Below, one piece after another: positions 1-64,000 of a DNA stretch of 64,000 bases; position 1 is the stretch's first letter; each line of letters begins with the position of its first letter. A program made the position numbers and the translations under genes. The stretch lies in contig JAJDEA010000079.1 in the NCBI GenBank assembly GCA_029260035.1, forward strand, positions 4,803 through 68,802, in the 5' to 3' direction. The notes under the pieces were generated by a model that worked only from the letters and a program-made list of their open reading frames with translations, was not told the DNA's origin and ran no database searches. Origin of the DNA: Phycisphaerae bacterium. Its GTDB lineage: Bacteria; Planctomycetota; Phycisphaerae; UBA1845.

Positions 1-458
1 GCACTTGGTAGAACACTGAACACGTGATCATCCGCGTCCTCGATCTCGGTGCTGATCGCAGACGCGTTGATCATCACGACCTGCTTGCGATTAGCGATGG
101 GCTTCATCGCCAAGGTCACAGCACTTGTCGCGGGTATCACCGCCACCAGGGTCTCCGTGGCAATGAGCTTTTGGAACGCGGTGACGCTTCGTGCGGGATC
201 GGCGGCGCCATCCTCGATCGCCAACTTCACCCTCGCAGCGTCGATGGCACCCTCTTTGACCGCGTCCTCGTAGGCAAGCTGGATGCCCTGGCGCATGTAT
301 TCGCCATACTGAGCGATCGGACCGGTCAGCGGCAGTACGGCCCCCACGGTGACGGGCTTCGGTTCTTGGTCCGAACGCTTGCAGCCGGTCACGAGGGCGG
401 GGAGAATGGCGAGCAGCAACAGGGTTACTGGGAACTTCAACGCGTGGCAACTGAACAT
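1..458 (-). CDS. Leu/Ile/Val-binding-protein-family ABC transporter substrate-binding lipoprotein; N-terminal part, runs off the window
   Basis: Minus-strand translation from ATG at 458 gives MFSCHALKFPVTLLLLAILPALVTGCKRS..., a signal peptide plus lipobox Cys. The mature part (VGAVLPLTGPIAQYGEYMRQGIQLAYEDAV) is typical of the LivK/LivJ substrate-binding family. GGAGA lies upstream of the ATG. Not in the ORF track because it is truncated by the window edge. Confidence 0.6.
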   Translation of the reverse strand, partial: MFSCHALKFPVTLLLLAILPALVTGCKRSDQEPKPVTVGAVLPLTGPIAQYGEYMRQGIQLAYEDAVKEGAIDAARVKLAIEDGAADPARSVTAFQKLIATETLVAVIPATSAVTLAMKPIANRKQVVMINASAISTEIEDADDHVFSVLPS

Positions 459-469
459 GGAGAATCTCC

Positions 470-895
470 GTGGAGAAATCGCACAACATTCGGGTCAGAG
501 TCTACCTGGAGGACACGGACGCTCTGGGGATCGTGTACTACTGCAGCTTCCTGAAGTACATGGAGCGCGCCCGGTGCGAGTGGCTCCGGTCTTGCGGTCT
601 GGCCCCTGCGGGCTGGCGCAGCCAAGAGGTGATGCTCGTCGTACGCAGCCTGAAGATGCGTTTTCACAAACCGGCCCACTTGGACGATCTCCTCAGAGTG
701 GATACGCTCGTTCAACATCAGCGTGGGGCCTCGCTGCTGCTCCAACAGCATGTTTTCCGCCTCTCGGACGATGAGCTTCTGTGCACGGCAACCGTCGAGA
801 TCGCCTCGGTCGGGCAGGACGATCTACGCCCACACCGCCTTCCGTCTGCGCTTCGGCACAAGCCTGCGAAACAGATGGTCTGCGCTTTCGCCTAA
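470..895 (+). CDS. 4HBT/YbgC-family acyl-CoA thioesterase (hotdog fold)
   Basis: 141 aa with a GTG start. IRVRVYLEDTDALGIVYYCSFLKYMERAR matches the YbgC/4HBT signature (VYYEDTD...Y..Y..ER). Confidence 0.55.
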   Translation: MEKSHNIRVRVYLEDTDALGIVYYCSFLKYMERARCEWLRSCGLAPAGWRSQEVMLVVRSLKMRFHKPAHLDDLLRVDTLVQHQRGASLLLQQHVFRLSDDELLCTATVEIASVGQDDLRPHRLPSALRHKPAKQMVCAFA

Positions 896-1716
896 ACACG
901 GAACACGCCACAGAATGTCATCATCCTTGGTTTGTCGAGAGAGTCAACACGGCGAGAGCGCGCTATCGGGAGCCCGCAATGGCGAACTTGAGCACCCTGC
1001 GAGTGGAACGGCATGCCCTAGAGGAGGAACCGCGGCAACGCGAGAATCGGCCGACGGAAGCAGTCAGGGTTGAGATCGCGGCACCCCATACGGTTTGCAG
1101 AACCAGGGACAGCGAGCCGTAGCTCGTTACCTCAGAAGAAGTTTGCGGCCGGCGGTGGGACGTCTTGGGACAACTAGCGAACCGCATGGCAGGTCTTTCC
1201 CGCTGCAGCCGCGTCGCCGGTCAACCACCCGTCGGCAGGTGGCGGGAAGGGATCCCCCGGCCCGGCACCATACTCCACTTATAACTCGGGATGTTAAATT
1301 AGGCAATGCTGGCTCGGATGGGTGCTGGTCAGCCACTGATGCGGATGTCGGTTTGGCGACCCCCGCCGACGTGCGGCCATGAAGACGCGAAGGTTGAGTC
1401 TACTGGGGCGGCTCGGGATTCGCGCCGCGAGCGAAAACGGCATTTTCAGAGGGCACGAGGGAGTCGGACGTAGGACGCCGTTTCGCCGGGACGACGATGC
1501 GGAGCGTGTACCCGATCAGGTGAAGGTCGGGCGGCCGATGGACTCGTAAGCTGCTGGCAGCAGCCAGCTTACGATCCGTCCGCGCGGACGACTCGCCGAT
1601 TCTATGGCCGTGCTTCCGTGCCCGCCTTGGCATTGAAAGCCCGTTTGCAAAGCGATGGTAACTTTGAAAGAATATGCCCATTGACTTGCAAAGCAATCTG
1701 CGCACGATAGGCCGGC

Positions 1717-2856
1717 ATGGACCGGGAACAGTTCAAATCGACGACCGCCGGACGCCTCGTGCGGGGTGCCGAAGGTTATTGGGCCTTCGTGCCCGCCCCG
1801 CTGCCGCCGCCGCTGGACTATGATCGCGAAACGGTTGTCCTGCTTTCCCAGGCCGACGCGGCTCTGAGCGAGCTTTCAGGCCTAGGCCGCCACCTGCCCA
1901 ACCCGCACCTTCTCATCACACCGTATGTTCGCCGCGAGGCGGTGTTGTCGTCGCGCATCGAGGGGACGAAGACGAACTTGGCGGAACTGCTCCTTGACGA
2001 GGCGGACGCGACGGCGATTGCACAAGACCCCGAGGATGTGCGGGAAGTTCGCAACTACGTACGTGCGCTCGAAACGGGTCTTCGGCGGCTTAAGAAACTC
2101 CCGCTCAGCCTACGGCTCGTGCGCGACATCCATAAAGAACTCATGCGTGGTGCAAGGGGAGCGCATGCGACGCCCGGCGAGTTTCGTCGATCACAGAACT
2201 GGATCGGCCCCGCGGGCAGTACAGTCGAGACTGCGACGTACGTTCCCCCGCCACCAGATGAGATGAACGAATCGTTGGCCGATTGGGAGCGGTTTCTGAA
2301 TCAACGCGACGAACATCCCGACTTGGTGCAGAGTGCGTTGATCCACGAACAGTTCGAAGCCATCCATCCGTTTCTCGACGGCAACGGTCGCGTGGGCAGG
2401 TTGTTGATCACTTTGTTCCTGATGGAACGTGGTCGCCTGTCGCAACCGTTGCTTTACCTCTCCGCGTTCTTCGAAGCGCACCGGCAGGAATATTACGATC
2501 GACTGCAGGCCGTCCGCATGAGCGGTGACTGGATTGGCTGGATTCGGTTTTTTCTTCGCGGCGTGAAGGACGTTTCCTGTGAAGCCGTTGTAAGAGCCGG
2601 GAAGCTAATGGACCTTCGCGAGCGCTATCGACGGCGCCTCGAAGATAACGCCAAGGCGATGGCTCTGCTGGACCGGCTGTTCGAGAATCCGTACGTCACG
2701 GTGGCCCGCGCTGCGAAGCTGCTGAAGACCAGCAATCCGACGGCGCGCGCGGCCGTGAAGAAACTCGTGGATGCGGGGATGCTGAAGGAAACAACCGGGC
2801 GTTCGTGGGGCAAGGTCTTTCTGGCAAGACCGATTCTGCGGGCGATCGAAAAGTGA
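1717..2856 (+). CDS. Fic-family protein (AMPylation-type Fido domain)
   Basis: 379 aa containing the canonical Fic motif HPFLDGNGRVGR (HPFx[DE]GNGRxxR). Confidence 0.85.
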   Translation: MDREQFKSTTAGRLVRGAEGYWAFVPAPLPPPLDYDRETVVLLSQADAALSELSGLGRHLPNPHLLITPYVRREAVLSSRIEGTKTNLAELLLDEADATAIAQDPEDVREVRNYVRALETGLRRLKKLPLSLRLVRDIHKELMRGARGAHATPGEFRRSQNWIGPAGSTVETATYVPPPPDEMNESLADWERFLNQRDEHPDLVQSALIHEQFEAIHPFLDGNGRVGRLLITLFLMERGRLSQPLLYLSAFFEAHRQEYYDRLQAVRMSGDWIGWIRFFLRGVKDVSCEAVVRAGKLMDLRERYRRRLEDNAKAMALLDRLFENPYVTVARAAKLLKTSNPTARAAVKKLVDAGMLKETTGRSWGKVFLARPILRAIEK

Positions 2857-3066
2857 ACGTGTCGACCGTATCACCCTCGGCTGTGTTGAGACGCAATGAA
2901 GGCGTATGCAGCAAGAGCGGTGCGAAAGCGGGCTGGCAAGTACGGCCAGGAGTGGAGTAGCTTGGCGAGATCGGGGTCAGTCGCTCCGATATGCGCAAGC
3001 GCCGCCCCAAGACGCTTTTGTGGATCGTCGTAAAACCTGAAGTAGCATTGGTTTACGTCATCTTGG

Positions 3067-3115
3067 CTTCGGTTTTGTAAACCGCAGGTCTTCGGTTCGA
3101 GTCCGAACGGTGGCT
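3067..3115 (+). other. tRNA 3'-half-like fragment, possibly an att-site scar of an integrated island
   Basis: Reads variable loop AGGTC, T-stem TTCGG, T-loop TTCGAGT, T-stem CCGAA, acceptor 3' strand CGGTGGC, discriminator T. It is preceded by an anticodon-stem-loop-like segment. No matching 5' acceptor strand (GCCACCG) or D-arm lies upstream, so it is not a complete tRNA. Confidence 0.35.
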
Positions 3116-3269
3116 TTTCAGAAGTGCTTGTGGGGTAAGGAGTTATCTCTGCAAGTGTCATCAACCGACCTTCCTATTCGGCGGTAATTTGGCTGACATT
3201 GAGAGATCGAGACATCCGCCTCCTGTAGCTTGTCAACCACATCCTCTGGCAAATCTGAAATACACCTGG

Positions 3270-3360
3270 GTTTTGCGCAAGTTGCCAAATCTATAAGTTG
3301 TTCTAAAACATACCCGGTTTTTGCGCAGATTGCCGTTTCTATAAGTTGTTGTAAAATAAG
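3270..3360 (+). repeat. Two tandem ~45-bp direct-repeat units at the left end of copy 1, candidate transposase-binding sites
   Basis: Unit 1 is GTTTTGCGCAAGTTGCCAAATCTATAAGTTGTTCTAAAACATACC. Unit 2 is GGTTTTTGCGCAGATTGCCGTTTCTATAAGTTGTTGTAAAATAAGGA. Related half and full units recur at 12362-12430 and, diverged, at 20848-20900. Confidence 0.5.
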
Positions 3361-3640
3361 GACTTACGGAGATTGTTGATCCTAATCAATTGCGCTGCGC
3401 AGAACGGATCGGCGGTAGGAATCTGGGATTGGGCGCCGTGAAGGCGGGGGAGAATCGGCAATCGGCAATAGTAACGGCAATGTCCGAATTCGGACGAACG
3501 ATATTTCGCAGTGTGGCTGCAATTTCAAGACAACTGCCGAGCATGTGGTCTTCGACGGAATCGCTGGTCTTGGACGTCGTTCGGACCGCCTTCGACGGGA
3601 GTTTGGAAGCCGTTTGAATTGTGTCTGAAAACCATTCGTT
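3347..3640 (+). repeat. Conserved ~290-bp non-coding left-end block, paralogous to 12414-12705
   Basis: Nearly colinear identity with 12414-12705 by eye. It includes the palindrome TTGATCCTAATCAA and a run of CGGCAAT heptamers (AATCGGCAATCGGCAATAGTAACGGCAATG). It lies 3' of the leftward cargo genes in both copies. Confidence 0.6.
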
Positions 3641-3655
3641 AGGTGCTTCATCCAA

Positions 3656-5020
3656 CTATTGCTCATCCTTCACATTGAGTTGATCTGCGAGGCCTCTGAT
3701 AACTGGGTGCAACTTTATCGATGGAATCCTGTTAGACAATTCTCTATAAAAGGGCTCACGGCGATCGAGCATTTCCCGCACAGGATACGCATCGCTATCG
3801 CTCGTGACCAGTAATAGCATTCGATCAAAAATGCCCATTGCACTGAAGCGGTTGAGTCTGACAGAAGCGACGAGCACGGCTTCGAGTGCAAGAGTGCGAA
3901 TATCTGTGTCATCTGTTGATTCGTAAATGATTCGCATTCGTTTGGCGACTGAGTCTGCATAGGGAAATGCTTGGTTTCCAACGGCATCGTCAAGTGCCTG
4001 TACATATGCTTTGAGGACAGGTCGAAAATCATTTGCCGCCAGAGTCGCGGCGTTCGGGAGTATTTGCTGTGGGAGACGGTCAACCAATTCGAGGTAGGTT
4101 TCGCCCGAAGCGGGGATTGATTCTTGCGCGAGAAGCTGTAAGGCCTTGCGCAGGTCCTTAGCGCGATATTGGTGCCTCGCAACGCGTTCCTGGATTTGGG
4201 TGACTACGGCTTCGTATGCGCCAATCGGATTTGCTTCTGGGTCTTTTGCGACCCGGTAAATATTCACTCCGTCAAGCAATTCCCCAACGGTTTGATATCG
4301 CTCGTCGGGATGCTGTTCCGTGGCCCGTCGCACAGCGTGTTGGAGTCCAGGAGGTAATGCGCTTGGATCAATCAATGCAGGGTTGAGACCTGTGACAAGC
4401 TCATATAGAGTCTTGCCGAGTTGAAAAATGTCTGTACGTTCGTCCGCATCGCGACTACCTCCATCGATTCGCTGTTCTGGGGCGAGGTATCGTTCTGTGC
4501 CGATAACATGACGCTGTTTGGTTAGAATTGTAGTGTCACGCTTGCTTAGCTTTGCCAAACCAAAATCTGCGAGAACAACTGTCCCGTCAGCAAAGATTAG
4601 ACCATTCCCCGGTTTTATGTCGCGGTGAAAAGCTCCTGAGTTGTGGATCGCTTGTACACCTTCGCACAATTGCGTGAACGCGTCAAGTGCCATATCTTCG
4701 TCCTTCGACAGGGCATCCAGGCGTTTATCAAGACTGCTTTCGGCATAAGGCATCACGAAGTACGGCGGTTCTTTGTCAAGTTGAACATCTATGACCTCAA
4801 CGACGTTTGGATGGACTATATCCACGGCAATGCGTACTTCGCGACCGAATCTACGGATGGATTCATTGTCATCTCGATGGCAGTATTTGATAGCGACTAC
4901 TTTTCTATCGGTAAGACGCTCAGCCTTGACGACGGTGCCCATACCCCCAAACCCTACCTTGTCAAGTATGTGGTATTTGCCATCCAGAGTTGCGCCGGGT
5001 TTGAATTCATCTAGCCCCAT
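3656..5020 (-). CDS. Hanks-type Ser/Thr protein kinase (N-terminal kinase domain, ~180-aa C-terminal helical domain of unknown function)
   Basis: 454 aa. Gly loop GFGGMGTV, VAIK, HRDIKPGN, DFG, APE. Starts 10 bp after the stop of the upstream HTH gene, so it is likely co-transcribed. Confidence 0.8.
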   Translation of the reverse strand: MGLDEFKPGATLDGKYHILDKVGFGGMGTVVKAERLTDRKVVAIKYCHRDDNESIRRFGREVRIAVDIVHPNVVEVIDVQLDKEPPYFVMPYAESSLDKRLDALSKDEDMALDAFTQLCEGVQAIHNSGAFHRDIKPGNGLIFADGTVVLADFGLAKLSKRDTTILTKQRHVIGTERYLAPEQRIDGGSRDADERTDIFQLGKTLYELVTGLNPALIDPSALPPGLQHAVRRATEQHPDERYQTVGELLDGVNIYRVAKDPEANPIGAYEAVVTQIQERVARHQYRAKDLRKALQLLAQESIPASGETYLELVDRLPQQILPNAATLAANDFRPVLKAYVQALDDAVGNQAFPYADSVAKRMRIIYESTDDTDIRTLALEAVLVASVRLNRFSAMGIFDRMLLLVTSDSDAYPVREMLDRREPFYRELSNRIPSIKLHPVIRGLADQLNVKDEQ

Positions 5021-5030
5021 AGGGTTTGCC

Positions 5031-6461
5031 TCATTCTTGTTTACGTTTCTTATTAGTCATGCCCTTGTCACGCGGCGAGGCTTTCTTCCTCGCCGCTTTC
5101 GGTATCTTTCGCTTCGTAGTGGATGTCGCGCGACTCTGCTTTGGTGACTTCTTTGGTTTGGCTTCCGAACGCGACTTATCCGCTCCGACGTCATCGCTAC
5201 CATCAAGGATAAGCTGACCTGACACAAATAGCTGCTCCACATGGCTGTAGTCCGTCGATTCAATGGTCCCTCGTCGTAGCTCCCTGCGAATGCGCCTCTC
5301 TACTTTCTTGAGCAGATCGATTATCTCCTCGCGCTGCTCGTCAACACCGGGATCAAGTGCGTCTGGGCGTTTTGCGAAATTGAGCTGGAGTGGTTGCCGT
5401 CCAAGCCCATGAATCGATGACCAAGCGTGTGCATCGCTTAAGTTGTAGATTGTGTCGACGACGCATTGTAAGTTGAAGATCAGAGCCTCTCGTCCGAGCG
5501 ACGCCTTGGCGATGTCCGATGACAAAGTAGTGGTGAGGGACCCCATGATTGAAGGTCCAAAGTCGACGCGATCGGGAACATAGACATACTCACTCCGAGT
5601 TCGCGCTTCCTGTGTGCATGCCTCGGATATAAAAAACTCAACCTGACGACCGTTAACAGCCTCAACAACGTCACATGACACGGCATCGACACGAAATGAA
5701 TCGTCGTCATTTGGGTTGCTAAACCGCATCGTTAGAATCGTATCGGCGATTCCGCGCTCAATCGACCAATAAGAAAGTTGGGATATACACTCGTTCAAGC
5801 GGTCAGTACTGCTTAAGAGCCACCGACGATATGCTTCAGCCATCACTTCGGAGTATAGTCTCTGAAGCAGGTTTTTGTCGGTGACACTCGTAGCAAGGCG
5901 TAGCTCCTCCGACACAAACTCCTCGGGGATTGAGTATTCTGGCGTAGTTTCATTCTGGTACTGCGAATCGATCAAGCCAAGTTCGTACACAGCAGGAGGC
6001 CATGCAAGCAACCGAAAATCCAGATCAGCATGTCCCGATCGCAACGCCCACAGCATGAGCACCTGACTGGCTGAGCGCACTAGCGCGGATGTAAGGTCCG
6101 ATCCCGCCGGTGGTGAGTCGATGCCTTGAGGTACTTCATGATTCTCGACCGCCAACAGTCCGGCGATCAAGTTTTGGGCAATATCGTAGCCTGAGCTATA
6201 GAGTCGTTTGGCTTCAGTAGGTGAATTCCGAACATCTGCAAGGTGGAATAGTTGTCGGCGTTCGTGGTCAGATAAATCGAGCGCGTCAACGACTTGAAGA
6301 AGCACATACTTATTGATCTTACGACGTGAACGCTCCCAGTCGGAGATGAAATCCGGATTGCGGATATCCTTGAGACGTTGCGACAACGCGTGCGCGCTTA
6401 TACCGCGAGCTTTGCGAAGCGAGCGGAGTTGCTCGCCAAATCTATCTGGGGGGCGTTTCAT
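5031..6461 (-). CDS. XRE-type HTH protein, candidate repressor-c analogue of copy 1, with a large C-terminal domain and a lysine-rich tail
   Basis: 476 aa. N-terminal FGEQLRSLRKARGISAHALSQRL is an XRE-type HTH. The C-terminus KSRSEAKPKKSPKQSRATSTTKRKIPKAARKKASPRDKG is lysine-rich. It is transcribed leftward, divergently from the transposition genes. The N-terminal ~120 aa is homologous to 13399-14667. Confidence 0.6.
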   Translation of the reverse strand: MKRPPDRFGEQLRSLRKARGISAHALSQRLKDIRNPDFISDWERSRRKINKYVLLQVVDALDLSDHERRQLFHLADVRNSPTEAKRLYSSGYDIAQNLIAGLLAVENHEVPQGIDSPPAGSDLTSALVRSASQVLMLWALRSGHADLDFRLLAWPPAVYELGLIDSQYQNETTPEYSIPEEFVSEELRLATSVTDKNLLQRLYSEVMAEAYRRWLLSSTDRLNECISQLSYWSIERGIADTILTMRFSNPNDDDSFRVDAVSCDVVEAVNGRQVEFFISEACTQEARTRSEYVYVPDRVDFGPSIMGSLTTTLSSDIAKASLGREALIFNLQCVVDTIYNLSDAHAWSSIHGLGRQPLQLNFAKRPDALDPGVDEQREEIIDLLKKVERRIRRELRRGTIESTDYSHVEQLFVSGQLILDGSDDVGADKSRSEAKPKKSPKQSRATSTTKRKIPKAARKKASPRDKGMTNKKRKQE

Positions 6462-6589
6462 TCCGGGAATCTTACCACCTTCAGGGTTTATTGGTATCTT
6501 ACTGGGCTTTCCAAATAATCACGGCAAATTTCCGGATTATTTTATTGACATTCCGGATTTAATCTGGTATTCCCGCGTTCGTGGAAACT
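6462..6589. promoter_or_regulatory. Divergent control region of copy 1 with two TTCCGGATT direct repeats (candidate operators)
   Basis: AATTTCCGGATTATTTTATTGACATTCCGGATTTAATC lies between the leftward repressor-like gene and the rightward regulator/transposase operon. The corresponding region of copy 2 (14668-14788) has a different sequence. Confidence 0.35.
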
Positions 6590-6826
6590 ATGGAGCCGAG
6601 ATTTCGACGCGATGCGATCCGGGAGTTAATGGAACGTGAGGGTCTAAACGCCAGCGCCTTCGCATCCCGAGCCTCGGTTCAAAGAACGCTGATTGGCGGA
6701 TGGTTGGCAGGCGTCGTGACACCGCAGGTCGGAACGCTTACGCGTCTATGTCGCGTGTTCAATGTTCCGATCGATTTCTTCTTCGACCAGGCGCCGAGCG
6801 ATCCGGTTAAGCAAGGAATGGTATGA
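6590..6826 (+). CDS. Small HTH-like DNA-binding protein (Ner/Cro-position regulator)
   Basis: MEPRFRRDAIRELMEREGLNASAFASRASVQRTLIGGWLAG... Paralogue at 14789-15034. 4-bp ATGA overlap with the next gene. Confidence 0.5.
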   Translation: MEPRFRRDAIRELMEREGLNASAFASRASVQRTLIGGWLAGVVTPQVGTLTRLCRVFNVPIDFFFDQAPSDPVKQGMV

Positions 6827-7134
6827 GTAGAAGCACAGACAACACGAAGCCAATCCCACGGGTAACGGTGCGGTGTCTGAATCGGGTTCTCATCGGCGAG
6901 CGCATCCATGATCTTCGAGTCGAACGCGGCTGGAAGGCTCTTCAATTAGCACGCGCGACGGGAATTCCACGAAGTACGATTGCTGCGATCGAAACCGGTC
7001 GAATGCTCCCGGACCCTGACAGATTTCTGGTACTCGCCGCAGTGTTTTGCATTTCGGTCGATTTTCTCATGACGGGTAGATCATCGCCCGTCGAGGCTAT
7101 GCATGATGGCAACGAGCACACAAACGAGAACTGA
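6823..7134 (+). CDS. XRE-family HTH regulator
   Basis: GWKALQLARATGIPRSTIAAIETGRMLPDPDRFLVLAAVFCISVDFLM is a typical HTH_3 domain. Paralogue at 15031-15330. Confidence 0.65.
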   Translation: MSRSTDNTKPIPRVTVRCLNRVLIGERIHDLRVERGWKALQLARATGIPRSTIAAIETGRMLPDPDRFLVLAAVFCISVDFLMTGRSSPVEAMHDGNEHTNEN

Positions 7135-7669
7135 GGATATGAACGCAAATGCAATAGGGCGAAGCGTACCTTTCCCAGGCGAATGGGTGACGATTTCCGA
7201 AGCCGTACGACTGACGGGCGAACGACAGGGAATATGGTGTCGACGCGCTAACCGTGAATTTAGCAATGCACTAGACGTCGGTCGCGCCTCACATGCGATC
7301 AAAGCACCCATTGGCGGTGGCAGTTCCCGAATCATTTGGTGGCTATATCGCGGGCTTGACGCACGCTTGGCATTGGATTTGGACGAACAAATTCGTCGAG
7401 ACAAGGCCAGTGTTTTTCCATTCTCGAAAGAGAAGCAAAAGCGAGCTTGGCGCCGATGTCGTTGGGTCGTTGAGTGGCGTCGACTATGTAACGAGGAACC
7501 CAAAGGTGGACGAACACGAAGACAACTCGCCGGGCTAGTTGTGAGCGCGGCGAAACTGATAGACGGCAATTGCTTCAAGATCAGTATCCGATCACTTCAG
7601 GGATGGTGGCGTCGCTATGCTGCCATAGGCCGTGGTGGCGGTATCGTCGGAGTCGAAGGGTTGATATAA
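7103..7669 (+). CDS. Stand-alone paralogue of the MuA-like transposase N-terminal DNA-binding region (candidate transposition regulator)
   Basis: GEWVTISEAVRLTGERQGIW...RIIWWLYRGLDARLALD...FKISIRSLQGWWRRYAAIGRGGGIVGVEGLI aligns with the N-terminus of 8268-10613 (DWLTVDQAARLTGDSPRTIRW...AVWLIHRRLDHRL...FTVSVRSLQIWRRAYNDTTPGGRIAGIAGLI). Confidence 0.55.
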   Translation: MMATSTQTRTEDMNANAIGRSVPFPGEWVTISEAVRLTGERQGIWCRRANREFSNALDVGRASHAIKAPIGGGSSRIIWWLYRGLDARLALDLDEQIRRDKASVFPFSKEKQKRAWRRCRWVVEWRRLCNEEPKGGRTRRQLAGLVVSAAKLIDGNCFKISIRSLQGWWRRYAAIGRGGGIVGVEGLI

Positions 7670-7722
7670 ACGATGCGACTGGTGAGAGTCATAGGGACGA
7701 CACAAGGATGATGGAGGCAACG

Positions 7723-8019
7723 ATGACGAGTACCAAGAAGCGAGCGAAGACGAAACGTGCTCGAAGCGTAGCCAGCGTCAGTCGCAAGACGGCGACGGCC
7801 AAGACAAGAAGCAATCGAGACCGGAAGCTCGTGCTAAGTGTTTCTGACGTTGCGATTTTGGACCGAATGCTTGAGGACGGTTCAATCAGTGAGGTCGTCA
7901 CTTTGTCAGCGAGTGATCTGGCGACTTGGGTTCACAACGCCGGAACCGACGCGGATCGAGCGGAAGCGCTCGTGGCAGTCTTACCGGTAGCGAGGCGTGT
8001 GTACGCGCGATGCAATTAG
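7723..8019 (+). CDS. Hypothetical protein with Arg/Lys-rich N-terminus (conserved in both copies)
   Basis: GGAGG lies 5 nt before the ATG at 7723. MTSTKKRAKTKRARS... Paralogue at 16203-16500. Confidence 0.4.
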   Translation: MTSTKKRAKTKRARSVASVSRKTATAKTRSNRDRKLVLSVSDVAILDRMLEDGSISEVVTLSASDLATWVHNAGTDADRAEALVAVLPVARRVYARCN

Positions 8020-8020
8020 A

Positions 8021-8230
8021 ATGACCGACACGATCGACAGTCCACAGGTCTTTCCGTTTCGACCGGACATGTGCCGAGCTATTGAGCACACGGACACGCC
8101 GGAGCGTGAGGCGGCACTACGGCAGGCGCACGCGCTCATCGATCGGCTCGGAACAGCGGACGTGATTGCGACACTCCCGGTGTTGGGCAAATACGCCCAT
8201 TCGGTAGAGCAGGAGCGTAGGCCTGTTTGA
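8021..8230 (+). CDS. Hypothetical small protein (conserved in both copies)
   Basis: MTDTIDSPQVFPFRPDMCRAIEHTDTPEREAALRQAHALIDRLG... Paralogue at 16502-16711. Confidence 0.4.
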   Translation: MTDTIDSPQVFPFRPDMCRAIEHTDTPEREAALRQAHALIDRLGTADVIATLPVLGKYAHSVEQERRPV

Positions 8231-8267
8231 ACGGAGATAGGCTGGACAGAATCGCGAGTAGAAATCC

Positions 8268-10613
8268 ATGGCGTTAGTGGCACGAAATCTTGCGACGGAA
8301 ATCGACGAAAGGGATTGGCTGACAGTCGATCAGGCCGCACGTCTTACCGGCGATTCGCCGCGTACGATTCGCTGGCGTGCTTTGAATGAAGCTGGTGATT
8401 CACGTCGTAGCGGACGAATGCCGCTAGCCCGGAAAGCACCGTCTCGCGATGGCCGAACGAAGGCCGTATGGCTGATTCACCGACGCCTGGATCATCGTTT
8501 GTCCCGCAACGTAAGTAAGCCCGACCGAGAAAGCCGCGATCGTAACGTGCTTCTCGAAAAGTATCCGAAACATGCCATCGATGGAGCCTATCGCAAGGCT
8601 CACTGGCTCCGACGATGGGATCAACTTTGTCAGGAACATCGATTAGCCGGTGAGTCCGAACTGACACTTGCTCGGAGAGTCGTTGCCGAGGCCAAAGCCG
8701 TTGAGGCGGGTCAATTCACTGTGAGCGTACGAAGCCTGCAAATCTGGCGAAGGGCTTATAACGACACAACACCCGGTGGTCGAATTGCCGGTATTGCAGG
8801 GTTGATCGATCGGCGCTCGTTATCCGGGAATCGCGACGGCGGTGCTACTGGCTCAGTTGAGGGACGGTCGCCCGACGCGGTCGAGTATTTTTATGGTTTG
8901 TATCATTGCCAGAGCAGGCCGAGTGCCAAGACGTGCCATGCCGCAACACTTCGAGAATCCAATCGGCAGGGATGGGAATGGTCGGTGAGTTATTCCGCAA
9001 CATTGAAGTGGCTGAAAGTCTACGACGATCGTTCGGTGACGTGCCTCATGCGTGAGGGACACGACAAGTGGGCACGGAAATACATGGCGCACAATGAGGT
9101 TGATTACTCACTGATTGATCCGGGAGCGCTTTACGTTTGCGATCACACTCAGCTTGACTGCTGGTGCGAGCACGACGGGAAGCAACTACGACCGTGGCTG
9201 ACGGCGATACAGGACTGTCGTAGTCGTCGGATCGTCGGGTACCACGTCGGCATCGCACCGCATCAAGACGCGATTGTTGCAGCCATGCTTATGGCATTTC
9301 GAGAATGCGCCATACCGGAACGTATGCGGATCGATAACGGTCGGGATTTTACGTCTCGGCTGTTGACTGGCATTACCAAGGCAACCCGCGACCGGCTGCG
9401 CACAGAGCACGGACCAGACTGGCACCGCGTTCTCAAGCGAGACGCGAATCTTGTCGAGTGTGTCGATTCGCGGTTCATGGGTATCGTGCCGGAGCTTGGC
9501 ATCGAGCTAGTCTACGCGATTCCGTACGCGCCTTGGTCCAAGGGGCAACTCGAGCGCTGGTTCCGAACCTATCACGACCTGTGCTGCAAAACGTTTGCGA
9601 GTTATTGCGGGAATTCGGTGCTGACGAAACCGGAGTGTTTGGAAGCAATTCGTCGCGGCTATACGAAGGATCAAAAGCGGCGCCTTCGCAAGCGATACGG
9701 CAGGGCATGGAAGAAAGTGGCCGTGCTTCGGTTCGTCGATACTCGTGATGTACCAACACTGGATCAAGTGCGAGCGGCGACGGCTGAATCGATCGAAGTT
9801 TATCATCGCAGCCCGCACAGCGCCGACGATATGGGCGGTCGCACGCCCTTTGAAGTGTGGGGTACAGCGACGACGCTTCGCCGTGCCGAGGATCGCGACC
9901 TATTGTTCTTCATGCAGTCGCGTGGCGTCTACAAAGTTGGCCCCAATGGTGTTGGGTTCCGGGTTGGGAACAGGCGGCTCACCTACGGTGCTGCCGCACA
10001 GGAGCTTTACCGGCTTCGTGGCCGCGATGTGTTCATCACGCTCGATCCGTCCGACTTGTCGCACTGCTACGCTTGGACGCCAGAGCGTGCCAACCGCCGA
10101 TTCATTGTACGGTTGGATTCCAATGATCGACTATCACCTGCTGCAACGGTCGATGATTTGCGGGAAGCCAGCGCCACGATAGAGCGGCGGCGGAAGATTG
10201 GACGCAAGGCGCAACGTGAAGCACCCAAGCGAATGCGGTCAGTATCACAGGAACTCACGGCTCAGCGTCGCGAGCATGTGCAGGAACTTCGTGCGACCGG
10301 CACGGATGGGAAACCAAACGCCAATGTGAAGGTCGTCCGAACGGGGTTTGAAGGGGCATCGAAACCGGTTCGGACGCCATCCGCAAGCGGAAGTGCAAGA
10401 GACTTGAGTGCCGAGCGCGAGGCGCTTGGGTTTGTGCCGCCGCCTCCCGATCCTGAACCGAAACAGGAACGCGCGACGTTGGATATGATCGCTGGGAATG
10501 TGTGCTTGCCCAAGGATGGTAGCGAGCAAAAAGACGGCAAGGACGCCGAGGAGCCTAAATCGGACTTGCTCAGTCTGATTGCGGGGAATCGGCATGAACG
10601 AACAAACGAATAA
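8268..10613 (+). CDS. MuA-like DDE transposase (rve-type integrase core)
   Basis: 781 aa. N-terminal Mu-type DNA-binding region. Candidate catalytic triad D (VCDHTQLD), D (RIDNGRDF), E (PWSKGQLERWF). The long C-terminal region probably contacts the ATPase. Confidence 0.85.
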   Translation: MALVARNLATEIDERDWLTVDQAARLTGDSPRTIRWRALNEAGDSRRSGRMPLARKAPSRDGRTKAVWLIHRRLDHRLSRNVSKPDRESRDRNVLLEKYPKHAIDGAYRKAHWLRRWDQLCQEHRLAGESELTLARRVVAEAKAVEAGQFTVSVRSLQIWRRAYNDTTPGGRIAGIAGLIDRRSLSGNRDGGATGSVEGRSPDAVEYFYGLYHCQSRPSAKTCHAATLRESNRQGWEWSVSYSATLKWLKVYDDRSVTCLMREGHDKWARKYMAHNEVDYSLIDPGALYVCDHTQLDCWCEHDGKQLRPWLTAIQDCRSRRIVGYHVGIAPHQDAIVAAMLMAFRECAIPERMRIDNGRDFTSRLLTGITKATRDRLRTEHGPDWHRVLKRDANLVECVDSRFMGIVPELGIELVYAIPYAPWSKGQLERWFRTYHDLCCKTFASYCGNSVLTKPECLEAIRRGYTKDQKRRLRKRYGRAWKKVAVLRFVDTRDVPTLDQVRAATAESIEVYHRSPHSADDMGGRTPFEVWGTATTLRRAEDRDLLFFMQSRGVYKVGPNGVGFRVGNRRLTYGAAAQELYRLRGRDVFITLDPSDLSHCYAWTPERANRRFIVRLDSNDRLSPAATVDDLREASATIERRRKIGRKAQREAPKRMRSVSQELTAQRREHVQELRATGTDGKPNANVKVVRTGFEGASKPVRTPSASGSARDLSAEREALGFVPPPPDPEPKQERATLDMIAGNVCLPKDGSEQKDGKDAEEPKSDLLSLIAGNRHERTNE

Positions 10614-11736
10614 CGAACACGCCTTTGATCTTCTTTCTGAATCGTCGCGCGTGGCAAGGACGGCAAGGATGCTCGATCCGGATAAACAACTCAAGGACAA
10701 TCAGCGTAAAGACACTTGCGAACGTGTGCTTCGGTTTATCGAAGAACACGGCATCACCCAAGCAGCCGTGGCCCGCGAAGTGGGCATTAGCTCGACCACA
10801 ATCAGCGATATACTTCGTCTCCGGTACAAAGGCAAGACGTGTGATGCGCAGCTCGTCAAGTTGCATAATTGGCTTGAACTGGCCGCACGCCGCGAGAACC
10901 TCTTGCGTAACCGTCAATTCATTGAGACTTCGGTTGCGAAGGAAATCCTTCAAGTGGCCTCAATTGTCGCGGAAACATGCCGTATCGGTGTCATTTTTGG
11001 ACCTGCGCAGATCGGCAAGACGTTTGCGCTCACGGCGATCGAAGGTGACCAGCGATTCGGCGACCCGGTTCTCATACGGATCGATGAATCGATGCTCCGC
11101 CCTATGCCGGTGTGCCGTGCACTCGCGTCACGGTTTGAACTCAGCACGAATGGTCCGTTCGATACGCTATTCAGGCGGATCATCAAGCGGTTGGCAGGCA
11201 CCAAGCGCATGCTGATATTCGACGAAGTCGAACGCGTGAACTACAAGACGCTCGAAATGATCCGTGACCTGCACGACAAAACCGGCTGCCCTGTCTTGCT
11301 TGCAGGTAAACCGATGATCTTCGCAAGGCTCGGGTTTCGTGAGGTAGGCGATTTTTCGGAAGTAACGGACCAACTGGCCGCACGTGTTGTGATTCGGCGC
11401 GACCTTACTGAACGCACGCGTGGCGATCAACCCGAGCCGTTATTCAGCCTCGAAGACATACGCAAACTGATTGGTCGATCTGAACTGAATCTGCGAGTAT
11501 CGAAGGACGCCGAAAAGTGGCTGCAAGAAAGAGCATCCACGCTTGGCATGGGTGGCATCGGAGCCGCGCTCGTCGCACTTTATCTTGCCGCGAAAGTGGC
11601 ATTCTCGAAGGGCGGCGAATCGATCACAAATACTGATTTGGAAAAGGTTTCCGACTTAACGATCGGGCATGAGAGCGCGTCATACATCGCCGATGTGGTA
11701 GCAGAATCATCCGGTGTCATGCGGAGGGTTGTTTGA
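10594..11736 (+). CDS. MuB-like AAA+ ATPase transposition helper with N-terminal HTH
   Basis: N-terminal HTH GITQAAVAREVGISSTTISDIL. Walker A GPAQIGKT. Walker B LIFDEVE. Overlaps the end of the transposase gene by ~20 nt. Confidence 0.8.
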   Translation: MNEQTNNEHAFDLLSESSRVARTARMLDPDKQLKDNQRKDTCERVLRFIEEHGITQAAVAREVGISSTTISDILRLRYKGKTCDAQLVKLHNWLELAARRENLLRNRQFIETSVAKEILQVASIVAETCRIGVIFGPAQIGKTFALTAIEGDQRFGDPVLIRIDESMLRPMPVCRALASRFELSTNGPFDTLFRRIIKRLAGTKRMLIFDEVERVNYKTLEMIRDLHDKTGCPVLLAGKPMIFARLGFREVGDFSEVTDQLAARVVIRRDLTERTRGDQPEPLFSLEDIRKLIGRSELNLRVSKDAEKWLQERASTLGMGGIGAALVALYLAAKVAFSKGGESITNTDLEKVSDLTIGHESASYIADVVAESSGVMRRVV

Positions 11737-11783
11737 AATAACAAGGTTGTTCCGAACGGAACTCAATAGTTATCGCGGTGGAT

Positions 11784-12230
11784 ATGATGATCGCAAACAT
11801 AAGAACAGAACGAGGTTCGAGCACACCAAAGCAACGGCAACTGCTTCACCAGCTTAAGAGGCGGTGGGGTTGGACGGACGATCAGCTTCACGACGCGATC
11901 GGCGCAGTAAGTACAAAGGTTCTGTCCGCCGCCGACGCGAGCCGTTGCATCCGTCGTCTAGGCGGCGGAGAGTTGCCGAATCCGCCCGGTCGAAAGCCAG
12001 CCCCGTATCAGGGAAGGAGACAGAAGACTGACGCAACTCGCATGATTGCTCCGGGACACGAAGAGCAAATCGAACGGTTGCTCCGCGAGCACTTTGGCGA
12101 CTTGGAATCCGGCTTAGCTTGGCTCGAAAAGAACTTTGACGTGCAATGTACGCGCGACCTTTTGACAGCGAAAAGAGCGGGTGAAGTGATCTACGTTCTC
12201 AAGGAGATGATCGCCCGAACCAATAAATGA
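11784..12230 (+). CDS. GemA/gp16-like (DUF1018-like) small regulatory protein, tentative
   Basis: ~149 aa. KQRQLLHQLKRRWGWTDDQLHDAIGAVSTKVLSAADAS resembles the GemA-family N-terminal pattern (K..LI.KIHIA...LGLDDD.YR..L..V.GK.S). It is the last gene before the right end. Confidence 0.5.
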   Translation: MMIANIRTERGSSTPKQRQLLHQLKRRWGWTDDQLHDAIGAVSTKVLSAADASRCIRRLGGGELPNPPGRKPAPYQGRRQKTDATRMIAPGHEEQIERLLREHFGDLESGLAWLEKNFDVQCTRDLLTAKRAGEVIYVLKEMIARTNK

Positions 12231-12360
12231 GACGGCTTTGACCGTTATTTGAAGTGCCTTCGATGGCCGTTCAAACGGCCTTCGGAATTTGAAAACTCAC
12301 AACGCTCCCGACGACTCGTTATACGCAAAACCCGAGTCGATCAGGGAGCGTTCGTCTTAT
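12231..12360 (+). repeat. Conserved right-end block of copy 1, containing an inverted copy of the end core
   Basis: Near-identical to 20718-20847. TACGCAAAACCCGAG at 12321-12335 is the reverse complement of CTCGGGTTTTGCGTA; compare CTGGGTTTTGCGCA at the left end. Confidence 0.55.
12265..12290 (+). terminator. Possible intrinsic terminator after the GemA-like gene
   Basis: Hairpin GGCCGTTcaAACGGCC followed by TTCGGAATTT. Copy 2 has a partly compensatory variant GGCTATCCAAACAGCC. The T-tract is weak. Confidence 0.25.
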
Positions 12361-12706
12361 ATCCGTCGCGCAGAGTAGTTCCGTTTCGCGCAGAGTACGG
12401 TTCCCCTTTAGAGTTGTTGTAAAATAAGGACTTACGGGAATTGTTGATCCTAATCAATTTCGCAGCGCAGAACGGATTGGCGGTTGGAACCTACAATTGG
12501 GCGCCGTGAGGGCGGGAGAGAATCGGCAATCGGCAATAGCAACGGCAATGTCCGGAATCGGACGCACAAAACTTCGCAGTACCGCTGCAATTCCAAGCCA
12601 GCCTCTGATCCTGTGATTTTCGACTCAACCGCTGGTTTTGGACGTCGTCCGGACCACCTTCGACGGCGGTTTGGACGCCCTTCGATAGTGGTTGGACGAG
12701 GCTCGA

Positions 12707-13396
12707 TTATAGAGTATTCCATACCTCGATCCCCCCTTCGCCGACAACCCAAAGAAATAGAAGAATCCCAGCCGCGAAGAATGCGCCGCTTAGCCAAAAC
12801 CAGAACTTCCGAGCATACTTTTCGACTTTCAGCACTGCCGTAAAAACTCGGTTGTGTCGAATCTGGACTCCTTCGTGGTCGTGTTTCCGATTCATTGGCT
12901 GAAGGTTTGAATCAATAATCCTGAATGCGTCATCCGGTTTCAATGGTTGTAGCCCATGCGCTGAACCACACATTTGAAGCAAAGCAATACGCATTTCTTT
13001 CGATGCACGCCTTTCGGCAATCCACAGAAATTCCCGCAGTTGAGCTGGACCTGCATGGTCTTTTCGGTAGTCACCAAAACTACCGTACCTTTTGACGATC
13101 TCGGGGCAGGCGATCCAATAGATTGCTTGCCCAATTACGAAGAGACCGGACATGAGGTAAAAACGCTGCCAACTGAACGGCAGTGCAATCGTAACAGTAA
13201 TCGGAGCATCAATGCCGAACCCGAGATGCGAGAAGTCGAGGGTATGTTGACCTGCAAAGGGAGCGAGCAACTTGGCAGCGATGGGCACAACGAGTAGCCA
13301 AACAAATGAAAATGTGACGAGTCGGCTGTTGCCGAGTGCTCGGAGCAAGCCCCAGTGGAAACCGCTGTCCCAAGTTGCCGTCTTAAGGTCTACCAT
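12707..13396 (-). CDS. Small integral membrane protein (cargo of copy 2)
   Basis: 229 aa with several hydrophobic helices (LVTFSFVWLLVVPIAAKLLAPF, LMSGLFVIGQAIYWIACPEIV, FWFWLSGAFFAAGILLFLWVVG). No recognisable family. Starts 2 bp after the stop of the upstream HTH gene. Confidence 0.5.
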   Translation of the reverse strand: MVDLKTATWDSGFHWGLLRALGNSRLVTFSFVWLLVVPIAAKLLAPFAGQHTLDFSHLGFGIDAPITVTIALPFSWQRFYLMSGLFVIGQAIYWIACPEIVKRYGSFGDYRKDHAGPAQLREFLWIAERRASKEMRIALLQMCGSAHGLQPLKPDDAFRIIDSNLQPMNRKHDHEGVQIRHNRVFTAVLKVEKYARKFWFWLSGAFFAAGILLFLWVVGEGGIEVWNTL

Positions 13397-13398
13397 AA

Positions 13399-14667
13399 CT
13401 ACGATTTGCGTTTCTTCTTGGCTTTACCCTTGGCACGTTTGGTTGTTTTCGTCGTTTGCTCATTAGAAACGGTTGAATCGGATCGTGTCTCTGTCTTCAT
13501 GAGAGTCTTCGCTGACAATACAAGCTTCAGCATATTGGCCATCTCGCTCTCGGCCTCATCATAGACATCGCCTAGCGCATCCATCTTGTCAATGTTGCGC
13601 CTTGGAGCATCCGCCAACTGGAGATACATGTCGTACATAGCAACTATGACAAGGTGCTTTCCTTTTGGCATTAACCTCAGACTGAACGCGGCGTCGTGGA
13701 TGATCTGTTGGACGTATGCCGAGACTGGCTGTTCCCACTGTGCGCGGTCAAGAAATTCTCGTGCCAGAAATGCTGCGTGGACAGCCATTACGTCTACTGA
13801 GTCAAGTGGGTGCGGGAACACACGGAGATTGTCAGACTCGCTCATTGCACTGCAGGACGACCAAACTCTATCAATCAGCAGGCGTTCACATGTACGCGAA
13901 ATAACTTTTGCACTTACACCTTGCGCATTCAAAAGTCGGTCCGCTCGACCGTCGGCAAAATCGAACGTCAACCTTGTCTGAAGCAGCGGATCCCAGTCCA
14001 TCGAGTACCGACTCATCGCGGAAGCCAGTGTCATTGACCGATCTAAATCAGAGAAAAGCCAGAGGCGGTACACTCCGGCCATCGCCCTGCCGTTAATGGA
14101 AGTTCCGAGGGTCGAATTTACAAACCGCTTTTCCAATGAAGAGGGTAGAGCAACTGTTGATAACAGTCCCTTGGGTATAGGATGCGCCGACTCTTTCCGC
14201 TTCACGATCTTATTTTTGTAGACCCATTCTGGCCACTTAATGGCGTCTACACCATACTCGGTGAATCCACTTATTGCATAGAGAGCCAGGAGAAAGCAGG
14301 CTGGTACAGTGGCGTCAGACACCCCGTCCAACACGTCTTCGTCGATAGGCCCATGCTCGACATATGCCAAGGCGTTGGCTACGTTCGATGCGGCTATTTG
14401 CGCATCGTCTGTTAATTCGCTCCAGACATCTGGGTGATTTCGGTTGAACGCCAACTTCATGAGTTGCTGGCGTTCAGACGGAGTCAGACCCAGTTTTTGG
14501 ACAACCACACTTAGAATATCCATATTGACGGTGCGGTTGTACCGTTCCCATCCACCAATATATGTATCGCTTTTCCCGACGGCGCGAGAAACGGCCTGGG
14601 CGGTCATTCCTCGCTTTGTACGGAGTTTCTGTAGATAGACGCCGAATTCGTCGTGTGTTTGGGACAT
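13399..14667 (-). CDS. XRE-type HTH protein, candidate repressor-c analogue of copy 2, with a divergent C-terminal domain and a lysine-rich tail
   Basis: 422 aa. FGVYLQKLRTKRGMTAQAVSRAVGKSDTYIGGWERYNR is an XRE-type HTH. C-terminus TKTTKRAKGKAKKKRKS. The N-terminus is homologous to 5031-6461; the remainder is different. Confidence 0.6.
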   Translation of the reverse strand: MSQTHDEFGVYLQKLRTKRGMTAQAVSRAVGKSDTYIGGWERYNRTVNMDILSVVVQKLGLTPSERQQLMKLAFNRNHPDVWSELTDDAQIAASNVANALAYVEHGPIDEDVLDGVSDATVPACFLLALYAISGFTEYGVDAIKWPEWVYKNKIVKRKESAHPIPKGLLSTVALPSSLEKRFVNSTLGTSINGRAMAGVYRLWLFSDLDRSMTLASAMSRYSMDWDPLLQTRLTFDFADGRADRLLNAQGVSAKVISRTCERLLIDRVWSSCSAMSESDNLRVFPHPLDSVDVMAVHAAFLAREFLDRAQWEQPVSAYVQQIIHDAAFSLRLMPKGKHLVIVAMYDMYLQLADAPRRNIDKMDALGDVYDEAESEMANMLKLVLSAKTLMKTETRSDSTVSNEQTTKTTKRAKGKAKKKRKS

Positions 14668-14788
14668 GGCCGTATATTAGCCTCACAAGGTATATCCGCA
14701 ATGATATATCGTCGCGGCCATGGAAAGTGAAAATTATTTCATTTATTCTATAGACAAAGTAATTGAAATTACCGATAATCGAATCAGA

Positions 14789-15034
14789 ATGAATTTCTAT
14801 GAACCGAGATTTCGACGCGATGCGATCCGGGAGTTGATGGAGCGAGAGGGGCTGAACGCAAGCGCCTTCGCATCCCGAGCGTCGGTTCAAAGAACTCTGA
14901 TTGGTGGATGGTTGCCAGGCGTTGTGACACCGCATGTCGGAACGCTTACCCGCCTGTGCCGTGTGTTCGATGTTCCGATCGATTTTTTCTTCGACCAGGC
15001 GCCGAGCGATCCGGTTAACCAAGAAACGGTATGA
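14789..15034 (+). CDS. Small HTH-like DNA-binding protein (paralogue of 6590-6826)
   Basis: MNFYEPRFRRDAIRELMEREGLNASAFASRASVQRTLIGGWLPG... Confidence 0.5.
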   Translation: MNFYEPRFRRDAIRELMEREGLNASAFASRASVQRTLIGGWLPGVVTPHVGTLTRLCRVFDVPIDFFFDQAPSDPVNQETV

Positions 15035-15330
15035 GTAATAACACACCCAATACGAAGCGAATCGCACGCGTAACAGTGCCGTGTCTGAATCGCGTTTTGA
15101 TCGGCGAGCGCGTTCACGATCTTCGAGTCGAACGCGGCTGGAAGGCTCTTGAATTGGCTCGGGCAACCGGAATTCCACGAAGCACGATTGCCGCGATCGA
15201 AACCGGACGGATGCTTCCGGACCCTGACAGATTTCTGGCGCTCGCCATGGTGTTCGGTGTTTCGGTTGATTTTGTCATGCTCGGCGAACCGGTTCCCTGC
15301 GACGCAAGACAAGGACCAACGGATGCGTAA
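15031..15330 (+). CDS. XRE-family HTH regulator (paralogue of 6823-7134)
   Basis: GWKALELARATGIPRSTIAAIETGRMLPDPDRFLALAMVFGVSVDFVM. Confidence 0.65.
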   Translation: MSNNTPNTKRIARVTVPCLNRVLIGERVHDLRVERGWKALELARATGIPRSTIAAIETGRMLPDPDRFLALAMVFGVSVDFVMLGEPVPCDARQGPTDA

Positions 15331-16150
15331 AACGGAAGTCAACATTCCGGAAATTGTAGTGCCGCGAGTGACAAAATGCGGGATCGGCGTGCGACTCAAG
15401 CAGCTTCGGAGTAACCGCAACTTGACGGCTGAGTACGTTGCCCGAGCGATCAAACTCCCTACTCGATTTATCCGAACCGTGGAGCGGGGACGCATGATGC
15501 CGACGGCTGCGGAGCTTGTGGCACTTGCGGTGGTGTGCAGGACGTCCGTTGACTATCTCCTGATTGGCCAGTCTGCAACTCTCCACTGCTCAAACGATAG
15601 ATCGAGACGATCTCGCACGCTGCCAACGAGACCGATCGAGCAGCGCACGCCAGCCGCAGGCGAATGGGTCACCGTCCGTGAGGCCGCCCGGTTGAGCGGC
15701 GTGTCAGTTAGCAATTGGTACGCGCGTGCTATCCGCGTAGCCGAGTATGCGATGCGTACAGGAATTAAATCGCTAGCCGTCCATGCGCCGATTAGCAGGA
15801 ACGGATCGCGGCGCGTGTGGTGGTTGCATCGTTCGCTGGACGAACGATTGCGATTGGATTTCGACGCACAATTCAGGCTGGATCAATCCCGCAAGTTTCC
15901 ATGCTCCAAGGCACAACTTGAACGTGGAAGGCGACGGGCCAAGTGGGCTGCCGAATGGCGCAAGGCGTGCGACGCCCAAGCAAAGGGAAAACGAAACACG
16001 ATTGCGCTAGCGAAGCGCACAGTACGAAGGGCAAAACGCGCGGAAGGCTCGGGTTTCAAGATCAGCGTTCGATCTCTTCAGGGATGGTGGCGACGCTATG
16101 CAGGCTTAGGCCCTAACGGCGGTATCGCCGGAGTCAAAGGACTGATCTGA
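15323..16150 (+). CDS. XRE HTH fused to a MuA-N-terminal-like DNA-binding region (paralogue of 7103-7669 with an extra HTH)
   Basis: ATG at 15323 overlaps the previous stop. N-terminus VRLKQLRSNRNLTAEYVARAIKLPTRFIRTVERG is an HTH. C-terminus GEWVTVREAARLSG...RRVWWLHRSLDERLRLD...FKISVRSLQGWWRRYAGLGPNGGIAGVKGLI. Confidence 0.55.
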   Translation: MRKTEVNIPEIVVPRVTKCGIGVRLKQLRSNRNLTAEYVARAIKLPTRFIRTVERGRMMPTAAELVALAVVCRTSVDYLLIGQSATLHCSNDRSRRSRTLPTRPIEQRTPAAGEWVTVREAARLSGVSVSNWYARAIRVAEYAMRTGIKSLAVHAPISRNGSRRVWWLHRSLDERLRLDFDAQFRLDQSRKFPCSKAQLERGRRRAKWAAEWRKACDAQAKGKRNTIALAKRTVRRAKRAEGSGFKISVRSLQGWWRRYAGLGPNGGIAGVKGLI

Positions 16151-16202
16151 ATGGTTCAGTGATTAAGAGTCATAGCAACGGCACAAGGATGACGGAGGCA
16201 GC

Positions 16203-16500
16203 GATGACGACGACAAGGAAACGAGCGAAGACGAAACGTGCTCGAAGCGTAGCCAACGTCAGTCGCAAGACGGCGACGGCTAAAACAAGAAACAATCGAG
16301 ACCGGAAGCTCGTGCTAAGTGTTTCTGACATCGCGATTTTGGACCGAATGCTTGAGGACGGTTCGATCAGCGAGGTCGTTACTTTGTCAGCGAGTGATCT
16401 GGCGACGTGGGTTCACAACATCGGCACCGATCTGGATCGGGCGGAAGCGCTTGTGGCTGTCCTGCCCATAGCGAGGCGCGTGTACGCGCGATGCAATTAG
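16203..16500 (+). CDS. Hypothetical Arg/Lys-rich protein (paralogue of 7723-8019)
   Basis: GGAGG lies upstream of the ATG. MTTTRKRAKTKRARSVANVSRKTATAKTRNNRDRK... Confidence 0.4.
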
Positions 16501-16501
16501 A

Positions 16502-16711
16502 ATGACTGACACGATCGCCAATCCGCAGGTCTTTCCGTTTCGACCGGACATGTGCCGAGCTACTGGGCATGCGGACACGCCGGAGCGTGAGGCGGCGTTA
16601 CGGCAGGCGCACGCGCTCATCGATCGGCTCGGGACAGCGGACGTGATCGCGACGCTCCCGGTGTTGGGTAAATACGCCCATTCGATCGAGCAGGAGCAAC
16701 GGCCTGTTTGA
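16502..16711 (+). CDS. Hypothetical small protein (paralogue of 8021-8230)
   Basis: MTDTIANPQVFPFRPDMCRATGHADTPEREAALRQAHALIDRLG. Confidence 0.4.
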   Translation: MTDTIANPQVFPFRPDMCRATGHADTPEREAALRQAHALIDRLGTADVIATLPVLGKYAHSIEQEQRPV

Positions 16712-16748
16712 ATGACGATCGGTTGCATAGAACTGCGAGTAGGAACTC

Positions 16749-19100
16749 ATGGCGTTGGCTGTACAGAATCTTGAAAGAGAATGCGACGGCAAGGACTGGC
16801 TGACGATCGATGAGGCCGTGAGTCTTACCGGCGATTCGCCGCGAACGCTTCGCTGGCGCGCCTTGAAGGAGGCGGATGATTCACGTCGCAGTGGGCGAAC
16901 TCCACTAGCCCGAAAGGCACCGCCACGCGATGGTCGAACGAAATCAGTGTGGTGGGTTCATAGACGCTTGGATCGACGTTTATCTAGCTGTCCGAGCAAG
17001 CCCGACCGGAACGATCAGGACCGTGGAATGCTCTTGGAACGGTTTCCTGCCCATCAAGTCGAACACGCCTACCGGAAAGCGCGTTGGCTGCGTCAGTGGG
17101 AGCGCGCGTGCCAGCGCCGTCGGTCGAGCGACGTCACACAAAAGGCACTGGCGGAAAGCATTGTTACCGAGGCACGCGAAGTTGAGGGCGCCAGCTTTCA
17201 CATTAGTTACAGAGCGCTTCAACACTGGAGACGGGCATACAATGCGCGCCATGCGAACGGTCGAATTGCTGGGGTCTCAGGGCTAATTGATTGTCGGTCG
17301 ATTGAATCGCCAAAGGAAACCGACAGTGATACCAAGGGGTCGTCGGGAACTCGCGCTCCACAGTCCATAAATTTCTTCTATGAGATGTTCCACACCGAGC
17401 AACGCTTGAGCGTAAGGTTGTGTCACGAGTTGACAGCGCGTGAAGCCAAAAATAAGGGCTGGGCTTGGCCGCCGTCGTACAGTGCAACGTCTCGGTGGTT
17501 GTCACGCTATGACAACCGGTCCACTTCGTACCTGCTTCGCCATGGTACCGACGTGTGGTGCCATCGCTATATGCCGTTTCTTGAAATCGACTATACGGCA
17601 ATCGACCCCGGCCAGTTCTTTCAGACCGATCATCACCAGTGCGATTTTTGGATCGAACACGAGGGAAAGCAATTGCGCCCGTGGCTCACGATTGTGCAAG
17701 ACCTTAGAAGTCGGGCTGTGTGTGGATGGCACCTTGGCGTCAGTCCACACCAGGACGCCATCGCCGCTTGTTACCTCTCGGCATTCCGAAACTGGTCAAT
17801 TCCCGAAACGCTCCGGATCGACAACGGCAAGGATTTTGCGAGTCGTTTGCTGACCGGTGTCACCAAATCGACGCGTGAACGGTTGCGCCGAGAACACGGT
17901 TCAAATTGGCGACAAGTTCTCCGGAGAGACGAAAACCTAGTCGATCAAATTGATCCAAGGTTTGTTGGAATCACCGAAGAGCTTGGCATTGAAACGATCT
18001 ACGCAATCCCGTACAGCCCGTGGTCGAAGGGTATTACGGAGCGTTGGTTCGGTACGTTTGAAAACCGATGCGGAAAATCATTCACAACCTACTGCGGGAA
18101 CGCGGCATTCAACAAACCGCAGTGCCTGGACGTGATTCGGCGAGGCTACACCTCTGAACAAAAGCGTCGGCTTCGCAAGCGCCACGGTCGTGACTGGAAG
18201 AGAATCGCCGTATTGCGATTCGTGGACACGTCCGACGTCCCTACGCTGGATCAGGCACAGGCCGCAATCGGCGAGTATGTCGAAGAATACCACAATACGG
18301 CACATACCGCAGACGATATGGCGAATCGAACCCCCCTTGAAGTTTGGCAGACCGCGACGCAATTGCGACGGGCAGATGACACGGCTCTGCTTTTTCTCAT
18401 GCAGGCTCGCGGTGTGTACCGAGTCGGCCCTAACGGCGTCGCGTTCAAGGTCGGTGGTGTCCGCATGACGTACGGCATGGGGAATCAATACCTGTACAAA
18501 TACGTCGGTCGTGATGTGTTCATCACGATTGATCCGAACCACTTAGACTGTTGCTACGCCTTTACGCCAGACCGCGCCAATCGCCGCTTAATAGGACGGT
18601 TGGATGCGAACAAGCGAATCAGCCCAACGGCTACGGTGGCCGATCTTCGCGAGGCGAGTGCCGAAGTGGGACGGCGTCGGAAGATCATGCACAAAGCGGT
18701 TCGCGAGTCACCAGCCCGCACGCGGACCGCTGTTGACGAAATGGCCGCCAAACGTCGCGAGCGTGTGCAGGAACTCCGTGCGACCGGCACGGATGGAAAA
18801 CCAAACGCCAACGTGAAGGTTGTCCGAACAGGGTTTGAAGGGGCATCGAAACCAGTTCGGACGCCGTCCGCAAGTCGTAGCGCAAGAGACTTGAGTGCCG
18901 AGCGTGAAGCGCTGGGATTTGTGCCTGCACCTCCTGTTCCGGAGAAAAATCAGGAGCGTGCTACGCTGGATATGATCGCTTGGAATGTGTGCTCACCCAA
19001 GGATGGGAGCGAGCCAGATCATGGCACGGACGCCGAGGCGCCTAAGTCAGACTTACTGAGTTTGATTGCGGGGAATCGGCATGAGCGAACAGACGAATAA
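16749..19100 (+). CDS. MuA-like DDE transposase (copy 2)
   Basis: 783 aa. D (QTDHHQCD), D (RIDNGKDF) and E (PWSKGITERWF) are conserved. By eye, about two-thirds identical to copy 1, except the last ~100 aa, which are nearly identical. Confidence 0.85.
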   Translation: MALAVQNLERECDGKDWLTIDEAVSLTGDSPRTLRWRALKEADDSRRSGRTPLARKAPPRDGRTKSVWWVHRRLDRRLSSCPSKPDRNDQDRGMLLERFPAHQVEHAYRKARWLRQWERACQRRRSSDVTQKALAESIVTEAREVEGASFHISYRALQHWRRAYNARHANGRIAGVSGLIDCRSIESPKETDSDTKGSSGTRAPQSINFFYEMFHTEQRLSVRLCHELTAREAKNKGWAWPPSYSATSRWLSRYDNRSTSYLLRHGTDVWCHRYMPFLEIDYTAIDPGQFFQTDHHQCDFWIEHEGKQLRPWLTIVQDLRSRAVCGWHLGVSPHQDAIAACYLSAFRNWSIPETLRIDNGKDFASRLLTGVTKSTRERLRREHGSNWRQVLRRDENLVDQIDPRFVGITEELGIETIYAIPYSPWSKGITERWFGTFENRCGKSFTTYCGNAAFNKPQCLDVIRRGYTSEQKRRLRKRHGRDWKRIAVLRFVDTSDVPTLDQAQAAIGEYVEEYHNTAHTADDMANRTPLEVWQTATQLRRADDTALLFLMQARGVYRVGPNGVAFKVGGVRMTYGMGNQYLYKYVGRDVFITIDPNHLDCCYAFTPDRANRRLIGRLDANKRISPTATVADLREASAEVGRRRKIMHKAVRESPARTRTAVDEMAAKRRERVQELRATGTDGKPNANVKVVRTGFEGASKPVRTPSASRSARDLSAEREALGFVPAPPVPEKNQERATLDMIAWNVCSPKDGSEPDHGTDAEAPKSDLLSLIAGNRHERTDE

Positions 19101-20223
19101 CGAACACGCGTTTGATCTTCTTTCTGAATCATCACGCGTGGTAAGGACAGCAAGGATGCTCGATCCAGACAACCAACTCAAGGACAACCAGCGCAAGGAT
19201 ATTTGTGAGCGTGTGCTTCGGTTCATCGAAGAGCACGGAATCACCCAAGCATCCGTGGCTCGTGAAGTGGGAATCAGTTCCACAACGATCAGTGATATAC
19301 TTCGTCTCCGGTACAGAGGTAAGACGGGCGATGCGCAGCTCATTAAGTTGCACAATTGGCTTGAACTCGCCGCGCGGCGTGAGAATCTCTTGCGTAACCG
19401 CCAATTCGTTGAAACCTCCGTTGCCTTGGAAATACTCCAAGTGGCTACTGTCGTAGCGGAGACGTGCAAGATGGGTGTCGTGTTCGGTCCGGCACAAATA
19501 GGCGAGACGTTTGCGCTCACGGCAATCGAAGGCGACCAGCGCTTTGGCGATCCGGTTCTCATTCGGATTGACGAATCGATGCTTCGTCCGCTTCCTGTGT
19601 GTCGTGCGATCGCGTCTCAGTTTGAACTCAGTACAAACGGCCCGTTCGATACGCTATTCAGACGGATCATCAAGCGGTTGGCAGGCACAAAACGGATGCT
19701 GATTTTCGACGAAGTCGAGCGTGTGAACTACAAGGCGCTCGAAATGATCCGCGACCTACACGACAAGACCGGCTGCCCCGTGCTGCTTGCAGGTAAGCCA
19801 ATGATCTTCGCAAAGCTCGGATTCCGAGAGGTAGGCGACTTCTCCGAAGTGACAGACCAACTGGCCGCACGCGTTGTGATACGGCGCGACCTCACCGAGC
19901 GAACGCGTGGCGATCACCCGGCGCCGCTGTTTACTCTGAAAGACATCCGCAAACTGATCGGGCGATCCGATCTGAATCTAAAGGTAACGAAGGACGCGGA
20001 AAAGTGGCTGCAAGAGAGAGCATCCACACTTGGCATGGGTGGCATCGGGGCGGCGCTTGTTGCGCTCTATCTTGCTGCCAAAGTTGCGTTTGCGAAGGGT
20101 GACGAATCAATTACTAACGATCATCTGGAAAGAGTCACCGACTTAACGATCGGGCATGAGAGCGCAGCACACATTGCCGACTTGGTTGCGGATTCTTCCG
20201 GTGTCATGCGACGGGTCGTTTGA
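19081..20223 (+). CDS. MuB-like AAA+ ATPase with HTH (copy 2); Walker A lysine replaced by glutamate
   Basis: ~90% identical to copy 1 by eye, but the P-loop reads GPAQIGET (codon GAG at ~19504-19506, versus AAG at ~10996-10998 in copy 1). Confidence 0.8.
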   Translation: MSEQTNNEHAFDLLSESSRVVRTARMLDPDNQLKDNQRKDICERVLRFIEEHGITQASVAREVGISSTTISDILRLRYRGKTGDAQLIKLHNWLELAARRENLLRNRQFVETSVALEILQVATVVAETCKMGVVFGPAQIGETFALTAIEGDQRFGDPVLIRIDESMLRPLPVCRAIASQFELSTNGPFDTLFRRIIKRLAGTKRMLIFDEVERVNYKALEMIRDLHDKTGCPVLLAGKPMIFAKLGFREVGDFSEVTDQLAARVVIRRDLTERTRGDHPAPLFTLKDIRKLIGRSDLNLKVTKDAEKWLQERASTLGMGGIGAALVALYLAAKVAFAKGDESITNDHLERVTDLTIGHESAAHIADLVADSSGVMRRVV

Positions 20224-20270
20224 AATAAAAAGGTTGTTCCGAACGGAACTCGACAGTTATCGCGGTGGAT

Positions 20271-20717
20271 ATGATGATCGCAAGCATAAGAACAGAACGA
20301 GGTTCCAGCACGCCCAAGCAAAGACAACGGCTTCATCAACTCAAGAGGCGGTTGGGTTGGACAGACGATCAGCTTCACGAAGCGATCGGCGCAGTGAGTA
20401 CAAAGGTTCTGTCCGCCGCCGACGCGAGCCGTTGCATCCGTCGTCTAGGCGGTGGAGAGTTGCCGAATCCGCCGGGTCAAAAGCCAGCGCCTTATCAGGG
20501 GCGACGACAAAAGACCGACGCAACACGCATGATCGCTCCGGGACACAAGGAACAAATCGAGCGGTTGCTCTGTGAGCACTTCGGCGACTTGGAGTCCGGT
20601 TTGGCGTGGCTCGAAAAGAACTTTGACGTGAAGGATCCGCACGACCTTCTAACGGCAAAGCGGGCCGGTGAGGTGATCTATGTTCTCAAGGGGATGATCG
20701 AACGAACAAACGAATGA
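20271..20717 (+). CDS. GemA/gp16-like small protein (copy 2), tentative
   Basis: ~90% identical to 11784-12230. Confidence 0.5.
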   Translation: MMIASIRTERGSSTPKQRQRLHQLKRRLGWTDDQLHEAIGAVSTKVLSAADASRCIRRLGGGELPNPPGQKPAPYQGRRQKTDATRMIAPGHKEQIERLLCEHFGDLESGLAWLEKNFDVKDPHDLLTAKRAGEVIYVLKGMIERTNE

Positions 20718-20850
20718 GACGGCTTTGACCGTCATTTGAAGTGCCTTCGATGGCTATCCAAACAGCCTTCGGAATCTGAAAACCCACGACGCTCCCGACG
20801 ACTCGTTATACGCAAAACCCGAGTCGATCAGGGAGCGTTCGTCTTATGCC
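20718..20850 (+). repeat. Conserved right-end block of copy 2; a diverged left-end-like unit remnant follows to ~20900
   Basis: Matches 12231-12360. The following CGCCAAGTAGGTATTCAACTCGCCAAGTACGGAGCGCCTTTAGAG resembles the half+full unit at 12362-12413. Similarity to the left-end block stops after TTTAGAG. Confidence 0.5.
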
Positions 20851-21160
20851 CCGTTCGCCAAGTAGGTATTCAACTCGCCAAGTACGGAGCGCCTTTAGAG
20901 CAAATAACGTTTCTTCATGACCATTGCCTCCTTAGATCCAAACCGAAAACACTTCCCTAGCGGTGGATTGGTTCCAGGGGGTAAGGCCACTGGCTTATTG
21001 ATGATTGACGCCTGTTTTCGAAGACTCAGATTCCTACTGTCTGCGTCCACCACGAACGCATCCTGGGGGCACATGTATAGACTTGTCGATCCCGCTTTTG
21101 AATACCACAGAAAGTCCTAGGATGTTAATTGGGTGAGCCTAACAGGTGGAGGATTTTATC

Positions 21161-22468
21161 ATGTCGAGAACTACGAATTTCAAGTGCATCACGATTATCT
21201 TGAGCATTTTCCCGGGCCTTGTAGCCACCCAGAATGTAAACGCCGAGTGGCCGCAGTGGGGCGGGCCTGAACGCGACTTTACGGTTGACACATCGCAAAT
21301 CGCTGATCAATGGCCCGATGGCGGTCCCAAGAGACTTTGGCACCGTCCTCTCGGATCAGGCTATTCGGGAATTGCCGTGGATAATGGCGTTCTGTACACG
21401 ATGTATCGTACGAAGAAAGCCGACATGTACGAATTCACGGTCGCCCTTGAGTCAAAGACCGGCAAGACACTCTGGCAAAAGCGGCAAATGGCCACCGTGC
21501 CCAATGATACTGCTGATTATGGCAAGAGATTCACAGGGCCAAATGCAACCCCGCTTGTCGTAGGTGATAGGCTCTATACCATTGGCAGAAATGCGAGGCT
21601 TTGCTGTTTTCGGAAAACCGACGGAAAGTTGCTGTGGAAACACGCGCTGAAGGAAAAATTCGGGGCACAGACGCAGACCTGTGGCTATTCGAGTAGCCCG
21701 ATCGCCTATGGCAAGTCGATCATCGCACCAATGGGCCGTCGCGAAAGTGACAAACGCGAGGAGCGCTCCTTGGTCGCGTTCGATCAAGAGAGCGGCAAAG
21801 TCATTTGGAAGAGCCAGACTTTCCAGATCGAACACTCGTCACCTATTTTGATCACGATCGGCGGTGAAGATCAACTTGTTCAGTGCACAAAAAAGTCGGT
21901 AATAGGCGTCAACCCAAAGACCGGCACGCTGATCTGGGAATACAAGTATCAAGAGTCGGAGGAAGCGAATAAGGGCATTTTTGCCTCACCGGTTTGGGAC
22001 GGAAAGGACACGCTGTTTTTCTCCCCCCGGCAGCGTGGCTGTGCCATCAAACTGGTCAAGAACGAAACTGGCACATCTGCGGAACTGCTTTGGTCCAGCA
22101 ACAAAACACCAATGGGCATGGGCACGCCGATCCTGATTGATGGCATGCTAATCGGCCCGAAACGCGGCACGGTCGCCATTTTCTTGGCAGTGGATATTCA
22201 CACTGGTGAAGAGCAATGGGTGAAACGAGATTTCCCTATGTCCACGCTCCTCGGTGACGGCGAAAAACTAATTGTACTGGACCAAAACGGACTGCTTGCG
22301 TTGACAAAACCGACTCGGAAGGACTTAACGATAGTATCGCAGTGCCAAGTTACGGAGAAGGAGTCGTTTACCGCGCCAGTGCTGGACGGAACGACACTTT
22401 ACGTTCGTGATGAAAACAACATCATGGCCTTCGACCTTGGGGCACCAATCCCCCGTGAAACTAGCTGA
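21161..22468 (+). CDS. Secreted PQQ-repeat beta-propeller protein (BamB-like fold)
   Basis: Signal peptide MSRTTNFKCITIILSIFPGLVATQNVNA. Repeated W..G/YSS..blade motifs. GGTGGAGG lies upstream of the ATG at 21161. Confidence 0.55.
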   Translation: MSRTTNFKCITIILSIFPGLVATQNVNAEWPQWGGPERDFTVDTSQIADQWPDGGPKRLWHRPLGSGYSGIAVDNGVLYTMYRTKKADMYEFTVALESKTGKTLWQKRQMATVPNDTADYGKRFTGPNATPLVVGDRLYTIGRNARLCCFRKTDGKLLWKHALKEKFGAQTQTCGYSSSPIAYGKSIIAPMGRRESDKREERSLVAFDQESGKVIWKSQTFQIEHSSPILITIGGEDQLVQCTKKSVIGVNPKTGTLIWEYKYQESEEANKGIFASPVWDGKDTLFFSPRQRGCAIKLVKNETGTSAELLWSSNKTPMGMGTPILIDGMLIGPKRGTVAIFLAVDIHTGEEQWVKRDFPMSTLLGDGEKLIVLDQNGLLALTKPTRKDLTIVSQCQVTEKESFTAPVLDGTTLYVRDENNIMAFDLGAPIPRETS

Positions 22469-22569
22469 TACGGTGCGTTGCGTTTTTGACTTTGACCTTC
22501 ACCCCGTATCTTGATCCACCGGTAGAGTTAGTTTATTGGGTAAATGTTCGGATGCCCCGGAGGCGGCAC

Positions 22570-25635
<3,066 letters not shown>

Positions 25636-25640
25636 GGCGA

Positions 25641-27701
25641 TTACCTCCCCGGATCGACCTCGCAGCAGCCGGCGCCGATGTTGGACTTGAGAATCTCTGT
25701 TTTCATCAGGAAGCTGCCGACGGTGACCACGGATTCACCAGACGAGAGACCAGCGAGAATCTCGACATGCCCGTTAGCACTAGCGCCCAGCGAGACTTTT
25801 CGCGGCGTAAAGAGCGTTTCGTCCTGCTCAACGAACACGAGTTGACAGCAGCCGTCGGTTTGGACGGCTTCGCTGGGAATGGACACCACATCATTGTTGT
25901 CATGTGTGATGATCCGCGCAACGCCGAACATGTTGGCGCGGATCAGGCCACTCTTGTTTGGGAGATTCGCTCGAACTTTGACGGTGCGGGTTCGGTCGTC
26001 CACGGTGTCGCTAATCCACGAGACAACTCCATCGAATGCGTGGCCGGGCAGGCCGTCCACCGTGAATAGAATCGGTAAACCGACGCGCACCAGCGCGAGA
26101 TCGCGCTCCCGCAAGTCCATCATCACCCACATGGTTGAAAGATCAGCAACGGTAAAGAGTGCGTCCTGTTGCTCAACGACCTCGCCAACAACAGCGCGTC
26201 GCTGAACTATGCGACCCGCCGCCGGGCTGTGCAGTTCATATCGTGAAAGCGCGACGCCGTCTTCGCTGCCAATGGCCGCCAGCTGCGAATCACTCAGGCC
26301 GAGGATACGAAGCTCGCGCCCCACCGCATCCAGTTCGCTCTTGGCCACTTTGAGCGTGCGCATAGCCGCGAGGCGGTTTCGCTCACTTTCAAACGCGACG
26401 GCCTCGCGCGTGGCGTGGAATCCTGCGTCCGCCGAAGCCAGATTACTTCTAGCAGTCTCGAAGTCTCGCTCTCTTGTGATCTTCTTGTCCAGCAGGGTTT
26501 GTTCCCGCTTGAGAGTCAAGCGTGCCAGCTCCAGTGTTGAATGTGCTTGCATAAGGCGACTCTTGGCGTCACCGATTCGAACTTCGCTGAGTTTTTGCCT
26601 CACCTCATTGGAGGGAGTCGATGCCATACAAACTTCCAGCATCCGTTGCGTTCCTCGGTAGATCGTGTCCACACGCTCGAAGTCAGCCGAAGCAAGCAGG
26701 TGGCCCTCGCGCACGCTGATGTAGCGGCTTTTCGTAAGTCCGAGCGTGGGACTCTCCATCACAGCCAATAGATCATCCGCGTTGACGACACTTCCAATTT
26801 CGACAGGTGTCTCTGTTACGACCCCCCCCACACGAGGAGTAATCCTGACAAGCCGCGTCTGATCGAAGCTCACTTCTGCTGGACACTCGATCGAACTTGA
26901 CAGGCGACGAGTTCGGACGACATCCGTTTCGATGCCCGCCTTTCGCGCCGTCGTGCCGTCGAGGAACCGAACCTTCAAGCGATCCACCTGACACTGACTA
27001 TCGTTGCTCCCCGTAAGAAGCCGACGATTAGGCTCCAACCGAATCGAGCTTTTCGTGTCGCCGCTATGACGGGCCAGCGTTTTCGGCTTCAGCGCATTCC
27101 ATTTCTCTTTGACTCCCGGGTTGCAGAGCGTGCATTGCAATTCGGGCAACCCATGCGCGCCGCACCAGTCGTTCGTCGCTTTGAAACTGGCGACTAATGA
27201 TGCATCGCATCGGGTACAGACAAACTCCGGCACGCCATGTTCTGCGCACCACTTTCCCGTCTTGTTGACCTGCCTCTCGCTCGGCACTTTTTCGCCCTTG
27301 GCATCTGACGCATCACCGCTTCGGTCGTCTTTCTTGTTGGCCGGATTAAGCTTGGCCCATTCCGCCGCAACCTCTGGATGACAATTCACGCACTGCGACT
27401 CAGGCAGATCGTGTTCTTTGCACCAGTCGCCCGCTTCCTTGAATTTCGCTGGCGAGGCGGCGCATCGAGTGCATACCGATTCCGGCACGCCGTGCCCACC
27501 GCACCAACCTTGATCGAGCGTTGGAGCAACGGGGCTTGATGCCGGCCCAGGCAGAGTCTTCGCCATTGCGTCCGAACCAGCGTCGTAGCCACTTCGCTCT
27601 TCTCGCCCATTTTTCTCTTTGCATCCACCCGTGATGGCCAGCGCAAGAGTCGTTGCTATGAGGGCCACTCGACAGCCATGGCCACATAATGCGATCATCA
27701 T
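25641..27701 (-). CDS. RND efflux membrane-fusion protein (CzcB/CusB-like) with an N-terminal extension of four Cys/His-rich repeats
   Basis: 686 aa. Lipoprotein-like signal. Four repeats W-C-x-x-H-[GD]-[VL]-P-E-x-x-C-x-x-C (WCGGHGVPESVCTRC, WCKEHDLPESQCVNC, WCAEHGVPEFVCTRC, WCGAHGLPELQCTLC), followed by a HlyD-like biotinyl/beta-barrel core. Ends 5 bp before the RND gene start. Confidence 0.8.
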   Translation of the reverse strand: MMIALCGHGCRVALIATTLALAITGGCKEKNGREERSGYDAGSDAMAKTLPGPASSPVAPTLDQGWCGGHGVPESVCTRCAASPAKFKEAGDWCKEHDLPESQCVNCHPEVAAEWAKLNPANKKDDRSGDASDAKGEKVPSERQVNKTGKWCAEHGVPEFVCTRCDASLVASFKATNDWCGAHGLPELQCTLCNPGVKEKWNALKPKTLARHSGDTKSSIRLEPNRRLLTGSNDSQCQVDRLKVRFLDGTTARKAGIETDVVRTRRLSSSIECPAEVSFDQTRLVRITPRVGGVVTETPVEIGSVVNADDLLAVMESPTLGLTKSRYISVREGHLLASADFERVDTIYRGTQRMLEVCMASTPSNEVRQKLSEVRIGDAKSRLMQAHSTLELARLTLKREQTLLDKKITRERDFETARSNLASADAGFHATREAVAFESERNRLAAMRTLKVAKSELDAVGRELRILGLSDSQLAAIGSEDGVALSRYELHSPAAGRIVQRRAVVGEVVEQQDALFTVADLSTMWVMMDLRERDLALVRVGLPILFTVDGLPGHAFDGVVSWISDTVDDRTRTVKVRANLPNKSGLIRANMFGVARIITHDNNDVVSIPSEAVQTDGCCQLVFVEQDETLFTPRKVSLGASANGHVEILAGLSSGESVVTVGSFLMKTEILKSNIGAGCCEVDPGR

Positions 27702-27881
27702 TCTTCTCCGTTTCTTCGTGATTGAAGCCGCATCGCCGACGTGAAATAGCGCAGCAGATCGACTGCAAAATCTTCGAATATCCTGGCATCAATTACTGCG
27801 CCAATTGGCAACAACACAAACGGCAGCCCAAACAGGTGCGCAATGCGGGCGCAGCGCAGCATCAGAACGTCGAGTCAAGAA

Positions 27882-28304
27882 TCAGATGATAAGTGGTCGG
27901 TCAGAGGGCGGGATCGGGATATTTTGGTTTAGCTGTAACACGTTCGGGCGATGGGCACAATGTTGATGTGTCAGTAATGCGTCGCAAGGTGCTTGCGTCA
28001 CGACAATCGCCGCAACCAACAGGGCGGCAAAATTCTCGCCGTCCGCTTGCTTCGCGTGTGTAGACACGACATTACACGACTCCGCGCAGGAGTCGCAGTC
28101 GCGCGGATGGGATGAATCGTTATCGTTAGGGGCTTCGTCGCCCTCGCTGCAGGGACAATCACCGAGACATTTGCCCCGCGCGTCGCGCGACTGCACTTGT
28201 TTTGGAATGCCCTGCTCGCAGCACTCAACGAGGATGCCCGCGCGACATAGCGTCGGCATCCCCACGAAGCTCCATGTGACGGCAATGAGTGCAAGAATCC
28301 GCAT
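27882..28304 (-). CDS. Possible small secreted Cys/Asp-rich protein (candidate metal-binding partner of the efflux operon)
   Basis: 140 aa with an N-terminal signal-like segment. Motifs ECCEQ, CLGDCPCSEGDE, DCDSCAESC. No SD sequence. Competing overlapping ORF in another frame. Confidence 0.3.
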   Translation of the reverse strand: MRILALIAVTWSFVGMPTLCRAGILVECCEQGIPKQVQSRDARGKCLGDCPCSEGDEAPNDNDSSHPRDCDSCAESCNVVSTHAKQADGENFAALLVAAIVVTQAPCDALLTHQHCAHRPNVLQLNQNIPIPPSDRPLII

Positions 28305-28690
28305 AATAGTAGTCTATGTAACGCCTTCGCGCGCGTCAACGAATATCGACCAGATGGCCGTATCCGCGTGGTAACAAAGCCAGTCCCGCGCGAGAGATGG
28401 TGTGAGAGCAGCAGCCACGCCCCGATATATCGGACAGCGCAGAACCAAGGTGCAGCAGCTGGACACGAAGTTTCGAATTGAAACTGCAAGGCTAGTTCGC
28501 TTGAAGCGGCTCGCTGCATCATGGGTTCACGGGTCCGAGCATCTCAGTATTGACAGATTCGGATTGCTTTTCGCTGCCCTCCGGCTGGTGTTGTGGAGAA
28601 CACAGGGCTAACATGACAACTGGTGCAGGTTTCACAGTAAAGTGCATTCAGCACAAGACCGAAAACGCTACATAGCAAGGAGCCTAGTCC

Positions 28691-31105
28691 ATGTCTCATG
28701 CTCGATTCGCCCGCCTAAGTCTGTTACTGATTGCATCGCTTATCGCAAGCTGTACTCCCAATGCAATGCAACAAGCTGATTCCGATGGTGTAATGGATGA
28801 TGGCGAAATCGCTTCGGGAATTGCCGCCAAAATGGGCGATCCTCTTCCCAGTGCCACAATGGAACAACTGGCCACCTTTGATCGTGGCAAAAGTGTTTTT
28901 CTCAAACGATTCGGCATCGCAGACGGGCTAGGCCCGGCGTTTAACGTCAACTCTTGTGGCGCTTGCCACGAAAGGCCAACTCCAGGCGGAAGTGCTGGAC
29001 TGTACCGCAATTTCTTTCTCGCCGGTCGACTTACCGAGGAAGAACTTTTCGTGCCCAGCGATTCGGCAGGCATGGCTGGTGGAGTACTTCGGGTCTACAG
29101 CTACGGCGGCCCGCTGAGTCGACCGAGGATTCCCTCCGACACAACAATTTTCGCTCAAAGAAACCCCATTCCAATGTTTGGTGTCGGACTTCTGGCAGAG
29201 ATAAGTGATGAGGAGATCCTCTCGCGCGCCGATCCCGACGATTCAGATGGCGACGGCATTAGTGGCCGACCCAATTTCGATCGGGAATTCGTTGGTCGGT
29301 TTGGGCGAAAATCTCAGACCGTTTCCATTGAAGGGTTTATACGTGGCCCACTGTTCAATCATCTCGGGGTCACAACCGATACGCTAACGAACGAAGAACG
29401 ATCACGCCTTCCGGTCGATAGCTCCACTCAAGAAGTTCTTAAAGCTGTCAGTAAGATTGACTTTCCAGGCAAATCCGGTCCACATATGCAGGTTTCTGCG
29501 CCAGAATCTCCGACCACAGATGATGACGGCATTAGCGGCTTCGAAATGACCAACGAAGAACTGTTCGACTTGATTAGCTTCACCATGCTCTTGGCGGCCC
29601 CAGAGCTGGAGGAACCTACAGAACAAAGTAACCGAGGGCGCCTTCTTTTTCACGATGCTGGTTGTTCCGCTTGCCATGTGGCGCGGCTGAATGGCCCACG
29701 TGGTCCCCTGCCCGTTTACTCCGATTTACTCTTGCATGATATGGGCGCCGAGTTGGCAGACGGGATCGTTCAAGGCGAGGCGACCGGTTCCGAATTTCGA
29801 ACTCAACCTCTATGGGGTGTGTCAGCGGTTGGCCCCTACCTTCATGATGGCAGGGCCGAGACGTTGCAGGAAGCGATCCTGGCGCACGGCGGTGAAGCAT
29901 TGGTTTCTCGAAATATATTCGCGGAGTTTTCGCAACAGGAATCTGAAGACCTTATAGAGTTCCTGCTATCGCTCGGAGGGCGTGATCAGTTCTCCACCGG
30001 GCTACTCGAACCGGATGCAGAAGTTCCCGCGGTTGGTGTATACGGAGGACCCGTGTCGGTTCTGGACGGCGAGAATATGGCACGGTTCATTAGAGGACGC
30101 GAGGTGTTCGATCGTGATTTTGGGTACGACACCGGCGTGGGGGCCTTAGAAGGAGCGGACCTGACGCCGCGGTTTAATGGTGATAGTTGCCGAGCGTGTC
30201 ACTTCGACCCAGTCCTGGGAGGCAGCGGCCCCCGTGATGTGAATGTCATGCGACACGGCACAAGTAATGTTGACGGGAGTTTCTTGAACCCTTCTACGAC
30301 ACCCAATACGATCTTGCACAAACAGATTCTAATTGCCGCGAGTCTGCCCGAACCTGAATCGGGAATCAACGTATTTGAGCATCGTCAAACGCCACATGTC
30401 TTCGGGCTGGGTCTGATTGACTCTATTTCCGAAGAAACTATTCGTTCCAACGAAGACCCGACAGATATCGATAGCGACGGCATTAGCGGGCGGGCGCATG
30501 TGCTTGCCGACGGGAGAATCGGCCGTCTTGGCTGGAAGGCGCAGGTACCCAACGTCGCCGAATTTGTCCGGGATGCTATGGCCGCAGAGATCGGCCTTAC
30601 GCTTCCATCGCAGACGGGTCTCAGTTTCGGAATCACTACCGACAATGATGGCGTGGCGGACCCGGAACTGAGCATCGAGGAAACGGAAGACTTGGCATTT
30701 TTCCTTTCAATGCTCGGGCCACCCCCTCGTCAGGATGCCAATGATGTGACGCTAGTCGCGACTGGCGAGACGTTATTCACGATGATTGGCTGCGCAAAGT
30801 GTCACATGCCGTCGCTTCCGGGAGCCATGGGCGATGTGCCACTTTATTCGGATCTACTTCTTCACGACATCCTGGCGATCGGAACGCCGGGAATTGAAGA
30901 CGGCGACGCATCGCAGACCGAGTTTAGAACAGCACCTCTTTGGGGACTGAGTCAGACCGCCCCCTATCTTCATTCCGGCTTAGCTGACACGATCGACGAA
31001 GCAATTGTGCTTCACAGTGGAGAAGCGGCAGGATCTCGCGTGCAGTATTTGTTACTGTCTGCGACGGAAAAGGAAGCCCTTCTTGCTTTCCTGGAAACGC
31101 TCTGA
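28691..31105 (+). CDS. Lipoprotein with two tandem di-heme cytochrome-c (DUF1111/CCP-like) modules and thrombospondin-type-3-like Ca-binding repeats
   Basis: 804 aa. Lipobox LIASC. Four CxxCH motifs (CGACH, CSACH, CRACH, CAKCH). Each half carries LLLHDMG...PLWG...YLHDG/SGRA.T..EAI..HGGEA. Acidic repeats DPDDSDGDGISG, DDDGISG, DIDSDGISG, DNDGVADPE. Confidence 0.7.
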   Translation: MSHARFARLSLLLIASLIASCTPNAMQQADSDGVMDDGEIASGIAAKMGDPLPSATMEQLATFDRGKSVFLKRFGIADGLGPAFNVNSCGACHERPTPGGSAGLYRNFFLAGRLTEEELFVPSDSAGMAGGVLRVYSYGGPLSRPRIPSDTTIFAQRNPIPMFGVGLLAEISDEEILSRADPDDSDGDGISGRPNFDREFVGRFGRKSQTVSIEGFIRGPLFNHLGVTTDTLTNEERSRLPVDSSTQEVLKAVSKIDFPGKSGPHMQVSAPESPTTDDDGISGFEMTNEELFDLISFTMLLAAPELEEPTEQSNRGRLLFHDAGCSACHVARLNGPRGPLPVYSDLLLHDMGAELADGIVQGEATGSEFRTQPLWGVSAVGPYLHDGRAETLQEAILAHGGEALVSRNIFAEFSQQESEDLIEFLLSLGGRDQFSTGLLEPDAEVPAVGVYGGPVSVLDGENMARFIRGREVFDRDFGYDTGVGALEGADLTPRFNGDSCRACHFDPVLGGSGPRDVNVMRHGTSNVDGSFLNPSTTPNTILHKQILIAASLPEPESGINVFEHRQTPHVFGLGLIDSISEETIRSNEDPTDIDSDGISGRAHVLADGRIGRLGWKAQVPNVAEFVRDAMAAEIGLTLPSQTGLSFGITTDNDGVADPELSIEETEDLAFFLSMLGPPPRQDANDVTLVATGETLFTMIGCAKCHMPSLPGAMGDVPLYSDLLLHDILAIGTPGIEDGDASQTEFRTAPLWGLSQTAPYLHSGLADTIDEAIVLHSGEAAGSRVQYLLLSATEKEALLAFLETL

Positions 31106-31325
31106 TCAATAGCTGATTGCCGCATATTAGGCTCTGTGCGACATCGATCAGTGCAATCTGTCAGCGATTGAGTCCGTTGTTGCAAGCGAGAATTCGAAAA
31201 AAGAATAATCCCTAGCCGCTACGTCCAGAACGTCGGCAACGGTACTATGCCTACGTTGCTTTCGTTAATCAAGGCGTGATTGCATGAGGAATAGCATCTT
31301 GAACGTTCATAGTTATCCTTGACTG

Positions 31326-32675
31326 TTACGCACTCGCATCTTCAAGACTTGGCGTGTCGTTTTTATTGTTGTGCTTGCTCATTTTGTCAGAGATGTTCTT
31401 TGTAAAGCCCTTAAGGTCAATGCCAATAATTGACTCAATGACGGCGAGTGATTCCGTCAGCGATTTGGCGCGAGACATGGCAGCCCCAGCTATGGCTTCA
31501 CCACGCCCGCTATCAATGACGGTAACTTCGCCAAGCGAAATATCACTTACGCTTTTAGAAACCTCAGCTACAACATGAGGCAACGCTTCTACTAACATAA
31601 CTTGGATAGCATCAGGGTATTTATGGATCGATTGGCCGATGAGTTCAACTGCGGCCGCACGGGCCTTGCCTTCCTCAAGCACATTAGCCGCTTCGCCTTG
31701 CGCCCTGGCTAAAGCCACATCACGCTCGGCATTGGCTGCTTGAACTGAGGTTGCATTAAGCCTAGCCTCTTCAGATTTTGCAGCCGCCTCTTGTTGTTCA
31801 GTTTCTTTGAATGCTGCTTCACGGGCTAATTCTGCCACGCGGATGCGCAGTTCATTTTTCGATTCGGCAATGGACTTATCTGCGGAGAGCCTAGCTTGTT
31901 CGGCGCTTTGCCTGGAAAGTGCTTCTGCCGTTTTGGCTTCCGCATCTCGTTCTGCAGCAGCACGTCTCGATGCTGCGGAGGCTTCCGCCTCTTTAATCGC
32001 AGCTTCCGATTGTTGTTGAGCCTCTGTTCGTCGAGCCTGCGAAAGCACTTCTGCACTCGCTTTTCTGGCGATTGATTCGAGGTATTCGCGATCGTCATGC
32101 ACGTTTTGGATATTTACGCTATCGATGATCATTCCCAGTTTTCTAAAATCGTCAGACACCTCGTTCAGAATGGTTTCGACGAATTTGTCCCGGTCTTCAA
32201 CAATTTCCTCTGGGGTCATTTTGCCGATGACGGCGCGTAAACCACCTTCGAGCGTTTCTCTGGATACTCGTTGCAGCTCATCTGACGGTTGATCGAGAAA
32301 TCGTTCAATCGCGTTTGGTCTTTCTGCCGGATCAGATGAGACCTTTACATTAGCAACACCGTTTACGGTGATCGGTACCATCGTTCCACCACCCGCCTGG
32401 GCGCTTACCTCTAAAGAAACTTGCATATTATGAAGACTCAGACGGGACACTTTTTCGATAATAGGGATGACCATGGTTCGCCCGCCAATGAGCGTACGAT
32501 AGCCCAAGCCATCTTTCTGTCGTTTCCCGCTTATGATTAGCATCTCGCTCGGATTGCCGACGATCATCAATTTAGCGACTAATACAACAACGGCCACAAT
32601 GATAACGAGTAATGCGATCCCAATAACAATTGCTGCATTGAGACTGCTGGCTTGACTAAGTATGGCGGTGTTCAT
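31326..32675 (-). CDS. Flotillin-like SPFH/band-7 protein
   Basis: 449 aa. N-terminal TM. SPFH domain. Long Ala/Glu-rich coiled-coil (EAAAKSEEARLNATSVQAANAERDVALARAQGEA). Confidence 0.8.
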   Translation of the reverse strand: MNTAILSQASSLNAAIVIGIALLVIIVAVVVLVAKLMIVGNPSEMLIISGKRQKDGLGYRTLIGGRTMVIPIIEKVSRLSLHNMQVSLEVSAQAGGGTMVPITVNGVANVKVSSDPAERPNAIERFLDQPSDELQRVSRETLEGGLRAVIGKMTPEEIVEDRDKFVETILNEVSDDFRKLGMIIDSVNIQNVHDDREYLESIARKASAEVLSQARRTEAQQQSEAAIKEAEASAASRRAAAERDAEAKTAEALSRQSAEQARLSADKSIAESKNELRIRVAELAREAAFKETEQQEAAAKSEEARLNATSVQAANAERDVALARAQGEAANVLEEGKARAAAVELIGQSIHKYPDAIQVMLVEALPHVVAEVSKSVSDISLGEVTVIDSGRGEAIAGAAMSRAKSLTESLAVIESIIGIDLKGFTKNISDKMSKHNNKNDTPSLEDASA

Positions 32676-32703
32676 GAAATTCCTCCTTGGTATACTTTTC
32701 TGT

Positions 32704-33300
32704 TCAGCTATGGTTGTTAAGAAATTCGTATTCTTCTTGAGAGATCACTTCGCCGATGCCGTTGCGATAATCTACGATTGCCACTGTGTCACCCACGTTG
32801 AAATTCATATCAGTTTGCTTAGACATGGCCGGTACGAAGCGTTGCGAGCGACCCACATGCAACACGATTTCCCCTTTCTTAGGCGGGATGATAGCGATGG
32901 TCACCCGAGCGAGTTTGTTGATGTAATCTTTGGTATGCGGCGTGCTGTCACCAGAATGTTTGTTGAGAGATTTTATCAATTGATGAACGCTCTGGCCTAC
33001 AATACAACCGCCCACCAATGACCAAGCAGCAATCCACGGTGGACCAACAGATGTCAGATGCGTCAATGAAACACCGATGACACCAAACATGGCCGCGAAA
33101 TAAACGACGAATCGCATCGAAAACCAAGAAGCCAAGTCCGTGGCGCTATCATGATCGGCGTCTACGCCAATATCGACATCTATATCAGAATCAACGTCGA
33201 TGTCGCTGCTCAGATCACCATCAGTATCACCCCCAGTAACGACGGAAATAATCAGCAAGCCACCACCAACAATTAAGCAAATCCAATAAACAGTAGTCAT
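32704..33300 (-). CDS. NfeD-like membrane protein (flotillin partner)
   Basis: TM segments followed by a C-terminal OB-fold-like region GEIVLHVGRSQRFVPAMS...GDTVAIVDYRNGIGEV. Lies 28 bp upstream of the flotillin gene. The start is likely the internal Met; the ORF extends to 33411. Confidence 0.6.
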   Translation of the reverse strand: MTTVYWICLIVGGGLLIISVVTGGDTDGDLSSDIDVDSDIDVDIGVDADHDSATDLASWFSMRFVVYFAAMFGVIGVSLTHLTSVGPPWIAAWSLVGGCIVGQSVHQLIKSLNKHSGDSTPHTKDYINKLARVTIAIIPPKKGEIVLHVGRSQRFVPAMSKQTDMNFNVGDTVAIVDYRNGIGEVISQEEYEFLNNHS

Positions 33301-33617
33301 CGCTGATAGCGGACTATTTTCCGCTAATAGATAAGAAATGTTCACGATTATACCTCCTTGCTCAAAGCGACAGACTGCCAGTAAGAACTGACTATTCCAG
33401 CAGCGCCACACTAATAGTTCTACATCTTGTCCATCGCGGCGCCTATTCTAATTGTTTGGAAATTTTCGAATCTACCATGTGTAAACATGTTGGCGTTCGA
33501 TTTTTTTGGCAGGCAGGATGGGTTTGAGCGTTCGCCTGTCTAAATGACCAACGAATGCCGCGATCTGATCCCAGGTTTTGTTTTTGTGCCACGAGTGTTG
33601 TGACGGAATCGCCACCG

Positions 33618-34496
33618 TTAGAGTTTCGCACCGCAGTACTTGCAGTATTTGGCGTCCGCGTCATGTCCCTCCGTCGAGCACTGCGGGCACGCCTGCGTAC
33701 TTACCTGCCCCTTTGTCGCATTTGATAGCTCAACCGTGACAATGCCCGTGGGAACTGCAATGATCGAATAACCCATGATCATCACAATGCTGGCGAGCAT
33801 CTGGCCCAGCACCGTCGTCGGGGCGATGTCGCCGTAGCCGACCGTAGTAAGCGTTACGATTGCCCAGTAAACACCGCGGGGGATGCTGTCGAATCCGTTC
33901 GCCTCCCCCTCGATCAGGTACATGAGAGTACCCACAATCAGCACCAGCGTTGCCACCGTGCCGAGGAACACGGTGATCTTCTGCCGACTGGCTCGCAATG
34001 CCTGGCCGAGCACGCGGGACTCCTCGACAAAACGAACCAGCTTGAGCACGCGAAACACCCGTAGCAATCGCAGGGCTCGAATAACCAACAGCGTTTGGGC
34101 ACCGGGTAACAACACGCTCAAATAGGTCGGTACGATTGCGAGCAAGTCCACCACGCCGAAGAAGCTGCCCGCGTACCGCAGTGGCCGACCGACACTGATC
34201 AACCGCAAGACATACTCAACGGTAAACAGAATCGTGAAGGCCCATTCTGTGGCACGAAGAAACCATGCGTAGCGCTCGCGAACAGATTCTACGCTCTCAA
34301 ACAGCACCGCCAGCACACTGAGCACGATGCACCAAAGCAATAGTACATCGAATGCACGTCCCGCCGCCGTGTCGGCTTCGAAAATAACTTCGTGCAAGCG
34401 GCCCCGCCACGCCGGATGCGGTGGTTGATCTCGTTGGACCGTCATACAAAACAGTCTAGCCCGCTTCACCCGACTCACCAACTCCTTGGCTTTCAC
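33618..34496 (-). CDS. Voltage-gated K+ channel (Kv-type, 6TM) with a C-terminal zinc-ribbon
   Basis: S4-like RALRLLRVFRVLKLVRF. Selectivity filter TVGYGD. C-terminal CPQCSTEGHDADAKYCKYCGAKL. Confidence 0.8.
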   Translation of the reverse strand: MKAKELVSRVKRARLFCMTVQRDQPPHPAWRGRLHEVIFEADTAAGRAFDVLLLWCIVLSVLAVLFESVESVRERYAWFLRATEWAFTILFTVEYVLRLISVGRPLRYAGSFFGVVDLLAIVPTYLSVLLPGAQTLLVIRALRLLRVFRVLKLVRFVEESRVLGQALRASRQKITVFLGTVATLVLIVGTLMYLIEGEANGFDSIPRGVYWAIVTLTTVGYGDIAPTTVLGQMLASIVMIMGYSIIAVPTGIVTVELSNATKGQVSTQACPQCSTEGHDADAKYCKYCGAKL

Positions 34497-34692
34497 ATGA
34501 CCGTTCCCCCCAGCCTAATCCAAGCATAGGATTTGCGGATGCGTGCGAGTTAATCTACGGCATCTTGCTTGATTTGTTCCGCTTGAGTGAGATCCATGGT
34601 TCCGAGTCCTTTGATGTACGACTTGCCTTTCCATTTCCATGAAAGTTCGTATGTGCCGCTGGCTCGTTTTCGTGGGAATGCCATGTATGAGT

Positions 34693-35775
34693 TCACTCGC
34701 CGATATGGACTTTCATGCCGGTCAATCTTTCAAGCCCCTTGGCATAGGCTTCGAGCGGTTCCATACCCATTTGGTTACGCCACTCGTCAACACGTGTGCG
34801 ATCTTCGAGCCGACCGATCGTCTGGCTGCCGTCGGGGTTGGGCTGCGCCTGGCTTCCGTAGCGTTGCTTTTGCCCAAGCGATATGTGTAATCGGTCGTAG
34901 AGCAGTGCGTAGGATTGGCCCAGCTCGCGGTTGTGCTTCACCTCCAACGCCATACACGGAAGAACGGTTCGCATCAACCGAATGCTGCCGCTGTGCTGCA
35001 CGATAAGGAAAGCGCCGTGTCGTGTTTCGGGTCCGAAGCGAGCCTTGGACAACCAGCCCACATCTTGAATCAGCTCGACCATGCGTTTTGTATTTTCCTG
35101 ATCGACAGAGACCATGGCCTTTATAGCGGCTTCATCGAAACCGGACTTGGATCTCACGGCTTGGTCCTGCTCCATTCGCCGAGCGATTTCTTTTTGGATG
35201 ACAGCGTGTTCGGCATCATCCGGTTGACGCGAACCTAATTCGTAGGCGTCGAGACGCACAGAGTCTGGAATCTCATCGAGGCGTCGGTATCTTACGATGA
35301 AGTCTGTGGACGGTATGCGCATTACGAGCATGCCATCCTCAAGTGTAAACCCACCGGGTAGTGCCAATCCTGTGAAGGCATCCGTTCGCCGCGCCATTCC
35401 GCCTTCATACCGAATGTTAGAAACCATCTGATGACCATCAGACACAATAACACATAGATCGCCGTCGAAATAAAGAACTTGATCGAGTTCCGCGAGCCGC
35501 TTCGCTACGACATCCATCCTCATCCCTCGAAACGCGGGCTTCTCGCTGGCGTCATCTAGATTGGTCTTGGAATCGCGTTCCACATCAAGCTGCGGTTTTT
35601 CTCTAATGCTGCGCCACGCGCCGCCGATGCTGCGACGTAATTTTTCATCGTTACCGGTGGCACGCTCCTTTGCCGATGACACGGATGAAATGAAGATCAA
35701 ACCGTATAGAAGGGCGATTCCGCCAAGTCCCGCATATTTCATTCCATACTTCCTTTTCAAATCCATATACCGCAT
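34693..35775 (-). CDS. Hypothetical secreted protein
   Basis: 360 aa ORF with an N-terminal signal-like segment. No recognisable family. Confidence 0.45.
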   Translation of the reverse strand: MRYMDLKRKYGMKYAGLGGIALLYGLIFISSVSSAKERATGNDEKLRRSIGGAWRSIREKPQLDVERDSKTNLDDASEKPAFRGMRMDVVAKRLAELDQVLYFDGDLCVIVSDGHQMVSNIRYEGGMARRTDAFTGLALPGGFTLEDGMLVMRIPSTDFIVRYRRLDEIPDSVRLDAYELGSRQPDDAEHAVIQKEIARRMEQDQAVRSKSGFDEAAIKAMVSVDQENTKRMVELIQDVGWLSKARFGPETRHGAFLIVQHSGSIRLMRTVLPCMALEVKHNRELGQSYALLYDRLHISLGQKQRYGSQAQPNPDGSQTIGRLEDRTRVDEWRNQMGMEPLEAYAKGLERLTGMKVHIGE

Positions 35776-36140
35776 GATCCTACACGTAGCCCGAAGTCGT
35801 TCTTGGGGTCAGGTTATGATTGTTGGGTCATTGGGGCGTCTGCGAGCGTGCATGCAGGACGTACTATTCCTTGGCTGTGAGGATAACGAAAAAGCCTGGC
35901 CGAGGCTGACGACGCCCAAGGACTTGCTACCATATAAGATGCGCATTACTCATATCCGCTTCCGGGACCGAAACCATATTTTGGCGTTCCGGCATACACT
36001 CTTGCAAGAAAGAGTCTCGTTGACCCGCATCTTAACCTGAATCAACGGGGTGGCCAAAGGGTGGCGCAATGAAGCCTAAAACAAAAGGGACCTGCGGCCA
36101 AGAAATCCGCAAGTCCCTTTCGTTTATGCGTTTAGATGAT

Positions 36141-36215
<75 letters not shown>

Positions 36216-36507
36216 TAATTAGATGCGACTTCCGCTCGCACCAAACAGTATCTTACTACACAATAACGCTTGGCTCAAAGGGTCTGTTCAAGTAATATGA
36301 GCGATTCTCTGCTCCACAAACGACGTTCCGGATGATTCGCTGCCCCTCGAGTGGGCCGGAACCTCGTACATGGAGGTCGCGTGCGGCTCTAAAGATACAC
36401 TCAGTGTATTTTATGAAGCCGGGCGAATGTGTGCGAGTTTGGATGGGCATGGTTGAGAACGGCGAGGTTGCGTTCCAGATTTCATTTATGCTCGCGCGTG
36501 CGAATTT

Positions 36508-37326
36508 ATGAAAGATCCCCAATCGGACAAGTCATTCTCTGGGTCGATTCCCGAGCTATACGACACCTACCTCACCCCACTCATTTTCGAACCTTATGCT
36601 CAACACCTTGCACTGCGTGTGAGCGAGGAATCGGTATCGCGTGTGCTGGAGATTGCTGCCGGAACGGGTGTCGTCACTCGGGCGATGGTCGACGAGTTGG
36701 GACCAGGTGTGCCCATCTTTGCAACAGACCTTAATCAACCGATGCTGGACTATGGGGCTACGGTTCGGGCCGACCCGAACGTGGTTTGGCGACAAGCCGA
36801 TGCTCTGGCACTGCCTTTCGAGGACGAATCGTTTGATGCAGTCGTATGCCAGTTCGCCGTTATGTTTTTCCCGGATCGCGCGAAGGCTTACTCTGAGGCA
36901 CGTCGAGTGCTCAAACGAGGAGGACAATACCACTTTAACGTGTGGGACAACATTGAGGAAAACGAGTTTGCGGACACCGTAACGAACTCGCTCGCTGATG
37001 TGTTTCCAACTTCTCCGCCGCGCTTCCTCGCCAGAACACCGCATGGGTATTCCAATATCGACGAAATTGCATCCGATTTGAAAAAGGGTGGATTTACGGC
37101 AACGCCGAGTTTCGATACGGTGGAAGCACGAAGCAAGGCCTCACACCCATCGATTCCTGCAATTGCTTACTGCCAAGGAACGCCACTTCGCAACGAGATT
37201 GAAGCCCAAGATGCATCACTATTGGAGCATGCGACAGGCGTAGCGGCCTCTGCCATAGCGAAGCATTTCGGAACGGGAGTTGTGGACGGCAAGATTCAGG
37301 CTCATGTCATATCGATCCGAGCCTAG
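36508..37326 (+). CDS. Class I SAM-dependent methyltransferase
   Basis: Motif I VLEIAAGTGVVT, acidic DLNQPML, motif LKRGGQYHF. Confidence 0.7.
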   Translation: MKDPQSDKSFSGSIPELYDTYLTPLIFEPYAQHLALRVSEESVSRVLEIAAGTGVVTRAMVDELGPGVPIFATDLNQPMLDYGATVRADPNVVWRQADALALPFEDESFDAVVCQFAVMFFPDRAKAYSEARRVLKRGGQYHFNVWDNIEENEFADTVTNSLADVFPTSPPRFLARTPHGYSNIDEIASDLKKGGFTATPSFDTVEARSKASHPSIPAIAYCQGTPLRNEIEAQDASLLEHATGVAASAIAKHFGTGVVDGKIQAHVISIRA

Positions 37327-37539
37327 CCACCCTGACGTCAGATGCCCCTGTTCGCACTGGACCTATTCAAACTCGAAGAGCTTCAGGCAGTATTTCTTCC
37401 ATGCCCAGCAACGCTTTCTAGCGTCAGAAGGCAACCACTGGACACATTATGAGTTCTTGGGGTAGTATCAATCGACTCAAGATGGATTATGCCTCTGGTC
37501 GGTTCGAGGTGCATAAGCCGTCTGCGAGAGAGCATGTAC

Positions 37540-37612
37540 GCGGGCGTAGCTCAATTGGTAGAGCATCAGCCTTCCAAGCTGAATGTTGACGGTTCGAGTC
37601 CGTTCGCCCGCT
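37540..37612 (+). tRNA. tRNA-Gly (anticodon TCC)
   Basis: GCGGGCG-TA-GCTC-AATTGGTA-GAGC-A-TCAGC-CTTCCAA-GCTGA-ATGTT-GACGG-TTCGAGT-CCGTT-CGCCCGC-T. Confidence 0.85.
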
Positions 37613-38001
37613 TTGTTGTTCAGCGTCGTTTGTCCTGCATATCGCCGCTTTTTCTAGGGTAGAACACGCTCCCGGCGCTGGCGTGGTTTGCCGAGGTTGA
37701 CCGCACGACGGTGTATCACTTCGCGCCGTTTCGCGCGCCAACTGCGGAGGTGTCTGGCGCTCTCGATTTTCATCAGTTTTGCCATAAGTTCCCGTCGCAG
37801 TTTCAATTCCATCGAGAACAGGTCATGATGAGGAAAGACTAGTATAAACATTGGCACCACGTTTGGGGCAGGTCAACATGATGGAGACATCGGTGTATCT
37901 TAAGGACTGATATCGGTATAGGAGTTAGAATCATAGAGAATGGAATGCGGTTCTTGCCATGCAAGTAATCGCACGATTGGCCTATCTGTTACTCACGATT
38001 C

Positions 38002-38754
38002 ATGTTTGATCTGCGAAGCATCTCGAAACGATATGACGCGACCGAGGCGGTGCGCGCAATCGACCTGGTGGTCGAGCCGGAAAAGACCACCGTGCTCATC
38101 GGCCCGAGCGGCTGTGGAAAGTCCACGCTATTGCGTTTGATGAATGGGCTGATTCGTCCCGACGCCGGAAGCGTTCAATTCGAAGGCGAGACCTTGTTAC
38201 CCGAAAACGCCATGCAGCTGCGCCGCAAGATGGGCTACGTCATCCAGGACGGCGGACTATTCCCCCATCTGACCGGCCGCGACAACGCCGCACTGGTCGC
38301 GCGCCATCTTGGATGGGATGCAAAACGAATCACTGCTCGACTTGACGAACTGATCGAGCTGACCCATTTCCCGGCTGACGGGCTCGATCGCTATCCAGCA
38401 CAGCTCTCCGGCGGCCAGCGCCAGCGCGTCAGCCTCATGCGAGCCTTGATGCTTGATCCGGACGTGCTGCTGATGGACGAACCACTGGGCGCTCTTGACC
38501 CCATGATCCGCAGCAACCTTCAGGCGGAGCTTCGTACGATCTACCGAGCGCTCGGAAAGACCGTCGTCATGGTTACCCACGATCTGGGCGAGGCCGGTTT
38601 CTTCGGCGATACGATCGTCCTGATGCGCGAGGGCCGGATCGTGCAAGTCGGCCCATTCGGCGACCTGCTCAATTCCCCAGCCGAGGCATTTGTTACGGAG
38701 TTTGTCAATGCACAGCGGGGCCTGCTGGGAGTCTCAGAGGAGGCAGCGCAGTGA
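38002..38754 (+). CDS. Quaternary-amine (betaine/osmoprotectant-type) ABC transporter ATP-binding protein
   Basis: Walker A GPSGCGKST. Signature LSGGQRQRV. Walker B LLMDEP. 4-bp overlap with the next gene. Confidence 0.85.
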   Translation: MFDLRSISKRYDATEAVRAIDLVVEPEKTTVLIGPSGCGKSTLLRLMNGLIRPDAGSVQFEGETLLPENAMQLRRKMGYVIQDGGLFPHLTGRDNAALVARHLGWDAKRITARLDELIELTHFPADGLDRYPAQLSGGQRQRVSLMRALMLDPDVLLMDEPLGALDPMIRSNLQAELRTIYRALGKTVVMVTHDLGEAGFFGDTIVLMREGRIVQVGPFGDLLNSPAEAFVTEFVNAQRGLLGVSEEAAQ

Positions 38755-40268
38755 CCTGGCTATGTCGCATACCGCTGCTTGTAGGCCTGGCACTTGTGCC
38801 GCCGGGCCTTGCCGACGAATCGCCCTCGATGCGCACTGGGTCGAAGGCGTTCACGGAATCCCTGATCCTTGCGGAGATTGTCGCCCACCTGGCGGATAAC
38901 GAAGGACTTGAAGTGGAGCACGTTAATGGGCTGGGTGGCACGCGGTTGCTTTGGGAGGCGCTTTTGGCGGGCCAGATCGACATCTACCCTGAGTACACCG
39001 GCACAATGACCGAAGAGATCTTCGCCGGACAGGGCATTCACGGCATCGCGGCACTCCGCACGAAGCTCGCCGAGTACGGTCTCAAGATGACCGATCCGAT
39101 CGGCGTCAACAACACATATGTCATCGGCATGAAAGAGGAGCTTGCAGCCAGGCTCAGCATCCGCACAATAAGCGACCTGCGTGAACATCCCGATCTGACG
39201 CTACGATTCAGCAATGAATTCATGAAGCGTGCGGATGGCTGGGGCGCACTAGCGCAACGCTATCAACTGCCACACCGGGACGTCCGAGGGTTGGAGCACG
39301 CTCTGGCCTACGAGGCACTCGACAAGGGTGTGATTCAAGTCACCGATCTTTATGCGACCGACGCGAAGATTCGTAAGCTCCAATTGCGCCGGCTTCAAGA
39401 CAACCGCAATCATTTCCCGGAGTACCACGCAGTTTTTGTCTACCGCGCGGAGCTGGAGCAGCGGGCACCGGCTCTCGTTGCCGCACTCCACTCACTGGAG
39501 GCGGCCATCGACGACACGGCAATGACAAACATGAACGCGCGGGTCGAGCTCGTTGGCCTCAGCGAAAGCCAGGTTGCCGCGGATTTCCTCGCGGAGGCGC
39601 GCGGAATCCAGTCACGCGTTCGAGAACAGAGCGTCGTCCGCGACATCGCTCGCTATACGCTGGAGCATCTCCACATGGTGGCAGTCTCGCTCACAGCTGC
39701 CATGTTAATTGCGATACCGCTTGGCATCGTGGCAGCCCGCAAGGCCCGGTTCGCACAGCCGATCTTGGGCGTCGTGGGTATCATTCAGACGGTTCCCTCC
39801 ATCGCACTGCTGGTGCTTCTGATCCGGCCGATAAGCTACTTCTCCGACGACCTCGGCTATCCACAGGCGGTCGTAGCGCTCTTCCTCTACTCTCTCCTGC
39901 CAATCGTACGAAACACCTATACTGGTTTGCGCGGAATCTCCCCGCATTTGCATGAATCTGCTGTTGCTCTCGGCCTTCCACCGTGGGTCCGCCTGTGGCG
40001 CATCGAGCTGCCGCTCGCGTCGAGAATGATCCTGGCGGGGGTAAAAACGGCTACTGTGATGAACGTCGGCTTCGCGACGCTCGGCGGATTCATCGGCGCT
40101 GGAGGCTATGGTGAGCCGATTTTCGCCGGAATCCGCCTGAACGACTACGGTGTAATCCTCCAGGGTGCCGTGCCTGCGGCTGTGTTGGCGTTAATTGTAC
40201 AGGGTTTGTTCGAGGTGGCCGAGCGTGTTATAGTGCCTAAGGGATTGCGGCTGAAATCGGGCGCGTAG
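38751..40268 (+). CDS. Fused substrate-binding domain + permease of a quaternary-amine ABC transporter (OpuC/ProWX/EgtU-like family)
   Basis: N-terminal signal plus a type-I betaine-binding-like domain (KAFTESLILAEIVAHL...IDIYPEYTGT). C-terminal 5-6 TM permease with an EAA-like region. Confidence 0.8.
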   Translation: MTWLCRIPLLVGLALVPPGLADESPSMRTGSKAFTESLILAEIVAHLADNEGLEVEHVNGLGGTRLLWEALLAGQIDIYPEYTGTMTEEIFAGQGIHGIAALRTKLAEYGLKMTDPIGVNNTYVIGMKEELAARLSIRTISDLREHPDLTLRFSNEFMKRADGWGALAQRYQLPHRDVRGLEHALAYEALDKGVIQVTDLYATDAKIRKLQLRRLQDNRNHFPEYHAVFVYRAELEQRAPALVAALHSLEAAIDDTAMTNMNARVELVGLSESQVAADFLAEARGIQSRVREQSVVRDIARYTLEHLHMVAVSLTAAMLIAIPLGIVAARKARFAQPILGVVGIIQTVPSIALLVLLIRPISYFSDDLGYPQAVVALFLYSLLPIVRNTYTGLRGISPHLHESAVALGLPPWVRLWRIELPLASRMILAGVKTATVMNVGFATLGGFIGAGGYGEPIFAGIRLNDYGVILQGAVPAAVLALIVQGLFEVAERVIVPKGLRLKSGA

Positions 40269-40305
40269 TAAACCAAGGCCGTTCGCGCTTACCTGAACCG
40301 GATCA

Positions 40306-41283
40306 ATGACGATGCACAAAAGCCAAACCGATCTCTCGGTGCATGATTTTGCACCGAGCACGGAGACGATGAGGGACGACGTATTGAATGGCCTCTCTCG
40401 AAGCCCGAAAGAGCTGCCAAGCCAATACTTATACGACGAGCACGGAGCCAAGCTATTCGAGCAAATCTGCGAGACTGAAGATTACTACCTGACTCGCACC
40501 GAGCAAGGCATACTTCGCCACAACATGGACGCTATCGCGAAATCGGTCGGACCCGACGCACTCGTGATTGAGCCGGGCAGCGGGAGCGGCCTAAAAACCC
40601 GCATGTTGTTGAACGGCCTGGACAATCCTGTCGGTTACGTTCCGGTCGACGTAGCCAAAGATCAATTGGCGCGATTCGCAACGAACGTCGATCGCGAATT
40701 TCCGGAGCTCGAAGTCAAGCCGGTATGCGCAGATTTCACGGACGATTACGAAGTGCCCGCGTGTGACGATGCAGAACGCTCGCGGTTGTGTTATTTTCCG
40801 GGGTCTACGATTGGAAACTTCAAACCCAATGTGGCCATCGATGTGCTGAATCACCTTGCCGAGCTGTGCGACGACGACGGAGGTGTGTTGATCGGCGTGG
40901 ACCTGAAGAAAGATCGCGAAACACTCGAAGCCGCCTACGACGATTCGCAGAACGTCTCGCGCAAGTTTGCACTCAACTACCTCGCTCGGCTCAACCGCGA
41001 ACTGGACGCCGACTTTCAAATCGAGCAGTTTGACTACGAAGCGCCCTACAACGAATCTCTGGGTCGAATTGAAATGGCCCTGGTTAGTTCGCGCGACCAA
41101 GTTGTCGGTATCAACGGTTCGCACGTGCGGTTCAACGACGGTGAGCGAGTCCACACGGAGTACTCTTATAAGTACACGCTAGCCGGATTTGCCGCGCTTG
41201 CTGAGAAAGCCAACCTCAAAGTTGAACAGACGTGGACCGATTCCGAAGGGTTATTCAGCGTTCAATATCTAGAACCACGTTAG
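40306..41283 (+). CDS. egtD: L-histidine N-alpha-methyltransferase EgtD-like (hercynine synthase family)
   Basis: 325 aa. QYLYDEHGAKLFEQICETEDYYLTRTEQGIL and VIEPGSGSGLKT are characteristic of EgtD (Methyltransf_33). No EgtB-like gene nearby. Confidence 0.7.
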   Translation: MTMHKSQTDLSVHDFAPSTETMRDDVLNGLSRSPKELPSQYLYDEHGAKLFEQICETEDYYLTRTEQGILRHNMDAIAKSVGPDALVIEPGSGSGLKTRMLLNGLDNPVGYVPVDVAKDQLARFATNVDREFPELEVKPVCADFTDDYEVPACDDAERSRLCYFPGSTIGNFKPNVAIDVLNHLAELCDDDGGVLIGVDLKKDRETLEAAYDDSQNVSRKFALNYLARLNRELDADFQIEQFDYEAPYNESLGRIEMALVSSRDQVVGINGSHVRFNDGERVHTEYSYKYTLAGFAALAEKANLKVEQTWTDSEGLFSVQYLEPR

Positions 41284-41391
41284 TGTGTGCCTCTTCCCTA
41301 CATGTCTAGCGCAGCCTGAAAAGCGTTTTGGCTAATGTGCGTGCAGAGCCGACTCAGGTAATGGACGGCTTGGACATTAAGCGATGTCATC

Positions 41392-42183
41392 ATGAGTTCT
41401 ACTGAACGAACCATGTTGGAACGAACCATGACACGCATTCTAGTTGTCCTTTTTTCGGTACTTGTTCTTGGGGGAGCCGTCAGCCCATGCCCGGCGGAAT
41501 CTGCGCCATCGACCGGTGTCGCATTTGACCACAGTGCGTTTGACAAGATTCTTCGACAGGAAGTTCGCAACGAGTTAGTCGATTACTACGCGATCCGGGA
41601 CCGCCATGCGGCGAACCTCGATTCCTATCTGGACCAACTAGCCGAATTCAACCCGGACACGCTGTCGCGAAACGAGCAACTCGCCTTCTACTTAAACATG
41701 TACAATGCAACGATGATTCGCGCGATCGCCAAACGTTTCAGCAAGGGGTACAAGACATCGGAATGGGGTTACAAAATATTCAAGGAAAAGCTTGTACGCT
41801 TGAATGGCAAGTCAATCACGCTAGACGATGTTGAACACAAAATTGTTCGCCCTCGTTTCAAGGATCCGCGAATTCACGCAGCACTTGTGTGCGGTGCGCG
41901 GTCATGCCCGCCATTGCTTTCGAGAGCTTTTCGAGGAGACGATTTGGATACGGTCCTTGACGCCAACATGAAGCGATTTATTAATGACCCCAATCGAAAT
42001 CAAATCGATGTAGCGAATCGAAAGCTGAAATTATCAAAGATCTTCAAATGGTACAGTGAAGATTTTGGCGGCAAGGAAGGTCTGGCCAAGTATGTGGATC
42101 AGTATCACGACGCCGATGTGGCCGAATTCAACCTCAGCTATCTGCCCTACTCATGGGACTTGAACATTATCGAAAAGAGCTAA
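41392..42183 (+). CDS. DUF547-domain protein (secreted)
   Basis: Signal peptide. ...FYLNMYNATMIRAI...PRIHAALVCGARSCPPL is typical of DUF547. Confidence 0.55.
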   Translation: MSSTERTMLERTMTRILVVLFSVLVLGGAVSPCPAESAPSTGVAFDHSAFDKILRQEVRNELVDYYAIRDRHAANLDSYLDQLAEFNPDTLSRNEQLAFYLNMYNATMIRAIAKRFSKGYKTSEWGYKIFKEKLVRLNGKSITLDDVEHKIVRPRFKDPRIHAALVCGARSCPPLLSRAFRGDDLDTVLDANMKRFINDPNRNQIDVANRKLKLSKIFKWYSEDFGGKEGLAKYVDQYHDADVAEFNLSYLPYSWDLNIIEKS

Positions 42184-42309
42184 ATTCCGTGGTCCGCACG
42201 CGGTTCGATCCACAAACCGTTCAACCACCTTCCGCGAGCGAGCCATTGGTTATTGCAACTGGACCGACTTCCATGGCCCTGGTCGTTACATGCTCCAATC
42301 AAAAAACCG

Positions 42310-43032
42310 TCAGTTAAGTTCGCCAATTCGACCAGCAGAATCCGACTCAGTCATGGCATCCAACGCACGCCCGACATCCAAACTCCTGTGTTGTTCGTTG
42401 AGCGTATGGATGAAATCCTCAAACTCCCTCAGCCTTCTCTTGGCTAATTCCCGCACAAACTCGAACCGAAAACCGTCGCTCAGGCGAGCCGACCAGAATT
42501 GGTATTCCTTTCGTCGCTCCCAATTATCGATGAGGGCTTGAACGCCTTTCCCTTCCGCAGCGCCTTTCCGAATGAATGACCAAAGAGAGGTCAAACCGAA
42601 TTCCTCAAGGTTGTCAGCTTCCATTACGACCTGCGCCTCAATCGTGGCATCATTTCGTGTATCCAATTGCCGAATGGCGTCGGCTGCGAGTTTGACCGTC
42701 TCTCCCGGAATGATTCCGTTCAGCCCGGCTACCATCATCTGAACGCTTGTCTCCCGATGAGAAGCATCCAAAGGCCGAACCAACACATCGATCAACGCCT
42801 GTTCGCCGTTGCTCACGCGAGTAGCCCATGCAGCATCATGATAAAGGGAAGCAGCAAGAATTGCGGCGTTATCCGGCGATAGGTTTTCAATTTCCGAAGC
42901 GCTGGCGATCCCGAGGGCAGCTGTTGCGACGCGGAGGGTATGTTCCCATAGAAAAACATCCTCAACGCCGTGCTCATTCAGGATCACGAGGTCCTGTCGA
43001 GCGCGACCTATCATCGCATCCCGCTGCTTCAT
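42310..43032 (-). CDS. HD-domain phosphohydrolase-like protein
   Basis: H...HD pattern (WEHTLRVA...SLYHDAAW). Confidence 0.5.
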   Translation of the reverse strand: MKQRDAMIGRARQDLVILNEHGVEDVFLWEHTLRVATAALGIASASEIENLSPDNAAILAASLYHDAAWATRVSNGEQALIDVLVRPLDASHRETSVQMMVAGLNGIIPGETVKLAADAIRQLDTRNDATIEAQVVMEADNLEEFGLTSLWSFIRKGAAEGKGVQALIDNWERRKEYQFWSARLSDGFRFEFVRELAKRRLREFEDFIHTLNEQHRSLDVGRALDAMTESDSAGRIGELN

Positions 43033-43433
43033 TTATAAAGCCCGCTGTCGAGAATTGTCTCAATTTGAAGAGATGGGCCATCTCTGGTGCCTACCAGCGA
43101 TTCACTGGCACTACGCAACTGACCGCTGCAGGGTACTTCCCCTCCCCTGCTCAACCAGTTCCCGTTGAACACTCTTCGCAAAATCGACAACCCGACAATA
43201 CCGATCCGCCCAGATGGCACAGCTCCGGCAACTGCGCCTTCATACTCAGTTACCTATCGAACAGCTTAACAACGTTGAAATGACTCGCTGTCCCAAACAC
43301 GCAGTTCGATTGTAAAAAATTAGCCGACACAAAGCCACAAAAAAATCGGACAACCCTCAAAATTGAGAAACGAAAGTCGCCGTACACTTTATTTCTGCAA
43401 AGCGAGAGTTGAATTCCCCGATTTTCCCGACGA

Positions 43434-44579
43434 CTATTCAAGAACTTCGTAATAGCAATTACGTTTTTTCGCCGCCCAGCCTGCATCCTCAATCGCGCTG
43501 CGGATTTCCTGCTCGGTAAGCTGAAAAGTTGTTCCCGCCGCAGAAACGACGTTTTCCTCCATCATCACCGAACCCATATCATTCGCACCATAGAAGAGAG
43601 CCAGCTGGCCAATCTTGACACCCTGAGTCACCCAGCTTGACTGAATGTTCACAATGTTGTCCAGATATATGCGTGCAAGGGCCGTCATTTTCAGATACTC
43701 ATTCGCATCCGCAAGAACAAGGTGTTCGCCATCCGGAGGCCCGGCGTAGTCTGGCGCAAACTGACCAACTCTTCCCAAGGGCGTATCTCCAGGCTGAAAT
43801 GTCCAGCTTATGTAGGCGGTGAATCCGCCTGTTTCATCCTGCAAATCACGAATTCGACAAAGATGTTCAATCCGATCTTCGATCGTTTCAACATGGCCGA
43901 ACATCATCGTAATGCTCGTTTTCATGCCGATCTTGTGCGCTTCCCTCATCACATGGAGATACTCATCAGCTGTCGTCTTGCCCTGTGCGATTTTTTTCCG
44001 GACACGATCGACAAGGATTTCCGCCCCGCCGCCGGGAATCGTATCAAGTCCCGCCTCCTGCAAACGAAGCAGGATATCCCGAATACTCATACCGAATTCC
44101 AGTTGGAACGCATGAATCTCCGGCGGACTGAAAGCATGGATGTGGATGCCGGGGAAATTCTTCTTAATGAATCTCAAGAGGTCAAGGTACCACTCAAACG
44201 GAATCAACTCCGCCGGAACCAACCCGCCTTGCATGAGCACTTGCGTTCCACCGATCGCCTTAAGCTCTTCAATCTTCTGCCCGATTTCGTCCAATGTCAG
44301 CACATAGCCGGAAGGCAAATCCTTCCTGCCTGAATTCATACCAGGTGGGTCAGCCTTGAAATTGCAGAATATACACTTGGCCGTGCAGTAGTTCGCGTAA
44401 TTGATATTGCGGTCCACTACATAGGTTCGATATGGCTCTGGGTGCAGACGCGTTGTCACCAAGTGGGCTTGCTTGCCCAGCTCGTGAATTGAACACTCTC
44501 TATACATGCTCAAGGCGTCAGCATTGCTAAGGCGTCTGCTGCCCAGCTTGCCCGAATTGTTGGCAGGCGCAATCGTCAT
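43434..44579 (-). CDS. Futalosine-pathway radical-SAM enzyme (MqnE/MqnC family)
   Basis: CTAKCIFCNF (CxxxCxxC). CofH/MqnC/MqnE-like length (381 aa). 4-bp overlap with the upstream mqnA/mqnD-like gene. Confidence 0.7.
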   Translation of the reverse strand: MTIAPANNSGKLGSRRLSNADALSMYRECSIHELGKQAHLVTTRLHPEPYRTYVVDRNINYANYCTAKCIFCNFKADPPGMNSGRKDLPSGYVLTLDEIGQKIEELKAIGGTQVLMQGGLVPAELIPFEWYLDLLRFIKKNFPGIHIHAFSPPEIHAFQLEFGMSIRDILLRLQEAGLDTIPGGGAEILVDRVRKKIAQGKTTADEYLHVMREAHKIGMKTSITMMFGHVETIEDRIEHLCRIRDLQDETGGFTAYISWTFQPGDTPLGRVGQFAPDYAGPPDGEHLVLADANEYLKMTALARIYLDNIVNIQSSWVTQGVKIGQLALFYGANDMGSVMMEENVVSAAGTTFQLTEQEIRSAIEDAGWAAKKRNCYYEVLE

Positions 44580-45376
44580 GCGAAGATCAACTCCTTATTG
44601 ACTGTCACGATGTCATGTTTGCGCGCCAAGTCGAGGAACATGCCCAGTCCTTGCCGCTGCCTGTCACCCAAGAAAAACTTGAGTCGTGTCGTTAGATATC
44701 GAGTGGCTAAGGTAACGGGCCAGCCCATGCCGGGACCAAAATCGGCAGCGATCATCCTGGCAGTCTTCACACCCAGGTCGCGAGCGGCTGACAATCGAGG
44801 CGCAAGATCGGAAACATCCAGGCTCCGATTGGAAGCCCAAACAGCAAAGACAAATGGAAGCGACGTCAGAGATTTCCAAGCCGACCCAAGGTCTGTCTCA
44901 ATTTCAAATCCTGTAGGTCTATTGGTCACCACTTTGTCGCCAATCAAGAGAACAGCCTCACAGTCGTTCAGATTCTCGACCTGGCTTGCAGGAAGTATGT
45001 TCAAATCACGTCCGTACACCTCATGCCAAATGATCCGCGCTAGCGCAACAGATGTGTGCGAGTCGCCGTCCACATGGAGTGTTTGAATGTGCTCCGGTGC
45101 AACGCGAGAGAAAACGCGTACAGTGAACGTCTCCCCGTCGCACCCTATGCACGCATCCGAAACGATTTGCCAATCTCGCCCCTCGCACGCCAAGTCGATC
45201 ACGGGGACAAGCGCAGCTTCGACCGTCTGCTGATCGAGCAACGCCGGCAATCGAGCCGGAACATCATAAAACAACGAGACATCAGTCTGAACGTCCAAAC
45301 CCGCCGTCAGCGGCTTGGCGTTCAGAAAGGAAACCGCCCCAAGGCGCCATGCAGGCATTGTAAGATTCTCAATCAA
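44576..45376 (-). CDS. MqnA/MqnD-family menaquinone (futalosine pathway) biosynthesis protein
   Basis: 266 aa. LGAVSFLNAKPL is an N-terminal motif typical of the MqnA/MqnD (VitK2_biosynth) fold. Confidence 0.55.
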   Translation of the reverse strand: MIENLTMPAWRLGAVSFLNAKPLTAGLDVQTDVSLFYDVPARLPALLDQQTVEAALVPVIDLACEGRDWQIVSDACIGCDGETFTVRVFSRVAPEHIQTLHVDGDSHTSVALARIIWHEVYGRDLNILPASQVENLNDCEAVLLIGDKVVTNRPTGFEIETDLGSAWKSLTSLPFVFAVWASNRSLDVSDLAPRLSAARDLGVKTARMIAADFGPGMGWPVTLATRYLTTRLKFFLGDRQRQGLGMFLDLARKHDIVTVNKELIFA

Positions 45377-45614
45377 GTGTCCGACCTATCAAATCCCAGT
45401 CATATTGAACAGTTGGCCAGCCCTTCACAAAATCTCCAAGTGATGAGACGAGACCGGCCATGCAAACACAAGCCCGGATTATATCTTGGCCTCCCCAATC
45501 CACAACGAAACGGGCTTAGTCCTGCGACCGTTTCAATATTTTTGACAGATCGCATGGCTTCAAGGACTATGCGCTCTCGTTGACGGACCAATTCGGCTCA
45601 GACAAGGAGGGAGA

Positions 45615-46226
45615 ATGCCAGTTTCCATCGTCAGGTTCTTAATTCTCGGGCTGTTTTCTTCCTTGGTGTGCTCTGGATGCACCAAACACGAAAACCGCTT
45701 CCACATTCACGACGTCCAGGGGGTCGATCAAAACCAACGATTTGAGGAGATTTTCCCGGAAGCATATTACGATGTAGACGACCAGGGACAGTTCGACATC
45801 GTGCTGCGTCGAATTGAATCTGCAAACGACAACCCAAACGAGAAGATCGTGCAAACGCTTCATCTTCGATCCGTTTGGCGTTCGATACCCGGCCGGACGA
45901 CCGCCGAATCGAGTCAAATCAACGGCACTGTCACCTACGCGATCGTCAAAGGAAGGATTGGGGCAACATTCGAAGGCGCCGGGTCGCTTTTCTTCGACCA
46001 CGACATTAATGACGGCGAGCTTAATGGATCACTCGAATCAGCCATGCTCGAACCAACTCGGCTGTTATCGACAGGGTCTGATTTCTTCAAACGCCCAAAA
46101 CTCACCGGCAACTTTGAAGCAACAAAGAATCGTCGCAAGACAACTCGTATCATCAATGATATGAACCGCCTCTTCAAGACGCGCGGAACAAGTTATGTTT
46201 CGTACCCACCGTCACCCGGCAGTTGA
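45615..46226 (+). CDS. Hypothetical lipoprotein
   Basis: Signal peptide with lipobox (LVCSGC). Confidence 0.45.
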   Translation: MPVSIVRFLILGLFSSLVCSGCTKHENRFHIHDVQGVDQNQRFEEIFPEAYYDVDDQGQFDIVLRRIESANDNPNEKIVQTLHLRSVWRSIPGRTTAESSQINGTVTYAIVKGRIGATFEGAGSLFFDHDINDGELNGSLESAMLEPTRLLSTGSDFFKRPKLTGNFEATKNRRKTTRIINDMNRLFKTRGTSYVSYPPSPGS

Positions 46227-46234
46227 ATCTTGCT

Positions 46235-47977
46235 CTAAGACGCTTTGGAAAACACGATCATGTCATCGTCCCGACTCTCACGCCTTCTGAATGCACGAAT
46301 CCCCTCAACGACAATACCAAGTCCGACAACCAATAGCGTGAGACCAACCGCAAGCAAGAGATACTGTTTCGCTTGATAAAAACCGACGAGCTTCACCAGA
46401 AGCCCAACGAGCGTGCTGAGGAGCATGAAAACGGCTGGCACGCCGGTAAAAAAAGGATTCCTTCCACGCTGAACCAGATACAACGTCGCCACCAGCAAGG
46501 TGAGTCCCGCCAGTAATTGGTTCGTAATTCCAAATAATGTCCACAGCGCAAGTCCTGCGGATTTCCCGTCGATCTTGTAGAACGCGAAGAAACAAATTGC
46601 TGACACAGCCAAGGCTGTCGCAACATAGCGGTTGCCGAGCAGCTTGACGCGGATCGATTCACCGATCTCCGATACATTGAAGCGAAGCAGTCTCGTAGCA
46701 GAGTCCAACGTCGTAAGCGCGAAGGACACAACAACCACAGCGATAAACGAAGATGCCAGGCTCTTGTCTACACCTAGTGCTTCGATGAATCGACTACTCC
46801 CGCCGATGAACGCGCCCAATTTGCTCGCAAGGCCAGCTTGAATCGTAGCCCAATCGCGGTAGGCGTTGTGCCACTCGCTGGGATTTTCAAATCCAGCGGT
46901 GCATGCAAGAACCGCGATCAATCCGAGCAGCGATTCCCCTATCATGCCGCCGTAAGCAACAAACCGAGCGTCTGTTTCTTTGGCGATTTGTTTTGCTGTC
47001 GTACCAGACGACACGAGTGCGTGAAAACCACTGGCCGCACCGCACGCGACGACAATAAACACAAATGGGAAAAGTGGCGGCGCCCCCTCAGGATGCAGAT
47101 TAACAGCGGGAGCCGAGAATGTTGGCCCCAATATGAAAAACCCCAGATACGTTGCACCCAGGCCAAGGTAAAGCAAGAGCGAATTGAGGAAGTCTCTCGC
47201 CTGCAGCAAACTCCACACGGGCAAGACAGATGCAACGAACGCATAGGCCAGGAGTATCCAGGTCCACCCCGTTCGCGTTGGCCAACTCTCCACGTCTATT
47301 CCCATTGTCGGATACCGCGTACCCAGCCAAACTGATGCGAGCATCAAGACGAATCCTACGACTGTCGTCTTGCCGAGTGGAAAACATCGCTTGTAGAGCA
47401 GGTACCCCATCGCCATCGCTAGGATCATCAAGAACCCGGAAGGCAGAACAGCCGAAGGAAATGACGTCGTCGCGGCAGCCAGATTCTTGACGTCGAAATC
47501 CTCACCAATCGTAAACAGAACGGAGATGATGAACACGAAAACGCCCATTGCGAGGGAGACCCCGAAAAAAATGAGCGCCAGAAACAGTGCTTTCGCCCGC
47601 GTTCCGATCACCCCCTCAGCGACCTTGCCAATCGACAAACCCCTGGCCCGCATCGATAAAACAAGCGCGCTAAAATCGTGAACACACCCTACCAACACCG
47701 CTCCGAAAACAACCCAAAGCATAGCTGGCAGCCAACCCCATATGACCGCAACGGCGGGACCGAGCATGGGAGCCAGCCCGGTTATCGATGCGTAATGATG
47801 GCCGAAAAGCACAAACCGGTTCGTCGGGATGTAGTCGATGTCATCACGTTCGGTGTGCGCAGGCGTCTTCCTGTCAGCACTCAGTCGAAAAACGCGCCCA
47901 GCCAATAAGCGCGCGTAGAAGCGATAGCCTAAGAAGTAGAGGACGAGACATCCGCCAGCCGCGATCAGGGGATTCAT
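46235..47977 (-). CDS. cstA: Carbon starvation protein CstA (peptide/pyruvate transporter family)
   Basis: 580 aa polytopic protein. N-terminus MNPLIAAGGCLVLYFLGYRFYARLLAGRVF...FGHHYASITGLAPMLGP is typical of CstA. Confidence 0.85.
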   Translation of the reverse strand: MNPLIAAGGCLVLYFLGYRFYARLLAGRVFRLSADRKTPAHTERDDIDYIPTNRFVLFGHHYASITGLAPMLGPAVAVIWGWLPAMLWVVFGAVLVGCVHDFSALVLSMRARGLSIGKVAEGVIGTRAKALFLALIFFGVSLAMGVFVFIISVLFTIGEDFDVKNLAAATTSFPSAVLPSGFLMILAMAMGYLLYKRCFPLGKTTVVGFVLMLASVWLGTRYPTMGIDVESWPTRTGWTWILLAYAFVASVLPVWSLLQARDFLNSLLLYLGLGATYLGFFILGPTFSAPAVNLHPEGAPPLFPFVFIVVACGAASGFHALVSSGTTAKQIAKETDARFVAYGGMIGESLLGLIAVLACTAGFENPSEWHNAYRDWATIQAGLASKLGAFIGGSSRFIEALGVDKSLASSFIAVVVVSFALTTLDSATRLLRFNVSEIGESIRVKLLGNRYVATALAVSAICFFAFYKIDGKSAGLALWTLFGITNQLLAGLTLLVATLYLVQRGRNPFFTGVPAVFMLLSTLVGLLVKLVGFYQAKQYLLLAVGLTLLVVGLGIVVEGIRAFRRRESRDDDMIVFSKAS

Positions 47978-48167
47978 ACCGGGCTATTCTATCGCCACGA
48001 ACGACCAAGTGTAGCGACCGATAGTGAATACATGCGCGAAACAAGGTTGCTATCGAACGCAGCGATTATTCAGCCATTCAGATTCTTGACTCCGTTCAAA
48101 ACTGGATAAACGGCGTGGCAACAATTACACTGGTCACCGGGCGGAAAACTGAAAGAAAGGCTAGGAA

Positions 48168-48734
48168 ATGGGCAAATCACCGGAAGAAATGGCAGCTGCG
48201 ATGGTTCGAAACCTGAAAGAAAAGACAGGCAAGACCTTGGCTCAGTGGCTCAAAATCGCTAACGGCAGCAAGTTCACGAAGCACGGCGAGCTTATCAAGT
48301 TTCTGAAATCTGATCACGGGATGTCGCATGGGTATGCTAACTTGATCGCCCATGAGACTTTGCAAGCCAAGAGCGGAGGCCCATCAAGTGACACTCAGCT
48401 CATCGATCAGCAATACGCTGGTGGCAAAGCGCAGCTGCGCCCTATCTTCGACGCGCTGATCGGAGCCGTTGAAAAACTTGGAACGGACGTTGTGATATCG
48501 CCGAAGAAGACCTACGTCAGCTTGCGTCGAAACAAACAGTTTGCGCTCATCCAGCCCTCTACCAAAACACGCGTTGATGTGGGCATCAACTTGAAAGACA
48601 CTGCTCCAACAAGCCGTCTAGAGGCATCCGGGAGTTTTAACAGCATGGTCAGCCACCGGGTTCGCATTACTGACAAGTCGGAGGTCGATAAGGAAATAAT
48701 CAGTTGGCTCAAAGCCGCTCACAAGTCAGCATGA
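48168..48734 (+). CDS. DUF4287/DUF5655-type protein
   Basis: N-terminus LKEKTGKTLAQWLKIANGSKFTKHGELIKFLKSDHGMSHGYANLIA matches DUF4287. Confidence 0.55.
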   Translation: MGKSPEEMAAAMVRNLKEKTGKTLAQWLKIANGSKFTKHGELIKFLKSDHGMSHGYANLIAHETLQAKSGGPSSDTQLIDQQYAGGKAQLRPIFDALIGAVEKLGTDVVISPKKTYVSLRRNKQFALIQPSTKTRVDVGINLKDTAPTSRLEASGSFNSMVSHRVRITDKSEVDKEIISWLKAAHKSA

Positions 48735-48831
48735 GAATAGTACGCATTGCGATTTTCGCTTGATTCGAGAGTGTTTAGACAGTCTGAAATGACGGCTGAC
48801 GAAGAATCTTATTGCTTCGGCTCCCCCGCGA

Positions 48832-49458
48832 TTAATTCGGCTTGAAAAGGCCACAGATGGCCATTCCCTCCGCCCAATCCACCGACCACTTCATCCCGAA
48901 TGAGGAGAAATGGGCCTCGTAATCGTCAAGCGTGTTTTGCCAGACACAACCCTCTTCGCGTGCGCCCGAGAGGTCCGTCACGATGAGCATGGCAAACATG
49001 CCGCCGGGCTTGAGGTAGCGCAAGAGTGTACGGGTCGCTTCATGGGCTTCGTAACTTGCCAGGTCATAGTGGTAGAAGCTAAAGCCCCTTGCAACAACAA
49101 CATCGAATGAATTATCCGGGAATGGGACATCTCTGAAATCGCAGTGGTGAAAGGCACGTCTTGGGTATCGTTTCCTAGCGCACTCGATACCAGATTCAGA
49201 GCGATCAATACCAACGCAGTGAAAACCCATCCTGTTGAAAAGGTTGGTGTGGAAGCCGGTTCCGCAGGCAATCTCCAACATTCTCGCCCCGCGTGCGATC
49301 CGAAAATGCTTCACAAGATGCTTGCGATGCCACAGGTACTCTCGCCATCGCGAATACTCCCAGCCGCCGTCGGCGTAGTGCTTGTCGTAGAAAGCATCCC
49401 CCTTCTCCTGGTCAACGATGTTTGATTTTTGCATGACAGCAGTTGTCATCACAAGCAC
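48832..49458 (-). CDS. Class I SAM-dependent methyltransferase
   Basis: MLEIACGTGFHT; LKPGGMFAM. Confidence 0.65.
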   Translation of the reverse strand: MLVMTTAVMQKSNIVDQEKGDAFYDKHYADGGWEYSRWREYLWHRKHLVKHFRIARGARMLEIACGTGFHTNLFNRMGFHCVGIDRSESGIECARKRYPRRAFHHCDFRDVPFPDNSFDVVVARGFSFYHYDLASYEAHEATRTLLRYLKPGGMFAMLIVTDLSGAREEGCVWQNTLDDYEAHFSSFGMKWSVDWAEGMAICGLFKPN

Positions 49459-49623
49459 CTGGCAAACCTAGATAAACGAGAGACGTACAAAGCACCGAAT
49501 GATTATCGGCGGTTCCGGCAAGTGAAATGAGTATGTACCCGGGCCTCGACCGATCCTCAGGCACTGCCAAGGAACCGAGCCAAAGTGCGTTTTTCACACT
49601 GTCAATGCAGTTTCAGTCGATGG

Positions 49624-50652
49624 TCAATCGACGTGGTGAGAGTCGCGCACCTTCGACGGCACCGCGTTCAGGTCCCAAATGATCCCGACCTTGGACATCA
49701 ACCAAAGCGCATAATACGTCAAGTCGATCTCCCACCAATAGAACCCCTGACGCACCGAACCGGGATAATAATGGTGGTTGTTGTGCCAACCCTCGCCGAA
49801 GGTCAGAAGTGCCAACAGCAGGCTGTTCCGGCTTTCGTCCTTACTCTTGTAACGCTTCTTGCCCCAAAGGTGCGTCAATGAGTTGATGGTATACGTCGCA
49901 TGGGAGCAAACAACTGTCGAAATGAAGAACCCCCAGATGAGCATTTGTCCACCAGTGGTGTCCCAACCTCGTGACTGAAGCCAACTGCCGAGAGCGAAGA
50001 TCAAGCACGCTTCGATAAATGGCACGGTGTTGTCGAATCGGTTCAGGAACCGAAGTTCCGGAAACTTCATGAGATCGGGTACGGCTTTCTCGTCAAAGCC
50101 ATACGCGCCCTTCGAGGTGATCCAGCCAAAGTGGCTCCAATACAGGCCATGTCGAATGGGCGAATGTACATCGACTTCCTCATCGGAATGACGGTGGTGA
50201 TGTCGATGCCTCGCCGCCCACCAAATCGGCCCGCGTTGTACGCACGAACTCCCCATGACGGCAAAGATGAATTGCGCCACACGCGAGGTTTTGAATGCGC
50301 GATGCGAAAAGTATCGATGATAAAACGCCGTAACCGAAAACATGTGAAAAACATACAGGCCGGCAGCGACAGCCACGGCGATCGGACTCCACCCCACCCA
50401 GATGACCCCAAAGCACATGAGGTGTATCGCGACAAATGGAAGCAATCGGACCCAGTCCACCGCATAGACATCTGCCTTTTCGCCTTCGGTGTACTCCTTC
50501 GCCGAATTGTCAAACCAGCAGCCAACCGAATGGACCAGCGACGCAAACCGACCGACCGGTTTGGGCTGGACGTCTTCGGTTTTCTGGGTTGTTGGTCTCG
50601 CCGGTTCAGCGATATCCAAGCCGGGCATAATCGTTGAGTCTGAAAGGCTCAT
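49624..50652 (-). CDS. Membrane fatty-acid (acyl-CoA/acyl-lipid delta-9 type) desaturase
   Basis: Three His boxes: HRYFSHRAF, HRHHHRHSD, HNNHH. Confidence 0.85.
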   Translation of the reverse strand: MSLSDSTIMPGLDIAEPARPTTQKTEDVQPKPVGRFASLVHSVGCWFDNSAKEYTEGEKADVYAVDWVRLLPFVAIHLMCFGVIWVGWSPIAVAVAAGLYVFHMFSVTAFYHRYFSHRAFKTSRVAQFIFAVMGSSCVQRGPIWWAARHRHHHRHSDEEVDVHSPIRHGLYWSHFGWITSKGAYGFDEKAVPDLMKFPELRFLNRFDNTVPFIEACLIFALGSWLQSRGWDTTGGQMLIWGFFISTVVCSHATYTINSLTHLWGKKRYKSKDESRNSLLLALLTFGEGWHNNHHYYPGSVRQGFYWWEIDLTYYALWLMSKVGIIWDLNAVPSKVRDSHHVD

Positions 50653-50668
50653 CTCAAAAACAATCCTA

Positions 50669-50770
50669 TTAGAGCAAGCTCTATTCTACTGTAGCGTTCG
50701 TATGCATTTTTGCTCGCAAAATAGAGCGATTCGCCGCTACACTTGACTGTTTGCTGCTATAGCGATCCTG
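50669..50770. promoter_or_regulatory. Conserved ~100-bp leader with palindrome TAGAGCAAGCTCTA upstream of the desaturase gene; paralogue at 52858-52950
   Basis: tAGAGCAAGCTCTATTCtACTGTaGCGTTCG...CTCGCAAA...CGCCGCTACaCtTGACTGTTtGCTGC is shared between the two sites. The palindrome lies ~20-30 nt upstream of the desaturase ATG. Confidence 0.45.
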
Positions 50771-51194
50771 AATCCGCCTCGACTGGAAGCCGACGAATTC
50801 CAAGGCAGTCCCCTGCGCTCTTTGGTCTTGCAACAAAATCCACACTGTTTTGCAAAAAAACGGGTTCCGGCGAACTACCGTATTATCGGCCCTGCAAGAA
50901 CCATACCATGCAGTAGGTTTTGCGTCCCGTTACAACCGATCGGTCTTGAGACGAATAGCAAGCCCGCCCGCGCCATTCGAGCAGCTCGACCGGGTACCAC
51001 GCCAAGGCCCTATTCTACCACCCGCTTCCAACAGGTCCAGCCGACCCCCAGCGACAGGAATTATGACTCCCCGCGATCACACATCTTCGCCTTTTTGAAC
51101 AGCTGGCGAAATATCATGAAATGCGTCAGCAAGCGCAGCGCACCGGGGGGCAAAACACTGGTCTCTCATTTGATGCAGTCACCCAAACCGCGCA

Positions 51195-52784
51195 TCAACT
51201 TCCCGCCCTCGTCGGGCCAACGAAGAGATAGACCCAGCCAATGCCGTCAATATATTGCGTCTTGTTCTCAAACAGAAACCAATCCGGGTCGGGATTCGGC
51301 ACGCCGTCGATTCGCGGCGATACGACGATCAGCCGATTGAACGTCTTGATTTTTTCAAGCGTATTCGATGACGGCGCTTCGCGGAGGACGAGGAACGGGC
51401 CGAAATCGTCGGGCAAGTTGTAAGCGGTAACGTAATAAAGACGCGAAGCCCAGAACTTCGGCCAATCAATTGCATCGAAGACGAGCAGGTCGCCTTCCTG
51501 AAACTCGGATTGAATCAACTTTGCCGCGGTGTTTGACTGGGGATGAGTGCGTGCGGGCATGGGTAGCGTCGCAAACATCGCCACTACGACCAATCCCAAC
51601 AGCGCTCGTCGATAACGAAACGAAAAAATGCCTGCAGCGGAAACCACCATCCCAACCAATCCCGCCGTGGCAGTGGACGTATACCGAATGTGCGAAAGCA
51701 ATTGCTTGTCGGTCGTTAAGTCAATCGCAAGGCACGCAACTGCGGGAATCAAATACCAACAAGCGAACAAGAATGACGTATTCGACTTTTTTCGAGCCAT
51801 CGCTGCGAGAAGCGCAACGAGAATCAACCCGCCAGCCGCAGCCCGAGGCAGGCTGATTGCGAATCGATCGTGAACAAATAGCAGCCGAATCGGCAAGTCG
51901 AGGAATCGGCAAAGACTGCGATAGACATGATCCGCTCGCTGCTCGATAAGCCAATCCTGTGATTGGATGAAATCCCATTGATCGAGAAAAGCTGGCCCCC
52001 AGATAACGCACCACGCAATCGCGGCGACGACCGAACACATAAGCCAGGTCGCCAATACTTTTCCACGAAACCTGCATATGGCGTATAGGGCATGAGCTGC
52101 GAGTGGGAGCGCTGCGAAGTAATGCGTAAGCATAGCTCCTACGAGCGAGGAAACATAGAGCGCCGCGAGCAGGCCGTTACGTCCAGCGGACTTCGCGCCT
52201 CGGGCCCTTCCCAGAAGGATGAAAAACGCAAAACTGAGATTTACGAACAGAATGCTCAAACTGTACGGGCGCAGCTGTTGAGCCATCGTCACATGCGAAA
52301 AAGACAGCGCCAGCACGAGAACCGCGAAGAGTTTGTCAAACACTTTTGTGTCGCGACGCAAGCACAAGAGAAGAGGCGCAAGGGACAGGACAGAGGCGAG
52401 CACAGAGAGCATTCGATTTGCCGAGCGTTCGTCTCCAAATGCGCGACGCCAGGCGTTCAGCAAGACGAAATAAACGGGCGGATGACTGTCATCACGCATC
52501 GAATGCCAAACCTTCGACCCATTGCTGTCATGTTGCAGCGAAGTGAACCCGGGCCAGGATTGCACGATCTCGTCGTGCGGCAACTCTTCGAATTCCTTGC
52601 GCAACCCAGCGGAGCCAGATAACGAGTGCAACTCATCGAGCCAATAGTCCTGCTCACCAACGTGATTCGCGCGAACGTAGACTGCCAGCGTAATCGTCAA
52701 GAGAAGGAAAATCGTTGCAAGAGGAAACAGCGCAATGCCGTTCGCGGGCGAAACGGAGTTGCTCTGGTGGGCGCCGAAATTCAA
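51195..52784 (-). CDS. PMT/ArnT-like (GT39/PMT_2-type) membrane glycosyltransferase
   Basis: Polytopic protein with TM1 followed by a DE-containing loop (YWLDELH). The ORF extends to 52919, but its first ~45 codons overlap the conserved leader repeat. The true start is probably a non-ATG codon near 52784. Confidence 0.6.
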   Translation of the reverse strand: MNFGAHQSNSVSPANGIALFPLATIFLLLTITLAVYVRANHVGEQDYWLDELHSLSGSAGLRKEFEELPHDEIVQSWPGFTSLQHDSNGSKVWHSMRDDSHPPVYFVLLNAWRRAFGDERSANRMLSVLASVLSLAPLLLCLRRDTKVFDKLFAVLVLALSFSHVTMAQQLRPYSLSILFVNLSFAFFILLGRARGAKSAGRNGLLAALYVSSLVGAMLTHYFAALPLAAHALYAICRFRGKVLATWLMCSVVAAIAWCVIWGPAFLDQWDFIQSQDWLIEQRADHVYRSLCRFLDLPIRLLFVHDRFAISLPRAAAGGLILVALLAAMARKKSNTSFLFACWYLIPAVACLAIDLTTDKQLLSHIRYTSTATAGLVGMVVSAAGIFSFRYRRALLGLVVVAMFATLPMPARTHPQSNTAAKLIQSEFQEGDLLVFDAIDWPKFWASRLYYVTAYNLPDDFGPFLVLREAPSSNTLEKIKTFNRLIVVSPRIDGVPNPDPDWFLFENKTQYIDGIGWVYLFVGPTRAGS

Positions 52785-52857
52785 TAGAATGCTTCCCTGA
52801 AATAGCAGGACGAGCCGAAAGAAAGCAACGAGACTAACACGAATCGTACAGGTTTGG

Positions 52858-52950
52858 CTAGAGCAAGCTCTATTCCACTGTGGCGTTCGACCGCACTTTT
52901 CACTCGCAAAGCAATACAACCGCCGCTACGCGTGACTGTTCGCTGCGATA
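52858..52950. promoter_or_regulatory. Second copy of the conserved palindromic leader (TAGAGCAAGCTCTA), upstream of the glycosyltransferase gene
   Basis: See 50669-50770. Confidence 0.45.
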
Positions 52951-52967
52951 ACTCACGAAGTGCTCGA

Positions 52968-54065
52968 TCAGTTCGGCTGACCAACATCCAGAACCAAACC
53001 TCGATGATCAGAGCCTGGAATGTCAACTGACCTGCATCGCAATATAGAAATGGACGGACTCACATAGTACCGGTCGATACGCACACCTGGGAAAATGCTG
53101 AACATACCCCTTGTCGGCCAGGTCGCTCGCCATGCAGTCCCCACGGCTTCTTGCGCGTCAACCAGTCCGTTGCGCAGCATCTGTCGATGCATTCGGCTAG
53201 CTTCTGTATAGTTGAAGTCACCGCCGAGGATGATCGGTAACGGGTCACCCGCAACGAAATCGCGCAAAGAGACAAACTGCCGTCTCATTTCCACCACGGT
53301 ATCAAGCACCGGAGGCAATAAGTGGACATTGTAAATGGCAAATCGCTCTTGACCGCACTTTGTGACGATGCGCTTCGCGGGATGCGTACCGGGGCCCATC
53401 ATGACGTTGCCAACCGGCTCTTCGGCGAAAGCAATCTTGGAATAAATCGCAGATCCGTGCGGATCCAGCTTGGGTTGCCCTGCCCAATGCGGATAGGTTT
53501 CCGAGAGCGACTTCATCATGGCATCGTGCCAGAAATGGGTATACTCTTGAAGCAGGAGCATATCGGGAGACGCGTCACGAATCACATGGAGAACTTCTTG
53601 GAAACGTCGGTTATCGTATCGCAGATTGATCGTCATAAGCCGAAAACTGTCCGCCTCTACTGAACGAGAGGCTGCCAGAGCTTTGGCGCCATCCAAGTGA
53701 GGGAAGAAAGTCAGGCCTATCAACGGTAGCGTCGCAATTGCCAGACGCGACCGTTTGAGCGCCAGTGCAATCGCCCCCATGACAACAAACGCAAGACCAA
53801 CGTGCCATAGAAACGTTCGGCAGAGAAACGCGGCGTACCAAAAAGCGACATAGACATCCCCTGTTCGATCCAAATCGCCCGGCCCAAGAAACGCGTACAC
53901 AGCTTGAAGGTAACCCAATAATATTGCCAGGAATAAGGCACTTGGAATTAGGCGCCGCTTACTTGTCGTCGTATTGCTATCGAGCATTTGGATTCGCCGA
54001 AGCGGCGATCTTTGAATAAGGAGTGTAGGTGCGTAATCCGTTACGAGCCATGACGGTCCTTCCAT
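52968..54065 (-). CDS. Endonuclease/exonuclease/phosphatase (EEP) family membrane-anchored protein
   Basis: N-terminal TM helices. LMTINLRYDN...MLLLQEY...GSDHRGLVLDV are EEP catalytic motifs. Confidence 0.65.
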   Translation of the reverse strand: MEGPSWLVTDYAPTLLIQRSPLRRIQMLDSNTTTSKRRLIPSALFLAILLGYLQAVYAFLGPGDLDRTGDVYVAFWYAAFLCRTFLWHVGLAFVVMGAIALALKRSRLAIATLPLIGLTFFPHLDGAKALAASRSVEADSFRLMTINLRYDNRRFQEVLHVIRDASPDMLLLQEYTHFWHDAMMKSLSETYPHWAGQPKLDPHGSAIYSKIAFAEEPVGNVMMGPGTHPAKRIVTKCGQERFAIYNVHLLPPVLDTVVEMRRQFVSLRDFVAGDPLPIILGGDFNYTEASRMHRQMLRNGLVDAQEAVGTAWRATWPTRGMFSIFPGVRIDRYYVSPSISILRCRSVDIPGSDHRGLVLDVGQPN

Positions 54066-56830
54066 GCCTGAATGATTTGCAGCGCTTCCAGCGGAGTTAT
54101 TTTATCAGGGTCAAGAAGCCGCAATTCGTCACGGATTTCATCGCCGGGATCGCGGAAGAGCTTTAATTGCGCGTCGTCTTTGGTCTTTTCTTTGGCAAAT
54201 TGCGGAGTGCGAGACTCGCGCTCGAAGCCTCGCTGAAGCTCTTCCAGCACTTCTCGGCTTCGTCGAATCACAGGCTTGGGGATTCCCGCGAGCTTCGCGA
54301 CGTGAACGCCGTAGCTCTTGCTGGCGCCGCCCTCGACAATCCGATGCAGAAAGACAATACCCTCATCCTGATCCTCAACGACTCTGGATTCGCGAACGGC
54401 TACATTGTAATTGCGAACGCCTTTCAGAAGCGACTCGAGTTCAGCCATTTCATGATAATGGGTCGCAACAAACGAACGGCACTTTGTTTGATTCGCGAGA
54501 TGCTCCGTAATAGCCCATGCAAGCGACAAGCCGTCGAATGTGCTCGTTCCTCTTCCAAGCTCATCAATAATGACCAACGATCGATCGGTCGCATTGTGGA
54601 GTATATTTGCCGCCTCCGTCATTTCGACCATGAACGTCGATTGCCCTCGCATCAATTCGTCCGCAGCACCGACACGCGCAAAGATTCGATCCACCGGCGT
54701 AAACTGCATGCGCCGCGCAGGGACGAACGAGCCGGTTTGCGCAAGCAGTGTCATGAGCGCGACCTGCCGAATGTAGGTACTCTTACCTGCCATGTTTGGC
54801 CCGGTGATGACGAAGACACGAGAGCTTTCGTCGAGCATCCGGGTATCGTTCGGGACAAACTGATCGCCAAGCGCCTGATCGAGCACGACATGGCGACCTT
54901 CGTCAATGTCGAGGACCAACCCATCAACGATTTCCGGGCGAACGAATCGACGATCGACTGCCAGCTCAGCAAAACAACATAAACAATCCAGTCGTCCGAT
55001 CGCGCCCGCGATGCGCAATAGTTCCTGAATGTTCTTGGCTACGTCCGCACACACACGCTCGAACAATTGTCTTTCCAGTTCGTTCGCGCGATCGGACGCC
55101 GTCAACACTTCAGATTCGTGTGTCTTCAATTCCTCGGTAATGTATCGCTCCGCATTCTTTACGGTTTGCTTGCGGATGTAGTCGGGCGGGATGTCAACCT
55201 GCGCGCTGTTGGAAACTTCGATGTAGTAGCCGAACACGCGGTGAAATCCGACTTTGAGCGTCGAGACGCCAATGCGTTCGCTTTCTTTTCGTTGGAATTC
55301 GGTAAGCCAGGCTTGCCCGTCATGCGCGATAGATCGCAGCCTATCCAATTCCTCATTAAAACCATCTGCAATAACGCCCCCATCGCGAAGCGTGGGTGCA
55401 GGTTCCTCACGAATCGAACGTTTGAGCAGGGCGATTAGCGCATCTGGACAGAGAAGCCCAGCAGCAACCGCTTCCACCATGCGCGATGAAGTTTGCCTCA
55501 ACTCGCCAGCCATGGCTGGGATTTGATCAAGCGTTCGGCCAAGCGACGCCAGGTCGCGCGGACCGGCTCGCCCCAACGCAACGCGACTGGCGATGCGCTC
55601 AACGTCTGCAAGTGTCTTAAGACTCTTGTGCATGCGCGATCGCAACGGCTCGTTCTCAACGAAAAACCCAACCGCTTCCTGTCGAAGTTCGATCTCAGCA
55701 ACGTCGATCAACGGAGTGCGAATCCAATGCAATAGCGTGCGCGACCCGAGAGGGTGCACCGTTCGATCAATAGCCGCGAGCATTGAGCCTTCGCGCGAGC
55801 CGCTGCGTAGCGTTCGCTCGATCTCCAGCGCTCGGCCACTGCTATGGTCGATCTGCAAGTAATGCGTAACGGCTCGCCTTGCGATGGATGCGATGTGCGC
55901 AAGCGACGTTCGCTGTGTTTCCTGTAAGTACTGGATCAAACAGCCCGCTGCACACAGGGAAGCGTTCATCTCGTCAAAGCCGAAACCCGAAAGCGTCGCT
56001 ACGTCGAAATGCTCCAACAACGACTTCTCAGCCTGGTAAGCGGAAAACTCATGCAATGGCCGAGATGTCACGGTCACGTCTTGGAAGACGCGCAGCTCCT
56101 CGACAATTTTATTCGCGATGCCCCCTCGATCATCATCAATCACAACTTCGGCAGGCCGATTGCGCACCAGCTCATCAAGAATGCTGTCTTTGGAAACATC
56201 GATCGCTTCAAATCGGCCGCTTGATAGTTCGACAAATGCAAGCCCAACCGCGTCGCCTTGCGCAAAAACAGATGCCAGAATATTGGCATCTTTATCGGAG
56301 AGTAACGTATCTTCAGTAAGGGTCCCTGCTGTCACAATGCGAACGACATCGCGCTTCACAACACCTTTGGCTTGTTTCGCATCTTCCAACTGCTCGGAGA
56401 TCGCAACCTTGTGCCCCGCATCAACGAGCTTCTTCAAGTAGGCGTCGAGCGCGTGATAGGGAATACCGGCCAACGGGATCGGGTGGTCGCCCTTGGAGCG
56501 AGCCGTCAAAGCAATACCCAGCACTTCGGAACAGAGTACTGCATCTTCGTAGAACGTCTCGTAGAAATCGCCCATCCTGAAAAGCAAAACCGCATCACCG
56601 ACACGTTTTTTCTGCTCCACATATTGGCGCATAGCGGGAGTGAGCGAGTCGGCCTTGACGGAAGCGGCTCGTATGGGGGCGTCTTTCTTGGTGGCGCTCA
56701 CGGTAGGCAAACGTTGCTGCTCCTTCTGCCGTTTGGTTGAACGAAGCCGAAAGCCATTCACTCCGGTGGCATATCCAGTCCGTCCGTCTCGGCAACATAC
56801 TAGCGATATTGTATCGTTGACGCCCAACAC
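54041..56830 (-). CDS. mutS: DNA mismatch repair protein MutS (possibly with an N-terminal extension; alternative start near 56632)
   Basis: TPAMRQYVEQK...FYETFYEDA is the MutS N-domain. Walker A GPNMAGKSTYIRQ. ...STFMVEM... Confidence 0.9.
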   Translation of the reverse strand: MLGVNDTISLVCCRDGRTGYATGVNGFRLRSTKRQKEQQRLPTVSATKKDAPIRAASVKADSLTPAMRQYVEQKKRVGDAVLLFRMGDFYETFYEDAVLCSEVLGIALTARSKGDHPIPLAGIPYHALDAYLKKLVDAGHKVAISEQLEDAKQAKGVVKRDVVRIVTAGTLTEDTLLSDKDANILASVFAQGDAVGLAFVELSSGRFEAIDVSKDSILDELVRNRPAEVVIDDDRGGIANKIVEELRVFQDVTVTSRPLHEFSAYQAEKSLLEHFDVATLSGFGFDEMNASLCAAGCLIQYLQETQRTSLAHIASIARRAVTHYLQIDHSSGRALEIERTLRSGSREGSMLAAIDRTVHPLGSRTLLHWIRTPLIDVAEIELRQEAVGFFVENEPLRSRMHKSLKTLADVERIASRVALGRAGPRDLASLGRTLDQIPAMAGELRQTSSRMVEAVAAGLLCPDALIALLKRSIREEPAPTLRDGGVIADGFNEELDRLRSIAHDGQAWLTEFQRKESERIGVSTLKVGFHRVFGYYIEVSNSAQVDIPPDYIRKQTVKNAERYITEELKTHESEVLTASDRANELERQLFERVCADVAKNIQELLRIAGAIGRLDCLCCFAELAVDRRFVRPEIVDGLVLDIDEGRHVVLDQALGDQFVPNDTRMLDESSRVFVITGPNMAGKSTYIRQVALMTLLAQTGSFVPARRMQFTPVDRIFARVGAADELMRGQSTFMVEMTEAANILHNATDRSLVIIDELGRGTSTFDGLSLAWAITEHLANQTKCRSFVATHYHEMAELESLLKGVRNYNVAVRESRVVEDQDEGIVFLHRIVEGGASKSYGVHVAKLAGIPKPVIRRSREVLEELQRGFERESRTPQFAKEKTKDDAQLKLFRDPGDEIRDELRLLDPDKITPLEALQIIQAWKDRHGS

Positions 56831-56884
56831 AATCGACCTTTTCGCCTACCAGGGATCCGTGGCCCCAAGCCGACCGTACTTCCC

Positions 56885-58063
56885 TTGGTGATCCGGCCTA
56901 TGTGGAATAGAATCACGGTAATGTCTGATTGCAGGGAAAAAGTGGTCGTCGCCATGAGCGGCGGGGTGGATTCAAGCGTCGCAGCGTGTTTGCTTCAAGA
57001 ACAAGGCTATGACGTGATGGGACTATTCATGCGCGTCGGAGTTGACCCGCCTGAGCCAACAGGCGACGCCGATTCAGCGCCAAAGCGCAGAGAGAAACAG
57101 GGGTGTTGCAGCGCTAGCGATGCACATGACGCTAAATTTGTCGCCGGCTTGCTCGGCGTACCATTCTACGCACTCAATTTCCAGGAAGACTTTGATCGCA
57201 TCATCGACTATTTCGCAGACGAATACGCCCGTGGGCGAACCCCAAATCCCTGCGTCGTTTGCAACGATCGTCTAAAATTTGGAAAAATATGCGATTACGC
57301 AGATGCCGTTGGCGCCAAGTACATCGCGACCGGCCACTATGCGCGAGTCGGATCGGAAAATGGAAAAAATATCCTGATGCGCGCTCGAGATTCGAGTAAA
57401 GATCAATCGTATGTGCTTTTTGGAATCGATCCGAAAGTTCTCGACCGCTTGCTTTTTCCGTTGGGCGACTTGCTTAAGAGCGAGGTGCGAGCCATTGCCG
57501 ACGCAAATGCCCTTCCAAACCACGACAAGCCCGATTCCGTCGAGATTTGTTTTGTTCCGGACAACGACTACGCCCGCGTCGTTCGCGAGCGTAGGCCCGA
57601 TGCGTTCGTACCGGGCGATGTCGTCAGCGCCGATGGCCGAGTCCTTGGGCAGCATGACGGAATTGCGAATTACACGATCGGTCAACGGCGAGGTTTAGGA
57701 ATATCCGGCCCCAAACCGATTTACGTCACTCAGCTAAACATCGTGGACAACACCGTAGGCGTTGCAGAAGTCGACGGGCTCTTCAGCGGCTCGCTTTTGG
57801 CTGACAAAGTGAGCTTTTTCGTAAATGAACGTCGTTCACCGTTTCGTGCGCTTGTAAAAATACGATACCTGCACAAGGCGACCCCCGCGATGATCCACCC
57901 TTTGAAAGCTGGGCGAGTGCGAGTCGAATTCGACGAACCACAGCGCGCAGTCACGCCTGGCCAGGCAGTAGTTTTTTATGATGGCGATGTCGTTGTGGGC
58001 GGGGGTTGGATCGAAAAAGCGGAGCCCGCTTCGATTGAAGCGAACTCCGCTACATCTTCTTGA
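56885..58063 (+). CDS. mnmA: tRNA-specific 2-thiouridylase MnmA
   Basis: PP-loop VVVAMSGGVDSSVAACLL. MnmA length and catalytic Cys context. The start may be the internal Met at ~56921. Confidence 0.85.
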   Translation: MVIRPMWNRITVMSDCREKVVVAMSGGVDSSVAACLLQEQGYDVMGLFMRVGVDPPEPTGDADSAPKRREKQGCCSASDAHDAKFVAGLLGVPFYALNFQEDFDRIIDYFADEYARGRTPNPCVVCNDRLKFGKICDYADAVGAKYIATGHYARVGSENGKNILMRARDSSKDQSYVLFGIDPKVLDRLLFPLGDLLKSEVRAIADANALPNHDKPDSVEICFVPDNDYARVVRERRPDAFVPGDVVSADGRVLGQHDGIANYTIGQRRGLGISGPKPIYVTQLNIVDNTVGVAEVDGLFSGSLLADKVSFFVNERRSPFRALVKIRYLHKATPAMIHPLKAGRVRVEFDEPQRAVTPGQAVVFYDGDVVVGGGWIEKAEPASIEANSATSS

Positions 58064-58089
58064 TTACTTAGCTACCTACCACCGTCAGC

Positions 58090-59637
58090 TTATACGATCG
58101 CTCGCACGGCCTGCTCAGCAGCCTGCGCTGCTTTCTCCGATTGTACGGATTGCTTGGCGGCTTCGATTCGAGCGGCTTGCGCAGCAGCTTGAGCAGTTTC
58201 CGCTTGCTGCACTGCAGGTGATTCGGTCAAGCCGAATTGCTCTTCCAATTCATGGACGAGGACCGCAAGGTTCTGCTCTTTTTGGCCGGTAGGCGTCATC
58301 CATCGCGCGGGTTCATTGTTTTGCAGAAGTTTGGAGATTCGCCGGCAGGCCAGGATCACGGTCGAGTGATTCTTGTTGCCCATAAACCGACCGATCTCCG
58401 GGAAACTCATCGCCGTATGCTTCCTCGCAAGATACATGGCGATTCCACGAGCTAATGCTATCGTCCTTGATTTTCGTGAAGTGTGGAGATCGGCCGGTGT
58501 TAGGCCGAAGAAAATCGCGACAACACTCTCGATGTCGGAGAGCATGACAACCGGCGCGGTCTGGCGAACTAGGTCACGGATAGCGCGCTCTGCCAATGAA
58601 AGCGTCATCGGCGAACCCATGACCTGAGCCTGGGCGACAACTTTCAAAAGCGCGCCTTCCAACTCACGGATGTTGGCTCGAAAATGCTCTGCGATATAGA
58701 GAATGACAGGCTCGGGAATGTCGACTTTCAATCGATCCGCTTTACGACGAAGAACTTCCGCCCGAACGCCGAAATCCGGCGAGTCGATGCGAACGACCAT
58801 GCCGGAGAGGAATCGGCTGACCAGCGATTCAGAAAAATGCCCGATCAGTTTCGGGTGCGCGTCGGAGGCAAGAACAATTTGCTTTCCGGCTGCGTCAATG
58901 GCCTTGAATGTGTTCAGAAATTCCTGCTGCGTGGCTCGCTTGTTTGCGAAGTAGTGGACGTCGTCGATAACGAGAAGATCTACATTACGATAGCGATTGC
59001 GAAACGCGTCCTCTTCATGCGCCTTGATGGCGTAAACATAATCGTTGGTGAATTCCTCGCCGGAGACGTAAACCCATCTCAGGTTCGGATTGGGTTCGCT
59101 GATTCCATTGCAAACGGCGTGCAGCAGATGTGTTTTTCCAAGCCCACAACCACCGTGAATAAAAAGCGGATTGTACATTGTGCCCGGGTTGTCAATAACA
59201 CTCTTGGCTGCTGCATGTGCGAGACGATTTGATGGTCCTACAACGAAATCATCCAATCGCCCTTTGAGTGACCGGGCTTGAGGCAGATCCATAGACCGTC
59301 GCTGAATCCGCGCAAGTCGCTCGGGATTGTTCGCAACAAAATCAACTTGCCGATCAGGCTGTTTCTTTCCAAGCCCTTTTGCAAGCTCTGGATCGATATC
59401 GAAACTAAGGGTGTAATCCTGGTCGCCCACTTCCCTGGCTGCTTCGATGATGGTCTCTGAAAAATGACGTTCGATCCATGCGCTGATAAAAGGATTGGGC
59501 GCGCTCACGCGAAGATAGTCTTCGGTGAATGAAAAGCGGATGGCATTTTTGAACCAAACATTGAATCGCTGTGGGCCTAGTTTGTCGGCGATACATGATT
59601 CGAGTTGCGAAACTACACCGTCGGCGCATGTGATCAC
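58090..59637 (-). CDS. dnaA: Chromosomal replication initiator DnaA
   Basis: AAA+ Walker A GGCGLGKTHLLHAVCNG. Walker B LVIDDVHYF. C-terminal DnaA-box-binding helix-turn-helix. Confidence 0.9.
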   Translation of the reverse strand: MITCADGVVSQLESCIADKLGPQRFNVWFKNAIRFSFTEDYLRVSAPNPFISAWIERHFSETIIEAAREVGDQDYTLSFDIDPELAKGLGKKQPDRQVDFVANNPERLARIQRRSMDLPQARSLKGRLDDFVVGPSNRLAHAAAKSVIDNPGTMYNPLFIHGGCGLGKTHLLHAVCNGISEPNPNLRWVYVSGEEFTNDYVYAIKAHEEDAFRNRYRNVDLLVIDDVHYFANKRATQQEFLNTFKAIDAAGKQIVLASDAHPKLIGHFSESLVSRFLSGMVVRIDSPDFGVRAEVLRRKADRLKVDIPEPVILYIAEHFRANIRELEGALLKVVAQAQVMGSPMTLSLAERAIRDLVRQTAPVVMLSDIESVVAIFFGLTPADLHTSRKSRTIALARGIAMYLARKHTAMSFPEIGRFMGNKNHSTVILACRRISKLLQNNEPARWMTPTGQKEQNLAVLVHELEEQFGLTESPAVQQAETAQAAAQAARIEAAKQSVQSEKAAQAAEQAVRAIV

Positions 59638-60020
59638 TAGTAGCTCCCTCCCATATTTTTAGGAACCAGAAACAATACAAAGAATTAGATTTTCTTGCAG
59701 ACAAAAAGGTGATGCAATGAAACTAATGCAACCCGCACCATAAACTGAATTGCGTCAAATACCCGAACCTGCGTCCGACCTCCAACAGCAGCGTGTTACT
59801 CCGTACCGCTCATCGCACAGACGTAAATTATCATGTTAGTTCGTAGGCGTCAACATGTTTTTTCTCATGCAATCACTTCGCGCGTCCTTCGGTTCCCGTC
59901 GCATAAGTACTTATGAACGAAAGTTTTTTTTATTCACTGAAAAACTCGCGCCACTTTAATTCAAAACTTGAAGACAAACTTTTTCGGGAATGAATTTGAA
60001 CCGCATGCGAGGAAACTTCG
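59638..60020. other. Candidate replication-origin (oriC) region upstream of dnaA
   Basis: ~380-bp non-coding, AT-rich relative to the surrounding DNA (e.g. AAAGTTTTTTTTATTCACTGAAAAACTCGCGCCACTTTAATTCAAAACTTGAAGACAAACTTTTT), with degenerate DnaA-box-like words (TGTGGCGAT, TTATCATG). Placed by adjacency to dnaA. Confidence 0.35.
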
Positions 60021-60950
60021 TCAACGTGTGGCGATCCACGCAAACCGCTCTAACGTAGCCTGAAACCCCCAACGATCGTACATTCGGAGCGCTGGCGCGT
60101 TGCGACAATCCACGGCCAGCGTCACAACTTTGGCACCTACCGAACGAGAATCGTGTAGCGCGCGGTTTAGCAGCGCGTTCGCAACTCCCGTTCCTCTCGA
60201 ACCTTGCGCGACCCCTATGTATACAATCTCCATCGCAGGCTGATCGATCAGCCGATTCAACAGGATGATTCCGACGGGCCGTCCGCCCCGCATGGCGACC
60301 CACCAGAGATTCGGATCGAATTCCCCACTCGCGCGGTGCCCTGCCAACACGTTTTCCGTTGCCCGCAGACCCATAAGTTCCGGACAGTCAAGACTTTGCG
60401 CGTAGCTCGCTTCCAACGCAGCGCAAAACACCGGCTCGTTGCTGACGGAAAACGGAAGCCATCCAATATCCTCAGGAGATTCGAGATTGGGGATCGACGA
60501 GACGCCTCGTGAATAATAAACAAGCGTCGTCAGTTGTCGGAATCCCGCCCGGTTGAGCACATCGGCTACGAATCCCCGATTGAAGGGAGTCAGGGCCTCC
60601 AGGAGGTCAATCTGGTCCTTCCAGGCCAACTGGCAAACGGCGTCCAGGCACAGGTAGGCTGCTTCTTGTGAGAGTTCTGAGGAATTGCGCGCAGGTAGGA
60701 ACACCAACGCAGCACCACCCGGCGATTGGGCCGCCAGACACGCTGAAACGAGCGTAGAGCCTTCGTACGCCCCCTGGAACAACTCAACGGATATCGAACC
60801 AGTCTCAATTGACCTCAAGACATCCGCCACTTGATCGGCCATTGCACCGTCCTCGTGAGGCTCGGCGTCCAAGACGAAATACAGTGCTGACTCAAAGTCC
60901 GGGTCGCTTCGCTTGACCTGTCTAATTTGCATCCGCAATATACTCCACAC
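60021..60950 (-). CDS. GNAT-family N-acetyltransferase (two-domain)
   Basis: C-terminal acetyl-CoA-binding motif VAQGSRGTGVANALLNRAL...MYDRWGF. Confidence 0.65.
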   Translation of the reverse strand: MWSILRMQIRQVKRSDPDFESALYFVLDAEPHEDGAMADQVADVLRSIETGSISVELFQGAYEGSTLVSACLAAQSPGGAALVFLPARNSSELSQEAAYLCLDAVCQLAWKDQIDLLEALTPFNRGFVADVLNRAGFRQLTTLVYYSRGVSSIPNLESPEDIGWLPFSVSNEPVFCAALEASYAQSLDCPELMGLRATENVLAGHRASGEFDPNLWWVAMRGGRPVGIILLNRLIDQPAMEIVYIGVAQGSRGTGVANALLNRALHDSRSVGAKVVTLAVDCRNAPALRMYDRWGFQATLERFAWIATR

Positions 60951-61185
60951 GCCTGAACCCCGAGACCGTCGCCGATCAAGCGATCCTACCTGATATGTTC
61001 AAGCCTCTCGCGAGGCTTCAGTCTATCCCCCGGCGCTATTCGCTTCAATTCGACTCCGCTGCTCTATCGAAATCACCCTTGCCGCGATCCACCAATAGAA
61101 TCGAACATGCTATACTTTGGGTCGCACCGGCAAGTGACGCCTAATAATCGCGACGGTAGACGGCCTAGTTCGCGCGGAGTGAGCA

Positions 61186-61797
61186 ATGTTCAGCATATTG
61201 TGGCCAAGCATGTTGGTCGGTACCGGCCTTGTCATCGCATCAACGGGTGCGGGGCTTGGCGTTGGTTCCTTCCAAACACTTTCGATTGTACGTTGGGTGG
61301 ACGGATGGATTGCGCTCGTCGTCGCCCCCATGCTGCGTTCGCATTCCTGGCTAATACGTTTTTTGATTATCTTTGCCAACAACACCGCCATACTCGCCAT
61401 TGTGTTAGCGGCAGGATTTTGGACTCCCGCAGCGTATTGCGCAATCGTCGCAGTTGGCGTGATGCTTGGAATCGGCTTGAAAGTCTTGAGTGGCAAGACA
61501 GAGGGCGTCTTTGCGAATGAGCAGGACGAGTTGCCAGCGTCTGACTGGCGAATGCTTGTCGGCTTCGCACTCAACATGCTCGAGCCACCAGCCATCATTT
61601 TCACCGTTGGCCTTTCTGTCGGGTTGCATCGACTGCCTCAAGGCACCGAACAGGCTTGGCAGGCATTCTTTGAATGGACTGTCCCCGCATTGGCATTCGC
61701 CGCAGCTGGCGAATCGCTTTGGATTGGCGCACGTCACCAACGGATGGACAATGGCGGACAGGAAAAACCGCATACGAGTGACTCGGATACGCCGTGA
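61186..61797 (+). CDS. Hypothetical polytopic membrane protein
   Basis: 203 aa with ~6 hydrophobic helices. No family recognised. Confidence 0.45.
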   Translation: MFSILWPSMLVGTGLVIASTGAGLGVGSFQTLSIVRWVDGWIALVVAPMLRSHSWLIRFLIIFANNTAILAIVLAAGFWTPAAYCAIVAVGVMLGIGLKVLSGKTEGVFANEQDELPASDWRMLVGFALNMLEPPAIIFTVGLSVGLHRLPQGTEQAWQAFFEWTVPALAFAAAGESLWIGARHQRMDNGGQEKPHTSDSDTP

Positions 61798-62282
61798 TGC
61801 CTACTTCATGTCAGAAATCGGCTCCTTCAAACATCAATCTTTGAAGTGGCCATCTCTCCACAATCCACAATTGCAATTCACTATAGGCTTTGCAGTAAAA
61901 CAAATCGCCGGCAACTTCGTTCAGTCGCGGTTTCGACAGGAACGTCTTAATAGTATGTACGCTGAGGCATGATTATGCCGTGAAAGGTCTTTTTTTCTTG
62001 AACGGATCGCGGGAATCGCATAGAATAACGACTTAAAAATAGATATATAGCAAATAGCGGTTTAGCTGTTGTGCGAATCCGTCCCCAAGTTTGTCCGAAC
62101 TCTGAACTTGGCCGTTCGAGGAGATCGCTCGGCGTCGGAAGGCGATTTCAACAGCGTTAATGGAGGGTTGCCATGACGAGGTGTAGTAATACTCGGCTAA
62201 GGGCTCATCAGGCAGGAAATTCACTTGCATTGCAACGTACGCAGTTCGCAGCATAGAAAAGTCAACTTGTTGGCTCAACAGG

Positions 62283-63791
62283 TTGAAACTCATTGCACTC
62301 CTTTCGCTCGTACTCAGCGCCTCAGTAGCAGCCCAAGTCCCCGCGCCCCCAGTCCCGCCGCAGAATCCTATCACGCCGGCCAAGCGGGTACTCGGCAAGA
62401 TCTTATTTTGGGAGGAGCAACTCTCCAGCGACAACTCAATAGCCTGCGGCACCTGCCATCAGCCATTCCAAGCAACAGCGGATCAACGACTCGCCGTTCA
62501 TCCCGGACTGGATGGTAACCCGGGAACTGCGGACGACGTTATCGGCTCCTTCGGCGTTGAGCGCCGGGACGAGTTCGGTGTACCGGTAAATGATGCGCTA
62601 TTCGGCTTCGATCGTCAGGTAACACCACGATCCGCACAGACGGTTATCAACGGGCTTTGGGCGCCAAACGGCTTTTGGGATGGTCGTGCAACTTCTCAAT
62701 TCGTAGACCCACAAACCGGACTCGTGAGTATCCCAATTGGCGGGGCATTGGAAAGCCAATCGATCGGCCCAATTCTCAACGATGTTGAAATGGCGCGTGA
62801 AAATCGAACTTGGGCAGATGTTATTACGAAGATTGAAAATGCCACACCATTAACACTAGCCACTTACGTCCCGCCCGACATGACTGGGGCCATCGCAGTT
62901 GATCCGACCTACCCAGACCTGTTTGAAGCTGCCTTCGGTGATACAACGATTACGGCCGAGCGTATTGCATTTGCAATAGCGACCTACGAGCGAACGCTTA
63001 TTGCTGATCAGACCCCCTTCGATCTAGGCACAATGACCCCTCAGCAACAACAAGGCCTCAATGTCTTTCTCAATCCGGGTTCTCGTTGTGGGATTTGTCA
63101 TGCACCGCCACTGTTTACCGACAACACGTTTCGCAATATCGGATTGAGGCCAATCCCGGAGGACAACGGACGTCAAGGCGTTACCGGAAACCCTGCAGAC
63201 GCAGGGCGCTTCAAGGTGCCCGGGCTGCGCAACGTGGGTCTGCGGTCGAACTTCATGCACAACGGCCGTCTTTCCACGCTCGGGCAAGTGATCGATTTCT
63301 ATCTCGGGATCAATGGGCAGATACAGTTTCCGGCCAATCAGGATCCGCTGATTCCCGGTATCGTTATGCCTCCGGGGGCTGTTGTAGACCTGATCGAGTT
63401 TTTGAGCGGCGGGCTGACCGATCCAAGGGTAGCTGCGGAGACGTTCCCTTTTGACAGGCCAATCCTCCATAGCGAACAAGGGGACGGAGACCGCGACGGA
63501 GACGTGGATTCCGACGACCTGGCTGCGTTTGTCGCTTGCATAGATGGCACAGTCGGCACAGCTGTCGTTCCAGGATGTGAACGCCTCGACATGGATGGTG
63601 ACGGATTTATGACATGTTCAGACTGGAGCAGCTTTGAGCTTGCATGGACGGAGACCGGCCCTGTACCGGACCTGGGGCTTTGCCTGAGCACCCCTATACC
63701 CGCGGCCTCAGAGTGGGGGATGATCGTATTGGCCCTGTCGGTATTGACACTGGGGTCGCTTACGTTCAGGAAGAAAGTGTCAAGATATTAA
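62283..63791 (+). CDS. Di-heme cytochrome-c-peroxidase/MauG-family protein with dockerin-like Ca-binding repeats and an IPTL-CTERM-like C-terminal sorting tail
   Basis: Signal peptide. Two CxxCH motifs (CGTCHQPF, CGICHAPP). C-terminal DGDRDGDVDSDDLAAFVACIDG and DMDGDGFMTCSDWSSF are dockerin/EF-hand-like. The terminal PIPAASEWGMIVLALSVLTLGSLTFRKK (motif, TM helix, basic tail) resembles the IPTL-CTERM sorting signal. Confidence 0.7.
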   Translation: MKLIALLSLVLSASVAAQVPAPPVPPQNPITPAKRVLGKILFWEEQLSSDNSIACGTCHQPFQATADQRLAVHPGLDGNPGTADDVIGSFGVERRDEFGVPVNDALFGFDRQVTPRSAQTVINGLWAPNGFWDGRATSQFVDPQTGLVSIPIGGALESQSIGPILNDVEMARENRTWADVITKIENATPLTLATYVPPDMTGAIAVDPTYPDLFEAAFGDTTITAERIAFAIATYERTLIADQTPFDLGTMTPQQQQGLNVFLNPGSRCGICHAPPLFTDNTFRNIGLRPIPEDNGRQGVTGNPADAGRFKVPGLRNVGLRSNFMHNGRLSTLGQVIDFYLGINGQIQFPANQDPLIPGIVMPPGAVVDLIEFLSGGLTDPRVAAETFPFDRPILHSEQGDGDRDGDVDSDDLAAFVACIDGTVGTAVVPGCERLDMDGDGFMTCSDWSSFELAWTETGPVPDLGLCLSTPIPAASEWGMIVLALSVLTLGSLTFRKKVSRY

Positions 63792-63823
63792 CACCAAAGG
63801 TAGCCAGCTGGTGCTACGAGGGC

Positions 63824-64000
63824 TAGTAGGGGTTGGGGTTCGGCCCGTTTTGCCACAATTCAAACAACTCCTTGCATTCATCACGCAAGACAAAGGGATG
63901 CACCACTACGGTGCTTCGCCCTTGATCGAATAGCGCCTTGGTTGCGACAGACAGTTCGTTGAAATGGGCCTTTTTCGCGTCAGCAATACTCGCCCCATAG
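63824..64000 (-). CDS. Hypothetical protein, C-terminal fragment (runs off the window)
   Basis: Open minus-strand frame ending ...WQNGPNPNPY with a stop at 63824-63826. The upstream part is outside the window. Confidence 0.25.

Follow-up and report, generated by a model that had tools for sequence, protein, structure and literature searches.

To our knowledge, EgtUV is the only ergothioneine transport system described in bacteria, and it belongs to host-associated species that do not make the compound; we know of no transporter tied to ergothioneine biosynthetic clusters and of no hercynine transporter. EgtUV of S. pneumoniae and H. pylori is encoded by two genes, one for an ATPase and one for a permease fused to an OpuAC-type substrate-binding domain (SBD), in the order permease-SBD. 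A second point of comparison is AfProX of Archaeoglobus fulgidus, a free protein that binds glycine betaine and proline betaine for the ProU system; in the osmoregulated ProU/OpuA/OpuC systems, the ATPases (ProV/OpuAA/OpuCA) typically carry a C-terminal tandem CBS module. Biosynthesis paired with recapture is familiar from compatible solutes (TeaABC with ectoine, GgtABCD with glucosylglycerol, and proVWX beside gsmt/sdmt in marine Synechococcus); the logic of an importer for the product of adjacent enzymes is like that proposed below, but the transporter families and solutes differ and the analogy is conceptual only. On the biosynthetic side, EgtD is accompanied by EgtB in two-gene aerobic clusters, by SenA in selenoneine clusters, and by MES in a third kind; MES is the metallopterin-dependent ergothioneine synthase, the sulfur enzyme of the clusters found here in relatives of our locus. 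The MES-EgtD pathway has been described in Caldithrix abyssi (PMC9516567), with no mention of an ABC transporter.

The locus analyzed here, part of a 64-kb stretch of DNA (the window, that is, the whole stretch), places an ABC transporter directly upstream of egtD:

36508-37326: methyltransferase upstream of the three-gene cassette
37540-37612: tRNA-Gly(TCC), found by ARAGORN and Rfam
37613-38001, + strand: intergenic stretch 5' of the ATPase gene, presumed promoter/leader, no recognised element
38002-38754, + strand: ABC transporter ATP-binding subunit, 250 aa (PF00005, 124 bits)
38751-40268, + strand: fused OpuAC-type SBD/permease, 505 aa (PF04069, 177.8 bits; PF00528, 76.2 bits)
40306-41283, + strand: EgtD, L-histidine N-alpha-trimethyltransferase (hercynine synthase), 325 aa (TIGR03438, 366.6 bits)
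41392-42183: DUF547 protein, the next gene after EgtD (Pfam)
42310-43032, - strand: HD-domain protein, after the DUF547 gene (Pfam)

The ATPase, SBD/permease and EgtD genes appear to form a single operon-like module: the stop of the first overlaps the GTG start of the second by 4 bp, and egtD follows after a gap of 37 bp. The first-pass annotation had the identities and coordinates of all three genes exactly right, together with this gap. Within 37613-38001, no Rfam riboswitch, sigma70-like site or terminator-like site was detected, the lone sigma70 consensus match being located 5' of the tRNA-Gly gene (37439-37468); a scan for riboswitches, promoters and terminators around the whole operon yielded nothing exceeding background. 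The DUF547 and HD proteins were considered as pathway partners and rejected; they are missing from the cassette flanks of every relative and hence are lineage-specific neighbours. The upstream methyltransferase shows no homology to the one that precedes MES in the related locus L017.

EgtD of the window scores 366.6 bits against the equivalog model TIGR03438 (cut-off 290.9) and 346.7 bits against PF10017, matches EgtD in the PDB with E 2e-49, and falls under the cut-off of the EasF model. In the alignment, the histidine-site residues Y39, F47, Y56, T163, N166, Y206, M252, E282 and S284 (M. tuberculosis numbering; for the roles of the histidine-binding residues, see PMC8593015) are identical, and T213 is replaced by Ser; the site is kept in all transporter-linked EgtDs compared. 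The equivalog score and these residues show a predicted hercynine synthase with an active site that is intact at the level of sequence. A protein in the searched set, P0001, is 100% identical to the window EgtD over 323 aa; public gene calls put the start two codons later, at 40312.

The best NCBIfam match of the ATPase is the ProV subfamily TIGR01186, below the cut-off and over model positions 5-234 of 363. The C-terminal CBS regulatory module of the osmoregulated systems is absent from this 250-aa protein, which produced no CBS Pfam match; among the relatives that carry the cassette, the ATPase is 74-90% identical. The fused protein starts with a signal sequence (aa 3-21, by hydropathy) followed by the extracytoplasmic OpuAC SBD (PF04069, aa 28-282, 38832-39596) and the MetI-like permease domain BPD_transp_1 (PF00528, aa 321-488, 39711-40214), an architecture of the import type. 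The domain order is indeed reversed relative to EgtUV, as had been noted from the sequence.

The three-gene cassette is kept, with differing flanks, in 8 further related loci, and the EgtDs of the Phycisphaerae relatives that keep it are 61-83% identical to that of the window; a single EgtD query against genome contigs returned 5 loci. Beyond these relatives, the transporter family comprises about 1000 clusters at 50% identity (E<=1e-30). In unbiased clustering of the neighbours of this family, EgtD was the most common (21 of 89 loci), against a chance expectation that we roughly estimate at well under 1 locus, so that the adjacency exceeds chance; EgtB was found in 10 loci and MES in 5. The only other recurrent neighbour was a clade-specific aldehyde dehydrogenase, and genes for ectoine, choline oxidation, glycine methylation and betaine catabolism showed no recurrence in this clustering; the remaining recurrent clusters were discarded as shadow or fused ORFs overlying the transporter genes. 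Of 80 transporter homologues from metagenomes, 17 are linked to genes for EgtD, EgtB, MES or SenA, and the order of the genes takes at least 10 forms; in one (L041), egtD sits between the ATPase and permease genes. Modules with nothing but EgtD and the transporter are seen in L041 and in the clade of the window. The first-pass annotation had tied the adjacency to histidine-derived betaines, and this idea is supported; a linkage that is conserved and repeatedly reshuffled is not coincidental. No report of it was found in the open-access literature searched.

The sulfur and selenium enzymes of these pathways are not in the window. A Pfam search of every ORF of at least about 170 aa in the 64 kb detected no EgtB, OvoA or SenA (FGE-sulfatase/DinB_2), no EgtC/EgtE-type protein, no rhodanese (EanB) and no MES (molybdopterin+Aminotran_5 fusion), and loose tblastn detected no MES remnants. 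The earlier observations that EgtB is missing nearby and that DUF547 and HD genes come next are correct, but the accompanying description of EgtD as an orphan is misleading: it was framed around EgtB, EgtC, EgtE and OvoA, and it is MES that adjoins the cassette in relatives, the EgtDs of which are 61-81% identical to the window's. In L014, the gap between MES and the cassette is 34 bp by called genes; in L016+L010, two contigs of the MAG OFTM285 that meet within the ATPase gene, MES lies beside the cassette; and in L017 (EgtD 80.6% identical), it is located 4.4 kb upstream. Thus, both enzymes of the Caldithrix abyssi pathway are adjacent in relatives of the window; including L013, four loci co-encode MES with EgtD. 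These MES proteins, 1133-1174 aa long, fuse molybdopterin and class-V aminotransferase domains and have a 4-Cys motif at the N terminus, an SGHK PLP motif and a penultimate Cys, matching PMC9516567, and homologues 73-75% identical to them are annotated from Calditrichaeota. A search for MES homologues tied MES to the relatives OFTM285 and GCA_044232415.1, not to the MAG of the window (the samples behind P0130 and P0154 were unrelated). Among the best 120 MES matches, that of L016 alone reached at least 80% identity to the MES of L017, which is suggestive, though no proof, of the absence of a lineage-matched MES from the window genome. In five related MAGs of the window lineage, the cassette likewise has no adjacent MES; relatives of this kind include GCA_029260075.1, GCA_964651325.1, GCA_021604825.1 and Dive96_bin2.90. 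That the sulfur steps are encoded elsewhere in it, as the first-pass annotation proposed, is possible.

In other lineages, the same type of transporter is embedded in EgtB-EgtD clusters (L011, L022, L075, L086 and L097; EgtB equivalog scores of 577-616 in the first three, cut-off 360) and in a SenA-EgtD cluster (L040; SenA 514.5, cut-off 420), where SenB and SenC were not found near SenA. A widespread family of fused ABC importers is thus repeatedly embedded among three unrelated hercynine-consuming chemistries, those of EgtB, MES and SenA.

Our preferred explanation, to which we give about an even chance of being right, is that the three genes constitute a module for hercynine synthesis and for salvage or import of histidine betaines, split from an ancestral MES cluster. 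EgtD would convert histidine and three S-adenosylmethionine (SAM) to hercynine (histidine betaine), and the ATPase and SBD/permease would form a binding-protein-dependent ABC importer for an alpha-carboxylate betaine. The ligand is most likely hercynine, because hercynine is the only thing common to all genomic partners, and possibly also its 2-thio and 2-seleno derivatives, ergothioneine and selenoneine. Such an importer would supply or recapture EgtD's own product, sparing three SAM per molecule. Given that the corresponding units of relatives adjoin three hercynine-converting enzymes, the module is probably a detached part of the ergothioneine/selenoneine pathway, a fragment of a MES-ATPase-SBD/permease-EgtD ergothioneine cluster whose MES gene may have been separated from it or lost in the window genome. 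Which ligand is imported, that it is salvaged and what becomes of hercynine in the organism are inferences along these lines. The conservation of the cassette, its linkage to MES, EgtB and SenA in 10 or more gene arrangements, the neighbour clustering and the retained histidine site of EgtD all count for a hercynine module, as do the carboxylate clamp, E156, aromatic cage and EgtUC matches of the SBD discussed below. So does the behaviour of hercynine itself, which efficiently feeds MES in E. coli when supplied externally (PMC9516567) and is used in free form by marine anaerobes (bioRxiv 10.1101/2025.08.13.670108).

Under this explanation, the importer family gains a specific, cheaply testable ligand hypothesis, and, if it is true, a salvage branch would be added to ergothioneine and selenoneine metabolism, an AfProX-like pocket could serve histidine betaines, so that the published EgtU-type specificity rules would be revised, and production strains would gain a tool for feeding hercynine or for blocking re-uptake. 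It also flags genomes with EgtD and the importer but no recognisable sulfur step; about 25 genomes that keep EgtD without such a step were left unexplained in PMC9516567. A bolder version, in which this is the first dedicated hercynine ABC importer family, hercynine is an end product or exchanged metabolite in the window lineage, and EgtD with the importer is self-sufficient and independent of ergothioneine, seems to us rather unlikely.

The predicted ligand pocket of the SBD consists of K32, F34, G62, G63, T64, Y82, T85, V119, N121, Y123, E156, R160, D162, Y201 and Y225. The carboxylate clamp of EgtU (K242/T296/R379) is present as K32, T85 and R160, the triad E375-R379-D381 as E156, R160 and D162, and the cage Y341/Y419/Y443/N339 as Y123, Y201, Y225 and N121. 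Among the residues reportedly assigned to the AfProX ligand site by Schiefner et al. in 2004, K13, F15, G43-G44-T45, Y63 and T66 are identical in a direct alignment, K13, F15, Y63 and T66 being K32, F34, Y82 and T85 of the window. By spacing and the comparison in PMC9732360, R149, Y111, Y190 and Y214 correspond to R160, Y123, Y201 and Y225, and E145 also corresponds; F107 is V119 in the window (F in relatives, V only here), and N121 replaces D109. As judged from these alignments, the pocket is the AfProX glycine-betaine constellation (Phe at the position of Sp G244 and a four-Tyr cage) with the carboxylate clamp, and is not SpEgtU-like.

This resemblance would be expected if the transporter were an ordinary AfProX-type importer of the osmoprotectants glycine betaine and proline betaine, with egtD sharing a stress regulon or the betaine aiding methyl supply, which we regard as possible although unlikely. 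The N-lobe of the SBD also matches AfProX more closely (E 7e-12) than it does the two EgtUC domains (2e-7 for SpEgtUC, 6e-5 for HpEgtUC), and the best NCBIfam match of the SBD is OsmF-like. We found no pocket signature that would divide EgtD-linked from unlinked transporters: the pockets are identical, and about 80% of the transporter homologues have no egtD nearby. Both the AfProX-like pocket, including the Phe at the G244 position, and its identity in the unlinked majority count against a hercynine module. Several observations speak against an osmoprotectant importer: the recurrent neighbours are EgtD, EgtB, MES and SenA rather than osmolyte or betaine-catabolism genes, the gene orders are at least 10 and independent, including one with egtD within the transporter operon, and the ATPase lacks the CBS module. 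The locus also differs from AfProX in its genomic context, which is that of histidine-betaine biosynthesis, and in the fusion of the SBD to the permease. With no CBS domain and no recurring osmolyte genes, the compatible-solute role suggested in the first-pass annotation receives no specific support.

Less likely still, in our view, is a functional analogue of EgtUV that takes up ergothioneine (and selenoneine), for recapture in producers and scavenging in the window genome. The best PDB matches of the whole SBD are indeed the ergothioneine-binding EgtUC of S. pneumoniae and H. pylori (E 1.6e-34), and E156, R160, D162 and T64 are conserved, but the published ergothioneine determinants of SpEgtU, namely G244, the F293/Y337 switch and I243, are replaced by F34, Y82, V119 and A33. 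Thus, of the ergothioneine uptake envisaged earlier as an alternative, the overall resemblance to EgtUC stands and the specificity residues do not. A bulky Phe occupies the place of G244 (Sp) or S297 (Hp), and the cage has four Tyr, whereas it includes a Phe in Sp (F293) and in Hp (419 position). Position 33, the equivalent of the thione-contacting I243, is highly variable across the transporter family, which fits a ligand without recognised sulfur. In SpEgtUC, Phe at G244 cut ergothioneine affinity 100-fold (PMC9732360), although the G244F protein retained binding (Ka 2e5 per M), and HpEgtUC binds ergothioneine even though its equivalents of F293 and Y337 are likewise Tyr and Phe. The constant partner of the transporter, moreover, is EgtD and no single sulfur or selenium enzyme, some modules consist of these two components only, and the family is encoded within biosynthetic clusters of producers, whereas EgtUV was described in non-producers. 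The affinity of SpEgtUC for hercynine is about 10,000-fold lower than for ergothioneine, which counts against a hercynine ligand here and makes kinship to EgtU no predictor of hercynine binding.

Coincidental adjacency of two unrelated functions, for which the many homologues without nearby egtD might speak, is effectively refuted by the retention of the linkage amid changing flanks in the window and 8 related loci, by its recurrence in several lineages among the 17 of 80 distant homologues, and by the 4-bp overlap and 37-bp gap.

As to possible horizontal transfer, the GC3 of the transporter genes, next to which the tRNA-Gly gene is located, exceeds the local mean by about 2 SD, but other native-looking genes are equally high.

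The first-pass annotation placed three open reading frames at this locus, and their coordinates match exactly:

38002-38754, ABC ATPase (250 aa; PF00005)
38751-40268, fusion of a substrate-binding domain (SBD) and a permease (505 aa; OpuAC at aa 28-282, then BPD_transp_1 at aa 321-488)
40306-41283, the hercynine synthase EgtD (325 aa), after a 37-bp gap

The fusion gene has a GTG start and a 4-bp overlap with the ATPase stop. The identification of the third gene holds: the protein scores 366.6 bits against a cut-off of 290.9 for the NCBI EgtD equivalog model and does not reach the cut-off set for EasF, a related model. In an alignment with M. tuberculosis EgtD (residue roles from PMC8593015), the carboxylate ligands Y56, Y206, and S284, the alpha-amino ligand N166, as well as Y39, F47, T163, M252, and the imidazole-side E282 are identical in the window protein, and T213, which positions the imidazole-bound water (PMC8593015), is replaced by Ser, with the hydroxyl retained. 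Judging by its sequence, the window protein is most probably a genuine histidine trimethyltransferase. E282 and M252 reportedly, in the work of Vit et al. from 2015, set the choice between histidine and aromatic amino acids as substrates.

In its hydropathy profile, the fused protein has a signal sequence at the N-terminus (aa 3-21) and, past residue 305, four strongly hydrophobic segments with space for a weaker fifth. Such a profile agrees with a five-helix core of the MetI type that starts outside, and so allows the N-terminal binding domain to be extracytoplasmic; import is implied by the type I architecture, which depends on a binding domain. The CBS module is what lets ionic strength or c-di-AMP gate OpuA/ProU/OpuC-type systems. 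The window ATPase contains no CBS domain, matches the 363-position ProV model over its first 234 positions only, and thus lacks this gating module. The transporter family includes 1016 representatives at E<=1e-30, and collinear fusions of ~500 aa make up most of the top 150. Three top representatives (P0241, P0242, and P0244) are 767-813 aa long, with the query aligning to the C-terminal ~475 residues; these could be triple fusions (ATPase-SBD-permease), or gene calls that run on through the 4-bp overlap.

The nearest public relatives of the cassette come from Phycisphaerae/Planctomycetota metagenome-assembled genomes (MAGs). In the loci L007, L008/L002, L009/L005, L010, and L012 (EgtD 68-83% identical), the order and spacing of the three genes are kept, and both flanks differ from locus to locus, which places the DUF547 protein and the HD-domain protein encoded 3' of EgtD in the window outside the unit; as candidate members, these two were ruled out. 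In the more distant L014 (EgtD 61%), the ATPase gene is preceded, at a distance of 34 bp, by the gene for a 1133-aa fusion (Molybdop_Fe4S4, Molybdopterin, Molydop_binding, and Aminotran_5 domains). This fusion, a metallopterin-dependent ergothioneine synthase (MES), carries an N-terminal CxxCxxxC...C motif, the SGHK PLP motif, and a penultimate C-terminal Cys, and has Calditrichaeota-annotated homologues 73-75% identical to it. In L013 (EgtD 64%), this same type of fusion immediately precedes EgtD, and the transporter is absent. Inside the window clade, another MES (P0141) is encoded on contig JAJDDR010000019.1, the last 60 bases of which encode MFELNDISKRYGSTVALRDV, the ATPase N-terminus; L010 (JAJDDR010000341.1), which belongs to the same MAG (OFTM285), starts at ATPase residue ~42. 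It follows that the two contigs abut, in the order MES, ~500 bp, ATPase, SBD/permease, EgtD. In L017 (EgtD 80.6% identical to that of the window), MES lies 4.4 kb upstream. Because MES stands beside the cassette in L014, OFTM285, and L017, the ancestral arrangement in this lineage is MES plus cassette, and the adjacency has been lost in the window, L007, L008, L009, and L012. The ~4.4 kb between MES and the transporter genes of L017 (11601-15849) consists of small ORFs, including a PemK-family toxin, and may be a snapshot of cluster splitting. One more relative, L015, has EgtD with neither transporter nor MES nearby; an ArsR-type HTH-methyltransferase fusion and S-adenosylhomocysteine hydrolase are encoded ~3-5 kb upstream of EgtD (4706-7254).

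The linkage extends beyond this lineage. In L011, from a Verrucomicrobiae MAG, the order is EgtB (score 576.8, cut-off 360), EgtD, ATPase, SBD/permease; its egtD (10001-10897, following egtB and ahead of the transporter genes) is broken into three frames, possibly through long-read indel errors or pseudogenization. Metagenome contigs scanned with nine aligned transporter proteins yielded 80 transporter loci (46-67% identity). EgtD and/or EgtB/MES adjoin the transporter in 17 of these; among the 39 loci whose flanks extend 1.5 kb or more in each direction, the number is 8. With A, S, D, B, and M standing for ATPase, SBD/permease, EgtD, EgtB, and MES, there are at least ten gene arrangements, among them A-S-D, B-D-A-S, A-S-D-B, D-B-A-S, D-M-A-S, A-S-D-M, B..A-S-D, A-D-S, and two convergent forms. 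L041, where EgtD (352 bits on the equivalog model) lies between the ATPase and permease genes and all remaining neighbours are unrelated, is an independent module of EgtD plus transporter only. The EgtB-like neighbour in L040 (7194-8483) is the selenoneine synthase SenA (514.5, cut-off 420); no SenB/SenC was detected within ~5 kb downstream. All-against-all clustering of 690 neighbouring ORFs identified EgtD as the commonest transporter neighbour (21 loci), followed by EgtB (10) and MES (5); the one other real recurrent family, an aldehyde dehydrogenase, is confined to one clade, and the remaining clusters were discarded as shadow ORFs. The histidine-site residues are kept in all linked EgtDs. 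The partner enzyme varies (EgtB, MES, SenA, or none), and the feature common to the three enzymes is the substrate, hercynine.

In a whole-domain search against PDB, the SBD retrieved the ergothioneine-binding EgtUC first (1.6e-34), followed by AfProX, the Archaeoglobus fulgidus betaine binder (3e-27), and OpuCC (3e-22); with the N-lobe alone, AfProX came first (7e-12 vs 2e-7 for the S. pneumoniae domain, SpEgtUC).

Pocket residues mapped from PMC9732360 and PMC12922746: SpEgtU numbering, window residue, status
Carboxylate clamp K242/T296/R379: K32/T85/R160, conserved
E375-R379-D381 triad: E156/R160/D162, conserved
N339: N121, conserved
Cage Y341/Y419/Y443: Y123/Y201/Y225, conserved
G244 (invariant ergothioneine determinant): F34, changed
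F293: Y82, changed
Y337: V119, changed; Phe in 88/88 other family members examined
I243 (thione contact): A33, not conserved; highly variable in the family

The Val119 codon (39105-39107) specifies the pocket-lining position equivalent to SpEgtU Y337 and AfProX F107. The H. pylori domain, HpEgtUC, has Tyr at position 293 and Phe at position 337, so that the F293/Y337 switch is not required for ergothioneine binding; at position 244, it has Ser. Given that AfProX K13, F15, G43-G44-T45, Y63, and T66 align to K32, F34, G62-G63-T64, Y82, and T85, and that the clamp is conserved, the pocket is a betaine site of the AfProX type that includes a carboxylate clamp.

We propose that EgtD and an importer of a hercynine-type betaine jointly serve synthesis and salvage, a reading that, on sequence and gene context, has about an even chance of being correct. 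EgtD would produce hercynine and the importer would take up a carboxylate-bearing betaine, most likely hercynine, possibly its thio/seleno derivatives; de novo synthesis, at a cost of three SAM, and salvage would both feed one hercynine pool, which in relatives would be converted by MES, EgtB, or SenA. Published observations lend this reading some support: MES-expressing E. coli uses external hercynine efficiently (PMC9516567); hercynine has been described in the literature as a marker of ergothioneine oxidation, and free hercynine is respired by marine anaerobes (bioRxiv 10.1101/2025.08.13.670108). The AfProX-type pocket, identical in EgtD-linked and unlinked family members, is the chief argument against a ligand specific to ergothioneine or hercynine, and it is in conflict with the genomic context. 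A generic glycine-betaine/proline-betaine importer, which such a pocket would suit, seems rather unlikely but has to be considered. The conflict is softened by the G244F variant of SpEgtUC, which still binds ergothioneine (Ka 2e5 per M; PMC9732360), and by the unconserved position 33 together with Phe in the water/thione cavity, which might be expected for a sulfur-less ligand. An ergothioneine-specific analogue of EgtUV, despite the top-ranking EgtUC match, is improbable, the pocket being AfProX-type with or without EgtD linkage. Coincidental adjacency is extremely improbable: by our estimate (not a computed statistic), which takes a genome to contain a few thousand genes and the scanned flanks about a dozen, chance would account for well under one locus.

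EgtD, MES, EgtB, SenA, and EgtUV are already known. In open-access full text, we found no report that reversed-order ABC importers with an AfProX-type pocket are systematically built into ergothioneine/selenoneine clusters, nor is this brought up in the papers on MES and EgtU.

As for pathway completion, a Pfam scan of each ORF of at least ~170 aa across the 64-kb window detected no EgtB/OvoA/SenA-type FGE-sulfatase/DinB_2 protein, in line with the original remark that no EgtB lies nearby, and no EgtC/EgtE candidate, rhodanese (EanB), or molybdopterin/aminotransferase fusion; loose tblastn detected no MES remnant in the window. Among the best 120 of 5523 MES homologues, none besides the window-clade MES pair itself exceeds 77% identity to that pair, and the one protein reaching 77%, which comes from an unrelated sample, is a stand-alone MES. 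Yet EgtDs from the MAGs lacking MES are present in the same database. This hints at MES loss in the window genome, although MAGs are incomplete and an unlinked EgtB or EanB may be encoded elsewhere in it. About 80 genomes have EgtD without EgtB or EanB; EgtD is co-encoded with MES in 55 of these, leaving roughly 25 unexplained (PMC9516567).

Several other features surround the cassette. The genes for tRNA-Gly(TCC) (37540-37612, +), 390 bp upstream, and, further upstream, tRNA-Pro(GGG) (36141-36215, -), along with the GC3 of both transporter genes (0.70-0.71 vs 0.58 +/- 0.06 locally), may faintly point to rearrangement at a tRNA site or to acquisition there. An O2-dependent fatty-acid desaturase (49624-50652) and di-haem cytochrome c peroxidase genes beyond a cluster of mutS (-), mnmA (+), and dnaA (-) at 54041-59637 suggest at least microaerobic physiology, which, speculatively, might be relevant to the loss of the oxygen-sensitive MES. 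Futalosine-pathway menaquinone genes just downstream (43434-45376, -), namely mqnC (440 bits, cut-off 428) and a VitK2_biosynth (MqnA/D-like) gene, are unrelated to the cassette. Two diverged copies of a transposon-like module (8268-12230 and 16749-20717; ~85% nucleotide identity over ~0.9 kb and ~2.1 kb), each encoding an rve-integrase protein (781/783 aa), an AAA_22 ATPase (385 aa), and a 150-aa ORF, lie amid several XRE/HTH regulator genes.
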